DNA from: Candidatus Minusculum obligatum
Lineage (GTDB): Bacteria > Patescibacteriota > Minisyncoccia > Phycocordibacterales > Phycocordibacteraceae
DNA length: 64,000 nucleotides
Reading direction: 5' to 3'
NCBI GenBank assembly: GCA_002331145.1
Contig: DCYT01000001.1
Span: 154,002-218,001 of the forward strand
Part shown: piece by piece, positions 1 to 64,000 of the stretch
How positions within the stretch are numbered: the first letter of the stretch is position 1
Layout: each line of letters starts with the position of its first letter
Made by a program: the position numbers and the translations under genes
Notes under the pieces: generated by a model
What the model saw: only the letters and a program-made list of their open reading frames with translations
Told to the model about the DNA's origin: nothing
Databases searched by the model: none

Positions 1-1
1 C

Positions 2-178
2 GCCAAGGGCATCCATCGCGCGAACTACACGAAGTCCAATGGTCGTGGCTTAGCCGCGAGCATTAAGCCAGAAGACGATTGGGTCCTACGTTCCGTCGAG
101 CCAATTGTTTCCGAAGAACTCTGGGATCGGTGCAACGCGAATAGACCAGAATTCAGCCCAAAAGGTGTCAGCGCGGGC
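2..178 (+). pseudogene. Internal fragment of a large serine recombinase (recombinase-domain region). It is truncated by the window edge at the 5' side and loses homology before gspG.
   Basis: Frame-2 translation [46 protein letters not shown] aligns to residues of the intact 642-aa recombinase at 23463-25391 (AKGLRRCNYTTADQRGGKVSIKPEDEWEWHPCEAIVAPELWERCNA). No catalytic N-terminus is present here. Confidence 0.6.
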
Positions 179-236
179 TTGCAAGACGCAACATTACCCG
201 CAAGATGCGCATCTCTGTTAGAGCGAGTCATTAAGA

Positions 237-719
237 GTGGGTACGCGCGTGAAAAATGTCCGACACCGGCGCCGCGTCGAGCACAATGCAGATGCTGGTT
301 TCACCCTGACCGAAATGCTCGTCGTTCTGGTCATCCTCGCCCTGCTCGTCGCCATTATCGCCCCGAATGTCATCGGGCGCCTCGGCGGTGCACGCAGCCA
401 AAGCGCAAGCGTCCAGATGGAAAATCTGGCGGGCTCGTTGGAACTCTACATGATCGATGTCGGCCGCTATCCGACAAGCGATATCGGTCTTACGGCACTA
501 GTCGAGGCTCCCGATGGCGTAAACGGATGGACGGGCCCCTATCTACGCCGGGGCGGCGTGCCCAATGATCCTTGGGGCAATCCTTACATTTATCTTTCGC
601 GCACGCCGGACCATTTTCTGCTGCAAAGCCTTGGCCGTGACGGTGCAGAGGGTGGAACCGGCGAAGACGCCGATATCCTAACCTCGACCGATTTGGCGGA
701 CACTCCTCAAGCGAACTAG
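237..719 (+). CDS. gspG: Type II secretion major pseudopilin GspG. The start codon is uncertain and may be the GTG at 249.
   Basis: Prepilin N-terminus G|[22 protein letters not shown] (class III signal with Glu+5). It also carries the GspG-typical DPWGNPY motif near the C-terminal half. Confidence 0.85.
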
Positions 720-760
720 CAAGCCGTGGGTCTTACACGCCCGCTAACGGGTCGGCAAAT

Positions 761-1225
761 TCAGCGCGGCCCTTCGAAAAGCCGAAGAACTAAAGACTGA
801 TCCTCGGCATTTTGAATTTCCACTTCACTCGTATCAATGCGCACAACCTGCCACTCGGAGATCCAATCTCCTTCCCGCATTAGCTGGGCAAGGCTCTGAT
901 CCGCACGGAGCCAAACAAGCGGCCCGGTCTTGTCGATGGCAATTCCCATCAGGCGCGGGGGTATTGCGTCAGACTGTAGCCCAGCGGGCTCGACCACCTG
1001 TACGGGCACTGCCTCAAGACCAAGCAGTCGAGCAAAAAATTCCGGCGATGAAAATCGAACTGGCGCAAGCTCATCATGCGGACTATCCGCCGAAGCGGCC
1101 CCCGCGGGCGCCTGGCCCTGCTGAGGCACTTCAACCGGCAAGGCCCAAAGAGCGATGGCGGACGAAAGCAGCAACCCACCTAGTACAAAAAGCAAACGCG
1201 CTACCATCATCTGTCCAGCTCCCAA
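761..1225 (-). CDS. Small T2SS-associated membrane protein (GspC/GspN-like). The function call is tentative.
   Basis: 154-aa ORF with one N-terminal transmembrane helix and a periplasmic tail. It is last in the gsp operon after gspM, and no domain signature was recognised. Confidence 0.4.
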   Translation of the reverse strand: MGAGQMMVARLLFVLGGLLLSSAIALWALPVEVPQQGQAPAGAASADSPHDELAPVRFSSPEFFARLLGLEAVPVQVVEPAGLQSDAIPPRLMGIAIDKTGPLVWLRADQSLAQLMREGDWISEWQVVRIDTSEVEIQNAEDQSLVLRLFEGPR

Positions 1226-1722
1226 GCCTGAACAAGTTGAGCTGAAAGCTCGACGGCCTCAACGCCCGCCTCGTCCACACCATGAACATCCAACTCGTGA
1301 ACAATCGCATATGGTAACGCTTCAACTAGACGCTCAAAGCTGGCCCGCATGTCAGCCTCGCGGCCACGCCAAAGGATATGAGCGGTTACAATATCGCTCT
1401 CTTCATCGGCTTGAACCAAAACCGACAAGAGCACACCGGCCGAAAAGCCTGCACGAAGTTGGCCTTCAAGATCACGCGCTGCAATCGCCGCGTCCGGAGC
1501 AATAAGAGTGCGGCCCTGCCAGGCACCGCGCAGCTCGTTGTTTCGTGCGGCCGCACGCGCAAGACGGATGTCGAGCTGGCTTTGTGTGGATTCAAGCTCG
1601 GCCAGTAGACCTCGGGTCGCCAATATCGATCCGATATTCGACCCGACTTGCAGAAACACGAAGCTCACCAACAAGCCCGCAACAAGCCATACCGCTGCGC
1701 GGCGCAGGAAAACAATGCTCAT
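1207..1722 (-). CDS. gspM: Type II secretion protein GspM.
   Basis: About 170-aa bitopic protein with a single transmembrane helix near the N-terminus. It lies immediately downstream of the gspL-like gene, and its size and position match GspM. Confidence 0.6.
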   Translation of the reverse strand: MSIVFLRRAAVWLVAGLLVSFVFLQVGSNIGSILATRGLLAELESTQSQLDIRLARAAARNNELRGAWQGRTLIAPDAAIAARDLEGQLRAGFSAGVLLSVLVQADEESDIVTAHILWRGREADMRASFERLVEALPYAIVHELDVHGVDEAGVEAVELSAQLVQAWELDR

Positions 1723-2645
1723 GGGACACTCTCCGCGAGCGTGACATTTAGCTCTACGCGCGAATATCCGTTGAACGATCCGACGCTTTGAGCGGTAGCA
1801 CTTTCGATCAGGTCAGTTTGCGCTAAAGCCTGAGCGAATTCCTGAGCGCCAGCGACGTCGTCAGCTAAGAGTTCGAACCGGGCTGTCACATGACGCCCGG
1901 CGATCTGGATATTCAACCCGGCCCAGCTCTGCGGTTTATGGGCTGCAAGCGTATTGAGAACGTCCACAGTTGCCCGGCTTTTGATTCCGCTCGGAGTTTG
2001 ACGGCCATTTAGATCTTCAACCTGCCGCGTCGCATCCCTAAGGCTTTGCCGAGTGATACGCTGGTGAACTTGTGCGGATGCAAGACTGCGGTCGAACCGA
2101 TCGCTCCACGCACTGGATGCCGTCACCAAGGCCAGCGCAAAAAACGCAAGACTTGTGCCCGTGAGTAGGAATCGACGCCTGACGCGATCGCGCTCCACTT
2201 CGCCGCGAAGGATGATGGCCTCGCCGCCTTGCCCTCGCGCTTCAAAAGCATCGATCGCGACACCGGCGCTCTTCGCATCATCCCTTAGTCTGGCCAAATC
2301 CTCGTTGCTGACCGCAACGGCATGCCAAGAACCATCGTCCTGCTTCTGCTCTACAGCATAGGTGATGGCATCAAGCGGTAAGGGAGATAGACGTTCGGCC
2401 TGCAGCGAAAAACCGCGCACTGCCTCATGGTAGTCGTCGGTTGAAATTGGAAGACGGGTGCGAAAAAGCGCATCTTCGTCAAGCCGTAGAACAACACAGC
2501 GCTCGGCCAGCCCCAGCTCGTCAATGCTGACCGTTTTGCTCGATCGATCGCGAAGTCCCGCAGGCAACCACGCCCCCGCATCGTCAATCCAGCTGATGAG
2601 TTGATCGAGCCATACTGCCAACACAGAGCGCCAATCCTGCTTCAT
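1719..2645 (-). CDS. gspL: Type II secretion protein GspL.
   Basis: 308-aa protein with a cytoplasmic actin-like N-domain, a central transmembrane segment (LLTGTSLAFFALALVTASSAW) and a periplasmic C-domain. Its stop overlaps the gspM start. Confidence 0.6.
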   Translation of the reverse strand: MKQDWRSVLAVWLDQLISWIDDAGAWLPAGLRDRSSKTVSIDELGLAERCVVLRLDEDALFRTRLPISTDDYHEAVRGFSLQAERLSPLPLDAITYAVEQKQDDGSWHAVAVSNEDLARLRDDAKSAGVAIDAFEARGQGGEAIILRGEVERDRVRRRFLLTGTSLAFFALALVTASSAWSDRFDRSLASAQVHQRITRQSLRDATRQVEDLNGRQTPSGIKSRATVDVLNTLAAHKPQSWAGLNIQIAGRHVTARFELLADDVAGAQEFAQALAQTDLIESATAQSVGSFNGYSRVELNVTLAESVP

Positions 2646-3226
2646 TGTGCGGCCTCAAAGCAGCGGCGGCCGATAGCGTCATAGCGACAATTGCGTTGAG
2701 CTGTAACCCGCTGCCCGCTCAACGCAACGATCTCGGTCCCGCCTCGCACGCTCTGTGACAGGATAAGCGTCGAACCATTTGGCGAAAGATCCTCCATTTG
2801 CAGAACATATCCCTGCCCCTCAAGCAGCAGCACGATTTCACTATCGTCGGCAGATTGCCAAACGAGTTCCGTATGCTCATCGCGTTCACTTAAATTCAGC
2901 GACTGATCCTGAGCGTTGTTGGCCCTGAGCGTCTCTGGATCTAGCGGCCCCGTTTGGGCCGTCTCTCGGGTAACACGATCAAGGAAATGCTGTATTTGCG
3001 CCGTGCCATTTCGGGCGGCACGATCCTCGCGCGTGCGGTTATAGCGATCAGTCAGACCGATCAGGCTATGCGTTGCGATCGCCGCTATGACAGCGAAGAT
3101 TGCCAAAGTCACAAGCATTTCCATCAGGGTAAAGCCGTCATCGGCACGACGTCCGTACGATCGAGAACAATCCGTCTTTCCTGGCCCTGCCAGAACCAAA
3201 CTATCTCTGCGGTGATATCGACCCAT
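2642..3226 (-). CDS. Minor pseudopilin (GspH/GspJ-like). The ORF extends to 3283, but the likely start is an internal Met.
   Basis: Prepilin motif DDG|FTLMEMLVTLAIFAVIAAIA followed by about 165 aa of mature domain. Confidence 0.7.
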   Translation of the reverse strand: MGRYHRRDSLVLAGPGKTDCSRSYGRRADDGFTLMEMLVTLAIFAVIAAIATHSLIGLTDRYNRTREDRAARNGTAQIQHFLDRVTRETAQTGPLDPETLRANNAQDQSLNLSERDEHTELVWQSADDSEIVLLLEGQGYVLQMEDLSPNGSTLILSQSVRGGTEIVALSGQRVTAQRNCRYDAIGRRCFEAAQ

Positions 3227-3516
3227 TTCACTTCCACCCCAGCTAACTGTCCCGGCCCGACCTCCTCGCGCCGCACACGCCAAACCGCTTCGATATCAAA
3301 AGGCTCCAGAGGTTCCCGCCCCTCTGCGACCATACCGAGTTCAAATCTGTGCCGTAAAACCGAAAGCGCGGCGGCTTCCTGTTTGATCTGGGTTTGGCGA
3401 GAAAGGCCATTGGTAACAGCCGAAGAGGCGCCAGCCACTGCGAGCGACAAAATGGTGACCGCAACCAGCGCTTCTATCAGACTGAAGCCCTCTTCGGATC
3501 GGCGCGCCGCCTTCAC
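3124..3516 (-). CDS. gspI: Minor pseudopilin GspI.
   Basis: MKAARRSEEG|FSLIEALVAVTILSLAVAG prepilin N-terminus on a 130-aa protein, which matches GspI size. Confidence 0.8.
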   Translation of the reverse strand: MKAARRSEEGFSLIEALVAVTILSLAVAGASSAVTNGLSRQTQIKQEAAALSVLRHRFELGMVAEGREPLEPFDIEAVWRVRREEVGPGQLAGVEVKWVDITAEIVWFWQGQERRIVLDRTDVVPMTALP

Positions 3517-4700
3517 AACGCCGCCGCATCTGGAAGCGCGGTGAGGCTCGAAAAGAGCGTAACCACCATCAAGCCGATGACAAAACCCAGCAAAATGATG
3601 ATCAGAGGACCTGCCAAAGACGCAATCCGTTCTAGCCGAGTTTCAGCGCGCTCTGCTAGCGTCAAACCGGCCTCAGCGACTAGATCGGCAAAACTACCGC
3701 CACGCATCCCAAGGCGTGAGGCTTGAACGATAAGATGTCGCTCACCAAGCGCTTCGCTAAGCGCGACATCAAGCGATCCACCTTGTCGGACCGAATGGGC
3801 CGACACCAAGAGCCGATCTTTGAGGATTGTATTCGAGGTGGCTGCGCTGGCTTCGGCCATGGCGTCACCTGCGGGTGTTCCTGCCTTGAGCAGAGCAGCG
3901 AACAGCCGGGCAAAAAGCGCGATGTCGATCGCTTCGGCCAGCCCCATCCCTAAAGGCCCTAAAGCGACCTGATCACGCCAACGCGCCATGTGGGCCCGTA
4001 AGGCGGGGATCTGACCCAACAAAATTGCAGCGAGAACCGCAATCAGCATCGCGACCAAAACACTCGGTGCCGCGTCCGAAACCGCCAGCATCCAACGCGC
4101 GCTTGCCGGCATGGCCTCGCCCAGACTTTCAAACACCGGGCGCAGACTGGGAATGACCACGAGCAAAAAAACCACCAACACACCAAGCGCCGTGATGGAG
4201 ACCACCGACGGGTAAAGCATCAGCGAGATGATTTTTTCGCGAAAGCGAGCTGTCGCCGTAAAAAGGGGAGCGGCCGCCTTGAGAGCATCTGCCAATCGCC
4301 CAGAACGCTCCCCCGCCGCCACAACAGCCGATAAAGCCCGTCCAGGCGCGCCTTCAAGGCCCGCAAAGGCCTCGCCGGGCCCCTGTCCCTGCGCAAGTCG
4401 TTTTGCGGCAAGCTCTAACGCATGGCGAGCCGCACGGCTCTCCTGAGCCTGCGACGCCAGAGCCGTCCCGGCTTCAAGAGGCACACCGGCCGCAGTCAAC
4501 CTTGCGATTTCTGAACTTAAACGCCCCGCATCCTTAAAGCTTAGCTTTGGTGTGGCATCGGCCTTGGCCTCGCTCACACGTATGGGCGAGAGTTGTTGAT
4601 GGGCCAAAAGTTCGATCACCTGCGGGGTATTCGCCGCCTCGATCTCGCCTTTGACACGCTCTCCTTTTCCGGTCCGGGCGATATAACGATATGTCGTCAT
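3513..4700 (-). CDS. gspF: Type II secretion inner-membrane platform protein GspF.
   Basis: 395-aa polytopic membrane protein with duplicated T2SS-F domains and three transmembrane segments. It sits adjacent to gspE. Confidence 0.85.
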   Translation of the reverse strand: MTTYRYIARTGKGERVKGEIEAANTPQVIELLAHQQLSPIRVSEAKADATPKLSFKDAGRLSSEIARLTAAGVPLEAGTALASQAQESRAARHALELAAKRLAQGQGPGEAFAGLEGAPGRALSAVVAAGERSGRLADALKAAAPLFTATARFREKIISLMLYPSVVSITALGVLVVFLLVVIPSLRPVFESLGEAMPASARWMLAVSDAAPSVLVAMLIAVLAAILLGQIPALRAHMARWRDQVALGPLGMGLAEAIDIALFARLFAALLKAGTPAGDAMAEASAATSNTILKDRLLVSAHSVRQGGSLDVALSEALGERHLIVQASRLGMRGGSFADLVAEAGLTLAERAETRLERIASLAGPLIIILLGFVIGLMVVTLFSSLTALPDAAAL

Positions 4701-6352
4701 GCCGCCTCCAAAGCACGCAAAACTTCATCGACCGACGTGAGACCTTGGCTGGCTTTGACAAGACCGTCGGTCAACAAGGGGGCCGCAACATGCGCACGCA
4801 TGGGGGCAAGCGATCCACGCTTGCGCACCAGTGCGGCAACCTCGTCGTCAAACACCAAGGTTTCCGAAATCACCATCCGCCCAAGGAAACCACCGCTACA
4901 GGCACTACATCCGACAGGACGGCGAAACCCTTCTCTCAAATTCGACATATTCGCCCGATCGATCAGCTCGCGTGGCGTCTCCGTCGGCTTGGAGCAATGC
5001 GGGCACAAACGCCGCACCAGCCGTTGCGCACTCGTTGCGCTTAGGGTTGCAGCCAGAAGATAGGGCTCGACCTCCATCTCAATAAGGCGGATCGGAACAC
5101 TGGCTGCGTCATTGGCGTGAATGGTTGATAGAACCAGGTGGCCTGTGAGCGCCGCCTGTACAGCAGTTTTTGCTGTGTCGGGATCCCGGATTTCACCGAC
5201 CAGAATGATATCGGGATCGTAACGCAGGAAGGCTTTGAGGGCGCTGGAAAACGTCAAATCAGCTGCCGGATCAAGCTGAGTCTGGTGGACATCCTCGAAA
5301 AAATATTCGATCGGGTCTTCCACCGTGACTATTTTACGATTTGGCGCTCGCAAGGCATTAACCGCAGCGTATAACGTGGTGGTTTTACCGCCCCCGGTTG
5401 GGCCGGAAACAAGGAACAGCCCCTGCGGTTTGGCGACAGCCGTGCGGATTTTCGTAATCTCGCTACCTCGAAACCCCAGATCCGCAAAATCAAGCTCGAC
5501 GTCGGCCCTATCGAGCAAACGGATTACCGCGCCTTCGCCATGAGCAGATGGGATAATGGAAAGACGTACATCGATCGGCCGGCCGCGCGCGCTCAATGCA
5601 GTCCTTCCATCCTGAGCCCGACGATGGTCGGCGACATCAAGGTCGCCGAGGACTTTCAGCCGGGCGATAAGACCATCGGTCATCCCGGGCGAAAGCCTCT
5701 GCCGTTCCTCCAATTGACCGTCAATGCGAAAACGAATGCGCCCGCCATCGGGCTTACGTTCGACATGAATATCCGAAGCACGCATTTCGACGGCTTCGGC
5801 AACCAGGCTTTCGACAAGACGAACAGCCGGCGCATCGAGTGACAGGTCGCGGATGCCGCCCGCGTCCTGTGTCCAGCGCGCTCCGCGCCCACGTGCCCCG
5901 CTGGATGGTGCATCGCTTTCACTACCATAAAGGCGATCAAAGGTTCGCCGCCATGCATGAAATCCGATCGTGGAACACCGGACTGCCAGGCCGGTTGCGA
6001 AACGCACCCCTGCTGCGACTTCATCATCGCTCGGATCGACCACGGCCAGATGAAGCCCCGCATCATCCTGTTTTAGGGGCAAGGCCCGGTGGGTTTTGAG
6101 AAAACCGGACTGGAGTTTAAGGTCAAGCGCTGCGTCCGGGACATCTTCCATTGAAACGATTGGAAGACCGTAGGCCGCCGCCAGCGAGGCCACTACATGA
6201 TCGTCCTGCAGCAACCCCAGCCGGCTAATAACAACCGGCAATGGCTCTCCCGTTTCCGCCTGAGCTGCCGCCGCACGGGCTGCCGCTTCTGGAGTGAGGC
6301 CGGCCGCTTCGAGGTGCTGCAACATCATCATGCGGAGACCTCTCCCGGGCAT
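4697..6352 (-). CDS. gspE: Type II secretion ATPase GspE.
   Basis: Walker A GPTGGGKTTTLYAAV, Asp/His boxes and the C-terminal tetracysteine CPHCSKP...CSACSGGF zinc motif. The N1 domain is present. Confidence 0.9.
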   Translation of the reverse strand: MPGRGLRMMMLQHLEAAGLTPEAAARAAAAQAETGEPLPVVISRLGLLQDDHVVASLAAAYGLPIVSMEDVPDAALDLKLQSGFLKTHRALPLKQDDAGLHLAVVDPSDDEVAAGVRFATGLAVRCSTIGFHAWRRTFDRLYGSESDAPSSGARGRGARWTQDAGGIRDLSLDAPAVRLVESLVAEAVEMRASDIHVERKPDGGRIRFRIDGQLEERQRLSPGMTDGLIARLKVLGDLDVADHRRAQDGRTALSARGRPIDVRLSIIPSAHGEGAVIRLLDRADVELDFADLGFRGSEITKIRTAVAKPQGLFLVSGPTGGGKTTTLYAAVNALRAPNRKIVTVEDPIEYFFEDVHQTQLDPAADLTFSSALKAFLRYDPDIILVGEIRDPDTAKTAVQAALTGHLVLSTIHANDAASVPIRLIEMEVEPYLLAATLSATSAQRLVRRLCPHCSKPTETPRELIDRANMSNLREGFRRPVGCSACSGGFLGRMVISETLVFDDEVAALVRKRGSLAPMRAHVAAPLLTDGLVKASQGLTSVDEVLRALEAA

Positions 6353-7197
6353 GCTGGATTGGCAGCGCCCAGTTTATCCCATGCCTGTATCCAGTAGGGG
6401 TCAGCCGGGTCGCCCGTAAACCGGACGAGCACGGAAACACCACGCCCAGCCAAATTGTCTTCGACCCAGCGCAGCTCCAATCCCAACAGGTCTCCGCTCC
6501 CAAAACTTACCGGTGGCGCGGCCTGTCTTGCCTCACCGCCCGGGTCCAGATTAAGCGCACCAATCAGCCAGGACGGAGCAAATCGCGCATCGGGCGTTTC
6601 TTCCCAGGTCGAAACGGTAATGTGGGACCTCAAACAGAAAACGAGTTCGTCGGTCGCCCCAAGAACAAATTTGAGCTCGTCTTCGTGCCGGAAGAAGCGA
6701 TTGCCCGGGGCGGGCAGCCCGGCGGCGGCATATTCGCGGGCCTCGGCGCCATTATTGGAGCGAAGATCGTCCGGATCACGCCAATCGATGATCGCGGCCG
6801 ACAGCGTGTCTGGCTCCGACGCCCCGGCTGCCGTCAAGAGGACCTGCAATACCGATTGCGGCGCAGCGTTTATGTCGACCCGGCCGAGCGGTGAGAAAAA
6901 CCGTGCTTCCAGCGCTCCAGTGTTCGTCTGGACGACAAAGCCCTCACCAAACTGGATCGGCTCTGTCCCTGTCGCCACAGTACGCAATGCCAAGGCGAAC
7001 CCGGACCGCAGGGCCGCATCCTGCTCGACCAAATGCTTCTCTTGGCGATGAAGATAAGCCGTATCCAGCACGATCTGGATCGTAAGAATGGCGATCGCGG
7101 CGAGTATGACGGTCAAGGCCAGCGCAGAAACGAGCACGGAACCGCGTTCACGGTCCCCGTTCCTTGTCTCAATTCGCTCTGCGCTAGCCATCGCCAA
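6328..7197 (-). CDS. gspK: Minor pseudopilin GspK.
   Basis: N-terminal RGSVLVSALALTVILAAIAIL pseudopilin-like helix that lacks Glu+5, which is typical of GspK. A region INAAPQSVLQVLL...IIDWRDPDD resembles the GspK helix-hairpin-helix / DW(I/R)D motif. Confidence 0.7.
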   Translation of the reverse strand: MAMASAERIETRNGDRERGSVLVSALALTVILAAIAILTIQIVLDTAYLHRQEKHLVEQDAALRSGFALALRTVATGTEPIQFGEGFVVQTNTGALEARFFSPLGRVDINAAPQSVLQVLLTAAGASEPDTLSAAIIDWRDPDDLRSNNGAEAREYAAAGLPAPGNRFFRHEDELKFVLGATDELVFCLRSHITVSTWEETPDARFAPSWLIGALNLDPGGEARQAAPPVSFGSGDLLGLELRWVEDNLAGRGVSVLVRFTGDPADPYWIQAWDKLGAANPACPGEVSA

Positions 7198-9166
7198 ATC
7201 CTGATTGGCGGATGCGGTTCATCCGCGTGCGCAAATCTCGTGTCGCCGCCAGGGCATCTTCGCGCGATCGCATCACCCGCGGAGACAGGAAAACCAACAA
7301 TTCGGTCCGCCGTGTCGTATCGGACGTATCGCGGAAAAGATTGCCAACGACTGGCGCGTTCTGCAGCGCCGGCAACCCTGAGCGCGAGCGCGTCTGCTGC
7401 GCACGGATCAACCCGCCCAGCACGACCGTCTCGCCATCATAGAGCGAAATCATGGATTCCAGCCGGCGTCGCTGGATCGTCGGCGAGTCGATGCCGGATG
7501 TTGTCGTTTCCGATACAGAGCTGACTTCCTGCACCACACCCAGGACGATCAAACCGTTCGGGTCGATGCGAGCCGTCACGTTGAGCGTGACACCGGTGTC
7601 GCGGAACTGGATCGAATTGACAATCGGTGCATCGGGATCGGCGACACTGACGGCACTCTGCGTGACGATAGGAACCTGATCGCCCACCTGCACGACCGCG
7701 GACTGGTTATTGCGCACGACGATCTGCGGCGCCGACACCGTCTCCACCTCCGTCAGGGACGAGATCGCGTTGAGCGCAGCGCGTACATAGTCGGACGCAT
7801 AAGTGTATGAAAAACCAGGAAAGCTCGACACCACAGAGCCGCTGGTCGTCGAGGTCGAGGTCGCCTGGCCGCCATCGCGCGTATCCAAAAACCACTGCAC
7901 GCCGTAACGCAGATCATCCGTCAGCACGACTTCGATGATAAGCGCCTCAATAAGAACCTGATCCGGCGCCCGGTCGAGCTGTTCGACGACATCCTCGACC
8001 TCGCGATGCCCCTGATCATTGGCCGAGATGAGAAGACTATTCGTGCCCTCATCGGCCCGTACGCTGATCGCGCTGTTTGAGGACACCGCAACGTCCGAGG
8101 AAAAAAGATCGGTGAGATGCTGTGCCACTGTAATCGCATCGGAATTGACCAGACCGCGCACCCGAACTTGCCGGGTTTCCTGAGGGTGCACATCCAGGCG
8201 TTCGACCCAGGCTTCAACTTGATCAAGGCGGTAATCATGCTTGGCGATTGCCACGACCGCATTGAGCCGGTTGAACGGCACGAATTCGATCTGCGAACCG
8301 ACGGGTCCGTCCGGTCCGCCTAGAATGGAGTTGAGCTCGGCCACGATCGCGTCCGGCGACGCCGCACGCAGCGGATATAGCCCGAAGGACATCTGATCGA
8401 GCCAATCGACATCGAACAGCGAGACCATTTCCAGCATGGCTTCAAGTTGAGCCGCACTTCCGGAGAGGATCAGGATCTCGCGCGGGGCATCCACCACAAC
8501 ATGACCGCCCGTCCGCCGGAAAGGTTCTAAGAGGCCGGACATATCCTGAGCCGAGGTATAATTGAGCGGCACGATCAGAACGCTTTGGCCGGGCGGTATT
8601 CCGTCGCGGACTAAACGCGGCGCGGCGACGAAATCCTGGGAGCGGCTGGAATTGGCGACGATGTAACTTCCATCCGCGCTCTGGCTCAAACCATAACCGG
8701 AAAGCTGCAAGGCACGGTCGAGCACACGCGGTATATCCTGCTGCCGAACCGGCCGGGTCGAACGCAAACTGACCCGGCCGTTCACATTGGGATCGATCAC
8801 GAAGGCCTCGCCCAACATATCGCCGAGCACCGCAGAAACGACTTCCTGGATGGGCGCATCGTCAAAGGCGAGCTGAATGCTGTCGCGCTCGATGCGGGAT
8901 TGATTGCTGCTACGCGTCAGGGGGCTATCATTCACCTCGGACCTGAAAGGTGCAACTGTCCCTGCCGCTGTTTCAGCCTCAAACAATGGTGCCGGCGCCT
9001 CGCCGGTATCGTCGCCGTTGTCAGAAGGTCGCGTCGCCTGACCAGCCGGAGCCTGCAAAAGCGGATCGGCTAGGCTGAAAACACCGTTCTCACGCAGACC
9101 ACTCGACGCGCAAGCCGAGACGGCGAGCGCGCCCGCCAAAACCATCCAAAATCCTGTTAGTCGCAT
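7184..9166 (-). CDS. gspD: Secretin GspD with an N-terminal lipobox (lipo-secretin).
   Basis: C-terminal secretin domain (VVLGGLIRAQQTRSRSGLPALQNAPVVGNLFRDTSDTTRRTELLVFLSPRVM). The signal peptide ends in ALAVSAC, a lipobox. N0-N3-like repeats are present. Confidence 0.9.
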   Translation of the reverse strand: MRLTGFWMVLAGALAVSACASSGLRENGVFSLADPLLQAPAGQATRPSDNGDDTGEAPAPLFEAETAAGTVAPFRSEVNDSPLTRSSNQSRIERDSIQLAFDDAPIQEVVSAVLGDMLGEAFVIDPNVNGRVSLRSTRPVRQQDIPRVLDRALQLSGYGLSQSADGSYIVANSSRSQDFVAAPRLVRDGIPPGQSVLIVPLNYTSAQDMSGLLEPFRRTGGHVVVDAPREILILSGSAAQLEAMLEMVSLFDVDWLDQMSFGLYPLRAASPDAIVAELNSILGGPDGPVGSQIEFVPFNRLNAVVAIAKHDYRLDQVEAWVERLDVHPQETRQVRVRGLVNSDAITVAQHLTDLFSSDVAVSSNSAISVRADEGTNSLLISANDQGHREVEDVVEQLDRAPDQVLIEALIIEVVLTDDLRYGVQWFLDTRDGGQATSTSTTSGSVVSSFPGFSYTYASDYVRAALNAISSLTEVETVSAPQIVVRNNQSAVVQVGDQVPIVTQSAVSVADPDAPIVNSIQFRDTGVTLNVTARIDPNGLIVLGVVQEVSSVSETTTSGIDSPTIQRRRLESMISLYDGETVVLGGLIRAQQTRSRSGLPALQNAPVVGNLFRDTSDTTRRTELLVFLSPRVMRSREDALAATRDLRTRMNRIRQSGFGDG

Positions 9167-9481
9167 AATGATCCCGTACGCGCTTAAGGGGAAACTCTGG
9201 CATTAGAGGGGCGTTGGAGCAAGCTTGGAGGTGGGTAATATTTCTGACCTGAGACCCATTTGGTCCCGGGCCTGTTTAAGAAAGTGCGGTCAGGTTTTAC
9301 AGGGCGATCCACAACGAGTGTTATTGGCGGAGGCGGGCTGGCCGGGTTGTAGTCGAAGCTCACCGAATCGAATGGTGCGTGTCGCCATTTATTCGTTTAT
9401 TCGCCTACGGAAAAAGGGGTCTGTCCCTACTTTTCCATTAGAACTCACACCTAGACCGGTTCACGGATGGTCGCTCGAATC

Positions 9482-9859
9482 TCACTTTCGACGCCAGAAA
9501 ATCAGGGCGCCAGCGGTGTTGATAACTGCTGCCCCGGTTAGAAGAACCCAAAATTGAAACGAAACCGCGCCCTCTGCAATACCTAGTTCGACGTAGTGAC
9601 CAAGTGATAAAGTAGAACCCAAAACAATCGCCAAAAAGCGAAGCTCCTTTGGGTTTAGGACAACCAATAGACTCCAGAAAACCAGGGCAAACACTATCCC
9701 GAGTTCCAACCGGCTGAACGCATCAATCAATACGTCTATAAAAACCTCAACAATAGCGGCAATCAGGCCGGCAACAAATATCCGAAAAGCCGCTTGTTGT
9801 AGTGCCATATTCCCCGTTTTCATTCCGCGTTCTCTATCCATACAGCACTTCAGTAGCAA
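9482..9859 (-). CDS. Small polytopic membrane protein; candidate immunity protein for the upstream RHS toxin.
   Basis: 125 aa with three or four hydrophobic helices. It lies immediately downstream of the RHS toxin gene on the same strand, a position typical for RHS immunity genes. The start is possibly an internal Met (MALQQAAF). Confidence 0.5.
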   Translation of the reverse strand: MLLKCCMDRERGMKTGNMALQQAAFRIFVAGLIAAIVEVFIDVLIDAFSRLELGIVFALVFWSLLVVLNPKELRFLAIVLGSTLSLGHYVELGIAEGAVSFQFWVLLTGAAVINTAGALIFWRRK

Positions 9860-10039
9860 CCTAAGTCTACACTCGCAGAAATCTACAGTCTGATGCAGCA
9901 GAAAAACCTACCAGATCCAAACGTTTTCTTCGTTCTGTAATACGATCTCACGAACTGAAATATTCCGAAGCTAGCTCTCATTCATTGATTAGAGACTATT
10001 CTTTTGCCCAACATGCATCACTTTAATAGCAAGCGCATA

Positions 10040-13000
10040 CTAATCGACATCTTCAATTGTCACTGTGCCTTCGTCGCGGCGAATCCCCCCTGCACCACGG
10101 TTGGCAAATGAGACCATCCAGCCACCGTATCCTCCCCCAACCCCAGACTCGCCATTACGGGCTTCGGTCACGGGGTCTTGGGTTGGAATATCCACAATAG
10201 AAACGCTACCCTCCGCAATGTCGTTGGCTCCAGGCCGGCTCAAACGAATTCCCGGCGACCAACCATTTTGTGGATCATATGTGGAAATATCCACTATTGA
10301 AACGGTTCCATACCTGGCTGGACCACCATTGCTGATAACTCGATTCCCGACTGCTCCGACAATATCAGCACCACCTTTGACCAGGAGAACACCTGCGGTC
10401 ACGCGCCAAGTGGTCGCGGCCGCCTGGGGATTACACGTGTAGCCAGCGACGCCGCCAGCGGCTCCGCCGACGATGAATCCATTTACAGCCGCACCTAGAA
10501 GTTCGCGACCGGTAGCGCGGCGGCCATCGGCGAGTCCAGTAGATGTCGCTGTGACAAACATCTCCCAACCGGCGGCGGCCACGCCGCCGATAATAGCCCC
10601 ACCGACAGCGGACAGAGGCGTGCCACACTCCCCATTGGGATCCGTATAATTCACTGGATCCCCGCCGACGTAGGCATAGATATTCAAGCCTCCGGCCTGC
10701 CCGATTGGGTCGGTTTGCATGAAGCGGCCGAAGCCGGGGTGATAGGCGCGAGCCTTGTAGTGGTAGAGGCCGGTGTTTTCCAAGAAGACCTGACCGGTAT
10801 AGCCAAACCGGCCGGAGTTTCCCGAATACGGCATGCCGTATTCGTCATAGGTATTGATCTGGGTGGCGTTACCCGAGCCGTTGGTGTGCGCCACGATCGA
10901 GCCGCGCTCGTCCGCGATCAACCACTCCCGGCTGGACGTGCCTGAACCAGTGTACTGAACCAGAGGTTCGTCTATGCCCGGTCCATGCACATAGCGTTTT
11001 TGCAGCGCACCCGATCCATTGTATTCGGCAATTAGATCAAGCCCGTCATACTGGAAGTTCAGCGTGGCTGCGCCCGTCGTCTGCGCCAGACGGCCCAAAG
11101 GATCATAGGACAGCGTGGTACCGCCGGAGACGCTGGTGAGACGGTTATAGTAGTCATAACCGAAGGTCCGCGTGCCATCGTCCGTCATATTGCCCCGCCC
11201 GTCATAGGTGGGGGCAGGCTGAGACGTAACTGAGGTGATCTGGTTGAGGCCGTTATGGCCGTAAAGCAGATCCATATTGACGTGCCCATTCCAGGTAAAA
11301 GCGTCATTACTATCCGTACGCGAGGTGATCTGACCGGCCGGATTATAGTCGAAGCTCACCGTCCGGTCGTTCGACGTACCTGCCAGGTTCTGGCTGAGAC
11401 TATCAAGACGCGAAGCTGCATCGAAGGCATAACTGGTCGTCACGCCATTGCCCCGCGTGATGCTCGTACGGCGGCCATAATCGTCATAGCTGAACTGGGC
11501 GAGAACACCCACGCCGGAGCCGGCTCCGTTCTCGCGGATCGCGGTGGGAGCGCCTAGGGTGTTGTAGTCGTATGTGACGTAAAACCCGTCCGCCCAAGTC
11601 ATACGCGTGCGTTGGCCCAGATTATTGTACTGATAGCTCACCGTGCCATTGGCACCGGTCTGAGCTGTCCTACGGCCCAAGGCATCATAAGCGTTGGTCA
11701 CCGTGCCCTGACCCGCGGCCGTGACCGTCAGAACCCGGCTTAACAGATCATAGCTGTAAGAGGTGTCGGCCTGACCAGACGGTGCGTTTACGTTCGTCAC
11801 CCGGTTCAGATTGTCATAGCTGTACTGGAAAAGCTGGTTCGTGCGCACCCGGCGCGAGGCTAGGCGCCCATATGCATCATAGGTGTAGATCTCGTCGTCA
11901 TTGCCGGTATTGGAGCCGGGAGAGGACGGGTGCGGGTATTCGATAGAAGCCAGACGATCAAAACCATCACGCAGATATTGCGTGCGATTGCCGTTTCCGT
12001 CCTTCAGGCTTTCCAGGAGACCATTGGCGGTAAAGGTGGACACGCCCTCGATTGCCGCCGCAGAGGTCCCATAGGCCGTCGTTACGCTGGTCACACGGCT
12101 CAGATCGTCATAACTGCTGCGCGCGATCCGGTCGGGACCGTAGACACCGGCCGTTCCCAGTGTACACGCCGAAGACGGGGGCGAGGCGAAGGTCGAGGGG
12201 TTAATACGCTGAGCTGTGCAGTCCAGACGGCCTGCACTATCATAGGAATACTGGATCAGTGCCTGGGTCACACCCGTCCCGTCGATAAGACGGCTGTGGG
12301 TGACACGGTGGTTATTGTCATAGGTGACCAGCTGATAGTCGCGCCGGGCGAAGTTGTTCCAGGCTGCATCCGACTGGCTCGTCACCGTACCGAACTCGAC
12401 CATGCGCACACGACCAGAACTGTCATACGTCGTGCGCGAAGCGGCATGTTTGAGCGGACCGCCCCCATCCGGGTCCGGGCCCACCTGGCCGATCACCCGG
12501 CGAAGATCGTCGTAACGCGTGCGCGTCAGATCGGCAGAACCTGAAAGCGGGCCGTCCACCGTCAGAATATTCCCCACGGCGTCATAGGCCAGTGTCGAGG
12601 TCGCTGAGAGCGTGCCATTGCCCGCCATCGCGGTAACCGCTGTGGGCTGAAGGTTGTTGGCCACACCGCTGGAACCATAGGCGATATTGGTGCGCTGCTC
12701 ATTCGCCGTGCCGGCACAAGACGACGATGTGCCGGTGGAACACGCTGCAGATTGATGCGGCAGATAGATCGCAGAAGACGCCTGTACCATCTGACCAGAG
12801 GCGTTTTTGTACCAAGCATAATGCGCAGAATAGCTCACCCGAGTCTGCGGCCGGTCACCGGAACCGGACGGCGCCGGAGCTGTTGCCGTCAGCATTCCGC
12901 CATGCGTGCCCGCATAGGTGAAGTTCGTGGTATTGCCCGCCGGATCGGTCACCGAGGTCGGCTGGTTGCACGTGCGCTCATTCAAACACGAAGACGGATA

Positions 13001-14278
13001 AGACGCCGTAGTCACGATGTCTGCCAGGCCCGAACCGGACTTGGCCACCGCACGCACCTCCGTCATATTGCCCCGGCCGTCATAGCTAAAGCTGGTGTAG
13101 TTGCCCTCCGGCGCCGTGACGCGGGAGACACGCAGGTCAGAATTGTACTGATAGGTCGTGCGGTGGCCTAAAGCGTTCTCAACCGCAGTTAAGAGCCCGT
13201 CATCACCCTCAAATTCATAGCGCGTCACTTCTCCGGCAGGATCGGTGACTGTGGTCACCAGCGTGCCGCCATTGTCGGTGTAACTATAGAACCAAGTTTC
13301 GCCCGCAACTGTCATCGACTGTATGACGCCCGACGTACCGATATAGTTGATCGAGACATCATTGCTGGAGCTGCCTGGCAGGCGCACTCCTGTGATCCGG
13401 CCCGAGCCGTTCCGATAGGTGTGCGTCACGCGACCCAGATTGTCGGTGTAGGACCAATTGGAGCTGGTATAGTTCATCGTCAGGCTCGGCCAATTTTCCG
13501 TCAGGCCCGAGCATGTATTCGCCGTGCGCGAACAATAATTGACCGCATTATTGATGAGCCTAGCCGTCTTCACAGTACGCCAATCGTTCAACTGGCTCTG
13601 AGAACCTACGTTGGACGCGCGCCGGTATTCGAAATGGAGCTGGTATCCGCGATTGGTGGTGACGGATTGGAGCCGGTAATAGGGCCCGTAGGTGACGATG
13701 ATCGGTTCCGGCCAGCCGCCTTGCTGAATAACCATGTTCGTGGAGCTGTAGTGGTAGGTCCACTCCTCCCCATTCGGGAAGGTCACCTTTGTGAGCACAC
13801 CCTCGTCGGCACCGTAAAACGACGTCTGCCCCACCTTCGAGGACGAGAAGGTCGCCACAACCCCGCCGCCCGTCGTGTAAGTGTAATTGCCGCCGCTATA
13901 AGTCAGCGTAGCACCATTTTCCTGTTCCGGCGAATACGTACTGCCAGATTTGGTGAAGACTTCCGTGCCGCCAAACAGGCTAACTCGATATTCGGTAGAT
14001 GTTTGGGCATGGACGGTCCCCATCACCGAATGCGACCAGCCATTATCTTGAAAAGTCTGGCTGTAACTCAGTCCGCCCGCACCAGCGTCGCCGATAGAGA
14101 TCTCTGGCGAAGACCCGGTAAACACATCGTCGGAGAGGTCGACGCCACGCTCATCAAATGTGGGATAGATCCGCGGCTGGCTCCCGCCATCCTGGGCCGA
14201 AGCGATACTTAAACTGGCAATTGAAACGGACAGCGCGGCGACCAAATGCGAAACAAGCGAACGAACAAGCAACATCAA
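10040..14278 (-). CDS. Secreted RHS/YD-repeat polymorphic toxin with a C-terminal glycine-zipper toxin domain.
   Basis: Sec signal peptide (MMLLVRSLVSHLVAALSVSIASLSIASA). Dozens of YD repeats (YDPLGRL, YDALGRR and others). RHS core ...GRFMQTDPIGQAGGLNIYAYVGGDPVNYTDPNGE. This is followed by about 240 aa of variable C-terminus with GxxxG-rich hydrophobic stretches (AVGGAIIGGVAAAG; GFIVGGAAGGVAG) and an internal VSIVDI repeat. Confidence 0.9.
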   Translation of the reverse strand: MMLLVRSLVSHLVAALSVSIASLSIASAQDGGSQPRIYPTFDERGVDLSDDVFTGSSPEISIGDAGAGGLSYSQTFQDNGWSHSVMGTVHAQTSTEYRVSLFGGTEVFTKSGSTYSPEQENGATLTYSGGNYTYTTGGGVVATFSSSKVGQTSFYGADEGVLTKVTFPNGEEWTYHYSSTNMVIQQGGWPEPIIVTYGPYYRLQSVTTNRGYQLHFEYRRASNVGSQSQLNDWRTVKTARLINNAVNYCSRTANTCSGLTENWPSLTMNYTSSNWSYTDNLGRVTHTYRNGSGRITGVRLPGSSSNDVSINYIGTSGVIQSMTVAGETWFYSYTDNGGTLVTTVTDPAGEVTRYEFEGDDGLLTAVENALGHRTTYQYNSDLRVSRVTAPEGNYTSFSYDGRGNMTEVRAVAKSGSGLADIVTTASYPSSCLNERTCNQPTSVTDPAGNTTNFTYAGTHGGMLTATAPAPSGSGDRPQTRVSYSAHYAWYKNASGQMVQASSAIYLPHQSAACSTGTSSSCAGTANEQRTNIAYGSSGVANNLQPTAVTAMAGNGTLSATSTLAYDAVGNILTVDGPLSGSADLTRTRYDDLRRVIGQVGPDPDGGGPLKHAASRTTYDSSGRVRMVEFGTVTSQSDAAWNNFARRDYQLVTYDNNHRVTHSRLIDGTGVTQALIQYSYDSAGRLDCTAQRINPSTFASPPSSACTLGTAGVYGPDRIARSSYDDLSRVTSVTTAYGTSAAAIEGVSTFTANGLLESLKDGNGNRTQYLRDGFDRLASIEYPHPSSPGSNTGNDDEIYTYDAYGRLASRRVRTNQLFQYSYDNLNRVTNVNAPSGQADTSYSYDLLSRVLTVTAAGQGTVTNAYDALGRRTAQTGANGTVSYQYNNLGQRTRMTWADGFYVTYDYNTLGAPTAIRENGAGSGVGVLAQFSYDDYGRRTSITRGNGVTTSYAFDAASRLDSLSQNLAGTSNDRTVSFDYNPAGQITSRTDSNDAFTWNGHVNMDLLYGHNGLNQITSVTSQPAPTYDGRGNMTDDGTRTFGYDYYNRLTSVSGGTTLSYDPLGRLAQTTGAATLNFQYDGLDLIAEYNGSGALQKRYVHGPGIDEPLVQYTGSGTSSREWLIADERGSIVAHTNGSGNATQINTYDEYGMPYSGNSGRFGYTGQVFLENTGLYHYKARAYHPGFGRFMQTDPIGQAGGLNIYAYVGGDPVNYTDPNGECGTPLSAVGGAIIGGVAAAGWEMFVTATSTGLADGRRATGRELLGAAVNGFIVGGAAGGVAGYTCNPQAAATTWRVTAGVLLVKGGADIVGAVGNRVISNGGPARYGTVSIVDISTYDPQNGWSPGIRLSRPGANDIAEGSVSIVDIPTQDPVTEARNGESGVGGGYGGWMVSFANRGAGGIRRDEGTVTIEDVD

Positions 14279-14337
14279 TCCCTCTTCGGGCGAAGATAAA
14301 AAAACGGGTATTTGGGCAGGCTGAAAGAACTGCGCTC

Positions 14338-14538
14338 TTAAGCGCCGGTTTTCTTCTTGCGCGTGCGGTTATCGGCGTCGTCGTATTCGTAATCCGTCGT
14401 TACCCCATCATTGGGGCCGCCGGAGTGCTCGACCTTCACCAATCGCCCCTGGGCGTCATAGGTATAAGTCACAGTCTCGGACGCAAAAGCCGGGGCGGAA
14501 AAAGCCATCACCCCGGCCAGCAATAGTGCTGCACGCAT
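14338..14538 (-). CDS. Small secreted YD-repeat mini-protein.
   Basis: 66 aa. The signal peptide MRAALLLAGVMAFSAPAFA is followed by two YD motifs (TYTYDAQGRLVKVEH; DYEYDDADNRT). It lies 60 bp upstream of the RHS gene on the same strand. Confidence 0.5.
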   Translation of the reverse strand: MRAALLLAGVMAFSAPAFASETVTYTYDAQGRLVKVEHSGGPNDGVTTDYEYDDADNRTRKKKTGA

Positions 14539-14883
14539 ACTTCCCTCCTACCCATGAACACGATTTCCAGTGGGCCTGATCCACACGACTAGACCTGCCC
14601 AATTCGCGCATGAGATAAAAATGTAGGCCGAAATCAGCGCCACAATCAAGGGGGACTTTTGGATTCAATACCATTTTTGCGCGTATTGTTTTTCGGGGAA
14701 ACCGCATGCACGCCTGAGGCGTGATATAGATCACGCTCTGCATATAGCTGTGCCACAAGGAAACCTATTTCCCTTTGAAAAAGGAACGAGAGACCGGAGG
14801 GTCTCAGGTCATCCGCCATCGACGAGACTGATCTGTTGCCGCCGAAAGTCGTCGATCGATTTCCTTTTGTTTTTCTCCGGTGG

Positions 14884-15242
14884 ATCTAACCCATCTTCCC
14901 ATCGCCTGACCGTCCGCGCATCCACGTTAAGCCAATCCGCCATTCGATCTTGCGCCCAACCTCTTTGGGCCCGAAACCGATAAAGTCTGTCTGAGAAGGT
15001 ACCGCTTGGCAGTCAGCTATCATCCTCCAAGAACCGAACTATGGCGGGAATGTGTTGACGCGCAGGGCATGTTCGCCGCGCTCCCACATCCCTATCACTT
15101 CGTGATGGACACCAATCCGGCTTGCGACTTCACGCTTCGAAAGGCGTAGCGCTTTTCTGCGCACTGACCCAGCCCCCAGATTGGGACTTATGAACCTTAT
15201 TCCCGGGCCCAACATGCAGCAACCTAATTCCCATGCCCGCAC
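14884..15242 (-). pseudogene. Frameshifted C-terminal fragment of a large serine recombinase that keeps only the tandem XRE-type HTH domains.
   Basis: Two minus-strand frames read ...LSKREVASRIGVHHEVIGMWERGEH... and ...DRLYRFRAQRGWAQDRMADWLNVDARTVRRWEDGLDPP. These align to the last about 110 aa of the 642-aa recombinase (LGVHHEMIGLWERGEH / ERLYRFRAIRGWTQNEFGKWIGVDGRTIGRWEAG). No catalytic domain lies upstream. Confidence 0.65.
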
Positions 15243-15316
15243 AAGGACACGGAAATACCCCGCACACTCACTTACTTACAACCTGATGCGTAAGCTATTT
15301 GGGAAATGTCACGCGT

Positions 15317-16291
15317 CTACGGGGTCAAGACTACCGACCCTAGCGCCAACCGTTTTTCCAGAAGGGCGTGCGCCCGAGACGCTTCAAGAAACGGTAGAGA
15401 CAAGTGCTGTAGATCGTCGAAAAGACCGTCGGCACAAGTGTTCCACACCGCCTCAACGGCTTCTTTTCTTTGCTCGTTACTCGCCAAATAGGTGCTAGAG
15501 GTAGGACGTGTCACATAGAGCGAACCATGTTTAGCAAGAATTGAGAGGTCGAAATTTACGACCGGCCCGGAAGCGGCGCCATAGTGAACCCAGATTGCCT
15601 GCTCAGCTAACACCGCCAGACAGATATCCGTGGCCGCCGCACCTACGGCATCGTAGACAGCGTCCACACCGCGGCCGCGGGTCAGCTCGCGAACTTGTTC
15701 AATGACTTCGCTCGTATCCCCGCGAAGAACATGATCGCAGCCGGCAGCGGAAGCGAGCGCGACCTTTCCCGGGCTTCCTACTTGGCCGATGACTTCGGCG
15801 CCGAGCATTTTGGCGAACCGAACGACCGCCCCACCGACGCCGCCACTGGCGCCATTGACGAAGACTACGCTACTCTCACGTACGGTCCAAACCTTGTGCG
15901 TGAGATAATAGGCAGTCATGGCTTTGAACAAGATAGCCGCAGCCAGATCCGCTGAAACGCCCGCTGGTCGATGAAAAACGCAGGACTCGTCCAATGCGAC
16001 GTACTCCGCATATGACCGGCGACCGGCAAAAGCGTAGGCAACGCGATCGCCTGGCCGAAACCCTTCCACATCTCCACCGACCTTAGCGACGACTCCCGCG
16101 CCCTCCTCGCCAATCCCGGATGGAAGCGGAACCACATACACCCCTGACCGGTTAAAGATGTCGACATAGTTGACGCCGATCGCGGCGTTTTCGATCAGGA
16201 TCTGAAGCGGTCCGGGTTCGGGAATGGGCGCAGTTTCTTGGATCAAAACATCCGGCCCGCCTGGCGCGGCAAAAACCATCCGTTTCATCAT
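15317..16291 (-). CDS. qor: NADPH:quinone oxidoreductase / zinc-type medium-chain dehydrogenase.
   Basis: 324-aa MDR-family protein with nucleotide motif VNGASGGVGGAVVRFAKMLGAEVIG and a GroES-like N-domain. Confidence 0.8.
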   Translation of the reverse strand: MMKRMVFAAPGGPDVLIQETAPIPEPGPLQILIENAAIGVNYVDIFNRSGVYVVPLPSGIGEEGAGVVAKVGGDVEGFRPGDRVAYAFAGRRSYAEYVALDESCVFHRPAGVSADLAAAILFKAMTAYYLTHKVWTVRESSVVFVNGASGGVGGAVVRFAKMLGAEVIGQVGSPGKVALASAAGCDHVLRGDTSEVIEQVRELTRGRGVDAVYDAVGAAATDICLAVLAEQAIWVHYGAASGPVVNFDLSILAKHGSLYVTRPTSSTYLASNEQRKEAVEAVWNTCADGLFDDLQHLSLPFLEASRAHALLEKRLALGSVVLTP

Positions 16292-16767
16292 GCCACGACC
16301 TCCTTTTCATTTGCGCTCGCCGATGCAGAGTGCCGGGCACTCGTGCGGCGAAATTGCAGACGTTCACGCTCAAGCAGGCGATCGAGATTCCTCCAGGCAT
16401 CCGGCCCGCTTAAGACAGCGTCATATCCTGCCCGTTTGAGCGCCAGTACAACCATCGGGGGCACGAGACCATCGATCGTCAGCTTGCCGCCAATGACGAT
16501 CGTCGAGGCGCTGAACGCCTGATATTGCAGGAGCGTTTCCGCCAGCGCCAGACCGCTCAAAGCGCCGTGACCATTGACGGAGCTGATCACGGTCAGATCG
16601 GGCCGGTGATCGCGAACACTCTCGGCGACGTGTTCCGGCTGGGTGCAGCAGCCCAAATTCATCACGTCGAAGCCGCGATCGCGCAGCTCTAGCTCGACAC
16701 CAGTCAAATTCCAGATGTGGCTGTCGTCAACGGTAGACGCCACGATTGCTAACGGCTGGTAGGTCAT
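16288..16767 (-). CDS. glmS: Glutamate mutase (methylaspartate mutase) B12-binding subunit S. The start was taken at an internal Met to avoid overlap with glmE.
   Basis: Cobalamin-binding Rossmann-like domain (IVASTVDDSHIWNLTGVELELRDRGFDVMNLG...). It has small-subunit size and sits directly after the E subunit, consistent with the GlmE/GlmS pair. Confidence 0.6.
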   Translation of the reverse strand: MTYQPLAIVASTVDDSHIWNLTGVELELRDRGFDVMNLGCCTQPEHVAESVRDHRPDLTVISSVNGHGALSGLALAETLLQYQAFSASTIVIGGKLTIDGLVPPMVVLALKRAGYDAVLSGPDAWRNLDRLLERERLQFRRTSARHSASASANEKEVVA

Positions 16768-16771
16768 CGCA

Positions 16772-18052
16772 TTACTCCTCTTCTGCGGCATCAAATCGGC
16801 GCTGGTTGAAGCCGAGCATGGTGTGAAATCGCTCGGCGGTGAGACTGCCCTGGCTCGCTGGCGCATCAGCCTCTATCGGCATGGAGCCGGTGGTGGCCCA
16901 CCTGATTGCGCCTGTGCTTTCGTCCAGCACACTCAGGGATTGATTGCGATTGTCTTGGTGTGTGCAGAAAGGCACGTCGAGCAGCCCCTGCTCGAACGCC
17001 TTTCCAAGCGCGCGCCCCACATCGGGATCCAGGCTCAGGGTTGCGGCGATCAGCCTTTCGGCATTCGACCGGATCATGTTGCGCCACACTCCGACGGCTG
17101 CAGGCCGCTCCGTAGCCTCCTCGGCGGCAGAAGCCGCGGCAGCGGCGGAGCGATCCAAAGCCTCAAGATTGTCGGCGAGCGTCGGGATGCCGTGCGCCTC
17201 GGCCTTGGTCTTAACGATCAGCCGGTGGGCACCGCCTCGGGCGGCGATTCTCGACCCATTTTCGATTAAGGCGTAGCTGCCCGCTTCGGTCTTAGGGAAT
17301 TGGCCCATGAAGTGGTAAGCGACAATGTGCCAGTCGCGCTCAAAAAACCGCTCTTCGCAGATATCGTTCAACGCAAGAAGCGCGCCCTCATCCTGCTCGT
17401 CGCACGTCCCCAATGCGAGAGATGCGGAGACGCTCGGAATGCCGAGCTGAAAGAAGTACGCACACTCCAACACCGAAAGCGCGATCAGCAAGTCGGGCGG
17501 ACACGCCTGGCCCATCATGCAGCCGCCGAATGTTTCGTGATGAACCTCAATCCCCCGGCGTTCGGCAGCATTAGCCAGGCACCGGAGCGCTTCGCGCCAG
17601 TATCGCAGTGTGTCTCGCAGCGGCACGCGGCCATAGGGCAAGGCGTAGCTTACCGGTCCGCCCTCGGTTGCGCTGAATCCGCCTCCTATCACGCGGCTAT
17701 AAAGGTGACGGGGATCCGGTGTACCGTGTCGGATCTGGATCGTGAACCGCTCGCCCTGCTCCGCCGCAAGCGAACACACATCGGCCAATCGGTGGCTGAG
17801 TAGCGGGAAGCCGTTCAAGGCCTCACCCCGCCGTAACGCTTCGGTCGCATCCTCAATCAGGCCCTGGCGTGTTTTGGCATCGATCGTGATCGTGCCGGCT
17901 ACAAAAGCGGCACTGGAGTCATCGCGAAAGGCTGTCAGCAAGCTGCGCATATCCTCAAGGTCGGCAACTCCCGAGCGTGGTTGGACGATGATCTGCCCGG
18001 CGGAGCGCGCGGTACGCGCGAACTCCGCGAAGCTGTAGAGCGCATTACCCAT
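16772..18052 (-). CDS. glmE: Glutamate mutase (methylaspartate mutase) epsilon subunit E.
   Basis: Motifs matching clostridial GlmE (from memory): QPRSGVADL, LNGFPL, IRHGTPDPRHL, TEGGPVSYALPYG, HHETFGG, VIVKTKAEAHGIPT. The ATG overlaps the upstream desaturase stop (TAATG). Confidence 0.7.
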   Translation of the reverse strand: MGNALYSFAEFARTARSAGQIIVQPRSGVADLEDMRSLLTAFRDDSSAAFVAGTITIDAKTRQGLIEDATEALRRGEALNGFPLLSHRLADVCSLAAEQGERFTIQIRHGTPDPRHLYSRVIGGGFSATEGGPVSYALPYGRVPLRDTLRYWREALRCLANAAERRGIEVHHETFGGCMMGQACPPDLLIALSVLECAYFFQLGIPSVSASLALGTCDEQDEGALLALNDICEERFFERDWHIVAYHFMGQFPKTEAGSYALIENGSRIAARGGAHRLIVKTKAEAHGIPTLADNLEALDRSAAAAASAAEEATERPAAVGVWRNMIRSNAERLIAATLSLDPDVGRALGKAFEQGLLDVPFCTHQDNRNQSLSVLDESTGAIRWATTGSMPIEADAPASQGSLTAERFHTMLGFNQRRFDAAEEE

Positions 18053-19257
18053 TAGAGGCCCTCCTTTCGCGCCGGTGCTGCCGCCTTCGCGCTGCGCAAG
18101 AAGCCAAGCAGCGCGGCGCAATAACCCCAGTTGACCGGGTTGAGGGGATCGCCTTTGGCGATCAGGCGGCAGCGGAACTCATAGGCCGCTCGTTCACCGT
18201 CTCCGATATCGAAGGCACGCTCATGATGGGCGGCATGTCCCCACGCGCTGTCGCGTGGGAAAGCAATCGCACGCAAGGCAAAGTTCAATGCTTGACGCAC
18301 ATAGTACGTGCTGCGCGCGGCGAGGCCGGCATTATCAGCCAGACAAGGCTCGACGAGGTGATTGACCGGGGTGAGGAAACGGCGCAGAGCGCGCGGTTCA
18401 AATGCATCCTCACGGGCCGGCCGCCAACGGTGCTCGAGCGGCAGACGCAGCATCTGTGCGAGCTGGAAGCCCAGCGTGATAGGTAGCACCCAAGCAATCA
18501 GCAGAACCTCACCGAGGCCGACCGCCGCCAGCGCGCCCCAGGTGCAGAGCTGGATCCCCGCAGCAGCCTTGGTGAACGTCGCCCCGGTAAAATTAGCGGC
18601 CACCCTGCCGAAGAAGATGCGAGCGTGCGTCCACGGGTTGAAGAAGTTCAAAGCTAGGCGCCGCGCATTTTCGCGCACCGGGGCACCCGGGCGGACTCCC
18701 ATATAGAAGGTGAGGAACCAGTAGGTCGGGTCGCTCGGTGTCGACAATTTGAAGGGCGAGTGGTGATCGTTTTTGTGATCGGGCGCATAGCCGGACTTGC
18801 CTAATTCGAAGGGCTCGATCAGCAGGAGCGCAGACAAGATGTGCCCCGCCGCGCGCAAAGCACGCTCGTGCGGTTTCGCGTGCGCGGCGATATGAATGGT
18901 CACAAGTTGAGCCCACCGCGCCGAGCGGACCACGATCAGGGCCGGCAGGATTGCAGTCCAAGCCATCCCATTCAACGCGAGGCCGGCAGCCACGATGCTG
19001 GCACCTGCCAGGACGCAAGCATTAATGACCATGCGGATGGAAGCGCTCAGCCGAGCCAGCGGCTGACTAAATACCGGCAGGCCCGACATGAACTCAAACA
19101 TCGCGAGCGGAATCCAGCCCAGCCGACCCCAAGCTTTCGCGTTCGCACACTCTCCATCGATACGCTCTTCCGGCGTTTCCTGATAACCTCCCTGCGAAAA
19201 CGGCTTCAGATCCGGTTCTGCCAGGGTGACATTTTCTGTTGCATATTGGTTGGACAC
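18052..19257 (-). CDS. Membrane-bound di-iron fatty-acid desaturase / hydroxylase family protein.
   Basis: 401-aa polytopic protein with histidine boxes HIAAH, HKNDHH and HAAHH. Confidence 0.6.
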   Translation of the reverse strand: MSNQYATENVTLAEPDLKPFSQGGYQETPEERIDGECANAKAWGRLGWIPLAMFEFMSGLPVFSQPLARLSASIRMVINACVLAGASIVAAGLALNGMAWTAILPALIVVRSARWAQLVTIHIAAHAKPHERALRAAGHILSALLLIEPFELGKSGYAPDHKNDHHSPFKLSTPSDPTYWFLTFYMGVRPGAPVRENARRLALNFFNPWTHARIFFGRVAANFTGATFTKAAAGIQLCTWGALAAVGLGEVLLIAWVLPITLGFQLAQMLRLPLEHRWRPAREDAFEPRALRRFLTPVNHLVEPCLADNAGLAARSTYYVRQALNFALRAIAFPRDSAWGHAAHHERAFDIGDGERAAYEFRCRLIAKGDPLNPVNWGYCAALLGFLRSAKAAAPARKEGL

Positions 19258-19718
19258 CGCTATCCCTCCATAGTTGTTACAGAGAGCCGCGGCACACGTT
19301 GCGGTACTACGCTGAAGACTGCGTGGCCCATGTACGCCGCACTCACGCCAGCAGCTTCCGCGATGAGCAATTCGTTCGAAAATTGAAAAATGCGGCGAAC
19401 TTTCGTCTTCGCCGCGATGACGGTCCGATGGACATAAAAGTCTTAACCCTCGGATGCGTTAAGGATTAAGAAACCGAGACCACTACAAGGTGTTTCGGTT
19501 TTAAATCAAATAGTTAATAGACAAAAACGCTTCACCAATTAACCATATTCCGTCCGCGCTCTCTCGCTCGGTGCGGCGAAGCCAATAGAATTGGTGACCA
19601 TCTTCAGAACTGCTTTTTGAACGTCAAACTTTTTAGTTCTCACCTGGCGTGACGCTTCAACCTGTGATTTAAACCCGCTCGGGTTTGCTGATAAATATCG
19701 GCAACAAGGGGGACGTGC

Positions 19719-22700
19719 ATGCCTGGGTCTAACCCAAGAAAAAACCGGAACTTCACGGCCGCGGCATGGGAAAGTGTTCTCACTTGGCGAACCCTAAGCG
19801 ACCATGAGCGTGCGTCAATAAAGGCGAGCAAGAACGACCCGGATCGCGAGAAGCTGCGCCTCGCGGGCAGCTACTATGACCGCCACGAAGTTAAAAAGAA
19901 CGGTTGGATCTACGGCGAGGCGGATAACGGGATGGAAGTCTCGGAAACCGGCCTTGGTTGGAAGTTCCGTGCGCGTATCATCTGGCATCTGTTTGAAGAG
20001 ATCTCGACCTATCCAGGCCTAGAGATCAAAGATCTCCAGGATCTCGTTCGGGATCACGATGATCAAGTGACATCCGTCACTCGTAGTGCTGCCTCCAGCG
20101 GCCCGAAACCCGAAGCAATCCGCTTAGATTATCTTTGCGACCTCGGGTACCCGGGCAAACCTGCCATGTATGAGCGTAGTTTCAATGCGCTGCTTCGCTG
20201 TGCATTCGACACGTTTGTCCAGAAAGCCAATGAGAAACTGGACTTCGAAACATTCGTTAAGCGTTGCAAGGAAACTCCACTCACCGACCGCGACGCGCCG
20301 GCCCAATTCCAACGCTTGCTAAGCCGCGGTTTCGTGGACATCCAATCGCAATTCGATATCAAGCCCGAACGAAATCTCTATAGCCTCGATCTGCGTCAGC
20401 CAGCGCTCGACGCGCTGGCAACATTTCTGCGGAAGTCAGATTATCGTCCAGTTCAAACGGTGCACAGCAAGAACAATCGAAGTGCGCTGACGGCGATCGC
20501 CGACCGGATCCACCGGATTGGCGTCGAGTATCAAACGAAGAGTGACGATGGTGATCTAGTCGCCAAGACTTATTTGCTCGCTGGAGATCAGCGCCCTTGC
20601 CTTTACCTCCGAGCCTCGCGCGTCAGCAAGGAGCGGCCCGTCACCCTGCCGCAGCTCGTCGGCAAACTTAAAGCCTTCTACCTCGGCGAAGCGGTGGAAA
20701 CCGCACCGACACCAACATCGCACGCGGAGTATCTGTCCGCGCTGAAATTCGTCCGTTCCGCGGTCATGCAAACGCCAGCGATCATAGTGTTCGATGGTCA
20801 TCGCTCCCCACGCGGTTGGCCGACCGCCCTGCCGAGCCTCATCTCTGATGATGGATTGTCGACGCTCCTGCGCGATTTACTGACGCCGCGCCTCAGCCAA
20901 CGCGATGCGCAACTAGATGTCCGCGCGTTCTACAAAACCCGCATCCTGGTATTGACGGACGACGAATTCTCAGAGGACGGCGAGGGTAAGAAACCGCCGC
21001 TTCAGGTACACCCGCTACAGCAACAGAAACCGATCAACATTGTCGCCCCCGATCCGGACGATATCCCTCAGCTGATCGACGACCACAAATGGCAGAATAA
21101 AACGAGCTTGAAGAGCATCGCTCAAAGCCGGTCAGCGAGCTTCGTCGATGGTGCGGTGCTGCGATTGACCGACACTTGGTTGACCGTTGTCGGTCACACA
21201 TACAATTTGGAGCGGGATCGAAACAGCGCGCTCAATTCCCTTCTCGGAAACTCATCTCGCGATTTAGCGGACGCGATGAACGAGCACCTGCTCGAAAACA
21301 AGCCTTCCGCGTTCTTGCTCCTGCGATGGATTGCGCTCGCGGAAAGCGAGATCCGCGCCTCGACGCTCGCGCGCCTCCTGACGAGTTGGAATTATCTCGC
21401 AGCCAAACGCAGCAAACGCCAGGGACAGTCCGGGATTGCACAAGCGAAAGCCGTGCCCACGAAAGATATCGTTAAGCTTCTGGAACCATTTGATTCCATT
21501 CTAACCTACGGACCAGATGAAAGTATGGACGGGCTTGATGGCCCTTACTTTCCACCGATCGAACGAATTCCGATCGCACGCAAAAAATCATCGCCCATCC
21601 CCGCCTATCGTCGAACTCGCTCTTACTCTTTCGTGACGAATCAAATCTGTTCGGATTTTCTGGAGTTTCGCCGCGATGACGACGCGCTGGAGGCTGAGCG
21701 GCTTGACATGTACCGGCTCCTCGCCGAGGAAGCCTTCCGGCAAGAAGCGGCGATCATGCGTCATGCACCGCGAGCTGCGTCACTAAACGTCCGCCGCCTG
21801 CGCCGCATGTGTGAAGGGCTTCATTACGGGTTTGCCAGCTTGCCCAACGATCCGTCGAGTATCGACCAGTCGCTGCGCGTCCTAAGCCGAAGTCTCGCCG
21901 TAAATCCGAGAAACGCATTCAATCATTTGTATCTAACTTTTTACCGGCACGTCTTGCAGCATGCGCCAGATTTTGCACTGACCCGCAATTTGGGGCGGCC
22001 AGCAATCGCTTCCGATCTCATCATGAGTGCGGTTTGGTGCGGCATTCGCAACCCGCCGGTCCACCGGACTACTAGTCTACCGCCAACCAATTCCCCGTAC
22101 TTGAACCCAGACCTCAGCAGGTCTGAATCACACAACCTGCCCGATAATGGGATACGCGAAAAGAATACGCACAAGGCACTCGCCAAAGACATCTATGTCT
22201 CGCTAATTCGCAACCTCATCAACGCAAACCGCCTGGACCTAGCTCATTCGGCGCTTGAGAAGGCCAAGGAAAACTGGACCGGTCCACGGGCCAACGGCAC
22301 GGGCCTGGATGCCCTTTCGAAAGTCGAGATCGACTTGGAATTGCTGCGGACGGATCCATCGCGCAATATCGCCAATATCAAGGGGCTATTCGATAAAGTT
22401 CTTATCGCGGGACCGCGCAGATGGCGCCTACTGAAATATCGAATTGAGAAAACAGTGCGCTGGCTGCCGAGCCGCCTCAATAAAGCCGGACCGTTTGAAG
22501 ATCTGACCAATGTCTACGACTTTCATCATCAGCTAAAGTCCGACATCAAGGCAGCGGCGGTTCAACTGACCCGCGGCATGAGCACACAGGATATTGAACG
22601 CGGTGCGGATCTATTCGCGCGCCTGGCCGAAGCGGAAGCCATACGAGCAGACAGTAGCTCAGACAACACGGATAAGATCGCGCTATCACGCTTCGTAACC

Positions 22701-23453
22701 GCTTGGGGCTTTTTCCATGTGGCAGAGGTTCTGCGGGATCAAGTCTTTCAAACCGACCCGTTGGGCCGGGACTACTTACCGAACCCGCATACCAACCGGG
22801 TCTTCGTGCGGGTTAGCTTGAAGCTACATACCATTCTCCGAGATCACACGCGACGATCGGCTCCAGGCTTATTGCTCGGCGCAGAAGGAGACTGGAGGGG
22901 TTCAGACGAGGGCACAACGTTGAAGCCGAATGCGTGCAGTCTGCTCGCTCAGTTCTTTGCCTATCAAGCCCAAAAACAGCTAGATCTCGTAACCCGGTTT
23001 CAGTTTCAGTTTTTGGCCGAAAGACCGAGTTTGCTCATGAGCGAGGCCGCTGTGATACGCACAGTTCGCGACGCGCCGGAAAAAGCTCTGGTTCTTCTCG
23101 GCGAAGCCGACGATCTCATCGCCGGCAATATGGATCGGCCGAGGCTGACCTTCCGCCTCGCGCTAGAGCGCGCCAAGGCGCTCCGGCAATTGGCGAAAAA
23201 ACCTGATGAGCCGTCGCGGCAGGCCATGCTGCTGATCGCAGCGGCAACGGAAACGCTGCGCTTAGAAGCCTTGCAGCAACGCGATGACGAGGGTGATCAA
23301 CGGGCGACGGGCGAGCGCCTGTGGAAGTTTGTGACGGTCCAGCAGAAAGCGGCGGTTAAGAAGAGCATTCAAGAGCTACGTAAAGCGCTTGGCAAAGAGC
23401 TTCACCAAGAAGACGACAAGGAACTTGAGCAACTCTGCAATTTGCTTTCCTAA
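19719..23453 (+). CDS. Large orphan hypothetical protein (1244 aa), mostly alpha-helical, with no recognisable catalytic motifs.
   Basis: Single uninterrupted ORF. It is preceded by a 460-bp AT-richer spacer with hairpins and RBS-like GGGGGA before the ATG. No Walker A, nuclease or methylase motifs were found. The C-terminal half is repeat-like helical. Codon GC is slightly lower than in the neighbours. Confidence 0.7.
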   Translation: MPGSNPRKNRNFTAAAWESVLTWRTLSDHERASIKASKNDPDREKLRLAGSYYDRHEVKKNGWIYGEADNGMEVSETGLGWKFRARIIWHLFEEISTYPGLEIKDLQDLVRDHDDQVTSVTRSAASSGPKPEAIRLDYLCDLGYPGKPAMYERSFNALLRCAFDTFVQKANEKLDFETFVKRCKETPLTDRDAPAQFQRLLSRGFVDIQSQFDIKPERNLYSLDLRQPALDALATFLRKSDYRPVQTVHSKNNRSALTAIADRIHRIGVEYQTKSDDGDLVAKTYLLAGDQRPCLYLRASRVSKERPVTLPQLVGKLKAFYLGEAVETAPTPTSHAEYLSALKFVRSAVMQTPAIIVFDGHRSPRGWPTALPSLISDDGLSTLLRDLLTPRLSQRDAQLDVRAFYKTRILVLTDDEFSEDGEGKKPPLQVHPLQQQKPINIVAPDPDDIPQLIDDHKWQNKTSLKSIAQSRSASFVDGAVLRLTDTWLTVVGHTYNLERDRNSALNSLLGNSSRDLADAMNEHLLENKPSAFLLLRWIALAESEIRASTLARLLTSWNYLAAKRSKRQGQSGIAQAKAVPTKDIVKLLEPFDSILTYGPDESMDGLDGPYFPPIERIPIARKKSSPIPAYRRTRSYSFVTNQICSDFLEFRRDDDALEAERLDMYRLLAEEAFRQEAAIMRHAPRAASLNVRRLRRMCEGLHYGFASLPNDPSSIDQSLRVLSRSLAVNPRNAFNHLYLTFYRHVLQHAPDFALTRNLGRPAIASDLIMSAVWCGIRNPPVHRTTSLPPTNSPYLNPDLSRSESHNLPDNGIREKNTHKALAKDIYVSLIRNLINANRLDLAHSALEKAKENWTGPRANGTGLDALSKVEIDLELLRTDPSRNIANIKGLFDKVLIAGPRRWRLLKYRIEKTVRWLPSRLNKAGPFEDLTNVYDFHHQLKSDIKAAAVQLTRGMSTQDIERGADLFARLAEAEAIRADSSSDNTDKIALSRFVTAWGFFHVAEVLRDQVFQTDPLGRDYLPNPHTNRVFVRVSLKLHTILRDHTRRSAPGLLLGAEGDWRGSDEGTTLKPNACSLLAQFFAYQAQKQLDLVTRFQFQFLAERPSLLMSEAAVIRTVRDAPEKALVLLGEADDLIAGNMDRPRLTFRLALERAKALRQLAKKPDEPSRQAMLLIAAATETLRLEALQQRDDEGDQRATGERLWKFVTVQQKAAVKKSIQELRKALGKELHQEDDKELEQLCNLLS

Positions 23454-23462
23454 ATCGTGGCA

Positions 23463-25391
23463 TCAAAAAAGCAGCTGACCAGATGCGAACCTCATCCGCT
23501 TCTCCAAATCCCGTTGGCGATGGTTCGGGACAGATTTGCCAGCTTCCCAACGGCCAATAGTTCGCCCATCGACACCTATCCATTTCCCAAACTCATTCTG
23601 TGTCCACCCCCGTATCGCTCGGAAACGATATAGTCGCTCGCCGAACGAGGTGTTCGGCAGCCAACCATCGCTCTCGAGTAGCTCGATTACCTTTGGAAGG
23701 TGCTTGATCCTCGGTTCATGCTCGCCGCGCTCCCACAGACCAATCATCTCATGATGTACGCCGAGGCGATGCGCGAGCTGTCGCTTGGTCACGCCGAGTT
23801 CTCGCCGCCTTTGAAACAGTTGCTCGCCAACTGATCCGACCGCTATATCGGCGTACTCGGTATTTCGCCCCCAAAGGCTCAGAGGCCTGTTGGGGAAAAA
23901 GATGCAGCAACCCAACGTATTCTTCATGTAATTCCCGTCGTCTTGTTGGGAAGGGACATAGTGAAGGTGAATCGCTATGTCCCTTCCCCCTATTACGATT
24001 TGGTCGGTGATCGCCTCGATCACCGACCTTTTTTGTTCGAAGGTTAGTTCGTCCCAACGGTCATAGAGGGTTCTAGCGCCTGAGATGATCTCCTCACTGG
24101 AGTCTGAGGTCACGCGGAGCGCTGCAACTTCGCCCTCGATGGCAGCTATGCCGAGGGCGAGTTCATCGATCCGCTCCCCCATCTCCTTGTCGAGCGGCGT
24201 AAAGCGTGTGGCTTCCACCTCTTCATCCAGATACCCACGAAGCAGCTTCTCACGGTCTCTGCCGAGCTGGGATCGCTCCTTCTCCAGAGCCTGGATCTGG
24301 GCTTCTTTCGCGTTGACTTCGTCGAGGGTCGTTTTGAGGAAATCTGCCAGCTCTTCCGGAGACGCGAAGAAGGCGCGAAGCCGGTCACAGAAAATCGCCT
24401 CAAGATCATCTTGAGGAATTTTGCGACGGCACTTCCGGCAAACGAATTTCGGTGACTCATTGAGGACGTACATTGTCTCGCCGTCCGCCTCGCATTTCAC
24501 CTTCCCGGAGAACAGGTAATTGCCCCGCGGCCCTGGCGATCGCCCTTCGCGTTGTTTCTTCAAAATTGCGTTGCAGCGCTCCCAAAGCTCCGGTGCGACG
24601 ATCGCCTCGCAAGGATGCCATTCCCACTCATCCTCTGGCTTGATCGAGACCTTGCCACCGCGCTGATCGGCCGTCGTGTAGTTGCAGCGGCGCAATCCCT
24701 TCGCTGCCGGATCGACGAGCAAGAGTTGAATGGACTGGATTGAGAACTTGTTGCCTCGGCGCGTGCGAAAGCCTCGCTCATTGAGAATGCGCGCGACGGT
24801 TCCTTTGCGCTGGTATTCCGCGAAGAGCTCGTAGGCGAGCGCGCGAACCGGCGCTTCGTCCGGATGGGGTAAAAACTCATCCCCGACCCAGTGGTAGCCA
24901 TAGGGTGCCGCACCGGCGACTTTTCTGCCCATCTTTGCGCGGGTGACGACGGCGGCCTTGACGCGATCAACAATCTCCTCGCGCTCCCACTCCGCCAGCC
25001 CGGCAATCATCGTGTAGAAGAGCCGGCCTGACGGCGTGGTGGTGTCGATGCTCTCTTGCAAGGAGATGAGGTCGGCATTGTGCTCGCGGAAGAACTCGGA
25101 GACTTCCAGCAGACCTTTGGTGCTACGAGCCAGGCGCGCCAGCTTGGAGAAGACCAATGCCGAGATGCGGCCGGTTCGAACGTCGTCCAGCATCCGCTTG
25201 GCTTCAGGATGGTCCATAACCGCTTTTCCGGACACCCCAGAGAGGTCATAGACCTCCGCGACCGACCAACCCTTGAACTGCGCATACTGCTCGGCGCGCG
25301 CCTTGTGAGTGGCTGGGCTGTCGCCCTTGGCTTGGTCTTCCGTCGATACGCGAATCCAAACGCCGACCGATCTGACATCCTGTTGGTGCAT
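23463..25391 (-). CDS. Large serine recombinase with C-terminal tandem XRE-family HTH domains.
   Basis: N-terminal resolvase domain with catalytic VWIRVSTEDQ. Recombinase domain and zinc-ribbon (CEADGETMYVLNESPKFVCRKC) plus a coiled-coil. The last about 110 aa carry two Cro/C1-type HTH (LGVHHEMIGLWERGEH; FGKWIGVDGRTIGRWEAG). Confidence 0.85.
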   Translation of the reverse strand: MHQQDVRSVGVWIRVSTEDQAKGDSPATHKARAEQYAQFKGWSVAEVYDLSGVSGKAVMDHPEAKRMLDDVRTGRISALVFSKLARLARSTKGLLEVSEFFREHNADLISLQESIDTTTPSGRLFYTMIAGLAEWEREEIVDRVKAAVVTRAKMGRKVAGAAPYGYHWVGDEFLPHPDEAPVRALAYELFAEYQRKGTVARILNERGFRTRRGNKFSIQSIQLLLVDPAAKGLRRCNYTTADQRGGKVSIKPEDEWEWHPCEAIVAPELWERCNAILKKQREGRSPGPRGNYLFSGKVKCEADGETMYVLNESPKFVCRKCRRKIPQDDLEAIFCDRLRAFFASPEELADFLKTTLDEVNAKEAQIQALEKERSQLGRDREKLLRGYLDEEVEATRFTPLDKEMGERIDELALGIAAIEGEVAALRVTSDSSEEIISGARTLYDRWDELTFEQKRSVIEAITDQIVIGGRDIAIHLHYVPSQQDDGNYMKNTLGCCIFFPNRPLSLWGRNTEYADIAVGSVGEQLFQRRRELGVTKRQLAHRLGVHHEMIGLWERGEHEPRIKHLPKVIELLESDGWLPNTSFGERLYRFRAIRGWTQNEFGKWIGVDGRTIGRWEAGKSVPNHRQRDLEKRMRFASGQLLF

Positions 25392-25418
25392 ATCCTCACC
25401 GATACTCGAATTACGTGT

Positions 25419-25664
25419 TTAGAGCCAGTTGTGGCTCGCCCCGTCGATCAAAGTTGATACCGAGATATCCATCGTTCGCGCCGCGGCGAACAGGCGGGAT
25501 GCGCCCAGGCGCCCGCGGGCATCTTCGATCAACGCCAGGTGCGCGGGAGTAAGGCCAATCTCTCGAGCGAGATCATTGGTGCGTATTCCCTTGAGGCATC
25601 GCCAGAGACGCACCTGCCCGCCAATTCTCGTATCAATCGCGTCCTGCACGTCTGCCCCCGGCAA
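25419..25664 (-). CDS. XRE-family HTH transcriptional regulator.
   Basis: 81-aa protein with the motif LAREIGLTPAHLALIEDARG, typical of Cro/C1 HTH. Confidence 0.7.
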   Translation of the reverse strand: MPGADVQDAIDTRIGGQVRLWRCLKGIRTNDLAREIGLTPAHLALIEDARGRLGASRLFAAARTMDISVSTLIDGASHNWL

Positions 25665-25666
25665 CG

Positions 25667-26020
25667 CTATGGCTTGCCTGTGGACGCCTCAGCGTCACTT
25701 CCACGAAGGGCCGACCAGACCAGAGCCGCAATCGGAATGGCATGCGCCACGATGAAGATGAGCCAGACCATGGTCGGGCCACTCTCCCCTTCGGTGAACT
25801 CGTGCGTCATCAGCCGGAATGTCGGGCTGAGGAACAACACTTTCACGCCGGACAAGACCACGGTGATGATCGTGAACAATCGCTCGCCGAAAAAGGCGCC
25901 AAACGCGACCAGGCCGAGCGCGATCCCGCCGACGTACAGACCGTAGATCGGGATGATCAAAGAAATAAGAAGGATGACGAAGCCGGCGATCGCAAGGCCA
26001 GCCGCTGCTTGCTTGTTCAT
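25667..26020 (-). CDS. Small integral membrane protein.
   Basis: 117 aa with three transmembrane helices. Its start is adjacent to the stop of the upstream gene. Confidence 0.5.
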   Translation of the reverse strand: MNKQAAAGLAIAGFVILLISLIIPIYGLYVGGIALGLVAFGAFFGERLFTIITVVLSGVKVLFLSPTFRLMTHEFTEGESGPTMVWLIFIVAHAIPIAALVWSALRGSDAEASTGKP

Positions 26021-26051
26021 TTTGAATGTCCCCTATGAGTTTGCGAGCGCG

Positions 26052-26375
26052 CTATCGGCACGCGTAGGCAGTTCCGACCCATTCGTTCGTGAGGCTGGTC
26101 CCGCGCTCGCGCCAGACCACGTGAGTGGCTCGAAGGTGAGCGGCTTGATTGAGGGCGGCGTTTTGCGCGTGTGTCCGGCCCACCGAGGCGCTCAAGCCCA
26201 CGAAGACCGCATTGGACCCGGACACGCTGCCAAGCTCCTCACACCCGGCTACGTCGCTCGCTCGCGCATCGATGATGGAGGTTTCAACGGGCGTGGCACA
26301 TCCGGCCAGGCTGAGAACTCCCGCTGCCAAGCTGCAACCTAGCACGGCCTGACGACACCAACTCTGCTTTTTCAT
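26052..26375 (-). CDS. Lipoprotein of unknown function.
   Basis: The signal peptide ends in the lipobox LSLAGC. 107 aa. It is the first gene of a minus-strand operon that starts 14 bp from inverted repeat IR-A-left. Confidence 0.55.
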   Translation of the reverse strand: MKKQSWCRQAVLGCSLAAGVLSLAGCATPVETSIIDARASDVAGCEELGSVSGSNAVFVGLSASVGRTHAQNAALNQAAHLRATHVVWRERGTSLTNEWVGTAYACR

Positions 26376-26388
26376 CGCTATCTCCTGC

Positions 26389-26415
26389 TGTGAACACTTT
26401 GGGGTAGAGTGTTCA
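26389..26415. repeat. Recombination core-type site A-left: 8-bp inverted arms GTGAACAC / GTGTTCA around an 11-bp asymmetric spacer TTTGGGGTAGA.
   Basis: The sequence TGTGAACACTTTGGGGTAGAGTGTTCA was read directly. Its reverse complement recurs at 27060-27088, a 26-bp perfect match. Confidence 0.8.
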
Positions 26416-26461
26416 TCGTAGTATTTCGCCCGTCAAGAAAGAAATAGGCCACCGGCCCACC

Positions 26462-27058
26462 TTGGCGCGCTTCACATCCATGATTTTCGATCTTCACGGC
26501 AACAGGAAGTACCTCACGCCTGCCGAGCGGGAGAGGTTTATCAATGCTTGTTATGCATTGCCTGAAGAAGAACAAACCTTTTGCCTCGCCCTCGCGTTTT
26601 CCGGATGCCGGATATCGGAGGCGCTCGCCTGCACTCCTGGTCGGGTCGACCGGGATATGCAGGCGCTAGTTATTCGATCGCTCAAAAAGCGTGTTGATGA
26701 GCCAGTATATCGTGCTGTTCCCCTACCTTCATGGCTTCTCGATAAGTTTAGCAGGCTCAGCGAAGGTTTGGATCCTCACCAGCGTTTGTGGCCCTGGGGC
26801 CGCACCCACGGTTGGAAAACTATCAAGCGCGTGATGAGCGCTGCGAGGATATCTGGAATGCATGCGACGCCGAAGGGGTTGCGCCACGGGTTTGGGGTGG
26901 CAGCGGTTCAAAGCGGAGTGCCGCTAAATCTGGTGCAGAGGTGGCTTGGTCACGCAAAGCTGGAAACAACCGCGATCTACACCAATGCGATTGGTGATGA
27001 GGAGCGCGCTATCGCCGCTCGGTTATGGGGCGACGTACAGCCCAAGCAGGCCGCCTGA
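26462..27058 (+). CDS. Short tyrosine recombinase (FimB/FimE-sized, 198 aa); putative DNA invertase.
   Basis: C-terminal catalytic region LRHGFGVAAVQSGVPLNLVQRWLGHAKLETTAIYT (R...H-x-x-R...Y). The gene lies entirely between inverted sites A-left and A-right. Confidence 0.8.
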   Translation: MARFTSMIFDLHGNRKYLTPAERERFINACYALPEEEQTFCLALAFSGCRISEALACTPGRVDRDMQALVIRSLKKRVDEPVYRAVPLPSWLLDKFSRLSEGLDPHQRLWPWGRTHGWKTIKRVMSAARISGMHATPKGLRHGFGVAAVQSGVPLNLVQRWLGHAKLETTAIYTNAIGDEERAIAARLWGDVQPKQAA

Positions 27059-27059
27059 C

Positions 27060-27088
27060 TGTGAACACTCTACCCCAAAGTGTTCACG
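27060..27088. repeat. Recombination core-type site A-right (inverted copy of A-left).
   Basis: TGTGAACACTCTACCCCAAAGTGTTCACG. The spacer is the reverse complement of the A-left spacer, so the two sites are inverted relative to each other. Confidence 0.8.
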
Positions 27089-27172
27089 AATACTTTAGCG
27101 CTGTCAGTGGATCCCTCCAAGTGAAGTAGTGGACCATAGACACCAAAAAAAGATTGGGTAATAATTCATTTA

Positions 27173-27199
27173 TTTGAATACTATAGTGCATAGCGTTCA
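27173..27199. repeat. Recombination site B-left (TTTGAATACTATAGTGCATAGCG).
   Basis: 21 of 23 bp identical to the reverse complement of 29953-29975. It shares the TGAA(C/T)AC half-site with the A sites. Confidence 0.65.
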
Positions 27200-28009
27200 A
27201 TGTGGTGACTGGCTCTCGATTCGGGTCAACGCTTGTTGAACACCCCGCAGCGCCTCTCGACGCCCTTCGAGAACGAACGACGCATCTGGCCCACGGCACC
27301 GGGTCCAATCCGACAGCTCTGGCAAATTTTCTGTGATCGCTGCTTCCGACGAAACCTGAACTTGATCGATGATATCGGCGTTTGCACTCAAGTGCTCATC
27401 CACACCAAATCCGGACACGCGAGCCTTGTTAAGGTCCAGCGATATCCTGGCTGCCTTTCCGAACATCTCTACCACGGCTCGGAGTTCTTCAGGCGACACT
27501 CCGATATGCAAGGGCGTCCGATGTTGGCCGGTCGCGGAAGTCAAATAGTACGAGCCATTTTCAATTAGGAGCGGCATCTGTCGACTGGCTGCGTAGTCAC
27601 CGAGTTCACGCATTGATGGCTCAGCGTTCCGCCAGTAATTCTTGGTCTGCTGCTCCTGGGACCTCCATCCGCCAAACATATACCCGGTATGGATGGTGAC
27701 AGAACGGCCGCCAATGTCCTTCGCCAAATCAATAACCGACCTGACAACAGCCTTGGAGGAGTCGCGGACCTCAGGCACGAGTGAAGTGTAATTGATGTCG
27801 TAATAGACGCTGTGAACGTGAAGTTCGACTCCGAGACTTTCGGCTAAGGCACGAAGGCTTGATCTACGCTCACTGTCGAATTCCACAATGAGATTTGGAG
27901 TTTGATCGGGAATTAGCTGAACCGCAGAAAATTCTTGCTCCGCTGCAGCCACAATAAAGTCTTCAAACCGCGACCCATAGGCTCTCGAATATGACAATAT
28001 CGTGTTCAT
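27197..28009 (-). CDS. Xylose-isomerase-like TIM-barrel protein (sugar-phosphate isomerase/epimerase, AP-endonuclease-2 fold).
   Basis: 270-aa protein with a TIM-barrel pattern (VQLIPD..., ...HVHSVYYDINYTS..., TIHTGYM..., PLLIENGSY). Confidence 0.55.
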   Translation of the reverse strand: MNTILSYSRAYGSRFEDFIVAAAEQEFSAVQLIPDQTPNLIVEFDSERRSSLRALAESLGVELHVHSVYYDINYTSLVPEVRDSSKAVVRSVIDLAKDIGGRSVTIHTGYMFGGWRSQEQQTKNYWRNAEPSMRELGDYAASRQMPLLIENGSYYLTSATGQHRTPLHIGVSPEELRAVVEMFGKAARISLDLNKARVSGFGVDEHLSANADIIDQVQVSSEAAITENLPELSDWTRCRGPDASFVLEGRREALRGVQQALTRIESQSPH

Positions 28010-28012
28010 GAT

Positions 28013-29263
28013 TTAGATTATATTTCTTATGTATTCAATTATGGAGCCGATATTCTCCCCATATACCATTCTCGCTATTCCGAATAAATATACCACAATA
28101 ACAAACGAATATGTTATCCATTTCTTGAATATTTTTGGCCTCACCTTGATCATATAAAACGGAATCAACACCATTGGCGCGACAACAATTATGTCCAGGT
28201 AACTCGGGGCCGACAGATAAAATCTGTGAAGTCCAAACATAATGATGACCGCTAAGCATACAAAAAACCAAAACGCCGCCCGGTACAAATGAGCCGGCAT
28301 TATCGTCGCCCAGCGGCTATGCACTTTGAATTTCACAAAATCAGGCTCTTCGAGTTTCGGCTGCACGATAGTCGCGTCCACTCGAAGCGTATCCCGTGAT
28401 GGATCAAATCCGCGCTGAATGGCATTCAGCGTCTCCGCGGCCCAGAACTGAACGCGCACTGTCCGCCCAGAAGAACGCCCGCTCTCTGTCCAACCAGCTC
28501 CGTTGAGATGCGTACTGTTTATCCATCGCACGGCCTGGGAAATACTTTCGCCGTAAACAGGCACCCCTAGTGCAATCATAGCTGGAATGATTGCGTAGGC
28601 ATCGCAGTGCTTCCATAGCGTGCCATCGACACGCGCCTCAAAGAAGCCCCATGAGAACGGCGCTTCGAATTGATCGCGAACGGCCTCAAAATCTCCCGGG
28701 TCGAAATCACGACAACAAGCCAGCGCTTGAATTGCGTACCCCGTAGCTACCACAGTCGGCTCATCGTCGCTGGCAAGCGACCAAGAATTTCCGCGCCGTT
28801 GAACGCGGAGCCACTTCGCCGCATTGCTAATTTCATCATCAAACTGTTCAGCAAGCGAAAGCGCCTTTGTTGCCAGGTGCGTCGAAAACACATCTGACTG
28901 ATCGTCAGCCGCCGTGGCACCCCATCCCCCATCACTGTTAACCGCTTGGAGAAGATGATTTATCGGACCGGTAGCGAGCGAGGCTGCATCTGGCCTGTTA
29001 GCCCAATAGCAAGCCATTGCGGCGAACGCTGAAAAACGGGTGCGCGCACCACGCTCCTCAATATGACTCGCGTAAACGTCGAGGAGGAAGTCCAGCCCCG
29101 ACAGAGCCGTATCTTCATCGCCAGCAAGTTTAAGTACACGAATTGCCTCAGCAGTATTTACGATTGAACTCGGTTGCTGATGGGTCAATCCCCAGCCGCC
29201 GTTGTGATTGCGATTCTTTCGCAACCAACGCGCAGCAGATTCTAGTTGAGTTTCATACGGCAT
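28013..29263 (-). CDS. Prenyltransferase/squalene-oxidase-repeat (alpha/alpha-toroid) protein fused to an AT-rich C-terminal multi-transmembrane extension.
   Basis: Repeats NHNGGWGL, NSDGGWGAT and NGAGWTESG. The last about 100 codons are conspicuously AT-rich and encode three or four transmembrane helices (FWFFVCLAVIIMFGL...). Confidence 0.6.
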   Translation of the reverse strand: MPYETQLESAARWLRKNRNHNGGWGLTHQQPSSIVNTAEAIRVLKLAGDEDTALSGLDFLLDVYASHIEERGARTRFSAFAAMACYWANRPDAASLATGPINHLLQAVNSDGGWGATAADDQSDVFSTHLATKALSLAEQFDDEISNAAKWLRVQRRGNSWSLASDDEPTVVATGYAIQALACCRDFDPGDFEAVRDQFEAPFSWGFFEARVDGTLWKHCDAYAIIPAMIALGVPVYGESISQAVRWINSTHLNGAGWTESGRSSGRTVRVQFWAAETLNAIQRGFDPSRDTLRVDATIVQPKLEEPDFVKFKVHSRWATIMPAHLYRAAFWFFVCLAVIIMFGLHRFYLSAPSYLDIIVVAPMVLIPFYMIKVRPKIFKKWITYSFVIVVYLFGIARMVYGENIGSIIEYIRNII

Positions 29264-29332
29264 GGCAGTCTCTATCTATTTCACATGCTAGCGGCTGACG
29301 GCTTAACTCGCACCAGCTTAGATGGTCGGTCT

Positions 29333-29890
29333 TTAACCCCACATGCGAGACGCGATCAGTCGTTCTTCCTCGCCAACTGCATTTGCGTAGATGGCCGTCG
29401 TTTCCATCTTAGCGTGCCCAAGCCATTTTTGAACCAGGCTAAGCGCCACTCCGCATTGTATCGCGTTTACACCAAATCCGTGCCGCAGCCCCTTAGGAGA
29501 CGCGTGTGCGCCGACGATTTTCGCGGCTGACATGACGCCCTTGACCTTGCTCCAACCAGTGGTGCGGGACCACGGCCACAGGCGATCCGATTGCTCTAAC
29601 CCCGCTGCTCGAATGTATTCCTTCAATTCCGCAATCACGCTCGGCGGAACTGGCACAGCTCGGAATTCCCGCCGTTCGCGCTTCTTGAGACTCTTGAATA
29701 TGACGACGCAATCTGTGTCGTCGACTAGATCGACTGTCGTCGCCAAAGCCTCGGAAATTCGGCATCCGGTAAACGCCAACACGACGCAGAAGAGCCGATC
29801 GGCAGCTGCAAGTTTCTCGGACAAGCTCAGAAAGCGCGCCCGCTCGGATCGATTAAGGTACATTCTCGCTCCAGCGTTGGAATACATCAT
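29333..29890 (-). CDS. Second short tyrosine recombinase (185 aa), a paralog of the first (about 60 % identical).
   Basis: LRHGFGVNAIQCGVALSLVQKWLGHAKMETTAIYANAVGEEERLIASRMWG. The whole protein is colinear with the first recombinase. It lies inside the B-left / B-right inverted pair. Confidence 0.8.
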   Translation of the reverse strand: MMYSNAGARMYLNRSERARFLSLSEKLAAADRLFCVVLAFTGCRISEALATTVDLVDDTDCVVIFKSLKKRERREFRAVPVPPSVIAELKEYIRAAGLEQSDRLWPWSRTTGWSKVKGVMSAAKIVGAHASPKGLRHGFGVNAIQCGVALSLVQKWLGHAKMETTAIYANAVGEEERLIASRMWG

Positions 29891-29952
29891 AAAACTCTGC
29901 GCTAACCGAACCCGATTTCAAACGGTCTTGACGCGCGCTGTTAGCTGATAAT

Positions 29953-29975
29953 CACTATGCACTATAGTGTTCAAA
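29953..29975. repeat. Recombination site B-right (CACTATGCACTATAGTGTTCAAA).
   Basis: Inverted, near-identical copy of B-left. It contains GTGTTCA, identical to the A-site arm. Confidence 0.65.
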
Positions 29976-30028
29976 TTTAACTATGTTTCTTGAAAACACG
30001 CTATTTCACGCGGCACGGTGACCGGCGT

Positions 30029-32908
30029 TCAGTCGCCATCCTGAGGCGGTTTGTTCACACTCGACGCGATGATCTTCGCAACTGTTTCTCGGCGGTGTTT
30101 GGCCTCTTCCTCAGAAACCGGCGTATAGCGGGTCGTTACCTTCCAGCCTCGCACGACGGTCTCGTCGACGGTGAGCTTGGCAGCTCGCGCATTGATTAGT
30201 TCGGTCAGCTCATCAGGCCCGATGATTGAGCAGGACTGTGTGTTGGCTTGATCAAGGTGTTCCTGGATATGGGCGCGATATCGCGTACGCCGGCCAACAT
30301 CCGGGACAACCAGGATGACCTCGTCAAATCCAGCCTTGAAGCATTTTTCAACATTACGCAGCTCAGCGTCTGCGGTGTTTGAGACGGATATCTCAACCGC
30401 GATCGAAAGCTTTTCGTGTTCGAGCCCGACATCGACGCTCCCGCTGCCGTCCAGAACGGTTTGCTCGACCGTCGCCTTGAACCCACGCGCTTGGGCCAGC
30501 TCTCTCACCCATTGCTGCAACCGTCTGTGTTGGCGCCCTCCCACGCCAGCCGCGTATGCATCGATTTCCGCCTTGCGGGTCTCTTTCACATTCTCCTTGG
30601 GGGCTGCATCCTTCTTCGCCGGATCGGATCGAGCCTCGTCTCCAGGTGCATCGGGTTTTTTGGCGCTAGCGGTGTGATCTGGCGCGGAGGGTGGGTCTTC
30701 AGCCCGCTTAGCGGGTGGAGGTGCTTGGTTCTCGGTATGCCGCGTTGGCTCTGTCGGCTCAGGCGCCGCGGGATTATCAGGAGCATCGGCCGCTTCGATC
30801 AGCGCCTCGATCTCATCCAAGGTGCTGCAATAGCGCTCCCGATTTTGGTCGAGAAGGCGGTAATATGCGTCGTCGTCGAGCGAGGCTTGTGTGTTGACCA
30901 AGCCAAGCTGGACATCCATGCGCAAGGCCTGTTCGGTCACACCCTTGGCGTAAACCGCAAACTCAGTGCGGTCGCGGCGCTTGCGCATGGACTGGATCAT
31001 GCCGGCGTCAACGCGCATGTCCTCTGCCATTGCCCGCGCATCCTTGGCCGATACGCCACCAGCAAACTTGATGGAGGTCGAGGCCATGACCGTCGAGCGC
31101 AGGCGCGTTGGCATCTGATCGAGGTGTTGAGCGGCGATGTGAAGGCCCACGCGGTATTTTCGGGCCTGGTTGAAAAGCTGCTCAAGCGTCTCATCGAAGT
31201 AGTCGTGAGCTTCATCGATATAGACATGCACGCGCCGGCGCGCATCTTCCTCCAAGGTCGCCCGCTCAAGGGAGGCCTGGGCGATCTTCGCAATGAAGAA
31301 GCGCCCGAAGATGGAACACCCATCGGCCTTGAGGAGATCTTTGGCCGTATTGATCAGGATGATCTTGCCGGCACTCATCGCTTCGAAGACGTCGAGTTTG
31401 TTTTGCGGGTGCGAGAACATTCGCTCAAATACCGGATTGGCGAGCACGCCCCAAAGCCGTCTCAGAATTTGTTTTTTGGTCGCCGAAAAGCTTGGCGCGA
31501 AGAACTCGGTCTGAAAGAAGCGTTTGGCTGATCCGTCGAGCTTTTGCATATAGGGCCTGAAGGGTTTGCCATCCTCCATCAGCGCGCGCAGCGTTTGAAC
31601 CGTCGCATCGGGAATGACCATCATCAGCCGAGCCAGATAGCGAAAGACGACACCCTGCTTTTGCGTGAGCTCCGCCCCCAATAGCGCCGCGAAGAAATAC
31701 TCATAAAGATCTATGACAGAGTTGAGGACGCGCTCCCTATCGGCCCGGGAATAGCCCTCGAGCCGGTCATGATCGAAAGCGAATAAATTGAGCGCGACTG
31801 GAAACTCCACATCGCTCGGATCGATCAAAACCAGCCGGTCGGCCAACCCTTCCGCGAGATAGGGATCAAAGAGTGCCAGTCGCGAGATCGTCTGAATGAG
31901 ATCGCCCTGGCTATCGATCACGATGACGCCAGGCGCGCAGTCTGCCCCCCTAACCAGATCATGATGGATCAGCTTGAGCAGGAGTTGGGTCTTGCCATGT
32001 CCGGACCCACCGACAATGAGCGCATGCTCACAGCGAAGCTCATCAGGCAGAAAGACTGGAACATGTGCCTCAAGCAGGCCCTGAAAGGGCGTATGACGCA
32101 AATAGGTCTCAACCAACTCAGCGGGACTATCGAAGCGGGCGTCTGCAGGCAGGATATAGGGCCGGGTGGGTGCCGGGTCTTGCGGGTTGATGTTGGAGGC
32201 CAGTGCCAGATTGGCCATCAGCTGCGTCCGGCAATCGAAGAAAAGTTCGTTCATAAAGGCGGGACCGCTTTCGCTGCAGACCTCCCGGACCCAGTCATCC
32301 ATCACGTCGGCCGGGTTTTCGATCATGCCCGCGAGTGGCACTTCAAGCGCAACCGCATCGGCTGAATGCTCATCATCAATGGCGGACCGCTCCGCGACTG
32401 CGTCCAGAACGCTGGCACACATGTGCAGCAGTAAGCCCTTTAAAAGGGGCAGGCGCTTATCAAAAAGATCAAAGAGCCGCTCACGCCGCAGCAAATAGCT
32501 GCGCAGCTCCACCCGCGTTCGCATCGGCAAGGCCGCGATCTCGGTGGGTGGGTCATCGTAGCGCGGATACCAATAGCATTCTTCGATGAGGACATGATCG
32601 ATCAGGTCAAAAAGCGCCTCTGCGAGCGCTCCTGAATAATGGGCATCGCTAGCATGCCAGGCACCGCTTAAAACTTCGGTGATCAGATCAAACCGGTTTT
32701 CAAGTGGGCCTTCCAGCAGCGCATCCTGTCGCGCCTCCAAACGCGCATGCAGGTCCACCAGCTCCGCCAGCTCACGGTCGCGCTCACTCATGCCCCAGCT
32801 GGAAAAAAGGCCTCGCCCGACTTTGGGGCCGAGCGAGGGCATATTGGCAGAACTATTCCAGCCTTCTTGCCAGGCCTTGGCGATCTCGGAGAAAAAGTCT
32901 CCCGCCAT
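30029..32908 (-). CDS. Large cytoplasmic FtsK/HerA/TraD-superfamily P-loop ATPase (959 aa) with a long N-terminal helical region and a C-terminal alpha/beta, possibly nuclease-like, domain.
   Basis: Walker A LIVGGSGHGKTQ and Walker B VHVYIDEAHDYF. The C-terminal about 150 aa (GSVDVGLEHEKLSIAVEISVS...FDEVILVVPD) is loosely PD-(D/E)xK-like. A low-complexity Pro/Ala/Lys linker is present. No transmembrane helix. Confidence 0.7.
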   Translation of the reverse strand: MAGDFFSEIAKAWQEGWNSSANMPSLGPKVGRGLFSSWGMSERDRELAELVDLHARLEARQDALLEGPLENRFDLITEVLSGAWHASDAHYSGALAEALFDLIDHVLIEECYWYPRYDDPPTEIAALPMRTRVELRSYLLRRERLFDLFDKRLPLLKGLLLHMCASVLDAVAERSAIDDEHSADAVALEVPLAGMIENPADVMDDWVREVCSESGPAFMNELFFDCRTQLMANLALASNINPQDPAPTRPYILPADARFDSPAELVETYLRHTPFQGLLEAHVPVFLPDELRCEHALIVGGSGHGKTQLLLKLIHHDLVRGADCAPGVIVIDSQGDLIQTISRLALFDPYLAEGLADRLVLIDPSDVEFPVALNLFAFDHDRLEGYSRADRERVLNSVIDLYEYFFAALLGAELTQKQGVVFRYLARLMMVIPDATVQTLRALMEDGKPFRPYMQKLDGSAKRFFQTEFFAPSFSATKKQILRRLWGVLANPVFERMFSHPQNKLDVFEAMSAGKIILINTAKDLLKADGCSIFGRFFIAKIAQASLERATLEEDARRRVHVYIDEAHDYFDETLEQLFNQARKYRVGLHIAAQHLDQMPTRLRSTVMASTSIKFAGGVSAKDARAMAEDMRVDAGMIQSMRKRRDRTEFAVYAKGVTEQALRMDVQLGLVNTQASLDDDAYYRLLDQNRERYCSTLDEIEALIEAADAPDNPAAPEPTEPTRHTENQAPPPAKRAEDPPSAPDHTASAKKPDAPGDEARSDPAKKDAAPKENVKETRKAEIDAYAAGVGGRQHRRLQQWVRELAQARGFKATVEQTVLDGSGSVDVGLEHEKLSIAVEISVSNTADAELRNVEKCFKAGFDEVILVVPDVGRRTRYRAHIQEHLDQANTQSCSIIGPDELTELINARAAKLTVDETVVRGWKVTTRYTPVSEEEAKHRRETVAKIIASSVNKPPQDGD

Positions 32909-32913
32909 CGTGG

Positions 32914-33318
32914 TCAGGCCGGCTCGATCTCGACAATCTGTTCGGACCCGTCAAATTGCCGCGCGACATCGATATAGCCGCGAATGTTCCGGCAGGCTTG
33001 ATGAACCTGGTTTTCCGTGGCGACCACCTCGTTCAGATCCTTGCATTCCAAGTGCTGGCCACTCACCAGGTCGCCGAGCGAAAAAGAGCGCTTCGTCACG
33101 CGGTCCATGAGCGCGCCGCCCAGGCCGGCCCAGCTTCCCGCTTCTGATTTTGCGAGGTTTTGGTCAGCCGCCTCGGATGTGTAAACGAGTTGGCCTTTGA
33201 GCTTGTACTTTTTGACCAGCTCGGCCTCCTCGTCGGTCAGTTCAGCCATCACGTCGAGAATGAAAATCGGTGTTCCGGTCAGTCCTGATTTTTGGCTACG
33301 GCGTAGTTTGAGTTGCAT
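32914..33318 (-). CDS. Small hypothetical protein (about 133 aa) encoded between the two ATPases.
   Basis: The ORF is tightly packed between the ATPase genes (6-bp gap downstream). No recognisable motifs. Confidence 0.45.
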   Translation of the reverse strand: MQLKLRRSQKSGLTGTPIFILDVMAELTDEEAELVKKYKLKGQLVYTSEAADQNLAKSEAGSWAGLGGALMDRVTKRSFSLGDLVSGQHLECKDLNEVVATENQVHQACRNIRGYIDVARQFDGSEQIVEIEPA

Positions 33319-33399
33319 CTCTGCCTCCCCTGTTATTCGCGTCAAGCGCGAACCGATCAAAGCAAGACAACCTAAAAGAGTCGAGATAAATTTGGCGAT

Positions 33400-34602
33400 C
33401 TATAGTTTTGCCATGGATTTCAACACGACATCGGGCAACACGGTACAGGCACTAAAGGGCTTGGACGGGTTCCCATCGATCAGCAGGCGCAAGTAAATCT
33501 GCTGATTGGCCAGATTGATCATGTCGAGCCGAGCAAACTTGGGATCAAACTCCTTGGCCAAGTATCCCGCATCCTCCGCGCCCACCCGAAAAGCGATGAG
33601 CGTGCCGGCATTACCCAGCGCGGCCCGGCGGATATCCGGATCGATCTGATGGAGATATTGATGGGCCATCGTCAAGCCGAGCCGGTATTTGCGTAGCTCG
33701 GAGAGCATCTGGGCGATCGCCAGGGTCGTGAAGTTCTGAAACTCATCGACATAGACAAAAAAGTCCCGTCGGTCGGCTTCCGGAATACTGGCCCGGGAGA
33801 ACGCAGCAACCGCCAACATGGTCGTCAGGACACCGCCAACCAGACGCGTACTGTCCGCGCCCAATCGCCCCTTGGCGAGGTTCACGATCAAGACCTGTCC
33901 CTCATCCATGATTTTGCGAAGCCGGATCTGTCCCCCATCATCGGTGAAAAAGCGCAAAAGCCGCGGGTCCGCCAATAGCGCCCCGACTTTGGATTGAACC
34001 GGCGCGATGGCGTCAGCCTGATATCGATAAGAGTATTTGGGAAACTCAACCTGCCAGAAGCGTTTGATGGTCGGGTTTTCAATGTGCGGCAAAATGGATC
34101 GGCGATAATCCGCGCTGGTGAGCAATTTGAGCAAGTCCGGCAAATGGGCTGATGGCTGGTCAAGCAGGGCCATGATCGCATTGCGCAAGACATGCTCCAT
34201 GCGCGACCCCCAAGCATCCGCCCACATCATGCGAAAGACATCCAAGAGGCTGGCCGCCACCAATGGCCGCAAAACACTGGGTACCCGCGCAAACGGATTA
34301 TACGCCAAGGCGCAGTCCGGATCGGCCGGGTCAAGATAGACGACATCCTCGCGGCCCAGAGCTTTCGCGTGAGCCAGGCAGCGTTCGGCCAGGTCGCCAT
34401 GCGGATCGAGCACCGCGCAGCCGGCCTCATCCATCACATCGCCTGCAATCAGGGTCTCCAGCAAAGTCGTCTTGCCGGTACCGGTCTTGCCGATGATGTA
34501 GACATGAGAGAAGCGATCCTCAGTCTTGATCCCGAAAAGCCGCGTGTCGATGCGAAATCGGACACGGGCAAATCGGCGGACATTGGCGGCAAGATCTGAC
34601 AT
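33400..34602 (-). CDS. FtsK/HerA/TraD-superfamily P-loop ATPase (about 400 aa), a paralog of the ATPase core of the 959-aa protein.
   Basis: Walker A VYIIGKTGTGKTTL and Walker B FFVYVDEFQNF. Its blocks are colinear with the 959-aa protein (KYRLGLTMAHQYLHQ versus KYRVGLHIAAQHLDQ). The start was chosen at the Met just before the P-loop. No transmembrane helix. Confidence 0.7.
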   Translation of the reverse strand: MSDLAANVRRFARVRFRIDTRLFGIKTEDRFSHVYIIGKTGTGKTTLLETLIAGDVMDEAGCAVLDPHGDLAERCLAHAKALGREDVVYLDPADPDCALAYNPFARVPSVLRPLVAASLLDVFRMMWADAWGSRMEHVLRNAIMALLDQPSAHLPDLLKLLTSADYRRSILPHIENPTIKRFWQVEFPKYSYRYQADAIAPVQSKVGALLADPRLLRFFTDDGGQIRLRKIMDEGQVLIVNLAKGRLGADSTRLVGGVLTTMLAVAAFSRASIPEADRRDFFVYVDEFQNFTTLAIAQMLSELRKYRLGLTMAHQYLHQIDPDIRRAALGNAGTLIAFRVGAEDAGYLAKEFDPKFARLDMINLANQQIYLRLLIDGNPSKPFSACTVLPDVVLKSMAKL

Positions 34603-34896
34603 GCCCTTCAGTGTGCGCCAGGACGGGCTATCCCCGCAGACTGGGTGCGGCGCGCTTTGCGCGCCTTTGTCCTGACCAACCAGACAGAGATCGACTTTAC
34701 CAGAGGCTTCATGTGTGCACCGCCTGTCAGGGCTCCTCATCGCGCCTAGCGCTGTGCGCCGCCGATCGCAACCCGGCAAGCCGGGTCCTTCGCTTCGCTA
34801 CGGTCCATTGGATGCGCTCTGCGGCTTGAACACAGCGCTGGGTCTCTTCGTGTCGCCCGCATCCAGGCGGGCCTTCAAACCAGCGGAGAAACCCCG

Positions 34897-36645
34897 ATGA
34901 ATATAATTACCCTCCCAATTGAGCAGCTTTCCATTTCCAAGCTCAATATGCGCCATGGCCGAAAGGCTCCGGACATCGACGATCTCATCCCCAGCATCAA
35001 AGAAAGGGGCCTCCTCAATCCCCTGATCGTGGTGCCAACCGAGCAATCAGACCGTTTCGAGATTATCGCAGGTCGGCGCCGTTACTTCGCCGCCAAGGCT
35101 GCAGAGACCCTCACCGAGCTGCCTTGCATGGTCTTGGACACTCAAAGCGATGCCGATGCCTTGGAAATCTCGCTGATTGAAAACCTCGCCCGGCTCGAGC
35201 CGGACCCGATGAGTGAATGCGAAGCCTTCGCCAAACTCGTTGCCAAGGGCCGCAGCGTCGAAGAGGTCGCGGCCCTGTTCGCCAAGACGCCCCGCCATAT
35301 CAAACAGCGCCTCGCTCTGGGCAAGCTGATCACGCCGATCAAATCAGCCTTCCGCAAGGACGAGATCGATGCCGCAACGCTGCAAACCCTCACCCTCGCC
35401 AGCAAGGACCAACAACGCGAATGGATGCGACGCCTCACCGACAAGGCCGACTACGCCCCGACCGGCTTGCGCTTGAAGCAATGGTTGATGGGCGGCCAAT
35501 CGATCCAAACCGAGACGGCTCTTTTTGATCTGAACGACTACCCCGGCCAGATCATCACAGACCTTTTCGGCGAGGCGAGCTATTTTGACGATAGCGAAGC
35601 CTTCTGGTCACTCCAGATGTCTGCCATCGACGCCCTGCGCGACAAATACCTTGAAGCCGGTTGGTCCGATGTCGAGGTGATCCCCGCAGAGCGCTATTTT
35701 GAGACGTGGGAGTATGAGAGCCGTACCAGGGCCAAAGGAGGCCATGTCGTCATCGACGTCGCCTCCAGCGGGGCTGTGAGTACGCATGAGGGTTATCTCT
35801 CCCGCCGGGCCATTCGACAGCTCGAAGCGGAAGCTTCCGGCGAGGTGCCTTCCAAGCCGATCAGGCCGGAAATGACCAAGAAGCTTGAAAACTATGTCGC
35901 ACTCCACCGGCATGGGATGGTGCGCACGGCGCTTCTTGAAGCGCCCGATCTGGCCTTGGTGCTGATGGCAGCCCATCTTCTGGTCGGCTCGAATCTTTGG
36001 TCTGTGCGCGCTGATCCGCAGCGGGCCGCGTGTGCGTCAACCGCCACGAGCGTTACGGACTCTTCCGCAAAGGCCGGATTTGAAATGGCCCGTGAACGGG
36101 TCTGCTCTCTTCTCGACATGCCATTTGATGCCAGCCCGTTGGTCACCTCCTCCGGTAAGCCGAAAGCCTTCGCCGAAATGTTCAAGCGCCTGGCTGGATT
36201 GTCACAGCCTGAGCTGATGACGGTACTCACCTTCTTGATGGCCGAAAGCCTTGAAGTCGGGTCCATCGGTGTCGAATTGGCGGGAAGTGCAATGGGCATC
36301 GATCCGGCCGCGCATTGGACACCGGATGAGGCCTTCTTTGAACTCCTGCGGGATAAGCCCGCGATCAACGCCATGCTTGTCCAGACGCGCGGCGAGGCCA
36401 TCGCGAACGCCAACAAGAACCAGACCCGCAACCAGCAGATTGAAGCGCTCAAGACCGGTCTTGGCCAAAGCGACGAGCCTTGGGCCCCGGCCTATCTGGC
36501 CTTTCCCTTCTCCATCTATACGGACAAGTCTGGTGGCGAGTTGGCAGACCATGCCGCCATCATCGAAGCGGTCACAGCTGGCGATGAAGCTGCGAGCGAG
36601 ACGGTCGGTGAAACTACCGCGGAACCGGTTCCCGATGCCGCGTGA
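34897..36645 (+). CDS. ParB/Srx-like nuclease-domain protein with a long C-terminal extension (582 aa).
   Basis: The N-terminal ParB N-domain IEQLSISKLNMRHGRK...GLLNPLIVVP...FEIIAGRRRYFAAK (GxxRxxA box) is followed by about 400 aa without known motifs. It is transcribed divergently from the ATPase operon. Confidence 0.7.
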   Translation: MNIITLPIEQLSISKLNMRHGRKAPDIDDLIPSIKERGLLNPLIVVPTEQSDRFEIIAGRRRYFAAKAAETLTELPCMVLDTQSDADALEISLIENLARLEPDPMSECEAFAKLVAKGRSVEEVAALFAKTPRHIKQRLALGKLITPIKSAFRKDEIDAATLQTLTLASKDQQREWMRRLTDKADYAPTGLRLKQWLMGGQSIQTETALFDLNDYPGQIITDLFGEASYFDDSEAFWSLQMSAIDALRDKYLEAGWSDVEVIPAERYFETWEYESRTRAKGGHVVIDVASSGAVSTHEGYLSRRAIRQLEAEASGEVPSKPIRPEMTKKLENYVALHRHGMVRTALLEAPDLALVLMAAHLLVGSNLWSVRADPQRAACASTATSVTDSSAKAGFEMARERVCSLLDMPFDASPLVTSSGKPKAFAEMFKRLAGLSQPELMTVLTFLMAESLEVGSIGVELAGSAMGIDPAAHWTPDEAFFELLRDKPAINAMLVQTRGEAIANANKNQTRNQQIEALKTGLGQSDEPWAPAYLAFPFSIYTDKSGGELADHAAIIEAVTAGDEAASETVGETTAEPVPDAA

Positions 36646-36716
36646 GCCATCACCTCAATAATCAAGAGCGGGCTTGCGCCCGCTCTTTTTTGCCCATCGC
36701 GTGGGACTTAAAGGAC

Positions 36717-37061
36717 CTAATACTCCTCTGCCAAAAAGAGCGTCAGAACCCGCGTCGTTTTTTCCGGATCGGTGGGATCATCCGAGCCATATTTCAGCGT
36801 CGGATCATAATAATCGATCTTCCACAGGACCGGCTCGTCCTCAATCACGACCCGCCCAAAATCATGCTCGCCATATGGGTCGTTTTCTTCGGAGAACTCA
36901 CTTTGGGCCTGCATGGCTGTCACCGCTTGGGCAATGAACGCATCGCCGCGGTGGACTACCCCCGGGGTGATCAGGATTTGTCCGCCTTCTCCTTTGATGC
37001 GCAAGGCATCATTGAGGTCGCGGATCGCGCAGGTTCGACAATCGTCATCAGTCATCGACAT
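36717..37061 (-). CDS. DUF3768-like small conserved protein (plasmid/ICE-associated family).
   Basis: MSMTDDDCRTCAIRDLNDALR...DPYGEHDFG...WKIDYYD. An AAGGAG RBS lies 7 nt upstream of the chosen ATG. Confidence 0.55.
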   Translation of the reverse strand: MSMTDDDCRTCAIRDLNDALRIKGEGGQILITPGVVHRGDAFIAQAVTAMQAQSEFSEENDPYGEHDFGRVVIEDEPVLWKIDYYDPTLKYGSDDPTDPEKTTRVLTLFLAEEY

Positions 37062-37340
37062 GATTTTGCTCCTTATCGCGTCGCCGGCATCGAGGATCGG
37101 TGCCGGCGGACGACACCGAGCAAAACGGTGTCTTCCAAACTGAACGCTTGTTTGTGCGGGCGGCAGGTCCCGCACACCCATCATGGTCGCATGAGCAGCG
37201 TTATCCCCACAGGCTGGGTCATGCGCGGTTTTCGCGCGTGCGCGCGCCTTCGGGGATGTTAGGGACATCCCCGAAGGCGCGACGGCGCGAGGCCAGGGCG
37301 AACGGCGCGTATCGGTGGTGGACGGCTAAGCCGTCTCGGC

Positions 37341-38750
37341 CTACCGGCCATCCTCCCCGACATCCCCGGTCTCCACCCGCGTGATCTCACCGAGCTTTTC
37401 AGCCAGAAGGGCCACATCCTCATCGCTCACGCCATAGCGTCGATAAAGCCGTTCCAACGTTTCGCCCTGCAGCTTTGGCACGATGAAAACGCCATGGCTC
37501 TTGGTGGTCTTCACATTGAGCCGGGTGCGCACGACATGCCCCATGGCGCGCGCGCCCACCGGTTTGACCGATCGGTCCTGAAAGGCGCGGGCATGATCTG
37601 TTGCAATGGACTGCACGCTCACGCCCGGTCCTGTCTCCGCCTGCATACGCTTTTTGATGACGGTGAGCACTTCCGCTTCCAGAGATTGTCCGCGCGCATC
37701 CGCCAATGCGGCCTGAGCGGCAACCGCATGGGCCAGTATCGCTTCGCGGTCCTCTTGCGCCTCTGTCACCGACAAGAGCGGTGCCAGGATCTGATGCATA
37801 CGCGGTTCGATGGCGTGTTGGTCAACGTCCAGAGGTTTGGGGTCACCAAAGCGCGCGAACTGGGTGAAGCGATACATCAAGAGCTTGTTGCGCAGGATCG
37901 AAGCATCGGCCTCCTGCTGGCTGGGCAAGCTGATGGGCACATCGGCGCGCAAGGAGGGGTTCGAGCTGGTCTCGGTTAAAAATCGGCTCTCCAAGGCCGG
38001 ATCATCATAACGGCCGCGCATACCAATGATTTTGGGTCCGAACACCTTGAACGCGCGCGGCACGAAGTCCTTGCCATTACTGGTCTCGCTACGCAGCACC
38101 GGATAGCCTTTGACATTGCCGGCATTGAGGATTTTCGCGATGAGCGCGCTCTCGTCGGAAAACCGAAAATCTGCCTCATCGATGATCAGCGTACCGCCGA
38201 TCTGATCGAGTAGATGAAAGATCGGCGAGGTCGTTGAGGCACCCCCGGCAAAGATCGGTTTGTAACAAATCGATCCGATGACCGTGAGAAAGCGCGTCTT
38301 GCCCGTTCCATAATCGCCGCGTCGGCGCAGATAGGGCAGCTCGTTGAACCGGTCATGCACCCAGCTTAGCAGGACATAGTTGGCAGCCAGTCGCTCAAAG
38401 GCGTCCGGCACATCGACATATTTATGGATATAGGCACGGATCGCCTCGACCAGATCCGCCACCTCGCCATAATCCATCGGTGCCTGGGGCAAGCGCACCA
38501 CATTATGCTCGACCAAGGCTGCGATATTGCGCATCGGCACATAACGCGTGGCCGTGTCCGGACAATAGCTATCGAGGATCGCCGCTTTGCCGTGCCGCCA
38601 GATCGCCAGGCGCGGCTTGTCGTCCTTGCTATCAAACACCGTCTCGATGATTTCGCCAGATGGACCGATTGCCGACACGACCGGGACAAGGGTCTTGTTT
38701 TGCCTGTTGCGCTCCGACCCTTTAGGAGCGTCCTGATTATTTTGTGTCAT
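37341..38750 (-). CDS. P-loop NTPase, possibly a primase/helicase-type (D5/P4-like) replication protein of a mobile element.
   Basis: Walker A RRRGDYGTGKTRFL and Walker B GTLIIDEADF. 469 aa with no transmembrane helix. Confidence 0.45.
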   Translation of the reverse strand: MTQNNQDAPKGSERNRQNKTLVPVVSAIGPSGEIIETVFDSKDDKPRLAIWRHGKAAILDSYCPDTATRYVPMRNIAALVEHNVVRLPQAPMDYGEVADLVEAIRAYIHKYVDVPDAFERLAANYVLLSWVHDRFNELPYLRRRGDYGTGKTRFLTVIGSICYKPIFAGGASTTSPIFHLLDQIGGTLIIDEADFRFSDESALIAKILNAGNVKGYPVLRSETSNGKDFVPRAFKVFGPKIIGMRGRYDDPALESRFLTETSSNPSLRADVPISLPSQQEADASILRNKLLMYRFTQFARFGDPKPLDVDQHAIEPRMHQILAPLLSVTEAQEDREAILAHAVAAQAALADARGQSLEAEVLTVIKKRMQAETGPGVSVQSIATDHARAFQDRSVKPVGARAMGHVVRTRLNVKTTKSHGVFIVPKLQGETLERLYRRYGVSDEDVALLAEKLGEITRVETGDVGEDGR

Positions 38751-38860
38751 AGAGTTTCAGCCTACCGGCGATGCCTCTATCCCCTCAGGCTTGCTGGCGC
38801 GCGAATAGCGCGCTTCTCCAAGCCTCGTCGGATAGTCGTGGGCCAGTAGGCTTAGGGGGT

Positions 38861-39067
38861 ATGGCGAAGCCCCCTCCAAAGCCCCCACATATCGAGGTTC
38901 TGCGGACACTCCTGCCGGCCGGCTTGGCAAAGGCCGAGATCGAAGCGGAAGAAGCGCGGTTTTGGACCTATCTACGTCTCTACCGCGCAGCTGCAAAACG
39001 CGCTGTCGAAGGCGAGCAAGATTCGACTCTTTGCCATTCCGATTCTATGCTAGGAGACATTAAGTAA
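38861..39067 (+). CDS. Small hypothetical protein upstream of the terminal serine recombinase (possible directionality or regulatory factor).
   Basis: 68-aa ORF (MAKPPPKPPHIEVL...) that ends 6 bp before the recombinase ATG. No motif was recognised. Confidence 0.25.
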   Translation: MAKPPPKPPHIEVLRTLLPAGLAKAEIEAEEARFWTYLRLYRAAAKRAVEGEQDSTLCHSDSMLGDIK

Positions 39068-39073
39068 CTGTTT

Positions 39074-40609
39074 ATGAATGAATATTTTGCCTACACGCGA
39101 GTGTCGACCGCCAAACAAGGCCAAAAGGGCGTGTCGCTGCAGGAACAGCGCGACGCCATTGAGCGATACGCTCAGCGCAAGCAGATCGTGATTTCCCAGT
39201 GGTTTGAGGAACGACAGACCGCTGCCAAGACCGGACGGCCTGTGTTCAATGATATGGTTCGACGCTTGCGAAAGCGCAAAGCGGTCGGTGTCATCCTTCA
39301 CAAAGTCGACCGAGCGACCCGTAACTTTCGGGACTGGGCTGATCTGGGCGAGCTTGGTGAACTCAATATCGAGATACATTTCGCCATGGATGAGTTGGAC
39401 CTCAACTCTCGCAGCGGTCAACTCATGGCGGACATCCAAGTCGTGATGGCGGCCGACAATATTCGCAACCTTCGAGAAGAAACGAAAAAGGGTATCTATG
39501 GCCGCTTCAAGCAGGGTCTTTATCCGCTGCCAGCCCCAATGGGCTATCGCAACAACGGCCCCGGCAACCCTAAAACAATCGACCCCAAGCTCGGTCCGCT
39601 CATCGCAGAGGCGTTCGACCTCTATGCCACCGGCGAGTACTCATTTGCACCCCTCCGCGCGCATCTCGCAAAGCGAGGCCTCACCACCAGCAAGGGCAAG
39701 CCGATCTCTAAGGGCATGATGGGGCGCATCCTCAACAATCCCTTCTACATGGGGCTGATTAAGGTCAGGCGAACAGGCGAGACCTTCCAGGGCGTACACG
39801 ATCCATTGATATCGCCGACAACGTTCAAACGGGTTCAAACCCGTCTGGCCGGAAAAACCGTCAATCGCGTTTGTCGGCATAGCTTTTTGTACAAGCGGCT
39901 TTTGCAATGCGGAAAGTGCCAATCCTTCTTGATCGGGGAGGTGCAGAAGGGCCGCACCTATTATCGCTGTCGTAGCGAGGGCTGCTCCGGTGCATGCATC
40001 AATGAGGTGCTCGTCACCCGTCAGGTCGAGGCCACACTGTCCAAGCTAAGGCTCTCGGAAGCGGAGGCAAAAAAGCTGGCTGATGCATTTGAAGCCATCG
40101 AACAGGAAGAAGGCTCTGAACTCGCCGACGAGCGCCAACGCATTGTCGCGCGCCACGCGCACTTGGAACAGCGCCTCGATCGGCTGGACGAATTGGTCTT
40201 GGACGAAACCATGACCCGTGAAAGCTACCGCCGCCAGCATGAGCGCATCATTTGTGAGCAAAATGAGCTCAAGCAAGACATGGCGAAACTAGGCGCTTCA
40301 GGGGCCGCGAAACGTGAACGGTTCGAAAAATTCTTCGAACTCGTGCAAAGCCCGTCATTGAGCCATTTTTCTCAAGATCGGGCTGAAATGCGCGAAATCC
40401 TGAAAACGACTACTTCGAACTTTTGGGTGGACGGAAAAAACGTCTCTGTTGAGCTGTTTTTGAGCTATCAAGCGCTCGAAAAACGCCACTCCGTCCCTAC
40501 TGGCTACCCGACAGGGATTCGAACCCCAATTTCTTGGACCAAAACCAAGCGTCCTACCATTAGACGATCGGGTAATTACTTACCTCTTAGGCATCATCTT
40601 GCCCAATAA
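39074..40609 (+). CDS. Large serine recombinase (integrase-type) at the terminus of the high-GC segment. The ORF reads through the antisense of tRNA-Gln, so its true C-terminus is uncertain.
   Basis: The N-terminus YTRVSTAKQGQKGVSLQEQ has the catalytic Ser. A resolvase domain (VGVILHKVDRATRN), a recombinase domain and a zinc-ribbon (CGKCQS...YYRCRSEGC) plus a coiled-coil follow. The last about 35 codons overlap the tRNA on the opposite strand. Confidence 0.85.
   Translation: MNEYFAYTRVSTAKQGQKGVSLQEQRDAIERYAQRKQIVISQWFEERQTAAKTGRPVFNDMVRRLRKRKAVGVILHKVDRATRNFRDWADLGELGELNIEIHFAMDELDLNSRSGQLMADIQVVMAADNIRNLREETKKGIYGRFKQGLYPLPAPMGYRNNGPGNPKTIDPKLGPLIAEAFDLYATGEYSFAPLRAHLAKRGLTTSKGKPISKGMMGRILNNPFYMGLIKVRRTGETFQGVHDPLISPTTFKRVQTRLAGKTVNRVCRHSFLYKRLLQCGKCQSFLIGEVQKGRTYYRCRSEGCSGACINEVLVTRQVEATLSKLRLSEAEAKKLADAFEAIEQEEGSELADERQRIVARHAHLEQRLDRLDELVLDETMTRESYRRQHERIICEQNELKQDMAKLGASGAAKRERFEKFFELVQSPSLSHFSQDRAEMREILKTTTSNFWVDGKNVSVELFLSYQALEKRHSVPTGYPTGIRTPISWTKTKRPTIRRSGNYLPLRHHLAQ
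40501..40574 (-). tRNA. tRNA-Gln (anticodon UUG), with CCA encoded.
   Basis: Manually folded reverse complement TACCCGATCGTCTAATGGTAGGACGCTTGGTTTTGGTCCAAGAAATTGGGGTTCGAATCCCTGTCGGGTAGCCA. The 7-bp acceptor stem, D-arm, anticodon loop UUUUGGU and TPsiC loop TTCGAAT all pair. Confidence 0.8.
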
Positions 40610-41612
40610 GTTTGATTACTGCAAGTTCTAGAGGAAGAGAAGGAATTGGAGCAAAGCGCATTTCCTTACTTGCCTCAAGATGAGCTATAAGAGCTGCAGG
40701 AGATATTGCACCTGTAAGCTCTTTCATTTGAGCAACTTCATCCTCTCCATACTGGGCTATAAAGTCCTTTTCCATACTTGCCACGCTCTTTAGAAGCAAC
40801 ACTGCTCGAAGATAATCAAGCACAAGTGTAAGGAAGGTGCGCATATCAACTCCAGACTCTTCAGCTGAAGCTATAGAAGAAAGCGCTTTCTCTTTCTCCC
40901 CTTTTAGTGTTCCTTCTACATAGTCACTTATAAGCTTTCTCTTTGGAGCTCCAGTTACTTCCTCTACCTCATCTACTGATACTTTCTTATCTTTAGATGA
41001 AGCATGAATCTTCTGCAAGATTGAAAGCGCATCTCTAAATGATCCATCTGCAAGAAGTGCTATAAGTTCTGCAGCTGATGTCTCAAGTTCAAACTCTTCT
41101 TTCTTCGAAACTTTACTTACAACACTTGTAAGTACTTTTCGTGAAGGCTTTTTAAAGGTAAAAGTCTGGCAACGAGAAACAATAGTCTCTGGAAGTTTAT
41201 CTGTCTCTGTTGTAGCAAGAATGAATACAACATGCTTTGGCGGCTCTTCTAAAGTTTTAAGAAATGCGTTGAAGGCACTCTTTGAAAGCATGTGTACCTC
41301 ATCGATAATGTAGACCTTGTATGGAGAATCAAATGGAAGTGTATATACATTCTCTGAAAGCTCTCGAATATTATCTACTCCTGTGTGAGATGCAGCATCA
41401 ATCTCATAGAGATCATTTTCAGTACATCCAATAGCTTTTGCAAAGATACGAGCAATAGTTGTCTTTCCAAGACCTCGAGAACCCGCAAAGAGATATGCGT
41501 GCCCTATGTTTTCTTGTTCAATAGCACCTTCTAGAACTTTTGTTATGTGATCTTGTCCTACTACCTCTGAGAATTTTTTCGGACGATACTTTCGATAGAG
41601 CGCTTCTGCCAT
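40587..41612 (-). CDS. dnaX: DNA polymerase III subunit gamma/tau (short form).
   Basis: MAEALYRKYRPKKFSEVVGQ...GHAYLFAGSRGLGKTTIARIFAKAIGC is the clamp-loader AAA+ signature. The likely start is the internal Met of the 370-aa ORF. Confidence 0.85.
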   Translation of the reverse strand: MAEALYRKYRPKKFSEVVGQDHITKVLEGAIEQENIGHAYLFAGSRGLGKTTIARIFAKAIGCTENDLYEIDAASHTGVDNIRELSENVYTLPFDSPYKVYIIDEVHMLSKSAFNAFLKTLEEPPKHVVFILATTETDKLPETIVSRCQTFTFKKPSRKVLTSVVSKVSKKEEFELETSAAELIALLADGSFRDALSILQKIHASSKDKKVSVDEVEEVTGAPKRKLISDYVEGTLKGEKEKALSSIASAEESGVDMRTFLTLVLDYLRAVLLLKSVASMEKDFIAQYGEDEVAQMKELTGAISPAALIAHLEASKEMRFAPIPSLPLELAVIKLIGQDDA

Positions 41613-41679
41613 ATGGGACGAGTATACCATTAAAGAAAAAGCGCCGCCTGGGTATAAAACCCGGCGACGCTGAAATTGA

Positions 41680-41919
41680 TCAAAATGCTGAACGCACATA
41701 CCTGCGTTCGCAAATACGAGCCGCGAACCGCTTCACAAGACCATTTTCGGTATTGTCTTTACGGCCTTCTTCACGAAGCCCGTCTGCAATAGCACGAACC
41801 TGCCTTTTCTGAACAACGCTGGAATCAGCACAGTTGCCCCAAAGAACTTCCCATTCATACTTTGCAAGAGCTTTGGCGCGGCTGATGATTGCTCTCATTT
41901 GAGCAAAGGTCATAACCAC
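41680..41919 (-). CDS. Small hypothetical protein (79 aa) in a locally GC-richer patch.
   Basis: ORF only; no motif recognised. Confidence 0.25.
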   Translation of the reverse strand: MVMTFAQMRAIISRAKALAKYEWEVLWGNCADSSVVQKRQVRAIADGLREEGRKDNTENGLVKRFAARICERRYVRSAF

Positions 41920-41949
41920 CTCCTCTAACTACCATAAATAAAAGTACAA

Positions 41950-42912
41950 TTAAATTATTTTCTCGTCAATGAGAATCTTTTCTACCTCCTCCCTACTCTT
42001 TGTTTCAAATAATTTAGCTCTTAGCTCTGCAGCACCATCAAATCCATTTGCATACGCCTTATAATGCTTTCTCATTATTGAAAAATTCTTTTGTGGAAGC
42101 AGCTCTTCATACAACTTTGTATGCTCAAACATTACTTTCAGCTTCTCGTCTTTTGAAACTTCCTTTCCACTGAAAAACCATGGGTTTCCAAAAATTCCAC
42201 GACCAACCATAACGCCATCACACCCCGTCTCTTCTATCTTCTTATTTCCATCTTCAATACTCTCCACATCCCCATTCCCAAGAATAAGAGTGTCTGGAGC
42301 AAGCTCATCTCGAAGCGCAACAATACGCGGCATAAGCTCCCAATGCGCTGCCACCTTACTCATTTCTTTTCGAGTACGTAGATGCACAGTTAAACAAACT
42401 AGATCCTGAGAGAGAAGCTCTGGAATCCAAGCATCAATTTCTTCTTTGTTATACCCAATACGAGTTTTAACAGACACGGGAAGTCCTGACTTCTTTGCAG
42501 CCTGGATTACCTTCTTTGCAGTCTCCGGATCTTTCATATGTGCTGCTCCTGCTCCTTGCTTCTCAATAGATCTGTCAGGACACCCCATATTGATATCAAT
42601 CCCATCAAACCCAAGCTTCGCGCAAAGCTTTGCCGCATACTCCATATTCTCTGGATTACTTGAAAAAAGCTGAGCAACAATTGGAGACTCTTCTTTAGTA
42701 AACAAAAGAGATTGCATAAGGGGATTTTCCTCATCCTTCATGCCTACCTTCTCTCGCGTAGCATAGAGTCCGTCTGCTGCGACAAACTCAGTCCACATAA
42801 CATCAGGCTTTCCATACTTTGCAATTACAGACCGAAAAGCCACGTCCGTGACATCTGCCATCGGCGCTAATACAAAAAGTGGCTTCTTCAGTGTCTGCCA
42901 AAAGTTATTCAT
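41950..42912 (-). CDS. dus: tRNA-dihydrouridine synthase.
   Basis: FVLAPMADVTD...DGIDINMGCP...VSVKTRIG is a Dus TIM-barrel/FMN signature. Confidence 0.85.
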   Translation of the reverse strand: MNNFWQTLKKPLFVLAPMADVTDVAFRSVIAKYGKPDVMWTEFVAADGLYATREKVGMKDEENPLMQSLLFTKEESPIVAQLFSSNPENMEYAAKLCAKLGFDGIDINMGCPDRSIEKQGAGAAHMKDPETAKKVIQAAKKSGLPVSVKTRIGYNKEEIDAWIPELLSQDLVCLTVHLRTRKEMSKVAAHWELMPRIVALRDELAPDTLILGNGDVESIEDGNKKIEETGCDGVMVGRGIFGNPWFFSGKEVSKDEKLKVMFEHTKLYEELLPQKNFSIMRKHYKAYANGFDGAAELRAKLFETKSREEVEKILIDEKII

Positions 42913-43678
42913 TACGCTTAATGTATACCCGCTTCCCAAAGCGCATGTCAATATATAGAACCTCTTCTAGATTTTCTATTCCCTCAAGAACTGATGGAAA
43001 GGCCTCTGCAATTTGAGCTTCTTCTCCAAGCACATACTCAAGCCTTGGACCTGACACAAGTTCTAATACCACCTCATCTGGATTACGAAATGAAATACTT
43101 TTTGTTTCTTGCCCTAATGTCTCGAGTGCTTTTCTAAGAGAATTTACTTTAGAAACCGCACCTTCTTCAAAAATTGTATTTCGTAAAGCTGGCCCATCAT
43201 CTGCAAGTAACCCATATATAGGAATGAGCTCTTGATCTGCTTGCGCAAATATAAACCCTTCATTGTCTGCTGCCATACACGGTGTACTTGTAGCTTCTGT
43301 GCACCATGCAAACTTTGCTACCCGCTCTGCAATTGATACATCGATACTTGTAAAACTAGTTTGTGCCACTGATGCAGAATGTATCCGCGGAAATGCGTCT
43401 TTAAGAGTTTTTTCTATTTCCTCTTCTGAGACTAAGAAAATACTGTCTTTGGGAAAAATATAAAAACGTGCACCCGAGAGCACTTCTTCTACCTTTTCTC
43501 CAATTATGTGAGGCAAGAGAACCTGCGCTCCTGATACAGCAACAGAATCTATTCGAACTTCAGGGCGCCATACTCCATATGCTCCTCCTCCAAATAAAAT
43601 GGAGATAAGTAAAATGCCAAGAAGCGTATATAGCCTGATGATTATGGTGCGGCGCTCTTTAAGACGACGCTTTCCCAT
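42905..43678 (-). CDS. ftsQ: FtsQ/DivIB-like cell-division protein (POTRA).
   Basis: N-terminal transmembrane anchor then POTRA-like region. The position (before serS) and size are consistent. Weak call. Confidence 0.45.
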   Translation of the reverse strand: MGKRRLKERRTIIIRLYTLLGILLISILFGGGAYGVWRPEVRIDSVAVSGAQVLLPHIIGEKVEEVLSGARFYIFPKDSIFLVSEEEIEKTLKDAFPRIHSASVAQTSFTSIDVSIAERVAKFAWCTEATSTPCMAADNEGFIFAQADQELIPIYGLLADDGPALRNTIFEEGAVSKVNSLRKALETLGQETKSISFRNPDEVVLELVSGPRLEYVLGEEAQIAEAFPSVLEGIENLEEVLYIDMRFGKRVYIKRNE

Positions 43679-43679
43679 A

Positions 43680-44939
43680 TTATTTAATTACTTCCTTGCC
43701 CATGTACGGCACAAGCACTTCAGGAACCGTAATGCTTCCATCTTCGTTCTGGTAGTTCTCAATAAGAGGAACTAGAAGTCGTGGCGTTGCCATAAATGTA
43801 TTGTTCAGAGAGTGAGCAAAACGAACCTCTCCATCTTCATCTCGATACCTGATACCTAGACGACGTGTTTGGAAATCATGGAAGTATGAAGACGAGTGAG
43901 TCTCCCTATACTTCTCTTCAGTTGGCACCCATGCCTCAAGATCGTATTTCTTCACCTGCCCTAATCCTAGGTCTCCTCCACAATTAACTACCGCATGGTA
44001 TGGAAGCTTAAGAGCCTGCAGCATCTCCTCTGCATTTGCTGTAAGTTCTTCGTGATATTTTACACTCGCCTCGTGTGACGCTTCACACAAAAGCACCTGT
44101 TCAAACTTAAAGAACTCATGCACTCGAACAAGTCCCTTTGTGTCCTTTCCGTGAGATCCTGCCTCTCGCCTAAAACAGGGAGAGAAAGAGAAGTACTTCA
44201 TCGGAAATTCTTTCTTATCAAGAATTTCATTCATGTGGAGCCCCATGGTTGCAACCTCTCCAGTACCAGCTAAGTACTCTCCGTCTTGTGTCTTGTATAG
44301 ATCCTCTTCAGATTGTGGAAGATATCCTGTTCCAAAGAACGGCTCCCCTCGAACAAGTGATGGCACTACCATTGGCACAAAATCTTTCTTAGAGAAGAAG
44401 TCCATTGCAAATTGCCATAGAGCAAAGTTAAGTCGTGCTCCATCTCCTTTGAGGAAGTATCCTCGGAATCCTGAAACTTTTGCGCCACGCTCAAGATCAA
44501 CCATGTCGAGGTTTTCCATAAGCTCTATATGACTTTTTGGAGTAAATGAAAATGTTGGTTTTTCTCCCCAGACTCTAATCTCTTCATTATCAGAATCTTC
44601 CTTTCCTTCAGGAACTGACATGTCAGGCACATTAGGAACCTCGACCATAAGATTCCGCCACTTCTGGATAACTTCTTTTAGCTTTTCCTCGTCATTCTTC
44701 AATTTGTCTTTAAGAAGTTTTGATTCTGCGATTTTTACCTCTCGCTCACCTCCCTCAAGCTTTGGAATCTCTTCACTAATCTTATTTTGCTCAGCGCGTC
44801 TATCATCAACCTTCTGCTGAAGCTCTCTCCTCTCATCATCTACTTTTAATAGAGCATCGATATCTACATCGATGTGTTTCTTTTTGGCACCAGCTTTCAC
44901 AATATCGCTGTGCTCTTTAATGAAATTTATATCCAACAT
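43680..44939 (-). CDS. serS: Seryl-tRNA synthetase.
   Basis: N-terminal coiled-coil arm plus class II aaRS motifs (…GTGEVATMGLHM…, …RFAHSLNNTF…). Confidence 0.9.
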   Translation of the reverse strand: MLDINFIKEHSDIVKAGAKKKHIDVDIDALLKVDDERRELQQKVDDRRAEQNKISEEIPKLEGGEREVKIAESKLLKDKLKNDEEKLKEVIQKWRNLMVEVPNVPDMSVPEGKEDSDNEEIRVWGEKPTFSFTPKSHIELMENLDMVDLERGAKVSGFRGYFLKGDGARLNFALWQFAMDFFSKKDFVPMVVPSLVRGEPFFGTGYLPQSEEDLYKTQDGEYLAGTGEVATMGLHMNEILDKKEFPMKYFSFSPCFRREAGSHGKDTKGLVRVHEFFKFEQVLLCEASHEASVKYHEELTANAEEMLQALKLPYHAVVNCGGDLGLGQVKKYDLEAWVPTEEKYRETHSSSYFHDFQTRRLGIRYRDEDGEVRFAHSLNNTFMATPRLLVPLIENYQNEDGSITVPEVLVPYMGKEVIK

Positions 44940-44967
44940 AATCTGCTACAGTAAATACTACTGTACT

Positions 44968-45834
44968 ATGCCAGAGGATGTGTACCAAGTCTCTAAAGAA
45001 TCTTTTCCTGGGACACTCAGGCATATCGCCGACCCTCCTAAAACACTCTATGTGCGAGGGAAACTTCCTCCCAAAGACCACAAGTTACTTTGCATCGTTG
45101 GCTCTCGGGCACTAAGTGACTATGGAAGACGTGTACTTACTCACTTTTTTAAAACACTCCAGGGCCATCCTATATCTATAGTCTCAGGATTAGCCCTTGG
45201 TACTGATGGATTAGCTCACAAACTAGCCTTACAGCACGGCCTCCATACTATTGCGGTGCCAGGCTCTGGAATAAGTGACAAGGCACTCTATCCAAAAACA
45301 CATGCATACCTTGCTCAAAATATACTAGAGTCAGGTGGCGCACTCCTTTCTGAATTCCCTCCTGAGTTTAGAGCGCAGATGTGGTCCTTTGCTAAGAGAA
45401 ATAGAATTATGGCAGGAATGAGTGATGCTGTTTTTATGCTTGAAGCTGGAGAGAAAAGCGGGACACTCATAACAGCAAAAATGAGTGCTGAGTACAATAA
45501 GGAACTTTGTACTATTCCTCACCCACTCTTTAGTGAGCACGGGAAAGGCCCACATCAATTCTTGCGACTTGGCGCGACTATTGTTACAGAAGCCGAACAC
45601 CTTCTAGAGATACTTGGCCTTGATATAGAGCAGCAAGATCTCTCTGTATCACTGCGACCTCTTGAGAGAAAAGTTCTTGATTTACTTGATACCCCACAAA
45701 CACTTGAGCAACTTATTCTTCTTTTAAGTCTTCCTCGAGAAGATATTTTATCTTTACTATCAGGTCTTGAACTTAAAGGAATTATAAGCTCAGAAGGTGG
45801 CGCATACGTATCTATACGCAATAGAAAGACTTGA
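44968..45834 (+). CDS. dprA: DNA-processing protein DprA (Smf).
   Basis: Rossmann-like DprA core GSRALSDYGRRVL...VSGLALGTDGLAHKLAL...VPGSGI plus a C-terminal winged-helix domain. Confidence 0.85.
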   Translation: MPEDVYQVSKESFPGTLRHIADPPKTLYVRGKLPPKDHKLLCIVGSRALSDYGRRVLTHFFKTLQGHPISIVSGLALGTDGLAHKLALQHGLHTIAVPGSGISDKALYPKTHAYLAQNILESGGALLSEFPPEFRAQMWSFAKRNRIMAGMSDAVFMLEAGEKSGTLITAKMSAEYNKELCTIPHPLFSEHGKGPHQFLRLGATIVTEAEHLLEILGLDIEQQDLSVSLRPLERKVLDLLDTPQTLEQLILLLSLPREDILSLLSGLELKGIISSEGGAYVSIRNRKT

Positions 45835-45866
45835 CCTTACATATATAAGTGCGGTATGCAGTGTGC

Positions 45867-48029
45867 ATGAGCAAACTAGTAATTGTAGAGTCGCCTGCAA
45901 AGGCAAAGACAATTCAAAAGTATCTGGGAGATGATTTTGTAGTCCTTCCATCGGTTGGACACGTGCGAGATCTTCCCAAGAGTAACAAGGATGCCGTAGA
46001 CATTGAGGCAGGCTTTGTTCCTCGATATGTAAACTCTCCAAAAAAAGAAGAGGTTATTGCTGATATTAAAAAAGCAGCAAAGAAAGCAGACGAAATTTAT
46101 CTTGCTCCCGATCCCGACCGAGAAGGAGAAGCTATTGCTTGGCACGTAAAAGAAGCAGCTGAAATTAAAAAGGCAAAGCGAGTTGTGTTCCACGAGATTA
46201 CAAAAGACGCTGTGCTTGAAGCAATGAAGCATCCTCGTGCTATTGATGAGAACCTATTACGAGCTCAAGAAGCTCGGCGTGTTCTTGATCGACTTGTAGG
46301 ATATGACCTCTCTGGTCTTATCTGGAAGAAGGTTCGATACGGACTCTCAGCAGGACGAGTACAGTCCCCTGCACTTCGTATCCTTATGGAGCGAGAGCGA
46401 GAGATCCGAGCATTTATTCCTGAGACATATTTTGTACTAGAAGCACTCTTTAAATCAGCTGCAGGAAAATTTGAAGCAACTGGAACCGAAGAGCCCAAAG
46501 AAGCAAAGGAAGCAGATAGAATTCTAAAAGAAGCTAAAGAGGGTTCTTGGAGTGTAGAGAGTGTTACTGAGACAAAACAAAATAGGCAGCCAAAGCCACC
46601 CTTTACTACCTCTACTATTCAGCAGGTAGCTTCAACTCGTCTTGGCTTCTCTCCGAGCAGAACTATGCGCGCAGCACAGAAGCTGTATGAAGCGGGACGT
46701 ATTACCTACATGCGAACAGACAGCACAACTCTTTCAAAGGAAGCAATTGGGCAAATCTCTACTGCAATTGAAAAAGAATACGGAAAAGAAAATCTTGAGG
46801 TAAAGGCATTTAAAACAACTTCAAAAAATGCTCAAGAAGCTCACGAAGCCATTCGTCCAACAGACGCACTCCGCGCCACAGCTGGAAGGACTGATGATGA
46901 AAAGCGGCTGTACCAACTTATCCGTACACGAACACTAGCTTCTCAAATGATCCCAGCTGAACTTATGCGAACAAAGATTGTGGCAGTATGTGATAAAGAT
47001 ATTCCTACATTTGCTGCAACTGGATCACGAGTACTAAATCCAGGATGGTTGGCTTGTGATACTGAAGCACGAGGAGAAGATAAAGAGCTTCCAAAGGTTG
47101 CAGATGGAGATAAGCTTGATCTGGAAGATATTACATCTACTGAAAAGCAGACTGAGCCACCAAAACGCTACACAGAGGCTGGCCTTATTAAGGAGCTTGA
47201 GAAGCGTGGCATTGGACGACCTTCAACATATGCTTCAACTATTCGAACTATTGTTGATCGAGAATATGTAGAGAAAGTTGGACGAACACTCTTCCCAACT
47301 GCCACAGGAGATGTTGTTTCTAGTTTCCTAGAAGAGCACTTCACTGACTATGTAGATGATGACTTTACTGCAGAGATGGAAGATAAGCTTGATGATATTG
47401 CTGCTGGAAAGGCAAAGTACGAAAAGACTCTCAAGGATTTCTATGGACCATTCCAAAAGGCTGTAGATTCAAAAGAAGATATTCCAAAGCTAACAACTCT
47501 TGGAGATGCTCCAGAAGAATTCAAATGTCCAAAGTGTGGAAGCAACATGCACTTTAAGCTTGGGCGTGGAGGAATCTTTATGAGTTGTGACAAGTTCCCT
47601 GATTGTGATGGTATGCGAACACAAGAAGGTGAAGAAATCGCAGAAGATAAGCCAATCGGAACTCACCCTGAATCAGGAGAAGAGATTTTTGTACTTAGTG
47701 GACGATACGGGCCATACGTACAGCTTGGTGAAAAAACAGATAAAAACAAAAAACCTCGACGAGCTTCTGTTCCAAAAGACAAAGAACCTAAAGAAGTAAC
47801 TATAGAAGATGCAGTGAAATACCTCTCACTTCCTCGAGAGCTTGGAGAGCATCCTGATACTGGAGAGATGATTAGTGCGAGCATTGGACGCTTTGGGCCA
47901 TACATTGTGCATGAGAGTGACTTTAGGTCTCTTAAGACAGACGATGTATATACGATTGAGCTTAAACGAGCTCTGGAGATTTTAGCTGAACCAAAGAAGA
48001 AAAGGGGCGCAAAGAAGAAAGATAAATAA
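45867..48029 (+). CDS. topA: DNA topoisomerase I.
   Basis: Toprim domain LVIVESPAKAKTIQKYLG, a catalytic Tyr region and C-terminal zinc ribbons (CPKCGSNMHF...CDKFPDC). Confidence 0.9.
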   Translation: MSKLVIVESPAKAKTIQKYLGDDFVVLPSVGHVRDLPKSNKDAVDIEAGFVPRYVNSPKKEEVIADIKKAAKKADEIYLAPDPDREGEAIAWHVKEAAEIKKAKRVVFHEITKDAVLEAMKHPRAIDENLLRAQEARRVLDRLVGYDLSGLIWKKVRYGLSAGRVQSPALRILMEREREIRAFIPETYFVLEALFKSAAGKFEATGTEEPKEAKEADRILKEAKEGSWSVESVTETKQNRQPKPPFTTSTIQQVASTRLGFSPSRTMRAAQKLYEAGRITYMRTDSTTLSKEAIGQISTAIEKEYGKENLEVKAFKTTSKNAQEAHEAIRPTDALRATAGRTDDEKRLYQLIRTRTLASQMIPAELMRTKIVAVCDKDIPTFAATGSRVLNPGWLACDTEARGEDKELPKVADGDKLDLEDITSTEKQTEPPKRYTEAGLIKELEKRGIGRPSTYASTIRTIVDREYVEKVGRTLFPTATGDVVSSFLEEHFTDYVDDDFTAEMEDKLDDIAAGKAKYEKTLKDFYGPFQKAVDSKEDIPKLTTLGDAPEEFKCPKCGSNMHFKLGRGGIFMSCDKFPDCDGMRTQEGEEIAEDKPIGTHPESGEEIFVLSGRYGPYVQLGEKTDKNKKPRRASVPKDKEPKEVTIEDAVKYLSLPRELGEHPDTGEMISASIGRFGPYIVHESDFRSLKTDDVYTIELKRALEILAEPKKKRGAKKKDK

Positions 48030-48080
48030 AAAAATGCCGATCCCGGAGGATCGGCTTTATTTTTGGCAGCGAATTTATGT

Positions 48081-48254
48081 TACCCGCTATGATGCATTAC
48101 CCAACAGGGTTCTCCATCACAATATGTACAATTTTCCCTTCCGGGACAGGTGCTTGGCGGAGGAATCTGATCAGAGACATCCAGAACGTGTTCGTTCGGA
48201 CCGCCATCATCTACCAACTCAAGTTTAGGAGTTGGTTTTTCTGAAGAATCTGTC
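48081..48254 (-). CDS. Small Cys-containing hypothetical protein (GTG start; about 57 aa).
   Basis: RBS AGGAAAGGAGAG before the GTG. Sequence ...STCPGRENCTYCDGEPCW. Confidence 0.25.
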
Positions 48255-48441
48255 ACGCTACTCTCCTTTCCTTAAAATTGGGACACCTTGCCTGACTTGC
48301 AGCAATTTCTTCCTGCGGCAGAGGCTGTCCAGTTGAAGGACAATTCAGACAACAACCTCTTGCTTCTGAATCCTTAAAAACTTGAAGGCACCCAGTGCAA
48401 GCAAATTGTGACTGAGGTTTTTCCCTTTTGTTGCCACTCAT
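48253..48441 (-). CDS. Small Cys-rich (zinc-ribbon-like) hypothetical protein.
   Basis: 62 aa with CTGC...CLNC...C spacing. Confidence 0.3.
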   Translation of the reverse strand: MSGNKREKPQSQFACTGCLQVFKDSEARGCCLNCPSTGQPLPQEEIAASQARCPNFKERRVA

Positions 48442-48474
48442 GGTTTTCCCCTTGCCAATTTCCTGTTCGATAGT

Positions 48475-49992
48475 ATGCTAAATAATATGACATCCGTCAA
48501 GGAAATTCAAAAAGAGATGCAGGGAGCAAGTGAGAAAGAACTTGCACTCGTTAAAGAAGCATATGCTTTTGCAAAGAAAGCTCATGACGGACACACTCGA
48601 TATTCTGGAGAACCATACTTCATGCACCCTGCTGCTGTTGCAAAGAAATTGGCAGAATTTGGCGCTGATGGATCAGTTGTTGCTGCAGGACTATTGCACG
48701 ACACTGTAGAGGATGTAGGAGCAAGCGAAGAAGAGATTGAAAAACTTTTTGGCAAAGATGTTCGCTTTCTGGTGCACGGTGTTACTAAGCTTGGAAAGCA
48801 TAAGTACCGAGGAATGAAGCGGCACGCCGAAAGTTTGCGACGACTTCTTGTTGCTACTTCAGCTGATATCCGAGTACTTCTTATTAAGCTTGTTGATCGC
48901 TACCACAACATGACAACTATTGATCATGTGCCTGAGCGAAAGAGAAAGAGAATTGCAATTGAGACTCTTGAAATCTATGCTCCTATCGCAGACCGTCTTG
49001 GAATGGGACTTATGAAGCGAGACCTTGAAGATCTTTCATTCCCCCATGTTGATCCTGATGCATACACGCACACTCTTGAGGTAATGAAGCAAAAGAGTAA
49101 AGAAAATGAAGATGGTCTTAAAAAGATTCAGAGAACGCTTCGAAAAGAACTTGCGAAGGGCTCTATTACTGACTTCAGTACAGAGCTTCGAGTAAAAGGT
49201 TTATATAGCCTGTACCAAAAACTCGAGAGAAAAGATAAAGATATTACAAAGATTTTTGATATTGCCGCACTTCGCATCATTGTAAAAGATGTAAATGATT
49301 GTTATGCAACACTTGGAATTGTTCACAATCTCTTTAAGCCAATCCCAGGAAAAATCAAAGACTACATTGCTTTCCCCAAACCAAATGGATACCAAAGTCT
49401 TCACACAACAGTAATGACGGGAAACGCTGGAATTGTAGAGGTGCAAATTCGAACGGAAGAAATGCACCGTTCTGCAAAATACGGAATCGCATCTCATATT
49501 TCATACAAACAACTTGGAGATAGCAATAAGAAAACTTTTGAAACTCTTGCCCGCACATGGATGGGAGAACTTATTCCAAAGGTAAATAAAGAAGCTAAAC
49601 AAAGCGCCTCAACTCCAACTTGGATTGCAGACCTAGCAGAAGCACAAACTGCACTCTCAGAGAGTGACGAATTCCTACAGGGAGTAAAAGAAGATGTGAC
49701 AAGCTATCGAGTATTTGTATTTACCCCAAGAGGAGATGTGATTGATTTGCCTGTTGATTCAAGCCCTATTGATTTTGCATACGCTATTCATAGCGACATT
49801 GGAGACCATCTAGCCGGCGCAAAAGTAAACGGAAAGCTTGTCTCGCTTGATACAAAGCTAAAAAATGGAGATCGAGTTGAAATCATGACAAGAAAAAATG
49901 CCGCGCCAACTGAAAAGTGGCTCGACATGGTAAAGACATCAATTGCACGAAAGAGTATTCGACAGAAAACAGGAAAGAAACCTATACAGTAA
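48475..49992 (+). CDS. Short bifunctional (p)ppGpp synthetase/hydrolase (Rel/SpoT homolog, HD + synthetase + TGS).
   Basis: HD motif LLHDTVEDV, synthetase motif YQSLHTTV and a TGS domain near the C-terminus. Only 505 aa. Confidence 0.85.
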   Translation: MLNNMTSVKEIQKEMQGASEKELALVKEAYAFAKKAHDGHTRYSGEPYFMHPAAVAKKLAEFGADGSVVAAGLLHDTVEDVGASEEEIEKLFGKDVRFLVHGVTKLGKHKYRGMKRHAESLRRLLVATSADIRVLLIKLVDRYHNMTTIDHVPERKRKRIAIETLEIYAPIADRLGMGLMKRDLEDLSFPHVDPDAYTHTLEVMKQKSKENEDGLKKIQRTLRKELAKGSITDFSTELRVKGLYSLYQKLERKDKDITKIFDIAALRIIVKDVNDCYATLGIVHNLFKPIPGKIKDYIAFPKPNGYQSLHTTVMTGNAGIVEVQIRTEEMHRSAKYGIASHISYKQLGDSNKKTFETLARTWMGELIPKVNKEAKQSASTPTWIADLAEAQTALSESDEFLQGVKEDVTSYRVFVFTPRGDVIDLPVDSSPIDFAYAIHSDIGDHLAGAKVNGKLVSLDTKLKNGDRVEIMTRKNAAPTEKWLDMVKTSIARKSIRQKTGKKPIQ

Positions 49993-50950
49993 ATCCTGAG
50001 ATGTTGTAGAGATCATCATCCTTCTTCTCTTCTTTCTTTTCCTCCACAACGCCCTCAAGGGCGTTTTCTACATCTTCAACAATCTCTTCTTCTGAAAGCT
50101 CTTCCTCTTTTACAGCCTCCTCTGCAATGTGATTTCTAATCGCACTTAGATCATCTTCTGAGAAGAAATCAATAACCACCTTCCCTCCAGATTCAGCTCG
50201 TTCAATATGCACTCGTGTCCCAAGAGCATCTGAGAGTTCTTTTTCAAGCTTTTGTAATTCAGGAGAAAGATCATTCTTCCGAGTTTTCTCAACAGCAATG
50301 CGCCGCGCCAATTGCTCACTATCTCGCACTGAAATCTTTCGGGTAACAATCTCCTTATATAGGGTTGCTTGCTCATCAGGACGATCAGAAAGCATTAGGA
50401 GTGGCCTTGCATGTCCCTCAGTAATATTTTTACTTCGAATGGCTTCTTGCATCTCTTCAGGAAGTCCAAGGAGCCGAATACTGTTACTTACATACTCTCG
50501 ACTCTTCCCCATCTTCTTTCCAATCTCTGCATGAGTTAATTTAAATTTCTGTGCAAGAAGATCAAAGGCTTTTGCTCGATCTACAGCATTGAGGTCTTCT
50601 CTTTGAAGATTCTCAATAATCGCAAGCTCAAGCTTCATCTGACTATCCTCATTTTGAGTTCTAATCACTGCAGGAACCTCACGCAACCCTACAAGCTTTG
50701 AAGCTCGGAGCCTTCGCTCTCCAGCGATAAGCTCATAGCTTGTTTGAAGACCTCCATCTTCTTTTTCAGTTTCAGTACGAGTAACAACAAGTGGCTGCAA
50801 TACTCCATACTGCCGAATACTCTCTGCAAGAGTTTTTAGATTTAGCTCGTCAAATTCTTTCCGTGGTTGGTATGGATTAGGTTGAATTTTCTCTACCTCA
50901 ATCCAGAATACCGAATCATACCGCTGTGCTTCAGCTAATTTCGCGTCCAT
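49982..50950 (-). CDS. parB: Chromosome partitioning protein ParB/Spo0J.
   Basis: ParB box GERRLRASKLVGLREVPAVI plus HTH ...THAEIGKKMGKSREYVSNSIRLL. Confidence 0.9.
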   Translation of the reverse strand: MDAKLAEAQRYDSVFWIEVEKIQPNPYQPRKEFDELNLKTLAESIRQYGVLQPLVVTRTETEKEDGGLQTSYELIAGERRLRASKLVGLREVPAVIRTQNEDSQMKLELAIIENLQREDLNAVDRAKAFDLLAQKFKLTHAEIGKKMGKSREYVSNSIRLLGLPEEMQEAIRSKNITEGHARPLLMLSDRPDEQATLYKEIVTRKISVRDSEQLARRIAVEKTRKNDLSPELQKLEKELSDALGTRVHIERAESGGKVVIDFFSEDDLSAIRNHIAEEAVKEEELSEEEIVEDVENALEGVVEEKKEEKKDDDLYNISGFTV

Positions 50951-51015
50951 ATACAGCCAATTGTATCATATGTAATTTGCACCATTTAAGAACTTTACGT
51001 AGGATAACGTGTATT

Positions 51016-51097
51016 GCCGGGGTGGCGGAATTGGTATACGCGATAGATTCAAAACCTATTGCCGCAAGGCTTGAGGGTTCAAGTCCCTCTCCCGGCA
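51016..51097 (+). tRNA. tRNA-Leu (anticodon CAA), class II with a long variable arm.
   Basis: Manual fold GCCGGGG...anticodon loop TTCAAAA...variable arm TGCCGCAAGGCT...TPsiC GGTTCAAGTCC. Confidence 0.75.
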
Positions 51098-51149
51098 CAA
51101 ACAAGAAAAAGCGTCTTACGGCGCTTTTTCTTTTTGGTACAATAGGTCG

Positions 51150-51719
51150 ATGTCAAAACTCTATTTCTCTTACTCAGCAATGAATGCAGGAAAATCTACT
51201 GCCTTACTCCAAGTGGCACACAACTATGAGGAGCGTGGTATGAATGTGTATCTCCTTACCGCAAAAATGGATACTCGAGATGGACAAGGATTTATTTCTT
51301 CTCGCATTGGAATAAAACACGAGTGTGATACGTATGATGAAAAAGACAACCTCTTTGAAAAAGTAAAAGAACAAAATCCTATCTCTTGCGTTTTAATAGA
51401 TGAAGCACACTGGCTATCTCCAAAGCACGTTGATGAGCTTGCGCATGTTGCTGATGAGTTACATATTCCTGTTATGTGCTACGGACTTCGAACTGATTTT
51501 AAAGGAAATTTATTTCCAGGATCTGAGAGGCTACTTGCACTTGCCGATACTCTAAGAGAAATACGAACTATTTGTCATTGTGGAAAGAAAGCGACTATGG
51601 TGTTGCGACTTGGAGAGGATGGGAAAGTACTGCAAGACGGTCCACAAAATCAGGTTGGAGGAAACGAATCATACGTCTCTGTGTGTAGGAAACATTGGAA
51701 AGAGGCATTAAATAAATAA
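51150..51719 (+). CDS. tdk: Thymidine kinase.
   Basis: P-loop YFSYSAMNAGKST. The zinc ribbon CHCGKKAT...VCRKHW is typical of TK. Confidence 0.9.
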   Translation: MSKLYFSYSAMNAGKSTALLQVAHNYEERGMNVYLLTAKMDTRDGQGFISSRIGIKHECDTYDEKDNLFEKVKEQNPISCVLIDEAHWLSPKHVDELAHVADELHIPVMCYGLRTDFKGNLFPGSERLLALADTLREIRTICHCGKKATMVLRLGEDGKVLQDGPQNQVGGNESYVSVCRKHWKEALNK

Positions 51720-51745
51720 AAAAGCGCCCGAAGGCGCTTTTTTAT

Positions 51746-52279
51746 TTATGAGTTCTCTTTAAGATATTTGAGCATTGTATCTACATCAGATACCTCAAAT
51801 GGATCTTCCTCGCAGTTATCTTCAAATCCAGGCTCAATAAATGCCTTCTTGATTTCTCCATCTTCTACAAGTACAGAGTATCGCCAAGACCGCTCTCCAA
51901 ACCCAAGATTCTCTTTCTTTACGTTCATTCCCATCCCCCGAGTAAATTCAAGGTTTCCATCAGGAAGAAGGCGCACCTTATCTGCCCCAAGGTCCTTCCC
52001 CCATGCATTCATCACAAATGTGTCATTTACTGAAAGACAGTATGTGTGATCAATACCAAGCTCCTTTAACTCATCAAACTTCTCCTCATACCCTGGAAGA
52101 TGTGTTGAAGAACATGTTGGTGTAAATGCACCAGGCAGTGCAAACATTACAATCTTCTTTCCTTTAAAGATGTCGTCAGTTGTAATGTCTCTCCACTGAT
52201 ACTCTCCCGCATCATCCTTTGCTCTAATTTTGAAAGTCGTCTGTGGAACCTTCTTTCCTTCTAGTGCTGAACTATCCAT
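51746..52279 (-). CDS. Peroxiredoxin (Prx5/AhpC-TSA family).
   Basis: FALPGAFTPTCS carries the peroxidatic Cys motif. The likely start is an internal Met of the 198-aa ORF. Confidence 0.8.
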   Translation of the reverse strand: MDSSALEGKKVPQTTFKIRAKDDAGEYQWRDITTDDIFKGKKIVMFALPGAFTPTCSSTHLPGYEEKFDELKELGIDHTYCLSVNDTFVMNAWGKDLGADKVRLLPDGNLEFTRGMGMNVKKENLGFGERSWRYSVLVEDGEIKKAFIEPGFEDNCEEDPFEVSDVDTMLKYLKENS

Positions 52280-52308
52280 AATAATTTCTCTTAGTTTACT
52301 AATTTTGT

Positions 52309-53214
52309 ATGCGTAGTATAACGAAGCTAATGAAAGACGCAAAAGTTATTGCGATTGTTGGCCCAACAGCATCTGGAAAAACGTCTCTTGCTATAGAAAT
52401 TGCCAAGAAATATAACGGCGAGGTTATTTCTGTTGACTCAAGACAAGTGTATAAAACACTCGATATTGGAACTGAGAAAGTTACAGAAGAAGAAATGAGT
52501 GGAATCCCTCACCATATGATCGATATTGTAGAGCCAGAGGAAACTTTCTCTGTGCAAGAATTTCAAGAAATGGCGAAAGAGAAAATTGAAGACATTTTGT
52601 CTCGAAATAAACTTCCTATTCTGGCTGGAGGATCAGGGCAGTACATGGACGCTGTTTTATATGACGGAACATTTCCTATTGTCCCGCCAAACGAAAAACT
52701 TCGAGAAGAATTAAAGAACGTGCCAACTACAGCACTTTTTAAAATTCTAGAGTCACAAGATCCAGCACGAGCTGAAACTATAGACCCTAAAAATAAAAGA
52801 CGTCTTATTCGAGCCCTTGAAATAATTGAGGCTTTAGGAGAAGTTCCAAAAAAAGAGAAAGGAGAACTTCTTTACGACACGCTCTACTTAGGAATCGATA
52901 TTTCTCGAGAAGATATTCGAGAGAAAATAACAAAAAGACTTTCTGAAACTATGAAGAAAGGACTTATTAAAGAAACACGAGAACTTAGAGAACGTGTTGG
53001 TGACAAGCGCCTTGATGCATTTGGACTTGAGTATCGAGTTATAAAAGAATATTTAGACGAGACTATTGCGGAAGAAGATTTAATACCAAAACTTATCTCA
53101 GAACTTATGGGATATGCAAAACGACAAATGACGTGGTTTAAGAAAAATGAGGATATCGTTTGGGGGACGAGAGAAAAACTCTTAGAAGAATCCGAAAGTT
53201 TTCTTAGAAATTAA
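52309..53214 (+). CDS. miaA: tRNA dimethylallyltransferase.
   Basis: IAIVGPTASGKTSLAIEIAKK...ISVDSRQVYKTLDIGTEK. Confidence 0.9.
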   Translation: MRSITKLMKDAKVIAIVGPTASGKTSLAIEIAKKYNGEVISVDSRQVYKTLDIGTEKVTEEEMSGIPHHMIDIVEPEETFSVQEFQEMAKEKIEDILSRNKLPILAGGSGQYMDAVLYDGTFPIVPPNEKLREELKNVPTTALFKILESQDPARAETIDPKNKRRLIRALEIIEALGEVPKKEKGELLYDTLYLGIDISREDIREKITKRLSETMKKGLIKETRELRERVGDKRLDAFGLEYRVIKEYLDETIAEEDLIPKLISELMGYAKRQMTWFKKNEDIVWGTREKLLEESESFLRN

Positions 53215-54022
53215 CATCTACACACGTTCCATCATTATGGCAAGCTGCAGCATGACTTACTGTCTTTGGGTATGCTTCAGTTACTCTGAAATTTGGAACA
53301 TTTTCATCCAGATCTACTCTACTAAGAGCTTCGGCAAGAACCCTTGTTGCCATGTCTCCATCTTTTGTTGATATTCCATAGTCATTAAGATCTACACAAT
53401 CATGACATTCATCACTTCCTGTCCCACCAGAACCATATGAACTATAGACTGAGAAATGAGGTGATGTAATTCTTCGCACTTGCAACACATTTTCTGCAGG
53501 TACTCCAAAATCTATTAGAGCTTGTCTTTGTGATGCTCTAGAAACTTCATATATCGCACTTAACCCATTTGCCTGTGCTGTTGCAATAAAAGCTGCGACA
53601 TACCCAGCAAATTCTTCTGTGATGGAATCTGTTCCAATAAGACGGTTATCTGTACCTGGGTCTTGTGGAAAGATAAGAGATTCTTCACAAGCTTGTTTTT
53701 CAATCCCAAAGAAGCTATCCCAATCTCCGTATTCATTCTTATCTGCAAAGGTGCTCATAATAGTACTTACAATTAAGAAGCCTCCAAGAATAATGACAAA
53801 CCCAATAACGGCACTCATTGCCATGCTTCGAGCTTTTTGAATCGCCCCTGGATTTCCCTGACTTGTTATAAATAGAAAGCCAACATATACCAAGATAAGA
53901 ACAAGAACCATCGTTCCAAGGTAAATCATGAAATTCATGATGTTCTGCACAAGCTGCATGACATCTACAAAATCACATCCGCACAAAGAATCTCGACAAG
54001 CAGGTACAAGTTGTTCAAACAT
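53204..54022 (-). CDS. Hypothetical membrane-anchored protein (two N-terminal transmembrane helices; Cys-rich C-terminus).
   Basis: 272-aa ORF with no recognised domain. Confidence 0.4.
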   Translation of the reverse strand: MFEQLVPACRDSLCGCDFVDVMQLVQNIMNFMIYLGTMVLVLILVYVGFLFITSQGNPGAIQKARSMAMSAVIGFVIILGGFLIVSTIMSTFADKNEYGDWDSFFGIEKQACEESLIFPQDPGTDNRLIGTDSITEEFAGYVAAFIATAQANGLSAIYEVSRASQRQALIDFGVPAENVLQVRRITSPHFSVYSSYGSGGTGSDECHDCVDLNDYGISTKDGDMATRVLAEALSRVDLDENVPNFRVTEAYPKTVSHAAACHNDGTCVDVNF

Positions 54023-54074
54023 GCACTCATAATACCGCGAAAGAGCTCCTATCTGGAGCTCTTTCTGTTAATTG

Positions 54075-54145
54075 CGGGCGATGAGGGAATCGAACCCCCG
54101 ACTAAGGTTTTGGAGACCTTCATTATGCCACTTAACTAATCGCCC
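54075..54145 (-). tRNA. tRNA-Trp (anticodon CCA).
   Basis: Manual fold of the reverse complement GGGCGATTAGTTAAGTGG...CTCCAAA...GGTTCGATTCCC...ATCGCCCG. Confidence 0.7.
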
Positions 54146-54204
54146 TATACACAAACGCACGACAGTGTGCCGTGCGGAGAGTGTAGCATAAAGAAGAAAG
54201 AGTT

Positions 54205-54360
54205 CTACTTCTTCACTTCTGTATACATTACGTGCTTTCGAACCTTGGGATCGTACTTCTTAAGCTCAAGCTTTCGCTCTACACGCTTCTTATTCTTCCG
54301 AGTCCAATACATATGATCGGATTCGGTTGATTTCATTTTTGCCAAATGGTCTTGACTCAT
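54205..54360 (-). CDS. rpmG: 50S ribosomal protein L33.
   Basis: Unlisted 51-aa ORF MSQDHLAKMKSTESDHMYWTRKNKKRVERKLELKKYDPKVRKHVMYTEVKK. It matches the L33 pattern (…TxKNKR…KLELKK(Y/F)DPxVRKHV…). Confidence 0.75.
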   Translation of the reverse strand: MSQDHLAKMKSTESDHMYWTRKNKKRVERKLELKKYDPKVRKHVMYTEVKK

Positions 54361-54389
54361 AGTGCGGCTACTCTATCAAATTAAGGGAT

Positions 54390-57077
54390 TTACGCAACTG
54401 TTTTCACCTTTTTACTTACTGTTGCGGCTTTCTTTCGAGCTGTAAATGTAAGCTCATCTCCCTTAATTCCTACTGTTACAGACCCTCCTGCCATAAGCCC
54501 CTTATCTACCATAAGAGATGCGATTGGAGTTAGAAGCTTTGTTTGAATTACACGCCGCAATGGTCGCGCTCCATATTGTGGATTGTATCCTTTGGCAGCA
54601 AGCCAATCCTTAACTTTAGGAGCAATAGACAAGGCAATTTTCTTTTGTGAAAGTCGCTCAATAACATCTGCCACTTGCATGTCCACAATTTCTCGAAGCA
54701 CTTCCTTTGAAAGAGTCTTGAAGAAGACAATGTCATCTAGACGGTTCAAGAACTCTGGACGGAACTGCTCACGCAACTGCTTCATCACCTTCTCCCTTGC
54801 CTGCTCCTGCTGATCTTCCACCTCATGTGCTTCACTCTCATGCGTTGCAAAACCAATTGAACTCATCTTGTCGATATATTCAGCCCCAACATTTGAAGTT
54901 AGAATAACGATAGTATTTTTGAAGTTCACCTTCCTTCCCTTTCCATCTGTTAGGTGTCCACTATCTAGAACCTGAAGCAAGATATTAAACACTTCAGGGT
55001 GAGCCTTCTCAATCTCATCAAATAAGATCACCGAGTACGGACGATGTCGTACTTGCTCGGTTAGTGTTCCACTCTCTTCGTGTCCCACATACCCCGGAGG
55101 AGCTCCCACAAGCTTCGCTACGGAATGTTTTTCCATAAACTCACTCATATCTACACGAATAAGATTATCCGCGTCATTAAACATGAATTCTGTAAGACGA
55201 CGAGCAAGCTCTGTCTTTCCAACTCCTGTTGGCCCCAAGAACATAAATGATCCAATAGGGCGGTTTGGATCTGCAATTCCTACACGTGATCGCTTCACAG
55301 CATCAGCAACAGATTGAATTGCCTCATCTTGTCCTACAAGATTTTCCTTGAGGGCTTCTTCCATACGAGCAAGCTTCTGAGCTTCCTCCTCAAGCATTCG
55401 TGACACTGGGATACCAGTCCACCTTGAAACAACAGCTGCGATGTCTGATTCGGTAATTTCTTCCTTAAGAATTCGTCGAGACTTCTGAAGCGTCTTCATT
55501 CTCTTCATCTTTGTCTCAAGCTCCTTCTGAAGCACCGGGATCTTTCCATAACGAATCTCAGCTGCAGTACCAAGATCTGCAGTTGCCTCTGCTGCATCTG
55601 CCTGCTGCTTAAGTTCTCCAAGCTGTGTCTTCATACCTCGAATAGATTCAAGAACCTCCTTCTCATTCTTCCACTTAAGCTCAAGCTCACTTGTCTTCTC
55701 TTTTAGATCCGCAATGTCTTTTTCTACCTTTCGAATACGAGACTTGATCTCTTTCTCCATATCTTCATCCTGCAGATCCTTTGCAAGTGCTGCCTTTTCA
55801 ATCTCAAGACGACGAATCTTTCGATCTGTCTCTTCAAGCTCAACCGGCTTGTTCTCAAGCGCAATGCGAAGCATTGACCCTGACTCATCGATAAGATCAA
55901 CAGCCTTATCTGGAAGATGTCGCTCTGTTAGATATCGAGAAGATAATTCTACTGCTGCAACAATGGCGTCGTCTGTAATCCGAATACCGTGGAAGAGCTC
56001 GTACTTATCTCGAAGTCCTCGCAAAATAGCCACCGCGTCCTCAATACTTGGCTCATGTACATAAATTGGCTGGAAACGCCTGGTAAGAGCTGCATCCTTT
56101 TCAATATACTTTTGATACTCCTTAATAGTTGTGGCTCCAATAGTCCTGATCTCCCCACGAGCTAGCGCCGGCTTAAGCATCTCACTTGCTCCCATTGCGC
56201 CTTCTGCATTTCCAGCTCCCACAAGTGTGTGTAGCTCATCAATAAAGAGAAGCACCTTTCCTTCAGACTTCTCAACCTCTTTCATAATGCTCTTCATCCG
56301 CTCCTCAAACTCTCCTCGGTACTTTGTACCTGCAATCATCGCTCCAAGATCAAGCGAGAGAAGCTCTTTATCCTTTAGAGACTCAGGAATGTCACCTGAT
56401 GCTATTCGCTGTGCTAACCCTTCTGCAATGGCAGTCTTTCCAACTCCAGCTTCTCCAATAAGAACAGGGTTGTTCTTTGTTCTTCGAGAAAGAATCTGCA
56501 CAACACGATTAATCTCCTCATCACGTCCAATAACAGGATCAAGCTTATTGTCTTGAGCCATCTGCGTTAGATTTCGTGTGTACTTTGTAAGAGCCCTGAA
56601 TTTCTTTGGCTCTACAATCTCTCCCCCATTATTCTGCTTGATTTCAGAAAGCACATTAAGCGATGTCTCCTGATCAATAGTGAATCGCTGCAATAGATCA
56701 GCTGCAGGCCCTGGGTTCTCGATAAGAGCAATAAACAGGTGCTCTGTCCCAATAAATGAATCTCCTAGGTCTGACGCAATAGTTCCAGCATTTTCAAGAG
56801 CTTGTGCTAGATCTGGAGTTAAATAAAGCTGGTAGCTTGGAGAAAGTGTTGAAGCATTCTCTGGAGCTTCAAGCATCTCAAGCAATGAATCTGCAAGCAA
56901 AATGGCATCTACATCCATTTTATCTAGTACTGAAAATACGAGACTTTCCTCCTGCAATACAAGTGCAGCAAGAAGATGTACGGGGTTCACATGATTTTGC
57001 CCTCTCTCTATTGCAAGTTCATGTGCCTTTCGTACTGCCTCTTTCGCTTTGGTTGTGAAATTTTTAAATGGTTGCAT
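54390..57077 (-). CDS. clpB: Chaperone ClpB.
   Basis: Clp N-domain, two AAA+ modules ([13 protein letters not shown]; [12 protein letters not shown]) and a long middle coiled-coil. 895 aa. Confidence 0.9.
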
Positions 57078-57873
57078 TTTCTTCTTCAGCTACTTGCTGC
57101 GAAGATACATATGCATCAACTGCTCCTAGAATGTCCTCAGCACTGATGAACTGTGCACCAGATCCTTCGGTTACAGCTACATGCATTCCAATAATATCTC
57201 CGAGCGTTGAAATAAGTGTTGTTCCGTATGGCAATCGAGACTGCGCTAGATTTGTACCAATATCAGAACCTTCTACTACAGAAACAATTCCTGTCTCTAG
57301 CGCAGATCCTGCGCCAAGTGCGAAGACACTTTGTCCCCGCCGCACTCCCTCAAGTGTTGCAAACTCATATCCCCCAATTACAGGAAGAGTCTCGCCCTCT
57401 CCTAATGCTGGCTTAATGAGTGCAACGCCACTTTCAGTATTCTCTACTACTTCTCCCTCAAATACAGAACCTCCTGCAAATTTGATAAGAACTTCGTCTG
57501 CACTGACCCCATCAGAGCCAGACGCAATAAGTCCTTGATTTGGCAGGAAGAGTCCTGTTGCTACAGATGCGCTTGTTGTTGTTCCAACATGCAGATTAAC
57601 AACACGACTTGCATGTGCTTCTACAGAATCTCCAAGCACATCTTCTTCTTTCACTACTACCGTAGTCTCTCGAGTTACAACAGCTGCTCCAGCTTCTCCT
57701 TGCTCCACCTTTTCAATTGTTCGCTCTACAACTCGGTTTACTGTCTGTGTCACCGTCTGAGGAGTCTCCTCAAGAAGTGACACGGTAAGTACTCCTGTTG
57801 CAGTAGACGTAACAAAAGAAACTAGCAAAGTAAGAAGAAGTAATTGTGATTTTGAGAGCTGTTCAATATCCAT
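57064..57873 (-). CDS. Trypsin-like (HtrA-like) peptidase-fold protein that apparently lacks the canonical catalytic Ser/His motifs.
   Basis: N-terminal transmembrane anchor. A fold-like pattern is present, but no GDSGGP or TNAHV motifs are. Confidence 0.35.
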
Positions 57874-57940
57874 AAGAGCAGTATACGAAGCAAGCGTCAG
57901 AATGACAAATCGTTACGCCTGTACTGCTTAAAATGTACGA

Positions 57941-59113
57941 CTAAATTGTGTGCTCGTCAAGAAATTCTACGCCCTCTTTTAGAGCTTTCACAAACCCTCT
58001 CATCTGCTGTTTTGTATGATCTGGACCTAATGTAATTCGAAGTGTTGAAAGTGCTTTTTCTTCATCTCCTGTAACTACTCGCACAACATCTGAACCTTCT
58101 CCTGCTCCACTGTCACAAGTTATCTTCGTAGAAACTGCATATCCTTTCTTATCTAAAAATGCAGCAAGGTACTCACTATCTCTTCCAGGGAAAGAAATGT
58201 TTATGTTGTTTGCGACTCGCTTGATCTTGTCTCCATTTAAATGCACATTCTTTATTTCCTTCTCAATCTCATTAAGAGTCCAGTTTCGAAGCATTGTTAT
58301 CTCTTCACCCACCTTTTCATGATTCTCTTGCGCATCTACAAGTGCGTGAGCAAATCCAACGGCAAGCGCTACGTTCTCTGTCCCTGGTCGCATGCCACCC
58401 TCTTGTCCTCCACCAAATAGAATTGGAGCTAGTGCTACAGGCCTCTTTTTAATAAGGGCTCCAATTCCTCGTGGTCCTCCAAACTTCTGTCCGTCAAGCA
58501 CCATCATATCTACTCCGATACTTTCAATAAGGACTGGAAGAAATAGAGCAGCTTGTGCTGCATCTGTATGCACTGCAATCTCTTTATTAAATTCAGATAC
58601 TTTTTGCTTTATCTTTCGAAGCGGCATGATTGTTCCAATCTCACTATTTACATACTGAACAGAAACAAGAACTGTTTTATTTGTTAGAACCTCTTTTACA
58701 CTTTCGGGTGTAATGATTCCCTCTTCATTTGGAAACACAATACTTACCAATACTCCTTTCTCTTTTAGCGCCTCAATGCTCTTAAGTACATTTACATGCT
58801 CAATAGCAGAGGTAACAACATGCATGTCCTTATATGTGCGTCCCTGCTGACGCAGTCCTTCTATATGCCCTAGGATTGCGAGTGTGTTTGCTTCAGTTGC
58901 TCCTGATGTAAAAATAACTTCTTCCTTTTTTACCTTCACAACGTCAGCAACATCAGAGCGTGCTTTCTCAAGCGCTTCCTTTGCCTCTCTTCCTTCCTGG
59001 TGGTTTGCTCCTGGATTTCCAAAGAAATTAAGAATGTGTGGCCTCATTGCAGAAAATACCGACTTCTTTGTTGGCATTGCGCTGGCATAATCTAGATATA
59101 CTCGCTTACTCAT
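57941..59113 (-). CDS. Cysteine desulfurase (class V aminotransferase, NifS/IscS-like).
   Basis: 390-aa PLP-fold protein with SGATEANTLAILG and a C-terminal Cys-containing loop (TCDSGAGEGS). Confidence 0.8.
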   Translation of the reverse strand: MSKRVYLDYASAMPTKKSVFSAMRPHILNFFGNPGANHQEGREAKEALEKARSDVADVVKVKKEEVIFTSGATEANTLAILGHIEGLRQQGRTYKDMHVVTSAIEHVNVLKSIEALKEKGVLVSIVFPNEEGIITPESVKEVLTNKTVLVSVQYVNSEIGTIMPLRKIKQKVSEFNKEIAVHTDAAQAALFLPVLIESIGVDMMVLDGQKFGGPRGIGALIKKRPVALAPILFGGGQEGGMRPGTENVALAVGFAHALVDAQENHEKVGEEITMLRNWTLNEIEKEIKNVHLNGDKIKRVANNINISFPGRDSEYLAAFLDKKGYAVSTKITCDSGAGEGSDVVRVVTGDEEKALSTLRITLGPDHTKQQMRGFVKALKEGVEFLDEHTI

Positions 59114-59132
59114 TACCTACTGTTGTACGCTC

Positions 59133-59657
59133 TTGTTTGCAAAACTGCAAGAGAGCAACTACCATGCTCTTATGACTGAGCTTCTCACCGTATTTAGTAG
59201 TGCAACACCCACCACACTCTTTATAGGAGGTCTTTTTCTTTTCAATCTCATTCTCCTTATATTGGTAGTTATTCTTTTTGTACGTCTTGGAAAGGTTTTC
59301 AAAGGAAAAAATGGAAAAGACCTTGAAGCTGTTGTCACTTTACTTGTAGAACATAAGCAAGATGCTGAGCAATTTCACAGAGAAGTTGCAGAAACATTCA
59401 TCGCATATGACGCTCGAATCAAGAAAAGTGCCCAGATGCCATCTGTTATGCGCTTTGATGCTTTTAATGGAACGGGAGAAGGTGGAAAGCAGAGTTTTGC
59501 CACTGCCCTTGTAAGTGAGGATGGGGATGGTATGGTGCTTTCAAGCCTTTATATGCGCGACAAGATGCGCATCTATGCAAAGCCTGTTGAGAAATACACA
59601 TCATCATTTGAACTAACTGATGAAGAGCAAGCAGTGCTAGCTAAAGCAAAGAAATAA
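59133..59657 (+). CDS. Hypothetical membrane-anchored protein (174 aa).
   Basis: Single N-terminal transmembrane helix with a charged C-terminal domain. It lies immediately upstream of infB. Confidence 0.4.
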   Translation: MFAKLQESNYHALMTELLTVFSSATPTTLFIGGLFLFNLILLILVVILFVRLGKVFKGKNGKDLEAVVTLLVEHKQDAEQFHREVAETFIAYDARIKKSAQMPSVMRFDAFNGTGEGGKQSFATALVSEDGDGMVLSSLYMRDKMRIYAKPVEKYTSSFELTDEEQAVLAKAKK

Positions 59658-59658
59658 T

Positions 59659-61146
59659 ATGAGTAACAAAACAACAGTACGACCTCCAGTAGTAGCCGTG
59701 ATGGGACACATCGATCACGGTAAATCTTCTTTGCTTGATTATGTTCGAAAGACAAATGTAGTAGATGGAGAAGCAGGAGGAATCACCCAGCACGTATCAG
59801 CGTATGAGGTAAATCACAAAACCGATGATGGTGAAAAGAAGATTACCTTCCTTGACACTCCAGGACATGAAGCATTCCAGGCAATGCGATCAAGCGGAGC
59901 TGTTATTGCTGACATCGCTATTTTGATTGTTGCAGGAGATGATGGCGTAAAACCTCAAACTCTTGAGGCATACACTGCTATTAAAGAAGCTGGCATTCCT
60001 TTTGTTGTTGCTATTACAAAAATAGACACCAACAATGCAAATGTTGAGAAGGTAAAGACCTCTCTTCTTGAGAATGAAATCTACCTTGAGGGTCTTGGAG
60101 GAGATATTCCCTTCGCTCCTATCTCATCAAAAACTGGAGAAGGTATTCCTGAGCTTCTTGACCTTATTCTTCTAACTGCAGACCTTGAGGAGCTAACAGG
60201 AGACGAATCTCTTCCAGCTGAAGGAGTCGTGCTTGAGGCAACAAAAGACAAGCAGCGAGGAGACTCAGCCACTCTTATCATCAAGAATGGATCTCTAAAG
60301 ACTGGTTCATTTGTTGTGGCAGGAAATACTATGGCACCTATTCGATTTATTGAAGACTTTAAAGGAGATCGGATAGATTCTGCAACATTCTCATCTCCTA
60401 TTCGTATTGTTGGATTTAACGAACTCCCTACTGTTGGATCTGCTTTCACTACCGTTGCCAAAAAGAAAGATGCCGAGAAGTTGGCAAAAGAAGGAGTTGC
60501 AGTACCCAAAGAGACTTTGGAACAGAAAGAAACTGAAACTGGAGCCATCCTCCCTCTTATTATCAAAGCTGATGTAGTTGGAAGTATTCCTGCTATCGAG
60601 CACGAGCTTAAAAAGCTCTCACACGATAATATCGCCATTAAGGTGCTTGATAGTGGTGTTGGAGCTATTAATGAAGGAGATATTAAAACTGCAGTAGCGG
60701 CTCCTAATGGAGTCTGTGTGGCATTCCACACTGGTATTGATAAGGCAGCAGCAGATCTTGCAGATCGCTCTGATATTGAAGCAAAGAGCTTTGATATCAT
60801 CTATGAGCTTGCTGAGTACGTAGAAGAGATTCTTAACTCTCGTGCTCCTAAAGTACAAAAGGAAGAAGTGCTTGGACGAGCAAAGATTATCCGTCTTTTC
60901 AATAAGGTTGGAACAAAGCAAGTATTTGGAGGGAAGGTAAAAGAAGGAGAAGTTCGTCTAAATAGTACCGTGCGTGTCTTACGACGAGATGTGGTACTTG
61001 GAGAAGGAAAACTTATAAACCTTCAGAGTATGCGAGTAGATGTAGATTCAGTTCCTGTAGATACTGAGTTTGGAGGACAGCTTGATTCAAAAGTTGAAAT
61101 GGCTGAAGGAGACTACATTGAGGCATACCACATTGTTGAATCATAA
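59659..61146 (+). CDS. infB: Translation initiation factor IF-2 (short form lacking the long N-terminal region).
   Basis: G-domain [16 protein letters not shown]...DTPGHEAF...NKID followed by beta-barrel domains. Confidence 0.9.
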
Positions 61147-61469
61147 TGACTGAGCGACAAGAAAAAGTTAGAGAGGAGCTACTGAAGATTGCGGGAGAGT
61201 TTATTTCTCGTGAAGCAAATAGGAATAACCTTATTACCGCAACAGATGCATCAATCTCCCCCGACCTAAAGCAAGCAACTGTATTCATTAGTGTATTCCC
61301 AAATGACAATGAGCAAGGAGCTCTTGCCTTCCTAAAGCGACATCGAAATGATTTTAGGACCTTCCTAAAGCAGAGAATATCGTTTAAAGTACTACCATTC
61401 GTTGATTTTAAAATTGACGAAGGAGAAAAAAATAGACAGCGTATTGATGAGCTGTCACAGCAAGATTAA
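61146..61469 (+). CDS. rbfA: Ribosome-binding factor A.
   Basis: 107-aa KH-like protein. Its ATG overlaps the infB stop, the classic infB-rbfA arrangement. Confidence 0.8.
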   Translation: MTERQEKVREELLKIAGEFISREANRNNLITATDASISPDLKQATVFISVFPNDNEQGALAFLKRHRNDFRTFLKQRISFKVLPFVDFKIDEGEKNRQRIDELSQQD

Positions 61470-61470
61470 A

Positions 61471-61541
61471 GGCCTGGTGGCGAAGTGGTAACGCTGGGGT
61501 TTGCAAAACCTCCATGCGCGGGTTCGATTCCCGCCCAGGCC
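61471..61541 (+). tRNA. tRNA-Cys (anticodon GCA).
   Basis: Manual fold GGCCTGG...anticodon loop TTGCAAA...GGTTCGATTCC...CCAGGCC. Confidence 0.75.
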
Positions 61542-61549
61542 TCACTCTT

Positions 61550-61635
61550 GCCGGGATGGTGGAATTGGTAGACACGAGGGACTTAAACTCCCTTGATCAA
61601 TTATGATCGTGCGGGTTCAAGTCCCGCTCCCGGCA
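61550..61635 (+). tRNA. tRNA-Leu (anticodon UAA), class II.
   Basis: Manual fold GCCGGGA...loop CTTAAAC...long variable arm...TCCCGGC. Confidence 0.75.
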
Positions 61636-61680
61636 CAAACGTTGCAAAATCTTGATAGTTCGTTACTATCTGGTGCATAT

Positions 61681-61753
61681 CCGCCTATAGCTCAGTTGGT
61701 AGAGCAACTGCCTCTTAAGCAGTGGGTCCTAGGTTCGAGTCCTAGTGGGCGGA
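61681..61753 (+). tRNA. tRNA-Lys (anticodon CUU).
   Basis: TAGCTCAGTTGGTAGAGCA D-arm, anticodon stem-loop ACTGC-CTCTTAA-GCAGT and TPsiC GGTTCGAGTCC. The acceptor pairs C1-G72 (unusual but it pairs). Confidence 0.65.
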
Positions 61754-61789
61754 CTCGCAAGTTTTTGATATACTGCGAACCGATCACAT

Positions 61790-61874
61790 GGGGATGTGGC
61801 GGAATTGGTAGACGCGCTAGTCTTAGGAACTAGTAGGGCAACCTGTGGGAGTTCAAGTCTCCCCATCCCCACCA
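61790..61874 (+). tRNA. tRNA-Leu (anticodon UAG), class II, with CCA encoded.
   Basis: GGGGATG...loop CTTAGGA...variable arm...CATCCCCACCA. Confidence 0.75.
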
Positions 61875-61998
61875 ATATATTGAAAGAAAGACCGCTATAC
61901 AAAGCGGTCTTTCTTTTTGACAAAGAGAGTGTTTATGGTATAATATATATAGACGTACAGATCTTCGTCAAAAAATCTAGCTACAAAGGAGGCTCCCT

Positions 61999-63000
61999 AT
62001 GTGGACCCTATCAATTGCGGTCACTACGGGGACTCTCCTCGTACTGATCACTGCGTTTTTCTTTTCTAAAAAAGGAACTACGCTTTCTTTGGCCATCGGT
62101 ATCGCTTTCAGCGTGTTGCTCGGCCTCATCATATACGGATTGATTATCTACGGATTCAGAATCGAGCTTTTTGCTCCCTCCTGGATTTCGCAGATTTTCG
62201 CACAGGTTGCTGGAGCCACTTCAGGCTTTACGCTTTTTCGGGCTGGAAGCATTCTTGTTCCCCTAAAGCACAGGGCGGTCATCACCGTGCTCGAAGAGCG
62301 TCGTAATGAATGCCCTACGCTTGGCGAAGGTGCTGCCTGGCTCTTCCCTGGGATCATGGATGCTGTTGCCGTCGATGCAAGGGACTTTGAGGTCAATGTT
62401 TCTGAGTTTGACGTACTTACATCTGATTACATGACGGTCAAGACCAACCCGACCATCGTGCTCGCCGTTGAGTGCCCGAGCGGATACCTAAACGTTGAAG
62501 GTCTCGAAGAGATTGTTCGTCAATTGACGCGACGTGCTACGCGCGCTCGCGCAAATGACCTTGATGTCGACAAGATCGTCATGGAAGACGAAGCACTTTC
62601 CGTTGCGGTCCTGAGTGAACTTCAGGAGTCCTCAGACAGAAATGGCTGGGGTATCAAAATCAAAGAAGTTCGGTTCGAAGGAATCACACCTCCCAAAGAG
62701 ATAACTAAGGCTGCTGAACTGGAGAAAATTGAAGAGTATCAGCGTAGTGCCGAAATATATGAGGCCAAAACCCTCGAAAAGAAAGTAAGTGTTCTTATGG
62801 ACAAGTTCGGCGATGTCGGCATGACACCTGATAAAGCGTTCAATCTGCTTCAGGCAGAGTCAGGGAAAATCACTCGTACCGCCTTCGACCTTGAGGGTAT
62901 CAATACGAGTGACGTTCTCGGAGCAATCGTTGCTGTTGTTGAAGAGCTACGGAAACAAGGTTCAAAAAACGACAGTAAGAATGATGGAGACGCATCATGA
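61999..63000 (+). CDS. SPFH/band-7 (stomatin/HflK-like) membrane protein.
   Basis: Two N-terminal transmembrane helices then an SPFH-like region. Local GC is clearly higher than the surrounding low-GC DNA. Confidence 0.55.
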   Translation: MWTLSIAVTTGTLLVLITAFFFSKKGTTLSLAIGIAFSVLLGLIIYGLIIYGFRIELFAPSWISQIFAQVAGATSGFTLFRAGSILVPLKHRAVITVLEERRNECPTLGEGAAWLFPGIMDAVAVDARDFEVNVSEFDVLTSDYMTVKTNPTIVLAVECPSGYLNVEGLEEIVRQLTRRATRARANDLDVDKIVMEDEALSVAVLSELQESSDRNGWGIKIKEVRFEGITPPKEITKAAELEKIEEYQRSAEIYEAKTLEKKVSVLMDKFGDVGMTPDKAFNLLQAESGKITRTAFDLEGINTSDVLGAIVAVVEELRKQGSKNDSKNDGDAS

Positions 63001-63422
63001 GTATGCCAACTTCACGCACCGTAGAGCACGGTCCGAAAGCAACACCTCGATGGCTTTGGCTTTGGTTGGTTATTGCTGTAATTCTCAGCTTGAATGGCAT
63101 CTACTATGCCCATCAAACTGAGCGGCGCAGCTTACAGAGCTCTCGCTCCTCACCCACACAGACCCAGGAAGTCGGGGTTGAAACCTTAACCCTGGCTCCT
63201 GGTGAGAATACACCAATTCAATATGTGCGGGGCAATCGCAGAGTTTGTTTTGACTCTTGGAGCATTGTTCGACCATACTTTTGGTACGATGATGACTCCA
63301 CTGGATCTCTCAAAAAATACGAGGATTCAGAAGTTACTTTTGTACGGTTCCAGATCAGAAATGACTCGGGAGATTCTCTCCCAATTCGCTTCTGGTATAG
63401 GCCATATAATGAAACTTGCTAG
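62997..63422 (+). CDS. Hypothetical membrane protein (141 aa), start-overlapped with the SPFH gene.
   Basis: ORF with a single transmembrane helix. No motif recognised. Confidence 0.35.
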   Translation: MSMPTSRTVEHGPKATPRWLWLWLVIAVILSLNGIYYAHQTERRSLQSSRSSPTQTQEVGVETLTLAPGENTPIQYVRGNRRVCFDSWSIVRPYFWYDDDSTGSLKKYEDSEVTFVRFQIRNDSGDSLPIRFWYRPYNETC

Positions 63423-63435
63423 ATAAATTGGCAAA

Positions 63436-63471
63436 ACGGTGAGCCTTTATGGCCCGCCGTTTTTCTTTTTT
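63436..63471 (+). terminator. Rho-independent terminator.
   Basis: 10-bp GC-rich stem ACGGTGAGCC/GGCCCGCCGT with a 5-nt loop, followed by TTTTCTTTTTT. Confidence 0.7.
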
Positions 63472-63653
63472 GCGTGTTGAGACAATAGGTCATTTTTTAT
63501 GAAATTGATTCACTTATTAAGAAAATGGCTTAAAATAAAGATTTTTTAGTTAATTTTCTTACTGAATATGTTAAATATTTACAACATTTTCTGAAAACCT
63601 AATATTTGTCTATAGTTCATAATTTTGTGAGCTATAGAAAAAGGAAAGAGAAA

Positions 63654-63824
63654 ATGAGTGGTAAAGAATATGGCCGCGGACGTAGCGATGGACAAGCAAA
63701 CAGCTACAAACCCCCGAGCGGCGACAGCACCTTTGGTTTCGGCGAAAGCCAGAAATCTATCGAAGCAAAAAAGGATTATTCTCAAGGCTGGAGGCACGGT
63801 CAAGAAGACCGTAAAAAGTCCTGA
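63654..63824 (+). CDS. Small hydrophilic Gly/charged-rich protein (56 aa), possibly stress-associated.
   Basis: Strong RBS AAAGGAAAGAG before the ATG. It is preceded by a very AT-rich promoter-like region and followed by a terminator. Confidence 0.4.
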   Translation: MSGKEYGRGRSDGQANSYKPPSGDSTFGFGESQKSIEAKKDYSQGWRHGQEDRKKS

Positions 63825-63839
63825 GTTCTCTAACTGCAA

Positions 63840-63874
63840 ACGGCGAGCCTTTATGGCCCGCCGTTTTCTTTTTT
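63840..63874 (+). terminator. Rho-independent terminator (near-identical copy of the one at 63436).
   Basis: ACGGCGAGCC-TTTAT-GGCCCGCCGT plus TTTTCTTTTTT. Confidence 0.7.
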
Positions 63875-64000
63875 ATAACGATTCTATTGGAGCATCTAAG
63901 CCGAACGTATTTAATACAATCCGTAAGATTCCGAACACACCAAACATAATGGCAAGCCCAACAATACCCCAAATCATATGACTTCTTCCTTTTGCACGCG

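Follow-up and report, generated by a model that had tools for sequence, protein, structure and literature searches.

The locus described here lies in a 64,000-nucleotide stretch (the window) of contig DCYT01000001.1 of Candidatus Minusculum obligatum and comprises an operon of three genes, transcribed in the order ATPase1, small gene, and ATPase2. ATPase1 (33400..34602, − strand) encodes a soluble coupling-protein-like P-loop ATPase of 400 aa from its ATG, the length at which its relatives are likewise called, with the Walker A motif GKTGTGKTT and the Walker B motif VDEF. The small gene (32914..33318, −) encodes a protein of 134 aa, and 5 nt separate its stop codon from the ATG of ATPase2 (30029..32908, −). 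The 959-aa ATPase2 consists of a helical N-terminal region (approximately residues 1–285; 32054..32908, −), a motor core with the motifs GGSGHGKTQ and IDEAH (approximately residues 286–700; 30809..32053, −), a Pro/Ala/Lys/Glu-rich low-complexity linker read from the sequence (approximately residues 701–781; 30566..30808, −), and a PD-(D/E)xK nuclease-fold domain (residues 782–959 and the stop codon; 30029..30565, −). A gene for a 582-aa ParB/Spo0J-KorB-like protein (34897..36645, +) is divergently transcribed across the intergenic region that it shares with ATPase1 (34603..34896). All four open reading frames were found where an initial annotation of this DNA had placed them, as were the four Walker motifs and the Pro/Ala/Lys-rich linker. 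The small gene and the divergent layout also stood, with the sizes corrected from 133 to 134 aa for the protein and from 290 to 294 bp for the intergenic region.

The two ATPases are paralogues, both soluble and related to type IV coupling proteins. Their paralogy, which the initial annotation had claimed, was confirmed by profile-profile comparison (hhalign; E = 5e-41 over 341 columns). In Pfam, ATPase1 matches TrwB_AAD_bind (5e-10), T4SS-DNA_transf (2.5e-9), DUF87 (2.8e-9), and TraG-D_C (2.6e-3), and the more divergent ATPase2 matches TrwB_AAD_bind (1.2e-4) and DUF87 (3.3e-3). A PDB profile search with ATPase1 retrieved TrwB (2.7e-8), DotL (1.4e-6), and HerA (5e-4); among solved structures, the coupling proteins TrwB and DotL are closest to both ATPases. 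The earlier description of the proteins as soluble and TraD/TrwB/HerA-like holds. The best NCBIfam matches are TraD families, with scores far below the cut-off (50 versus 366 bits), and the ATPase2 motor core matches PHROG family phrog_5156 at 1.2e-28. Transmembrane segments, judged by the maximum 19-residue Kyte-Doolittle mean, were found in neither the ATPases nor the small protein (1.49, 1.56, and 0.81, respectively); a membrane-protein control gave 2.74. This agrees with the claimed lack of transmembrane helices in the ATPases. In the family alignment, invariant columns are dense in the motor core of ATPase2, whereas the linker varies in length and is poorly conserved. Conserved columns are few in the N-terminal region, where R136 is invariant; this region returned no Pfam match even at E ≤ 10 and no PDB match with a family profile, and its homologues are detectable only within the family.

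The C-terminus of ATPase2, initially described as loosely restriction-endonuclease-like, is confidently predicted to adopt a PD-(D/E)xK nuclease fold. Its AlphaFold2 model (pLDDT 84) has an alpha-beta-beta-beta-alpha-beta core, and the top Foldseek matches are PD-(D/E)xK nucleases, namely Can2, AF1548, the R2 endonuclease domain, EcoT38I, and Bax1, with PaqCI and PspGI among further matches. In the family alignment, H794, Q798, E815, D826, and E849 are invariant and E839 and K855 are near-invariant, and the domain is C-terminal in all of 2635 representative proteins. The small protein was modeled by AlphaFold2 with a pLDDT of 87; neither a significant match among PDB or viral folds nor any match in Pfam, PADLOC, NCBIfam, or PHROG was obtained for it.

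The ParB protein combines an N-terminal ParB domain and an HTH domain (Pfam ParB_N 2e-16, HTH_ParB 7e-4) with approximately 400 aa of unknown function, and its matches in the PDB profile search are Spo0J (1.2e-18), KorB (4e-9), and Noc. Of the ParB/Srx nuclease domain named previously, the ParB assignment holds, but the domain is of Spo0J/Noc/KorB type and not specifically a nuclease. The intergenic region is almost identical in the window and in the related loci L004, L008, and L014, although the ATPase2 protein of L008 is just 74% identical. It contains conserved hairpins and palindromes, including the stem GGCGCGC-TTT-GCGCGCC (34649–34665) and AGCGCT-centred palindromes, and may serve as a regulatory region, as a ParB-binding region, or as an oriT. 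Beyond ParB lie a DUF3768 protein (36717..37268, −; Pfam 2.3e-30) and a 469-aa P-loop protein of unknown family (37341..38750, −; GDYGTGKT/IIDEAD), for which Pfam, PADLOC, NCBIfam, PHROG, and PDB searches gave no match and which is paired with large serine recombinase 1.

Directly 3′ of the operon is an exchangeable or invertible cassette (27172..29976) bounded by a 22-nt inverted repeat, the arms of which (27172–27193 and 29955–29976) are 95% complementary. The cassette encodes a small tyrosine recombinase (29333–29890), a prenyltransferase/SQHop-cyclase-like membrane protein, and a TIM-barrel protein (Pfam). Homology to loci L004–L007 is interrupted at 29953 and 27087, and these loci carry a different cargo of approximately 6 kb at this place. 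An invertible segment (26389..27087) follows, with a second small tyrosine recombinase (26462–27058) and a perfect 26-nt inverted repeat at its ends (26390–26415/27062–27087; 100% complementary); aligned to L004–L007, its orientation is opposite to that of its flanks. Phase variation of the operon's output had been suggested, but the 22-nt repeat is located 3′ of the ATPase2 stop codon (30029). Since the inverted repeats lie beyond that stop codon, the operon's own output is not phase-variable; inversion or cassette exchange alters what the operon reads into and not the operon itself.

These genes belong to an element of approximately 17 kb (approximately 23.4–40.5 kb of the window) that has a large, outward-reading serine recombinase at each end. 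The right-hand one, serine recombinase 1 (39074..40609, +), matches Resolvase (4e-25), Recombinase (2e-14), and Zn_ribbon_recom in Pfam, and its 3′ end overlaps that of a dnaX-like gene (40587–41699, −). Nucleotide homology to L004–L009 stops at 40510, which places the host junction at approximately this position, and GC content drops from 58% to 43% at approximately 40.5 kb. Serine recombinase 2, at the left end (23463..25391, −), has two C-terminal HTH domains and matches CcrB-like (3.6e-41) and HTH families in NCBIfam; its orthologues (E 1e-140 to 1e-158) are found next to the operon's three genes, the trio, on Pirellulaceae, Saccharibacteria-labelled, and Paceibacterota-labelled contigs. 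The element is part of an island of approximately 45 kb and 58% GC within a Patescibacterium of approximately 42% GC. A host from the candidate phyla radiation is unexpected for such an island. The backbone (29953–40510) is 94.3% identical in nucleotide sequence to L004–L007 and reaches 88.9% identity with a Maricaulis contig, the flanks of which have 65–68% GC; such identity across hosts of differing GC content points to recent mobility of the element. The island runs past the left edge of the window and ends approximately 4.6 kb beyond it, in a stretch that contains a serine recombinase, an SMODS/AGS_C protein, and small open reading frames; elsewhere, the island encodes type II secretion, RHS, and metabolic functions. 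VirB4, pilus, and canonical relaxase genes are absent from the window, from the rest of the island outside it, and from the flanks of relatives, which agrees with the initial view that this is not a complete conjugation apparatus.

Co-occurrence was followed in 80 genome loci of the ATPase2 clade to which the window belongs and in 80 loci of a sister clade. The small gene is directly 5′ of ATPase2 in 77 of the 80 genome loci and ATPase1 lies within 10 kb in 56; co-occurrence of the three operon genes across genomes is strong. The small protein is an obligate upstream partner of ATPase2; its homologue also precedes the nuclease-less ATPase2 of a Methylomagnum plasmid (hhalign 2.6e-27), and the same arrangement occurs in sister-clade loci. 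Only the small gene, ATPase2, usually ATPase1, serine recombinases (a large one within 10 kb in at least 30/80 loci), and HTH regulators recur across otherwise variable islands, in which the cargo between ATPase1 and the small gene and 3′ of ATPase2 comprises 92 Pfam families in 148 neighboring proteins. A widespread family of serine-recombinase genomic islands, so far undescribed, has the two ATPases and the small gene as its conserved core; as loci were sampled conditional on ATPase2, the backbone status of the trio is deduced from the variability of the cargo and not from an unbiased island census. Cultured bacteria with such an element include Hyphobacterium vulgare KCTC 52487 and Phenylobacterium aquaticum KACC 18306. 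The conjugation-associated genes ArdC-N (8 loci) and RadC (11 loci) are recurrent accessories, and comM is split in relatives. By contrast, ParB, which had been grouped with the operon as a partner, is present in just 6/80 loci of the window's clade and 0/80 of the sister clade, and is an accessory gene peculiar to the lineage, outside the conserved core. The recurrent backbone neighbor of ATPase1 is not ParB but DUF3768, which occurs in 10/80 window-clade loci, adjoins ATPase1 in many sister-clade loci, and is next to ATPase1 on a Sulfitobacter plasmid. The 469-aa P-loop protein adjoins recombinases of the serine recombinase 1 type in 10/80 loci and in sister loci.

The sister clade, which is uncharacterized, comprises the small protein, an ATPase2-like protein of approximately 700 aa, and Replic_Relax, and is found on the Sulfitobacter mediterraneus plasmid NZ_CP081110.1, on Methylomagnum ishizawai pRS11DPr5, and on 80 metagenome contigs. 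Its ATPase core is 47–48% identical to that of the window's clade, its small upstream partner is the same, and ATPase1, DUF3768, serine recombinase 1, the P-loop protein, and small tyrosine recombinases are backbone partners common to both. It differs in occurring on plasmids as well as in islands, in the N-terminal hydrophobic anchor, like that of canonical coupling proteins, of 48/73 ATPase2 proteins, and in placing the nuclease function on a separate gene. All 69 sister-clade loci (of 80) with sufficient downstream sequence have a Replic_Relax open reading frame (MOBC relaxase, PF13814) 3′ of the nuclease-less ATPase2 on the same strand; all six such frames tested passed the Pfam gathering threshold, and two complete plasmids carry the small gene-ATPase2-Replic_Relax linkage. 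The fused nuclease is present in 79/80 loci of the window's clade and in 0/80 of the sister clade, and Replic_Relax is present in 0/80 loci of the window's clade. A MOBC-type relaxase gene thus sits in the sister clade exactly where the window's clade has the fused nuclease. PF13814 proteins are MobC in CONJscan (PMC5357655) and members of the PD-(D/E)xK superfamily (PMC3424549), and plasmids and mobilizable elements with their own VirD4-type coupling protein carry MobC (PMC5704250). No homology of the fused nuclease to Replic_Relax (hhalign probability <1%) or to any Pfam family was detected, and equating it with a relaxase hence draws only on position and fold class.

We consider the operon to be the DNA-processing and transfer core of an integrative, probably mobilizable element that lacks its own type IV secretion system (probability approximately 0.55); the earlier term plasmid-processing module came close to this. 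The reading is favored because the ATPase1 profile matches TrwB and DotL ahead of HerA, because the fused nuclease and Replic_Relax are mutually exclusive at one position, because many sister-clade ATPase2 proteins are anchored, because the trio is constant amid variable cargo with serine recombinases nearby, and because ArdC-N and RadC recur and the backbone was recently mobile. Recombinase-mediated excision would yield a circular element, which the nuclease domain may nick or cut at a putative origin of transfer. The ATPase2 motor, flexibly linked to the nuclease and acting with ATPase1 and the small protein as adaptor, would unwind or pump the DNA and couple it to a mating channel provided by a conjugative element in the same cell. 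ParB, DUF3768, the 469-aa P-loop protein, and ArdC/RadC in relatives may serve maintenance or establishment. Such a scheme would parallel CloDF13-type plasmids and streptococcal mobilizable elements, which have their own coupling protein and a MOBC relaxase. Counting against mobilization, neither an oriT or nick site nor a helper type IV secretion system was found for the element, and the ATPases lack the membrane anchor that is the usual docking device of coupling proteins and score far below the NCBIfam TraD cut-offs. In addition, the Patescibacterium that is the present host is not known to have conjugative systems. Many relatives are situated among defence genes, an observation also counted against this reading.

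The motor-plus-nuclease design is common among defence systems, and the trio could instead be defence cargo, in which a hexameric translocase of HerA/FtsK type, with a PD-(D/E)xK nuclease tethered to it, would load onto invading phage or plasmid DNA and degrade it, as in HerA-nuclease defence pairs or with the ATPase of MADS. In PADLOC, both ATPases match mad8 (7e-15 and 2.5e-14) and, weakly, HerA profiles, relatives adjoin Pycsar, CBASS, BrxR, and restriction-modification genes, and neither a type IV secretion system nor a canonical relaxase is present in cis. However, the mad8 match is partial, covers the ATPase core only, and is accompanied by no other component of MADS or a known system; in 19 loci, ATPase1 and the small gene are separated by 1–8 kb of variable cargo, a layout atypical of defence operons; the trio is constant where defence genes are the variable part; and the sister clade exchanges the nuclease for a MOBC relaxase gene and includes anchored, coupling-protein-like versions. 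The module is thus probably not the anti-phage system that had been suggested, and defence is an unlikely function; most likely it is a DNA-transfer module with a built-in nuclease where sister elements have a MOBC relaxase gene.

Vertical maintenance is likewise doubtful. On this view the module, acting with ParB and the 469-aa P-loop protein that lie beside it in the window, would use its nuclease to start a rolling-circle-like replication of the excised circle, or would segregate or resolve the circle in the manner of FtsK. In favor are the name of PF13814, replication-relaxation, and the description of some of its members as replication proteins of plasmids (PMC3424549), the presence of the module on plasmids typed as non-mobilizable by MOB-suite, and the solubility of the ATPases; yet the Methylomagnum plasmid has a separate replication initiator and partition genes of its own, most loci lack both ParB and the P-loop protein, coupling proteins are the closest solved relatives of the ATPases, a membrane anchor is present in many sister-clade proteins, and conjugation-associated ArdC and RadC recur. 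Satellite-like packaging, in which FtsK/HerA-type motors let the island take over capsids made by a helper phage or a gene transfer agent, is very improbable. PHROG matches (phrog_5156, 5e-38; phrog_2666 "terminase large subunit", 7e-13), a weak Pfam match to Pox_A32, and the many carriers among Alphaproteobacteria, in which gene transfer agents are known, are set against the absence of capsid, portal, and other virion genes from every locus, phage genome matches of approximately 25% identity from Bacillus phages, a small protein without viral fold match, and a MOBC linkage that points to conjugation. That the two ATPases are simply the coupling proteins belonging to a complete conjugative element, with its secretion system and relaxase just outside the window, fits the T4CP-like Pfam and NCBIfam matches and the continuation of the island beyond the left edge, but the 4.6-kb stretch there lacks VirB4, pilus, and relaxase genes, the island remainder is of other content, and the 10-kb flanks of the 80 relatives have no recurrent type IV secretion family, which leaves this reading with next to no probability.

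The preferred reading, a mobilization core, is best compared with mobilizable plasmids and integrative mobilizable elements such as CloDF13 (MobB/MobC) and the Streptococcus salivarius IME, in which an own VirD4-type coupling protein accompanies a MOBC relaxase (PF13814, restriction-endonuclease-like; PMC5704250; PMC5357655). Shared features are a coupling-protein-like ATPase, a PD-(D/E)xK-fold nuclease, an own recombinase, and the absence of mating-pore genes, and the sister clade has precisely the pair of coupling-protein-like ATPase and MOBC relaxase. By contrast, the window's nuclease is fused to the ATPase by a long linker and has no detectable homology to PF13814, there are two paralogous ATPases without membrane anchor and an obligate 134-aa partner, and the integrase is a large serine recombinase. 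With TrwB (R388), VirD4, TraD, and DotL, the ATPases share a homologous P-loop core and the TrwB_AAD_bind and TraG-D_C signatures, although they lack the N-terminal transmembrane domain and score far under curated cut-offs, ATPase2 adds a unique 285-aa N-terminal region and the nuclease domain, and a type IV secretion system is lacking in cis. HerA-NurA, HerA defence pairs, and MADS mad8 belong to the same broad HerA/FtsK/TraD P-loop group combined with a nuclease, and the partial mad8 and weak PDB HerA matches reflect this likeness; the best matches, however, are to coupling proteins, the partner genes of those systems are absent, and the window's module acts as island backbone and not as cargo.

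MOBF relaxase-helicase fusions such as TrwC and TraI join a DNA-nicking domain and an ATP-driven motor in one polypeptide. Their HUH relaxase and SF1 helicase are unrelated in fold to the PD-(D/E)xK nuclease and coupling-protein-like ATPase of ATPase2, and the domain order is reversed, although by functional analogy a single protein would, here too, both cut and process the transferred DNA.

The three-gene operon on the minus strand of the window, comprising ATPase1, a small gene, and ATPase2, is interpreted here as the mobilisation core of an integrative element that carries its own coupling protein and a nickase of the restriction-endonuclease fold, with a probability of roughly 0.55. ORF calling recovered the ORFs described in the initial annotation at their places, and only the length of the small gene product (32914–33318, minus strand) was revised, from 133 to 134 aa. 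ATPase1 (33400–34602, minus strand) comprises 400 aa from the ATG, the length at which near-identical relatives are also called, and ATPase2 (30029–32908, minus strand) comprises 959 aa. The Walker motifs and the Pro/Ala/Lys-rich linker are readable straight from the sequence, and the suspected paralogy of the two ATPases was borne out by profile–profile comparison (E = 5e-41 over 341 aligned columns). ATPase1 possesses the P-loop nucleotide-binding domain of coupling proteins with Walker A and B; it matches TrwB_AAD_bind, T4SS-DNA_transf, DUF87, and TraG-D_C in Pfam, and its profile, built from 35 orthologues, matches TrwB (2.7e-8) and DotL (1.4e-6) in the PDB ahead of HerA (5e-4). Its paralogue ATPase2 is more divergent from known coupling-protein families, and the first ~285 residues of ATPase2 have no match in Pfam. 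Because the scores lie far under the curated NCBIfam TraD/VirD4 thresholds (the best, TIGR03743, reaches 50.4 bits against a cut-off of 366, and the other models also fall below theirs), the ATPases are regarded as relatives of type IV coupling proteins outside the named families. At the level of sequence comparison, these results demonstrate the coupling-protein ancestry of the ATPases. The N-terminal transmembrane anchor of coupling proteins is absent from both, as judged from the maximal 19-residue hydropathy (ATPase1, 1.49; ATPase2, 1.56; membrane control, 2.74), and a hydrophobic segment that could form a membrane helix is lacking in all three operon products; for the two ATPases, this agrees with the initial annotation. 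At least 1587 ATPase2 homologues of similar length are found, and the family currently goes only under “hypothetical” or the general label [quoted passage not shown].

The C-terminal region of ATPase2 (residues 782–959), earlier described as loosely restriction-endonuclease-like, was modelled with AlphaFold2 from an alignment of 28 homologues. The model (pLDDT 84) has an α-β-β-β-α-β core, and its significant Foldseek neighbours are all PD-(D/E)xK nucleases, including the Can2 nuclease domain, AF1548, the R2 endonuclease domain, EcoT38I, Bax1, PaqCI, and PspGI; the earlier impression is thereby upheld as a PD-(D/E)xK fold. The fold search alone was informative, since the domain gave chance-level matches to restriction-enzyme families in Pfam and chance matches in a profile search of PDB sequences. 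In the family alignment, three acidic positions (E815, D826, and E849) do not vary and two further positions, E839 and K855, hardly do, a pattern consistent with an active site. The domain is C-terminal in every one of 2635 representative proteins (50% identity level), and a profile search of 1.84 billion representatives recovered members of the same family and no other architecture. The small protein, for which AlphaFold2 gave a confident model (pLDDT 87), has no match by PDB profile search, by Foldseek against the PDB, or by Foldseek against viral structure predictions.

The gene neighbourhood was surveyed in 80 genome loci of ATPase2 relatives with 10-kb flanks, selected on ATPase2, whose ORFs were searched with the proteins of the window. 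Among the carriers are the cultured strains Hyphobacterium vulgare KCTC 52487 (L017), Euryhalocaulis caribicus JL2009 (L018), Phenylobacterium aquaticum KACC 18306 (L032), Peiella sedimenti XZ-24 (L034), Kordiimonas aestuarii JCM 17742 (L069), and Desulforhopalus singaporensis DSM 12130 (L075), and the trio is also present in complete genomes such as OY969615.1, OZ244931.1, and CBDDPY010000002.1. The small gene is strictly linked to ATPase2, lying directly upstream of it in 77 of the 80 loci, and ATPase1 is found within 10 kb of ATPase2 in 56, mostly immediately upstream and sometimes downstream. A ParB gene is present in 6 loci, a DUF3768 gene and the gene of a 469-aa P-loop protein in 10 each, and a large serine recombinase in the flanks of at least 30; the expected co-occurrence of three or four genes therefore holds for the trio but not for ParB. 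Clustering of all neighbouring ORFs revealed only a small number of further recurrent families, namely serine recombinases (29 loci), a double-HTH regulator (19), RadC (11), the ArdC N-terminal domain (8), small tyrosine recombinases (8), and a WYL regulator (6). Furthermore, the 3′ part of comM was found in 11 loci, including L051 and L093, always downstream of ATPase2 at a distance of 2.6–9.3 kb, and its 5′ part in 4; in loci other than those 11, the 5′ part adjoins a serine recombinase. Integration into comM is thus evident among the relatives. The 148 genes nearest the trio represent 92 Pfam families, none present in more than 8 proteins. Restriction-modification genes of type I and of type II are among them, and individual loci have Pycsar, CBASS, BrxR, or restriction-modification neighbours. 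In 19 loci, ATPase1 and the small gene are separated by 1–8 kb of unrelated genes. Since the cargo varies and is inserted even inside the trio, the trio is inferred to belong to the backbone, and it appears to be the constant part of recombinase-bounded islands with variable, often defence-related cargo, many of which reside in comM. A set comprising multiubiquitin, ThiF, and DUF6527 or Prok-E2, and JAB recurs near the trio on unrelated replicons (the Methylomagnum plasmid pRS11DPr5, represented by loci L003 and L094, and loci L012 and L013), and DUF6527 was seen twice among the immediate neighbours; this set may be a favoured cargo of trio elements.

The trio lies in a recombinase-bounded element. 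The GC content of the window is ~58% until ~40.5 kb and ~43% beyond, and the operon is flanked by two large serine recombinases that read outward and were identified with Pfam and NCBIfam: one at 23463–25391, with two C-terminal HTH domains, and recombinase 1 at 39074–40609. Between these and the operon are a DUF3768 gene, the orphan 469-aa P-loop gene, and two small tyrosine recombinases. The element thus has the hallmarks of an integrative element, with its own serine recombinases at the ends and a break in homology and GC content at ~40510. Nucleotide homology to the relatives ends at 40510, ~100 bp before the stop codon of recombinase 1. The last ~33 codons of recombinase 1 lie past this break and overlap the 3′ end of a dnaX-like gene (40587–41699) on the opposite strand, so the C-terminus of the recombinase is encoded across the integration junction. 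The recombinase of locus L014 matches recombinase 1 with an E value of only 2e-37, and differing recombinases in such close relatives indicate module swapping and changes of target site. For the 469-aa P-loop protein (37341–38750; Walker A GDYGTGKT, Walker B IIDEAD), searches of Pfam, PADLOC, NCBIfam, PHROGs, and the PDB gave no match; it is conserved beside recombinases of the type of recombinase 1 both in the relatives with the fused nuclease and in the nuclease-less sister clade, and it may be an accessory ATPase of recombination or replication. Just outside the left recombinase, a 1244-aa ORF (19719–23453) has no Pfam or PADLOC match, and no other protein shares its 90% identity cluster in a collection of 15 billion.

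Two rearranging segments lie downstream of the operon. A 22-nt inverted repeat (27172–27193 and 29955–29976) brackets a small tyrosine recombinase and two cargo genes, and the cassette (27088–29952) encodes a prenyltransferase/squalene-hopene-cyclase-like protein whose C-terminal tail is hydrophobic, together with an AP_endonuc_2 TIM-barrel protein. The relatives have other genes at this site, ~6 kb in all (methyltransferase, NUDIX, nucleotidyltransferase, deaminase, and ThiF), and the breaks in homology at the repeats suggest cassette exchange. A perfect 26-nt inverted repeat (26390–26415 and 27062–27087) brackets the other small tyrosine recombinase (26462–27058), and the 699-bp segment 26389–27087 is in the opposite orientation relative to its flanks in the 94%-identical relatives L004–L007. 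Since one segment is inverted and the other replaced in relatives this close, the rearrangements are real. The initial annotation had proposed that the output of the operon may be phase-variable; both repeats lie beyond the ATPase2 stop (30029), and these inversions cannot switch the operon products. No terminator-like site was found after this stop on the minus strand, and the operon may be transcribed onward into the cassette end that happens to face it.

On the other side of the operon, a ParB-type gene (34897–36645, plus strand; 582 aa) starts 294 bp from the start of ATPase1. The N-terminal domain of its product resembles those of Spo0J, Noc, and KorB and precedes an HTH (Pfam ParB_N, 2e-16; HTH_ParB, 7e-4); the product matches Spo0J in the PDB across residues 4–182 (1.2e-18) and possesses the GxxRxxA box, readable in the sequence as AGRRRY. 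No ParA-like match was obtained with Pfam or NCBIfam among the scanned ORFs of at least 150 aa between 23.4 and 40.6 kb. The intergenic region (34603–34896) contains GC-rich hairpins and AGCGCT palindromes and aligns near-identically in the window, L004, L008, and L014, even though the ATPase2 protein of L008 is just 74% identical to that of the window. From these sequence features, the region is a candidate control or origin region.

The comparison with a sister clade bears most directly on function. The only close plasmid relatives of ATPase2 are two proteins of ~700 aa with 47–48% identity, which are devoid of the linker and the nuclease; on both plasmids, the gene is linked to a homologue of the small protein and to a “replication-relaxation” gene. 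With these two proteins, 80 metagenome loci of the sister clade were fetched. Wherever 900 bp or more of sequence is available downstream (69 loci), the ATPase is followed without exception by a Replic_Relax ORF of the same strand, which usually overlaps the ATPase gene or lies at most ~20 bp away, and a fused nuclease domain occurs in none of these 69. All six sister ORFs tested, including the most divergent, pass the gathering threshold of Pfam PF13814. The proteins of this family are recognised as MobC relaxases by CONJscan (PMC5357655) and are members of the PD-(D/E)xK superfamily (PMC3424549). In the clade of the window, the fused nuclease is present in 79 of the 80 loci, the exception being cut by a contig end, and a Replic_Relax ORF is present in none of the 80. 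The fused nuclease and the MOBC gene are therefore mutually exclusive. Backbone partners recur in the sister loci, namely ATPase1, DUF3768, recombinase 1, the P-loop protein, and small tyrosine recombinases, and the N-terminus is strongly hydrophobic, as in canonical coupling proteins, in 48 of 73 sister-clade ATPases. The identity of the fused domain with Replic_Relax was rejected: neither the window copy nor any of the 28 aligned copies matches PF13814 in Pfam at E <= 10, and hhalign comparisons with 1, 2, and 33 Replic_Relax sequences gave probabilities below 1%. As all of these tests were negative, the domain is not filed as MOBC, and, given the absence of detectable similarity, the two are read as distinct PD-(D/E)xK nucleases recruited to one position rather than as a single family.

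If the trio is a mobilisation core, a serine recombinase would excise the element, and the tethered nuclease would then nick the excised element at the putative origin. ATPase2 and ATPase1 would process the DNA together with the small adaptor and pass it to a mating channel supplied by a helper conjugative element. Establishment and maintenance would be helped by ArdC and RadC in the relatives and by ParB and DUF3768 here. An alternative is a defence or anti-plasmid translocase-nuclease carried as cargo, suggested by the incomplete matches to mad8 and HerA and by the many defence genes around the relatives; this is considered unlikely, given the MOBC linkage in the sister clade and the cargo insertions that split the operon. 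Among known defence systems, PADLOC returned for ten genes of the region only the partial matches to the mad8 and HerA cores, and none was called. The MADS system has mad6, mad7, and mad8 as mandatory components (10.1101/2023.03.30.534895), and here a partial mad8 match covers the ATPase cores (7e-15), with no other mad profile on any neighbouring gene. A maintenance or replication role for the trio is judged just as unlikely as defence. Packaging of DNA into a capsid by the ATPases, for which a PHROG “terminase” match is the only indication, is very improbable: virion genes and close phage homologues are absent, and the idea was down-weighted since a protein-mode search of phage genomes gave only ~25% identical matches in Bacillus phages.

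The trio element occupies ~17 kb of an island of ~45 kb with 55–61% GC, which is inserted beside the dnaX-like gene and takes up window positions 1–40510. The window is part of a 602,686-bp Tara scaffold, and an independent Logan contig (extension at L175:12645–20927) reaches 8.3 kb past the left edge of the window; the high-GC zone stops ~4.6 kb left of the window. The left extension contains small ORFs and, where the high-GC island runs out on the far left, a third large serine recombinase (L175:12078–13331; 417 aa), which straddles window position 1, and a SMODS/AGS_C protein (CBASS-like nucleotidyltransferase; L175:15814–17136); this suggests that the island arose by tandem accretion of at least two recombinase-bounded elements. 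The rest of the high-GC zone encodes type II secretion genes including a secretin (7184–9166), an RHS toxin (10040–14278), and metabolic genes, with no VirB4, pilus, or relaxase gene. The combination of coupling proteins with relaxase and type IV secretion genes just outside the window, which would have spoken for canonical conjugation, was looked for and not found. A full conjugative element whose secretion system would lie immediately beyond the window edge is effectively excluded, as the left extension has no secretion-system or relaxase gene and type IV secretion genes are absent from the window, the whole island, and the flanks of the relatives in contig-level data.

The low-GC flank (40510–64000) is that of a Patescibacteria genome. 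Its ClpB (54390–57077) is 87% identical to a protein of “Patescibacteria group bacterium UBA2103”, 85% to a Wolfebacteria protein, and ~74% to many Paceibacterota and Minisyncoccia proteins, and the dnaX-like gene is short, as is typical of Patescibacteria. The backbone (29953–40510) shows 94.3% nucleotide identity to L004–L007 and 88.9% to a Maricaulis MAG contig whose flank has 65–68% GC; it is thus 89–94% identical across hosts with flanks from ~42% to 65–68% GC. ATPase2 homologues are also found on large contigs labelled Saccharibacteria and Paceibacterota. Two explanations are considered: a recent passage of the island from an alphaproteobacterial source into a CPR genome, or chimeric joins at two points of the scaffold. 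A simple chimeric contig as the origin of the GC break is weakened by the presence of both junctions on the one 602,686-bp scaffold, by the left junction on the independent Logan contig, and by seven assembly blocks that hold contigs of 0.2–1 Mb with an island gene; the occurrence of such long contigs in several assemblies favours a real insertion. If it is not an assembly artefact, the presence of the island records a recent and large gene influx of a kind seldom seen in Patescibacteria.

If the mobilisation reading is true, the trio would represent a new mobilisation architecture, in which a nickase is fused to a coupling-protein-like motor accompanied by a second paralogous motor and a small partner. 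It would also define a widespread class of serine-recombinase islands, found in Alphaproteobacteria of sea and soil and beyond and loaded with defence, restriction-modification, and metabolic genes; relaxase-based tools (MOB typing, CONJscan) would miss these islands, which may be the reason that both plasmids with the module are typed as “non-mobilisable”. The fused and separate nucleases would then constitute a natural experiment on PD-(D/E)xK enzymes as relaxases. A bolder and quite doubtful proposal is that the trio is an unconventional, largely self-contained DNA-export module of soluble twin coupling-protein-like motors and a tethered nuclease, which needs no classical conjugative pore of its own kind and carries serine-recombinase islands across very wide host boundaries, including that from Alphaproteobacteria to Patescibacteria (CPR) epibionts. 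This crossing is suggested by the near-identical backbone inside a CPR genome of ~42% GC, and the island would then allow CPR cells to be matched to their hosts.

Mobilisation modules that combine their own coupling protein with a nickase of the restriction-endonuclease fold on a recombinase-mobilised element are already known. The few mobilisable plasmids or elements with their own VirD4-type coupling protein also encode MobC (review, PMC5704250). The searchable literature yielded no mention of DUF3768 and nothing relevant on TrwB_AAD_bind/PF10412 or on comM-integrating serine-recombinase elements, and the architecture of the trio appears to be undescribed there. The MOBC relaxase shares with the ATPase2 C-terminus a PD-(D/E)xK fold, predicted in the latter, with conserved acidic residues; the relaxase is linked to the coupling-protein gene of its element, whereas the nuclease described here is fused to ATPase2. 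The trio differs from such modules in that its nuclease is fused and unclassified, its two motors are soluble, its small partner is obligate, and its islands use serine recombinases and target comM.
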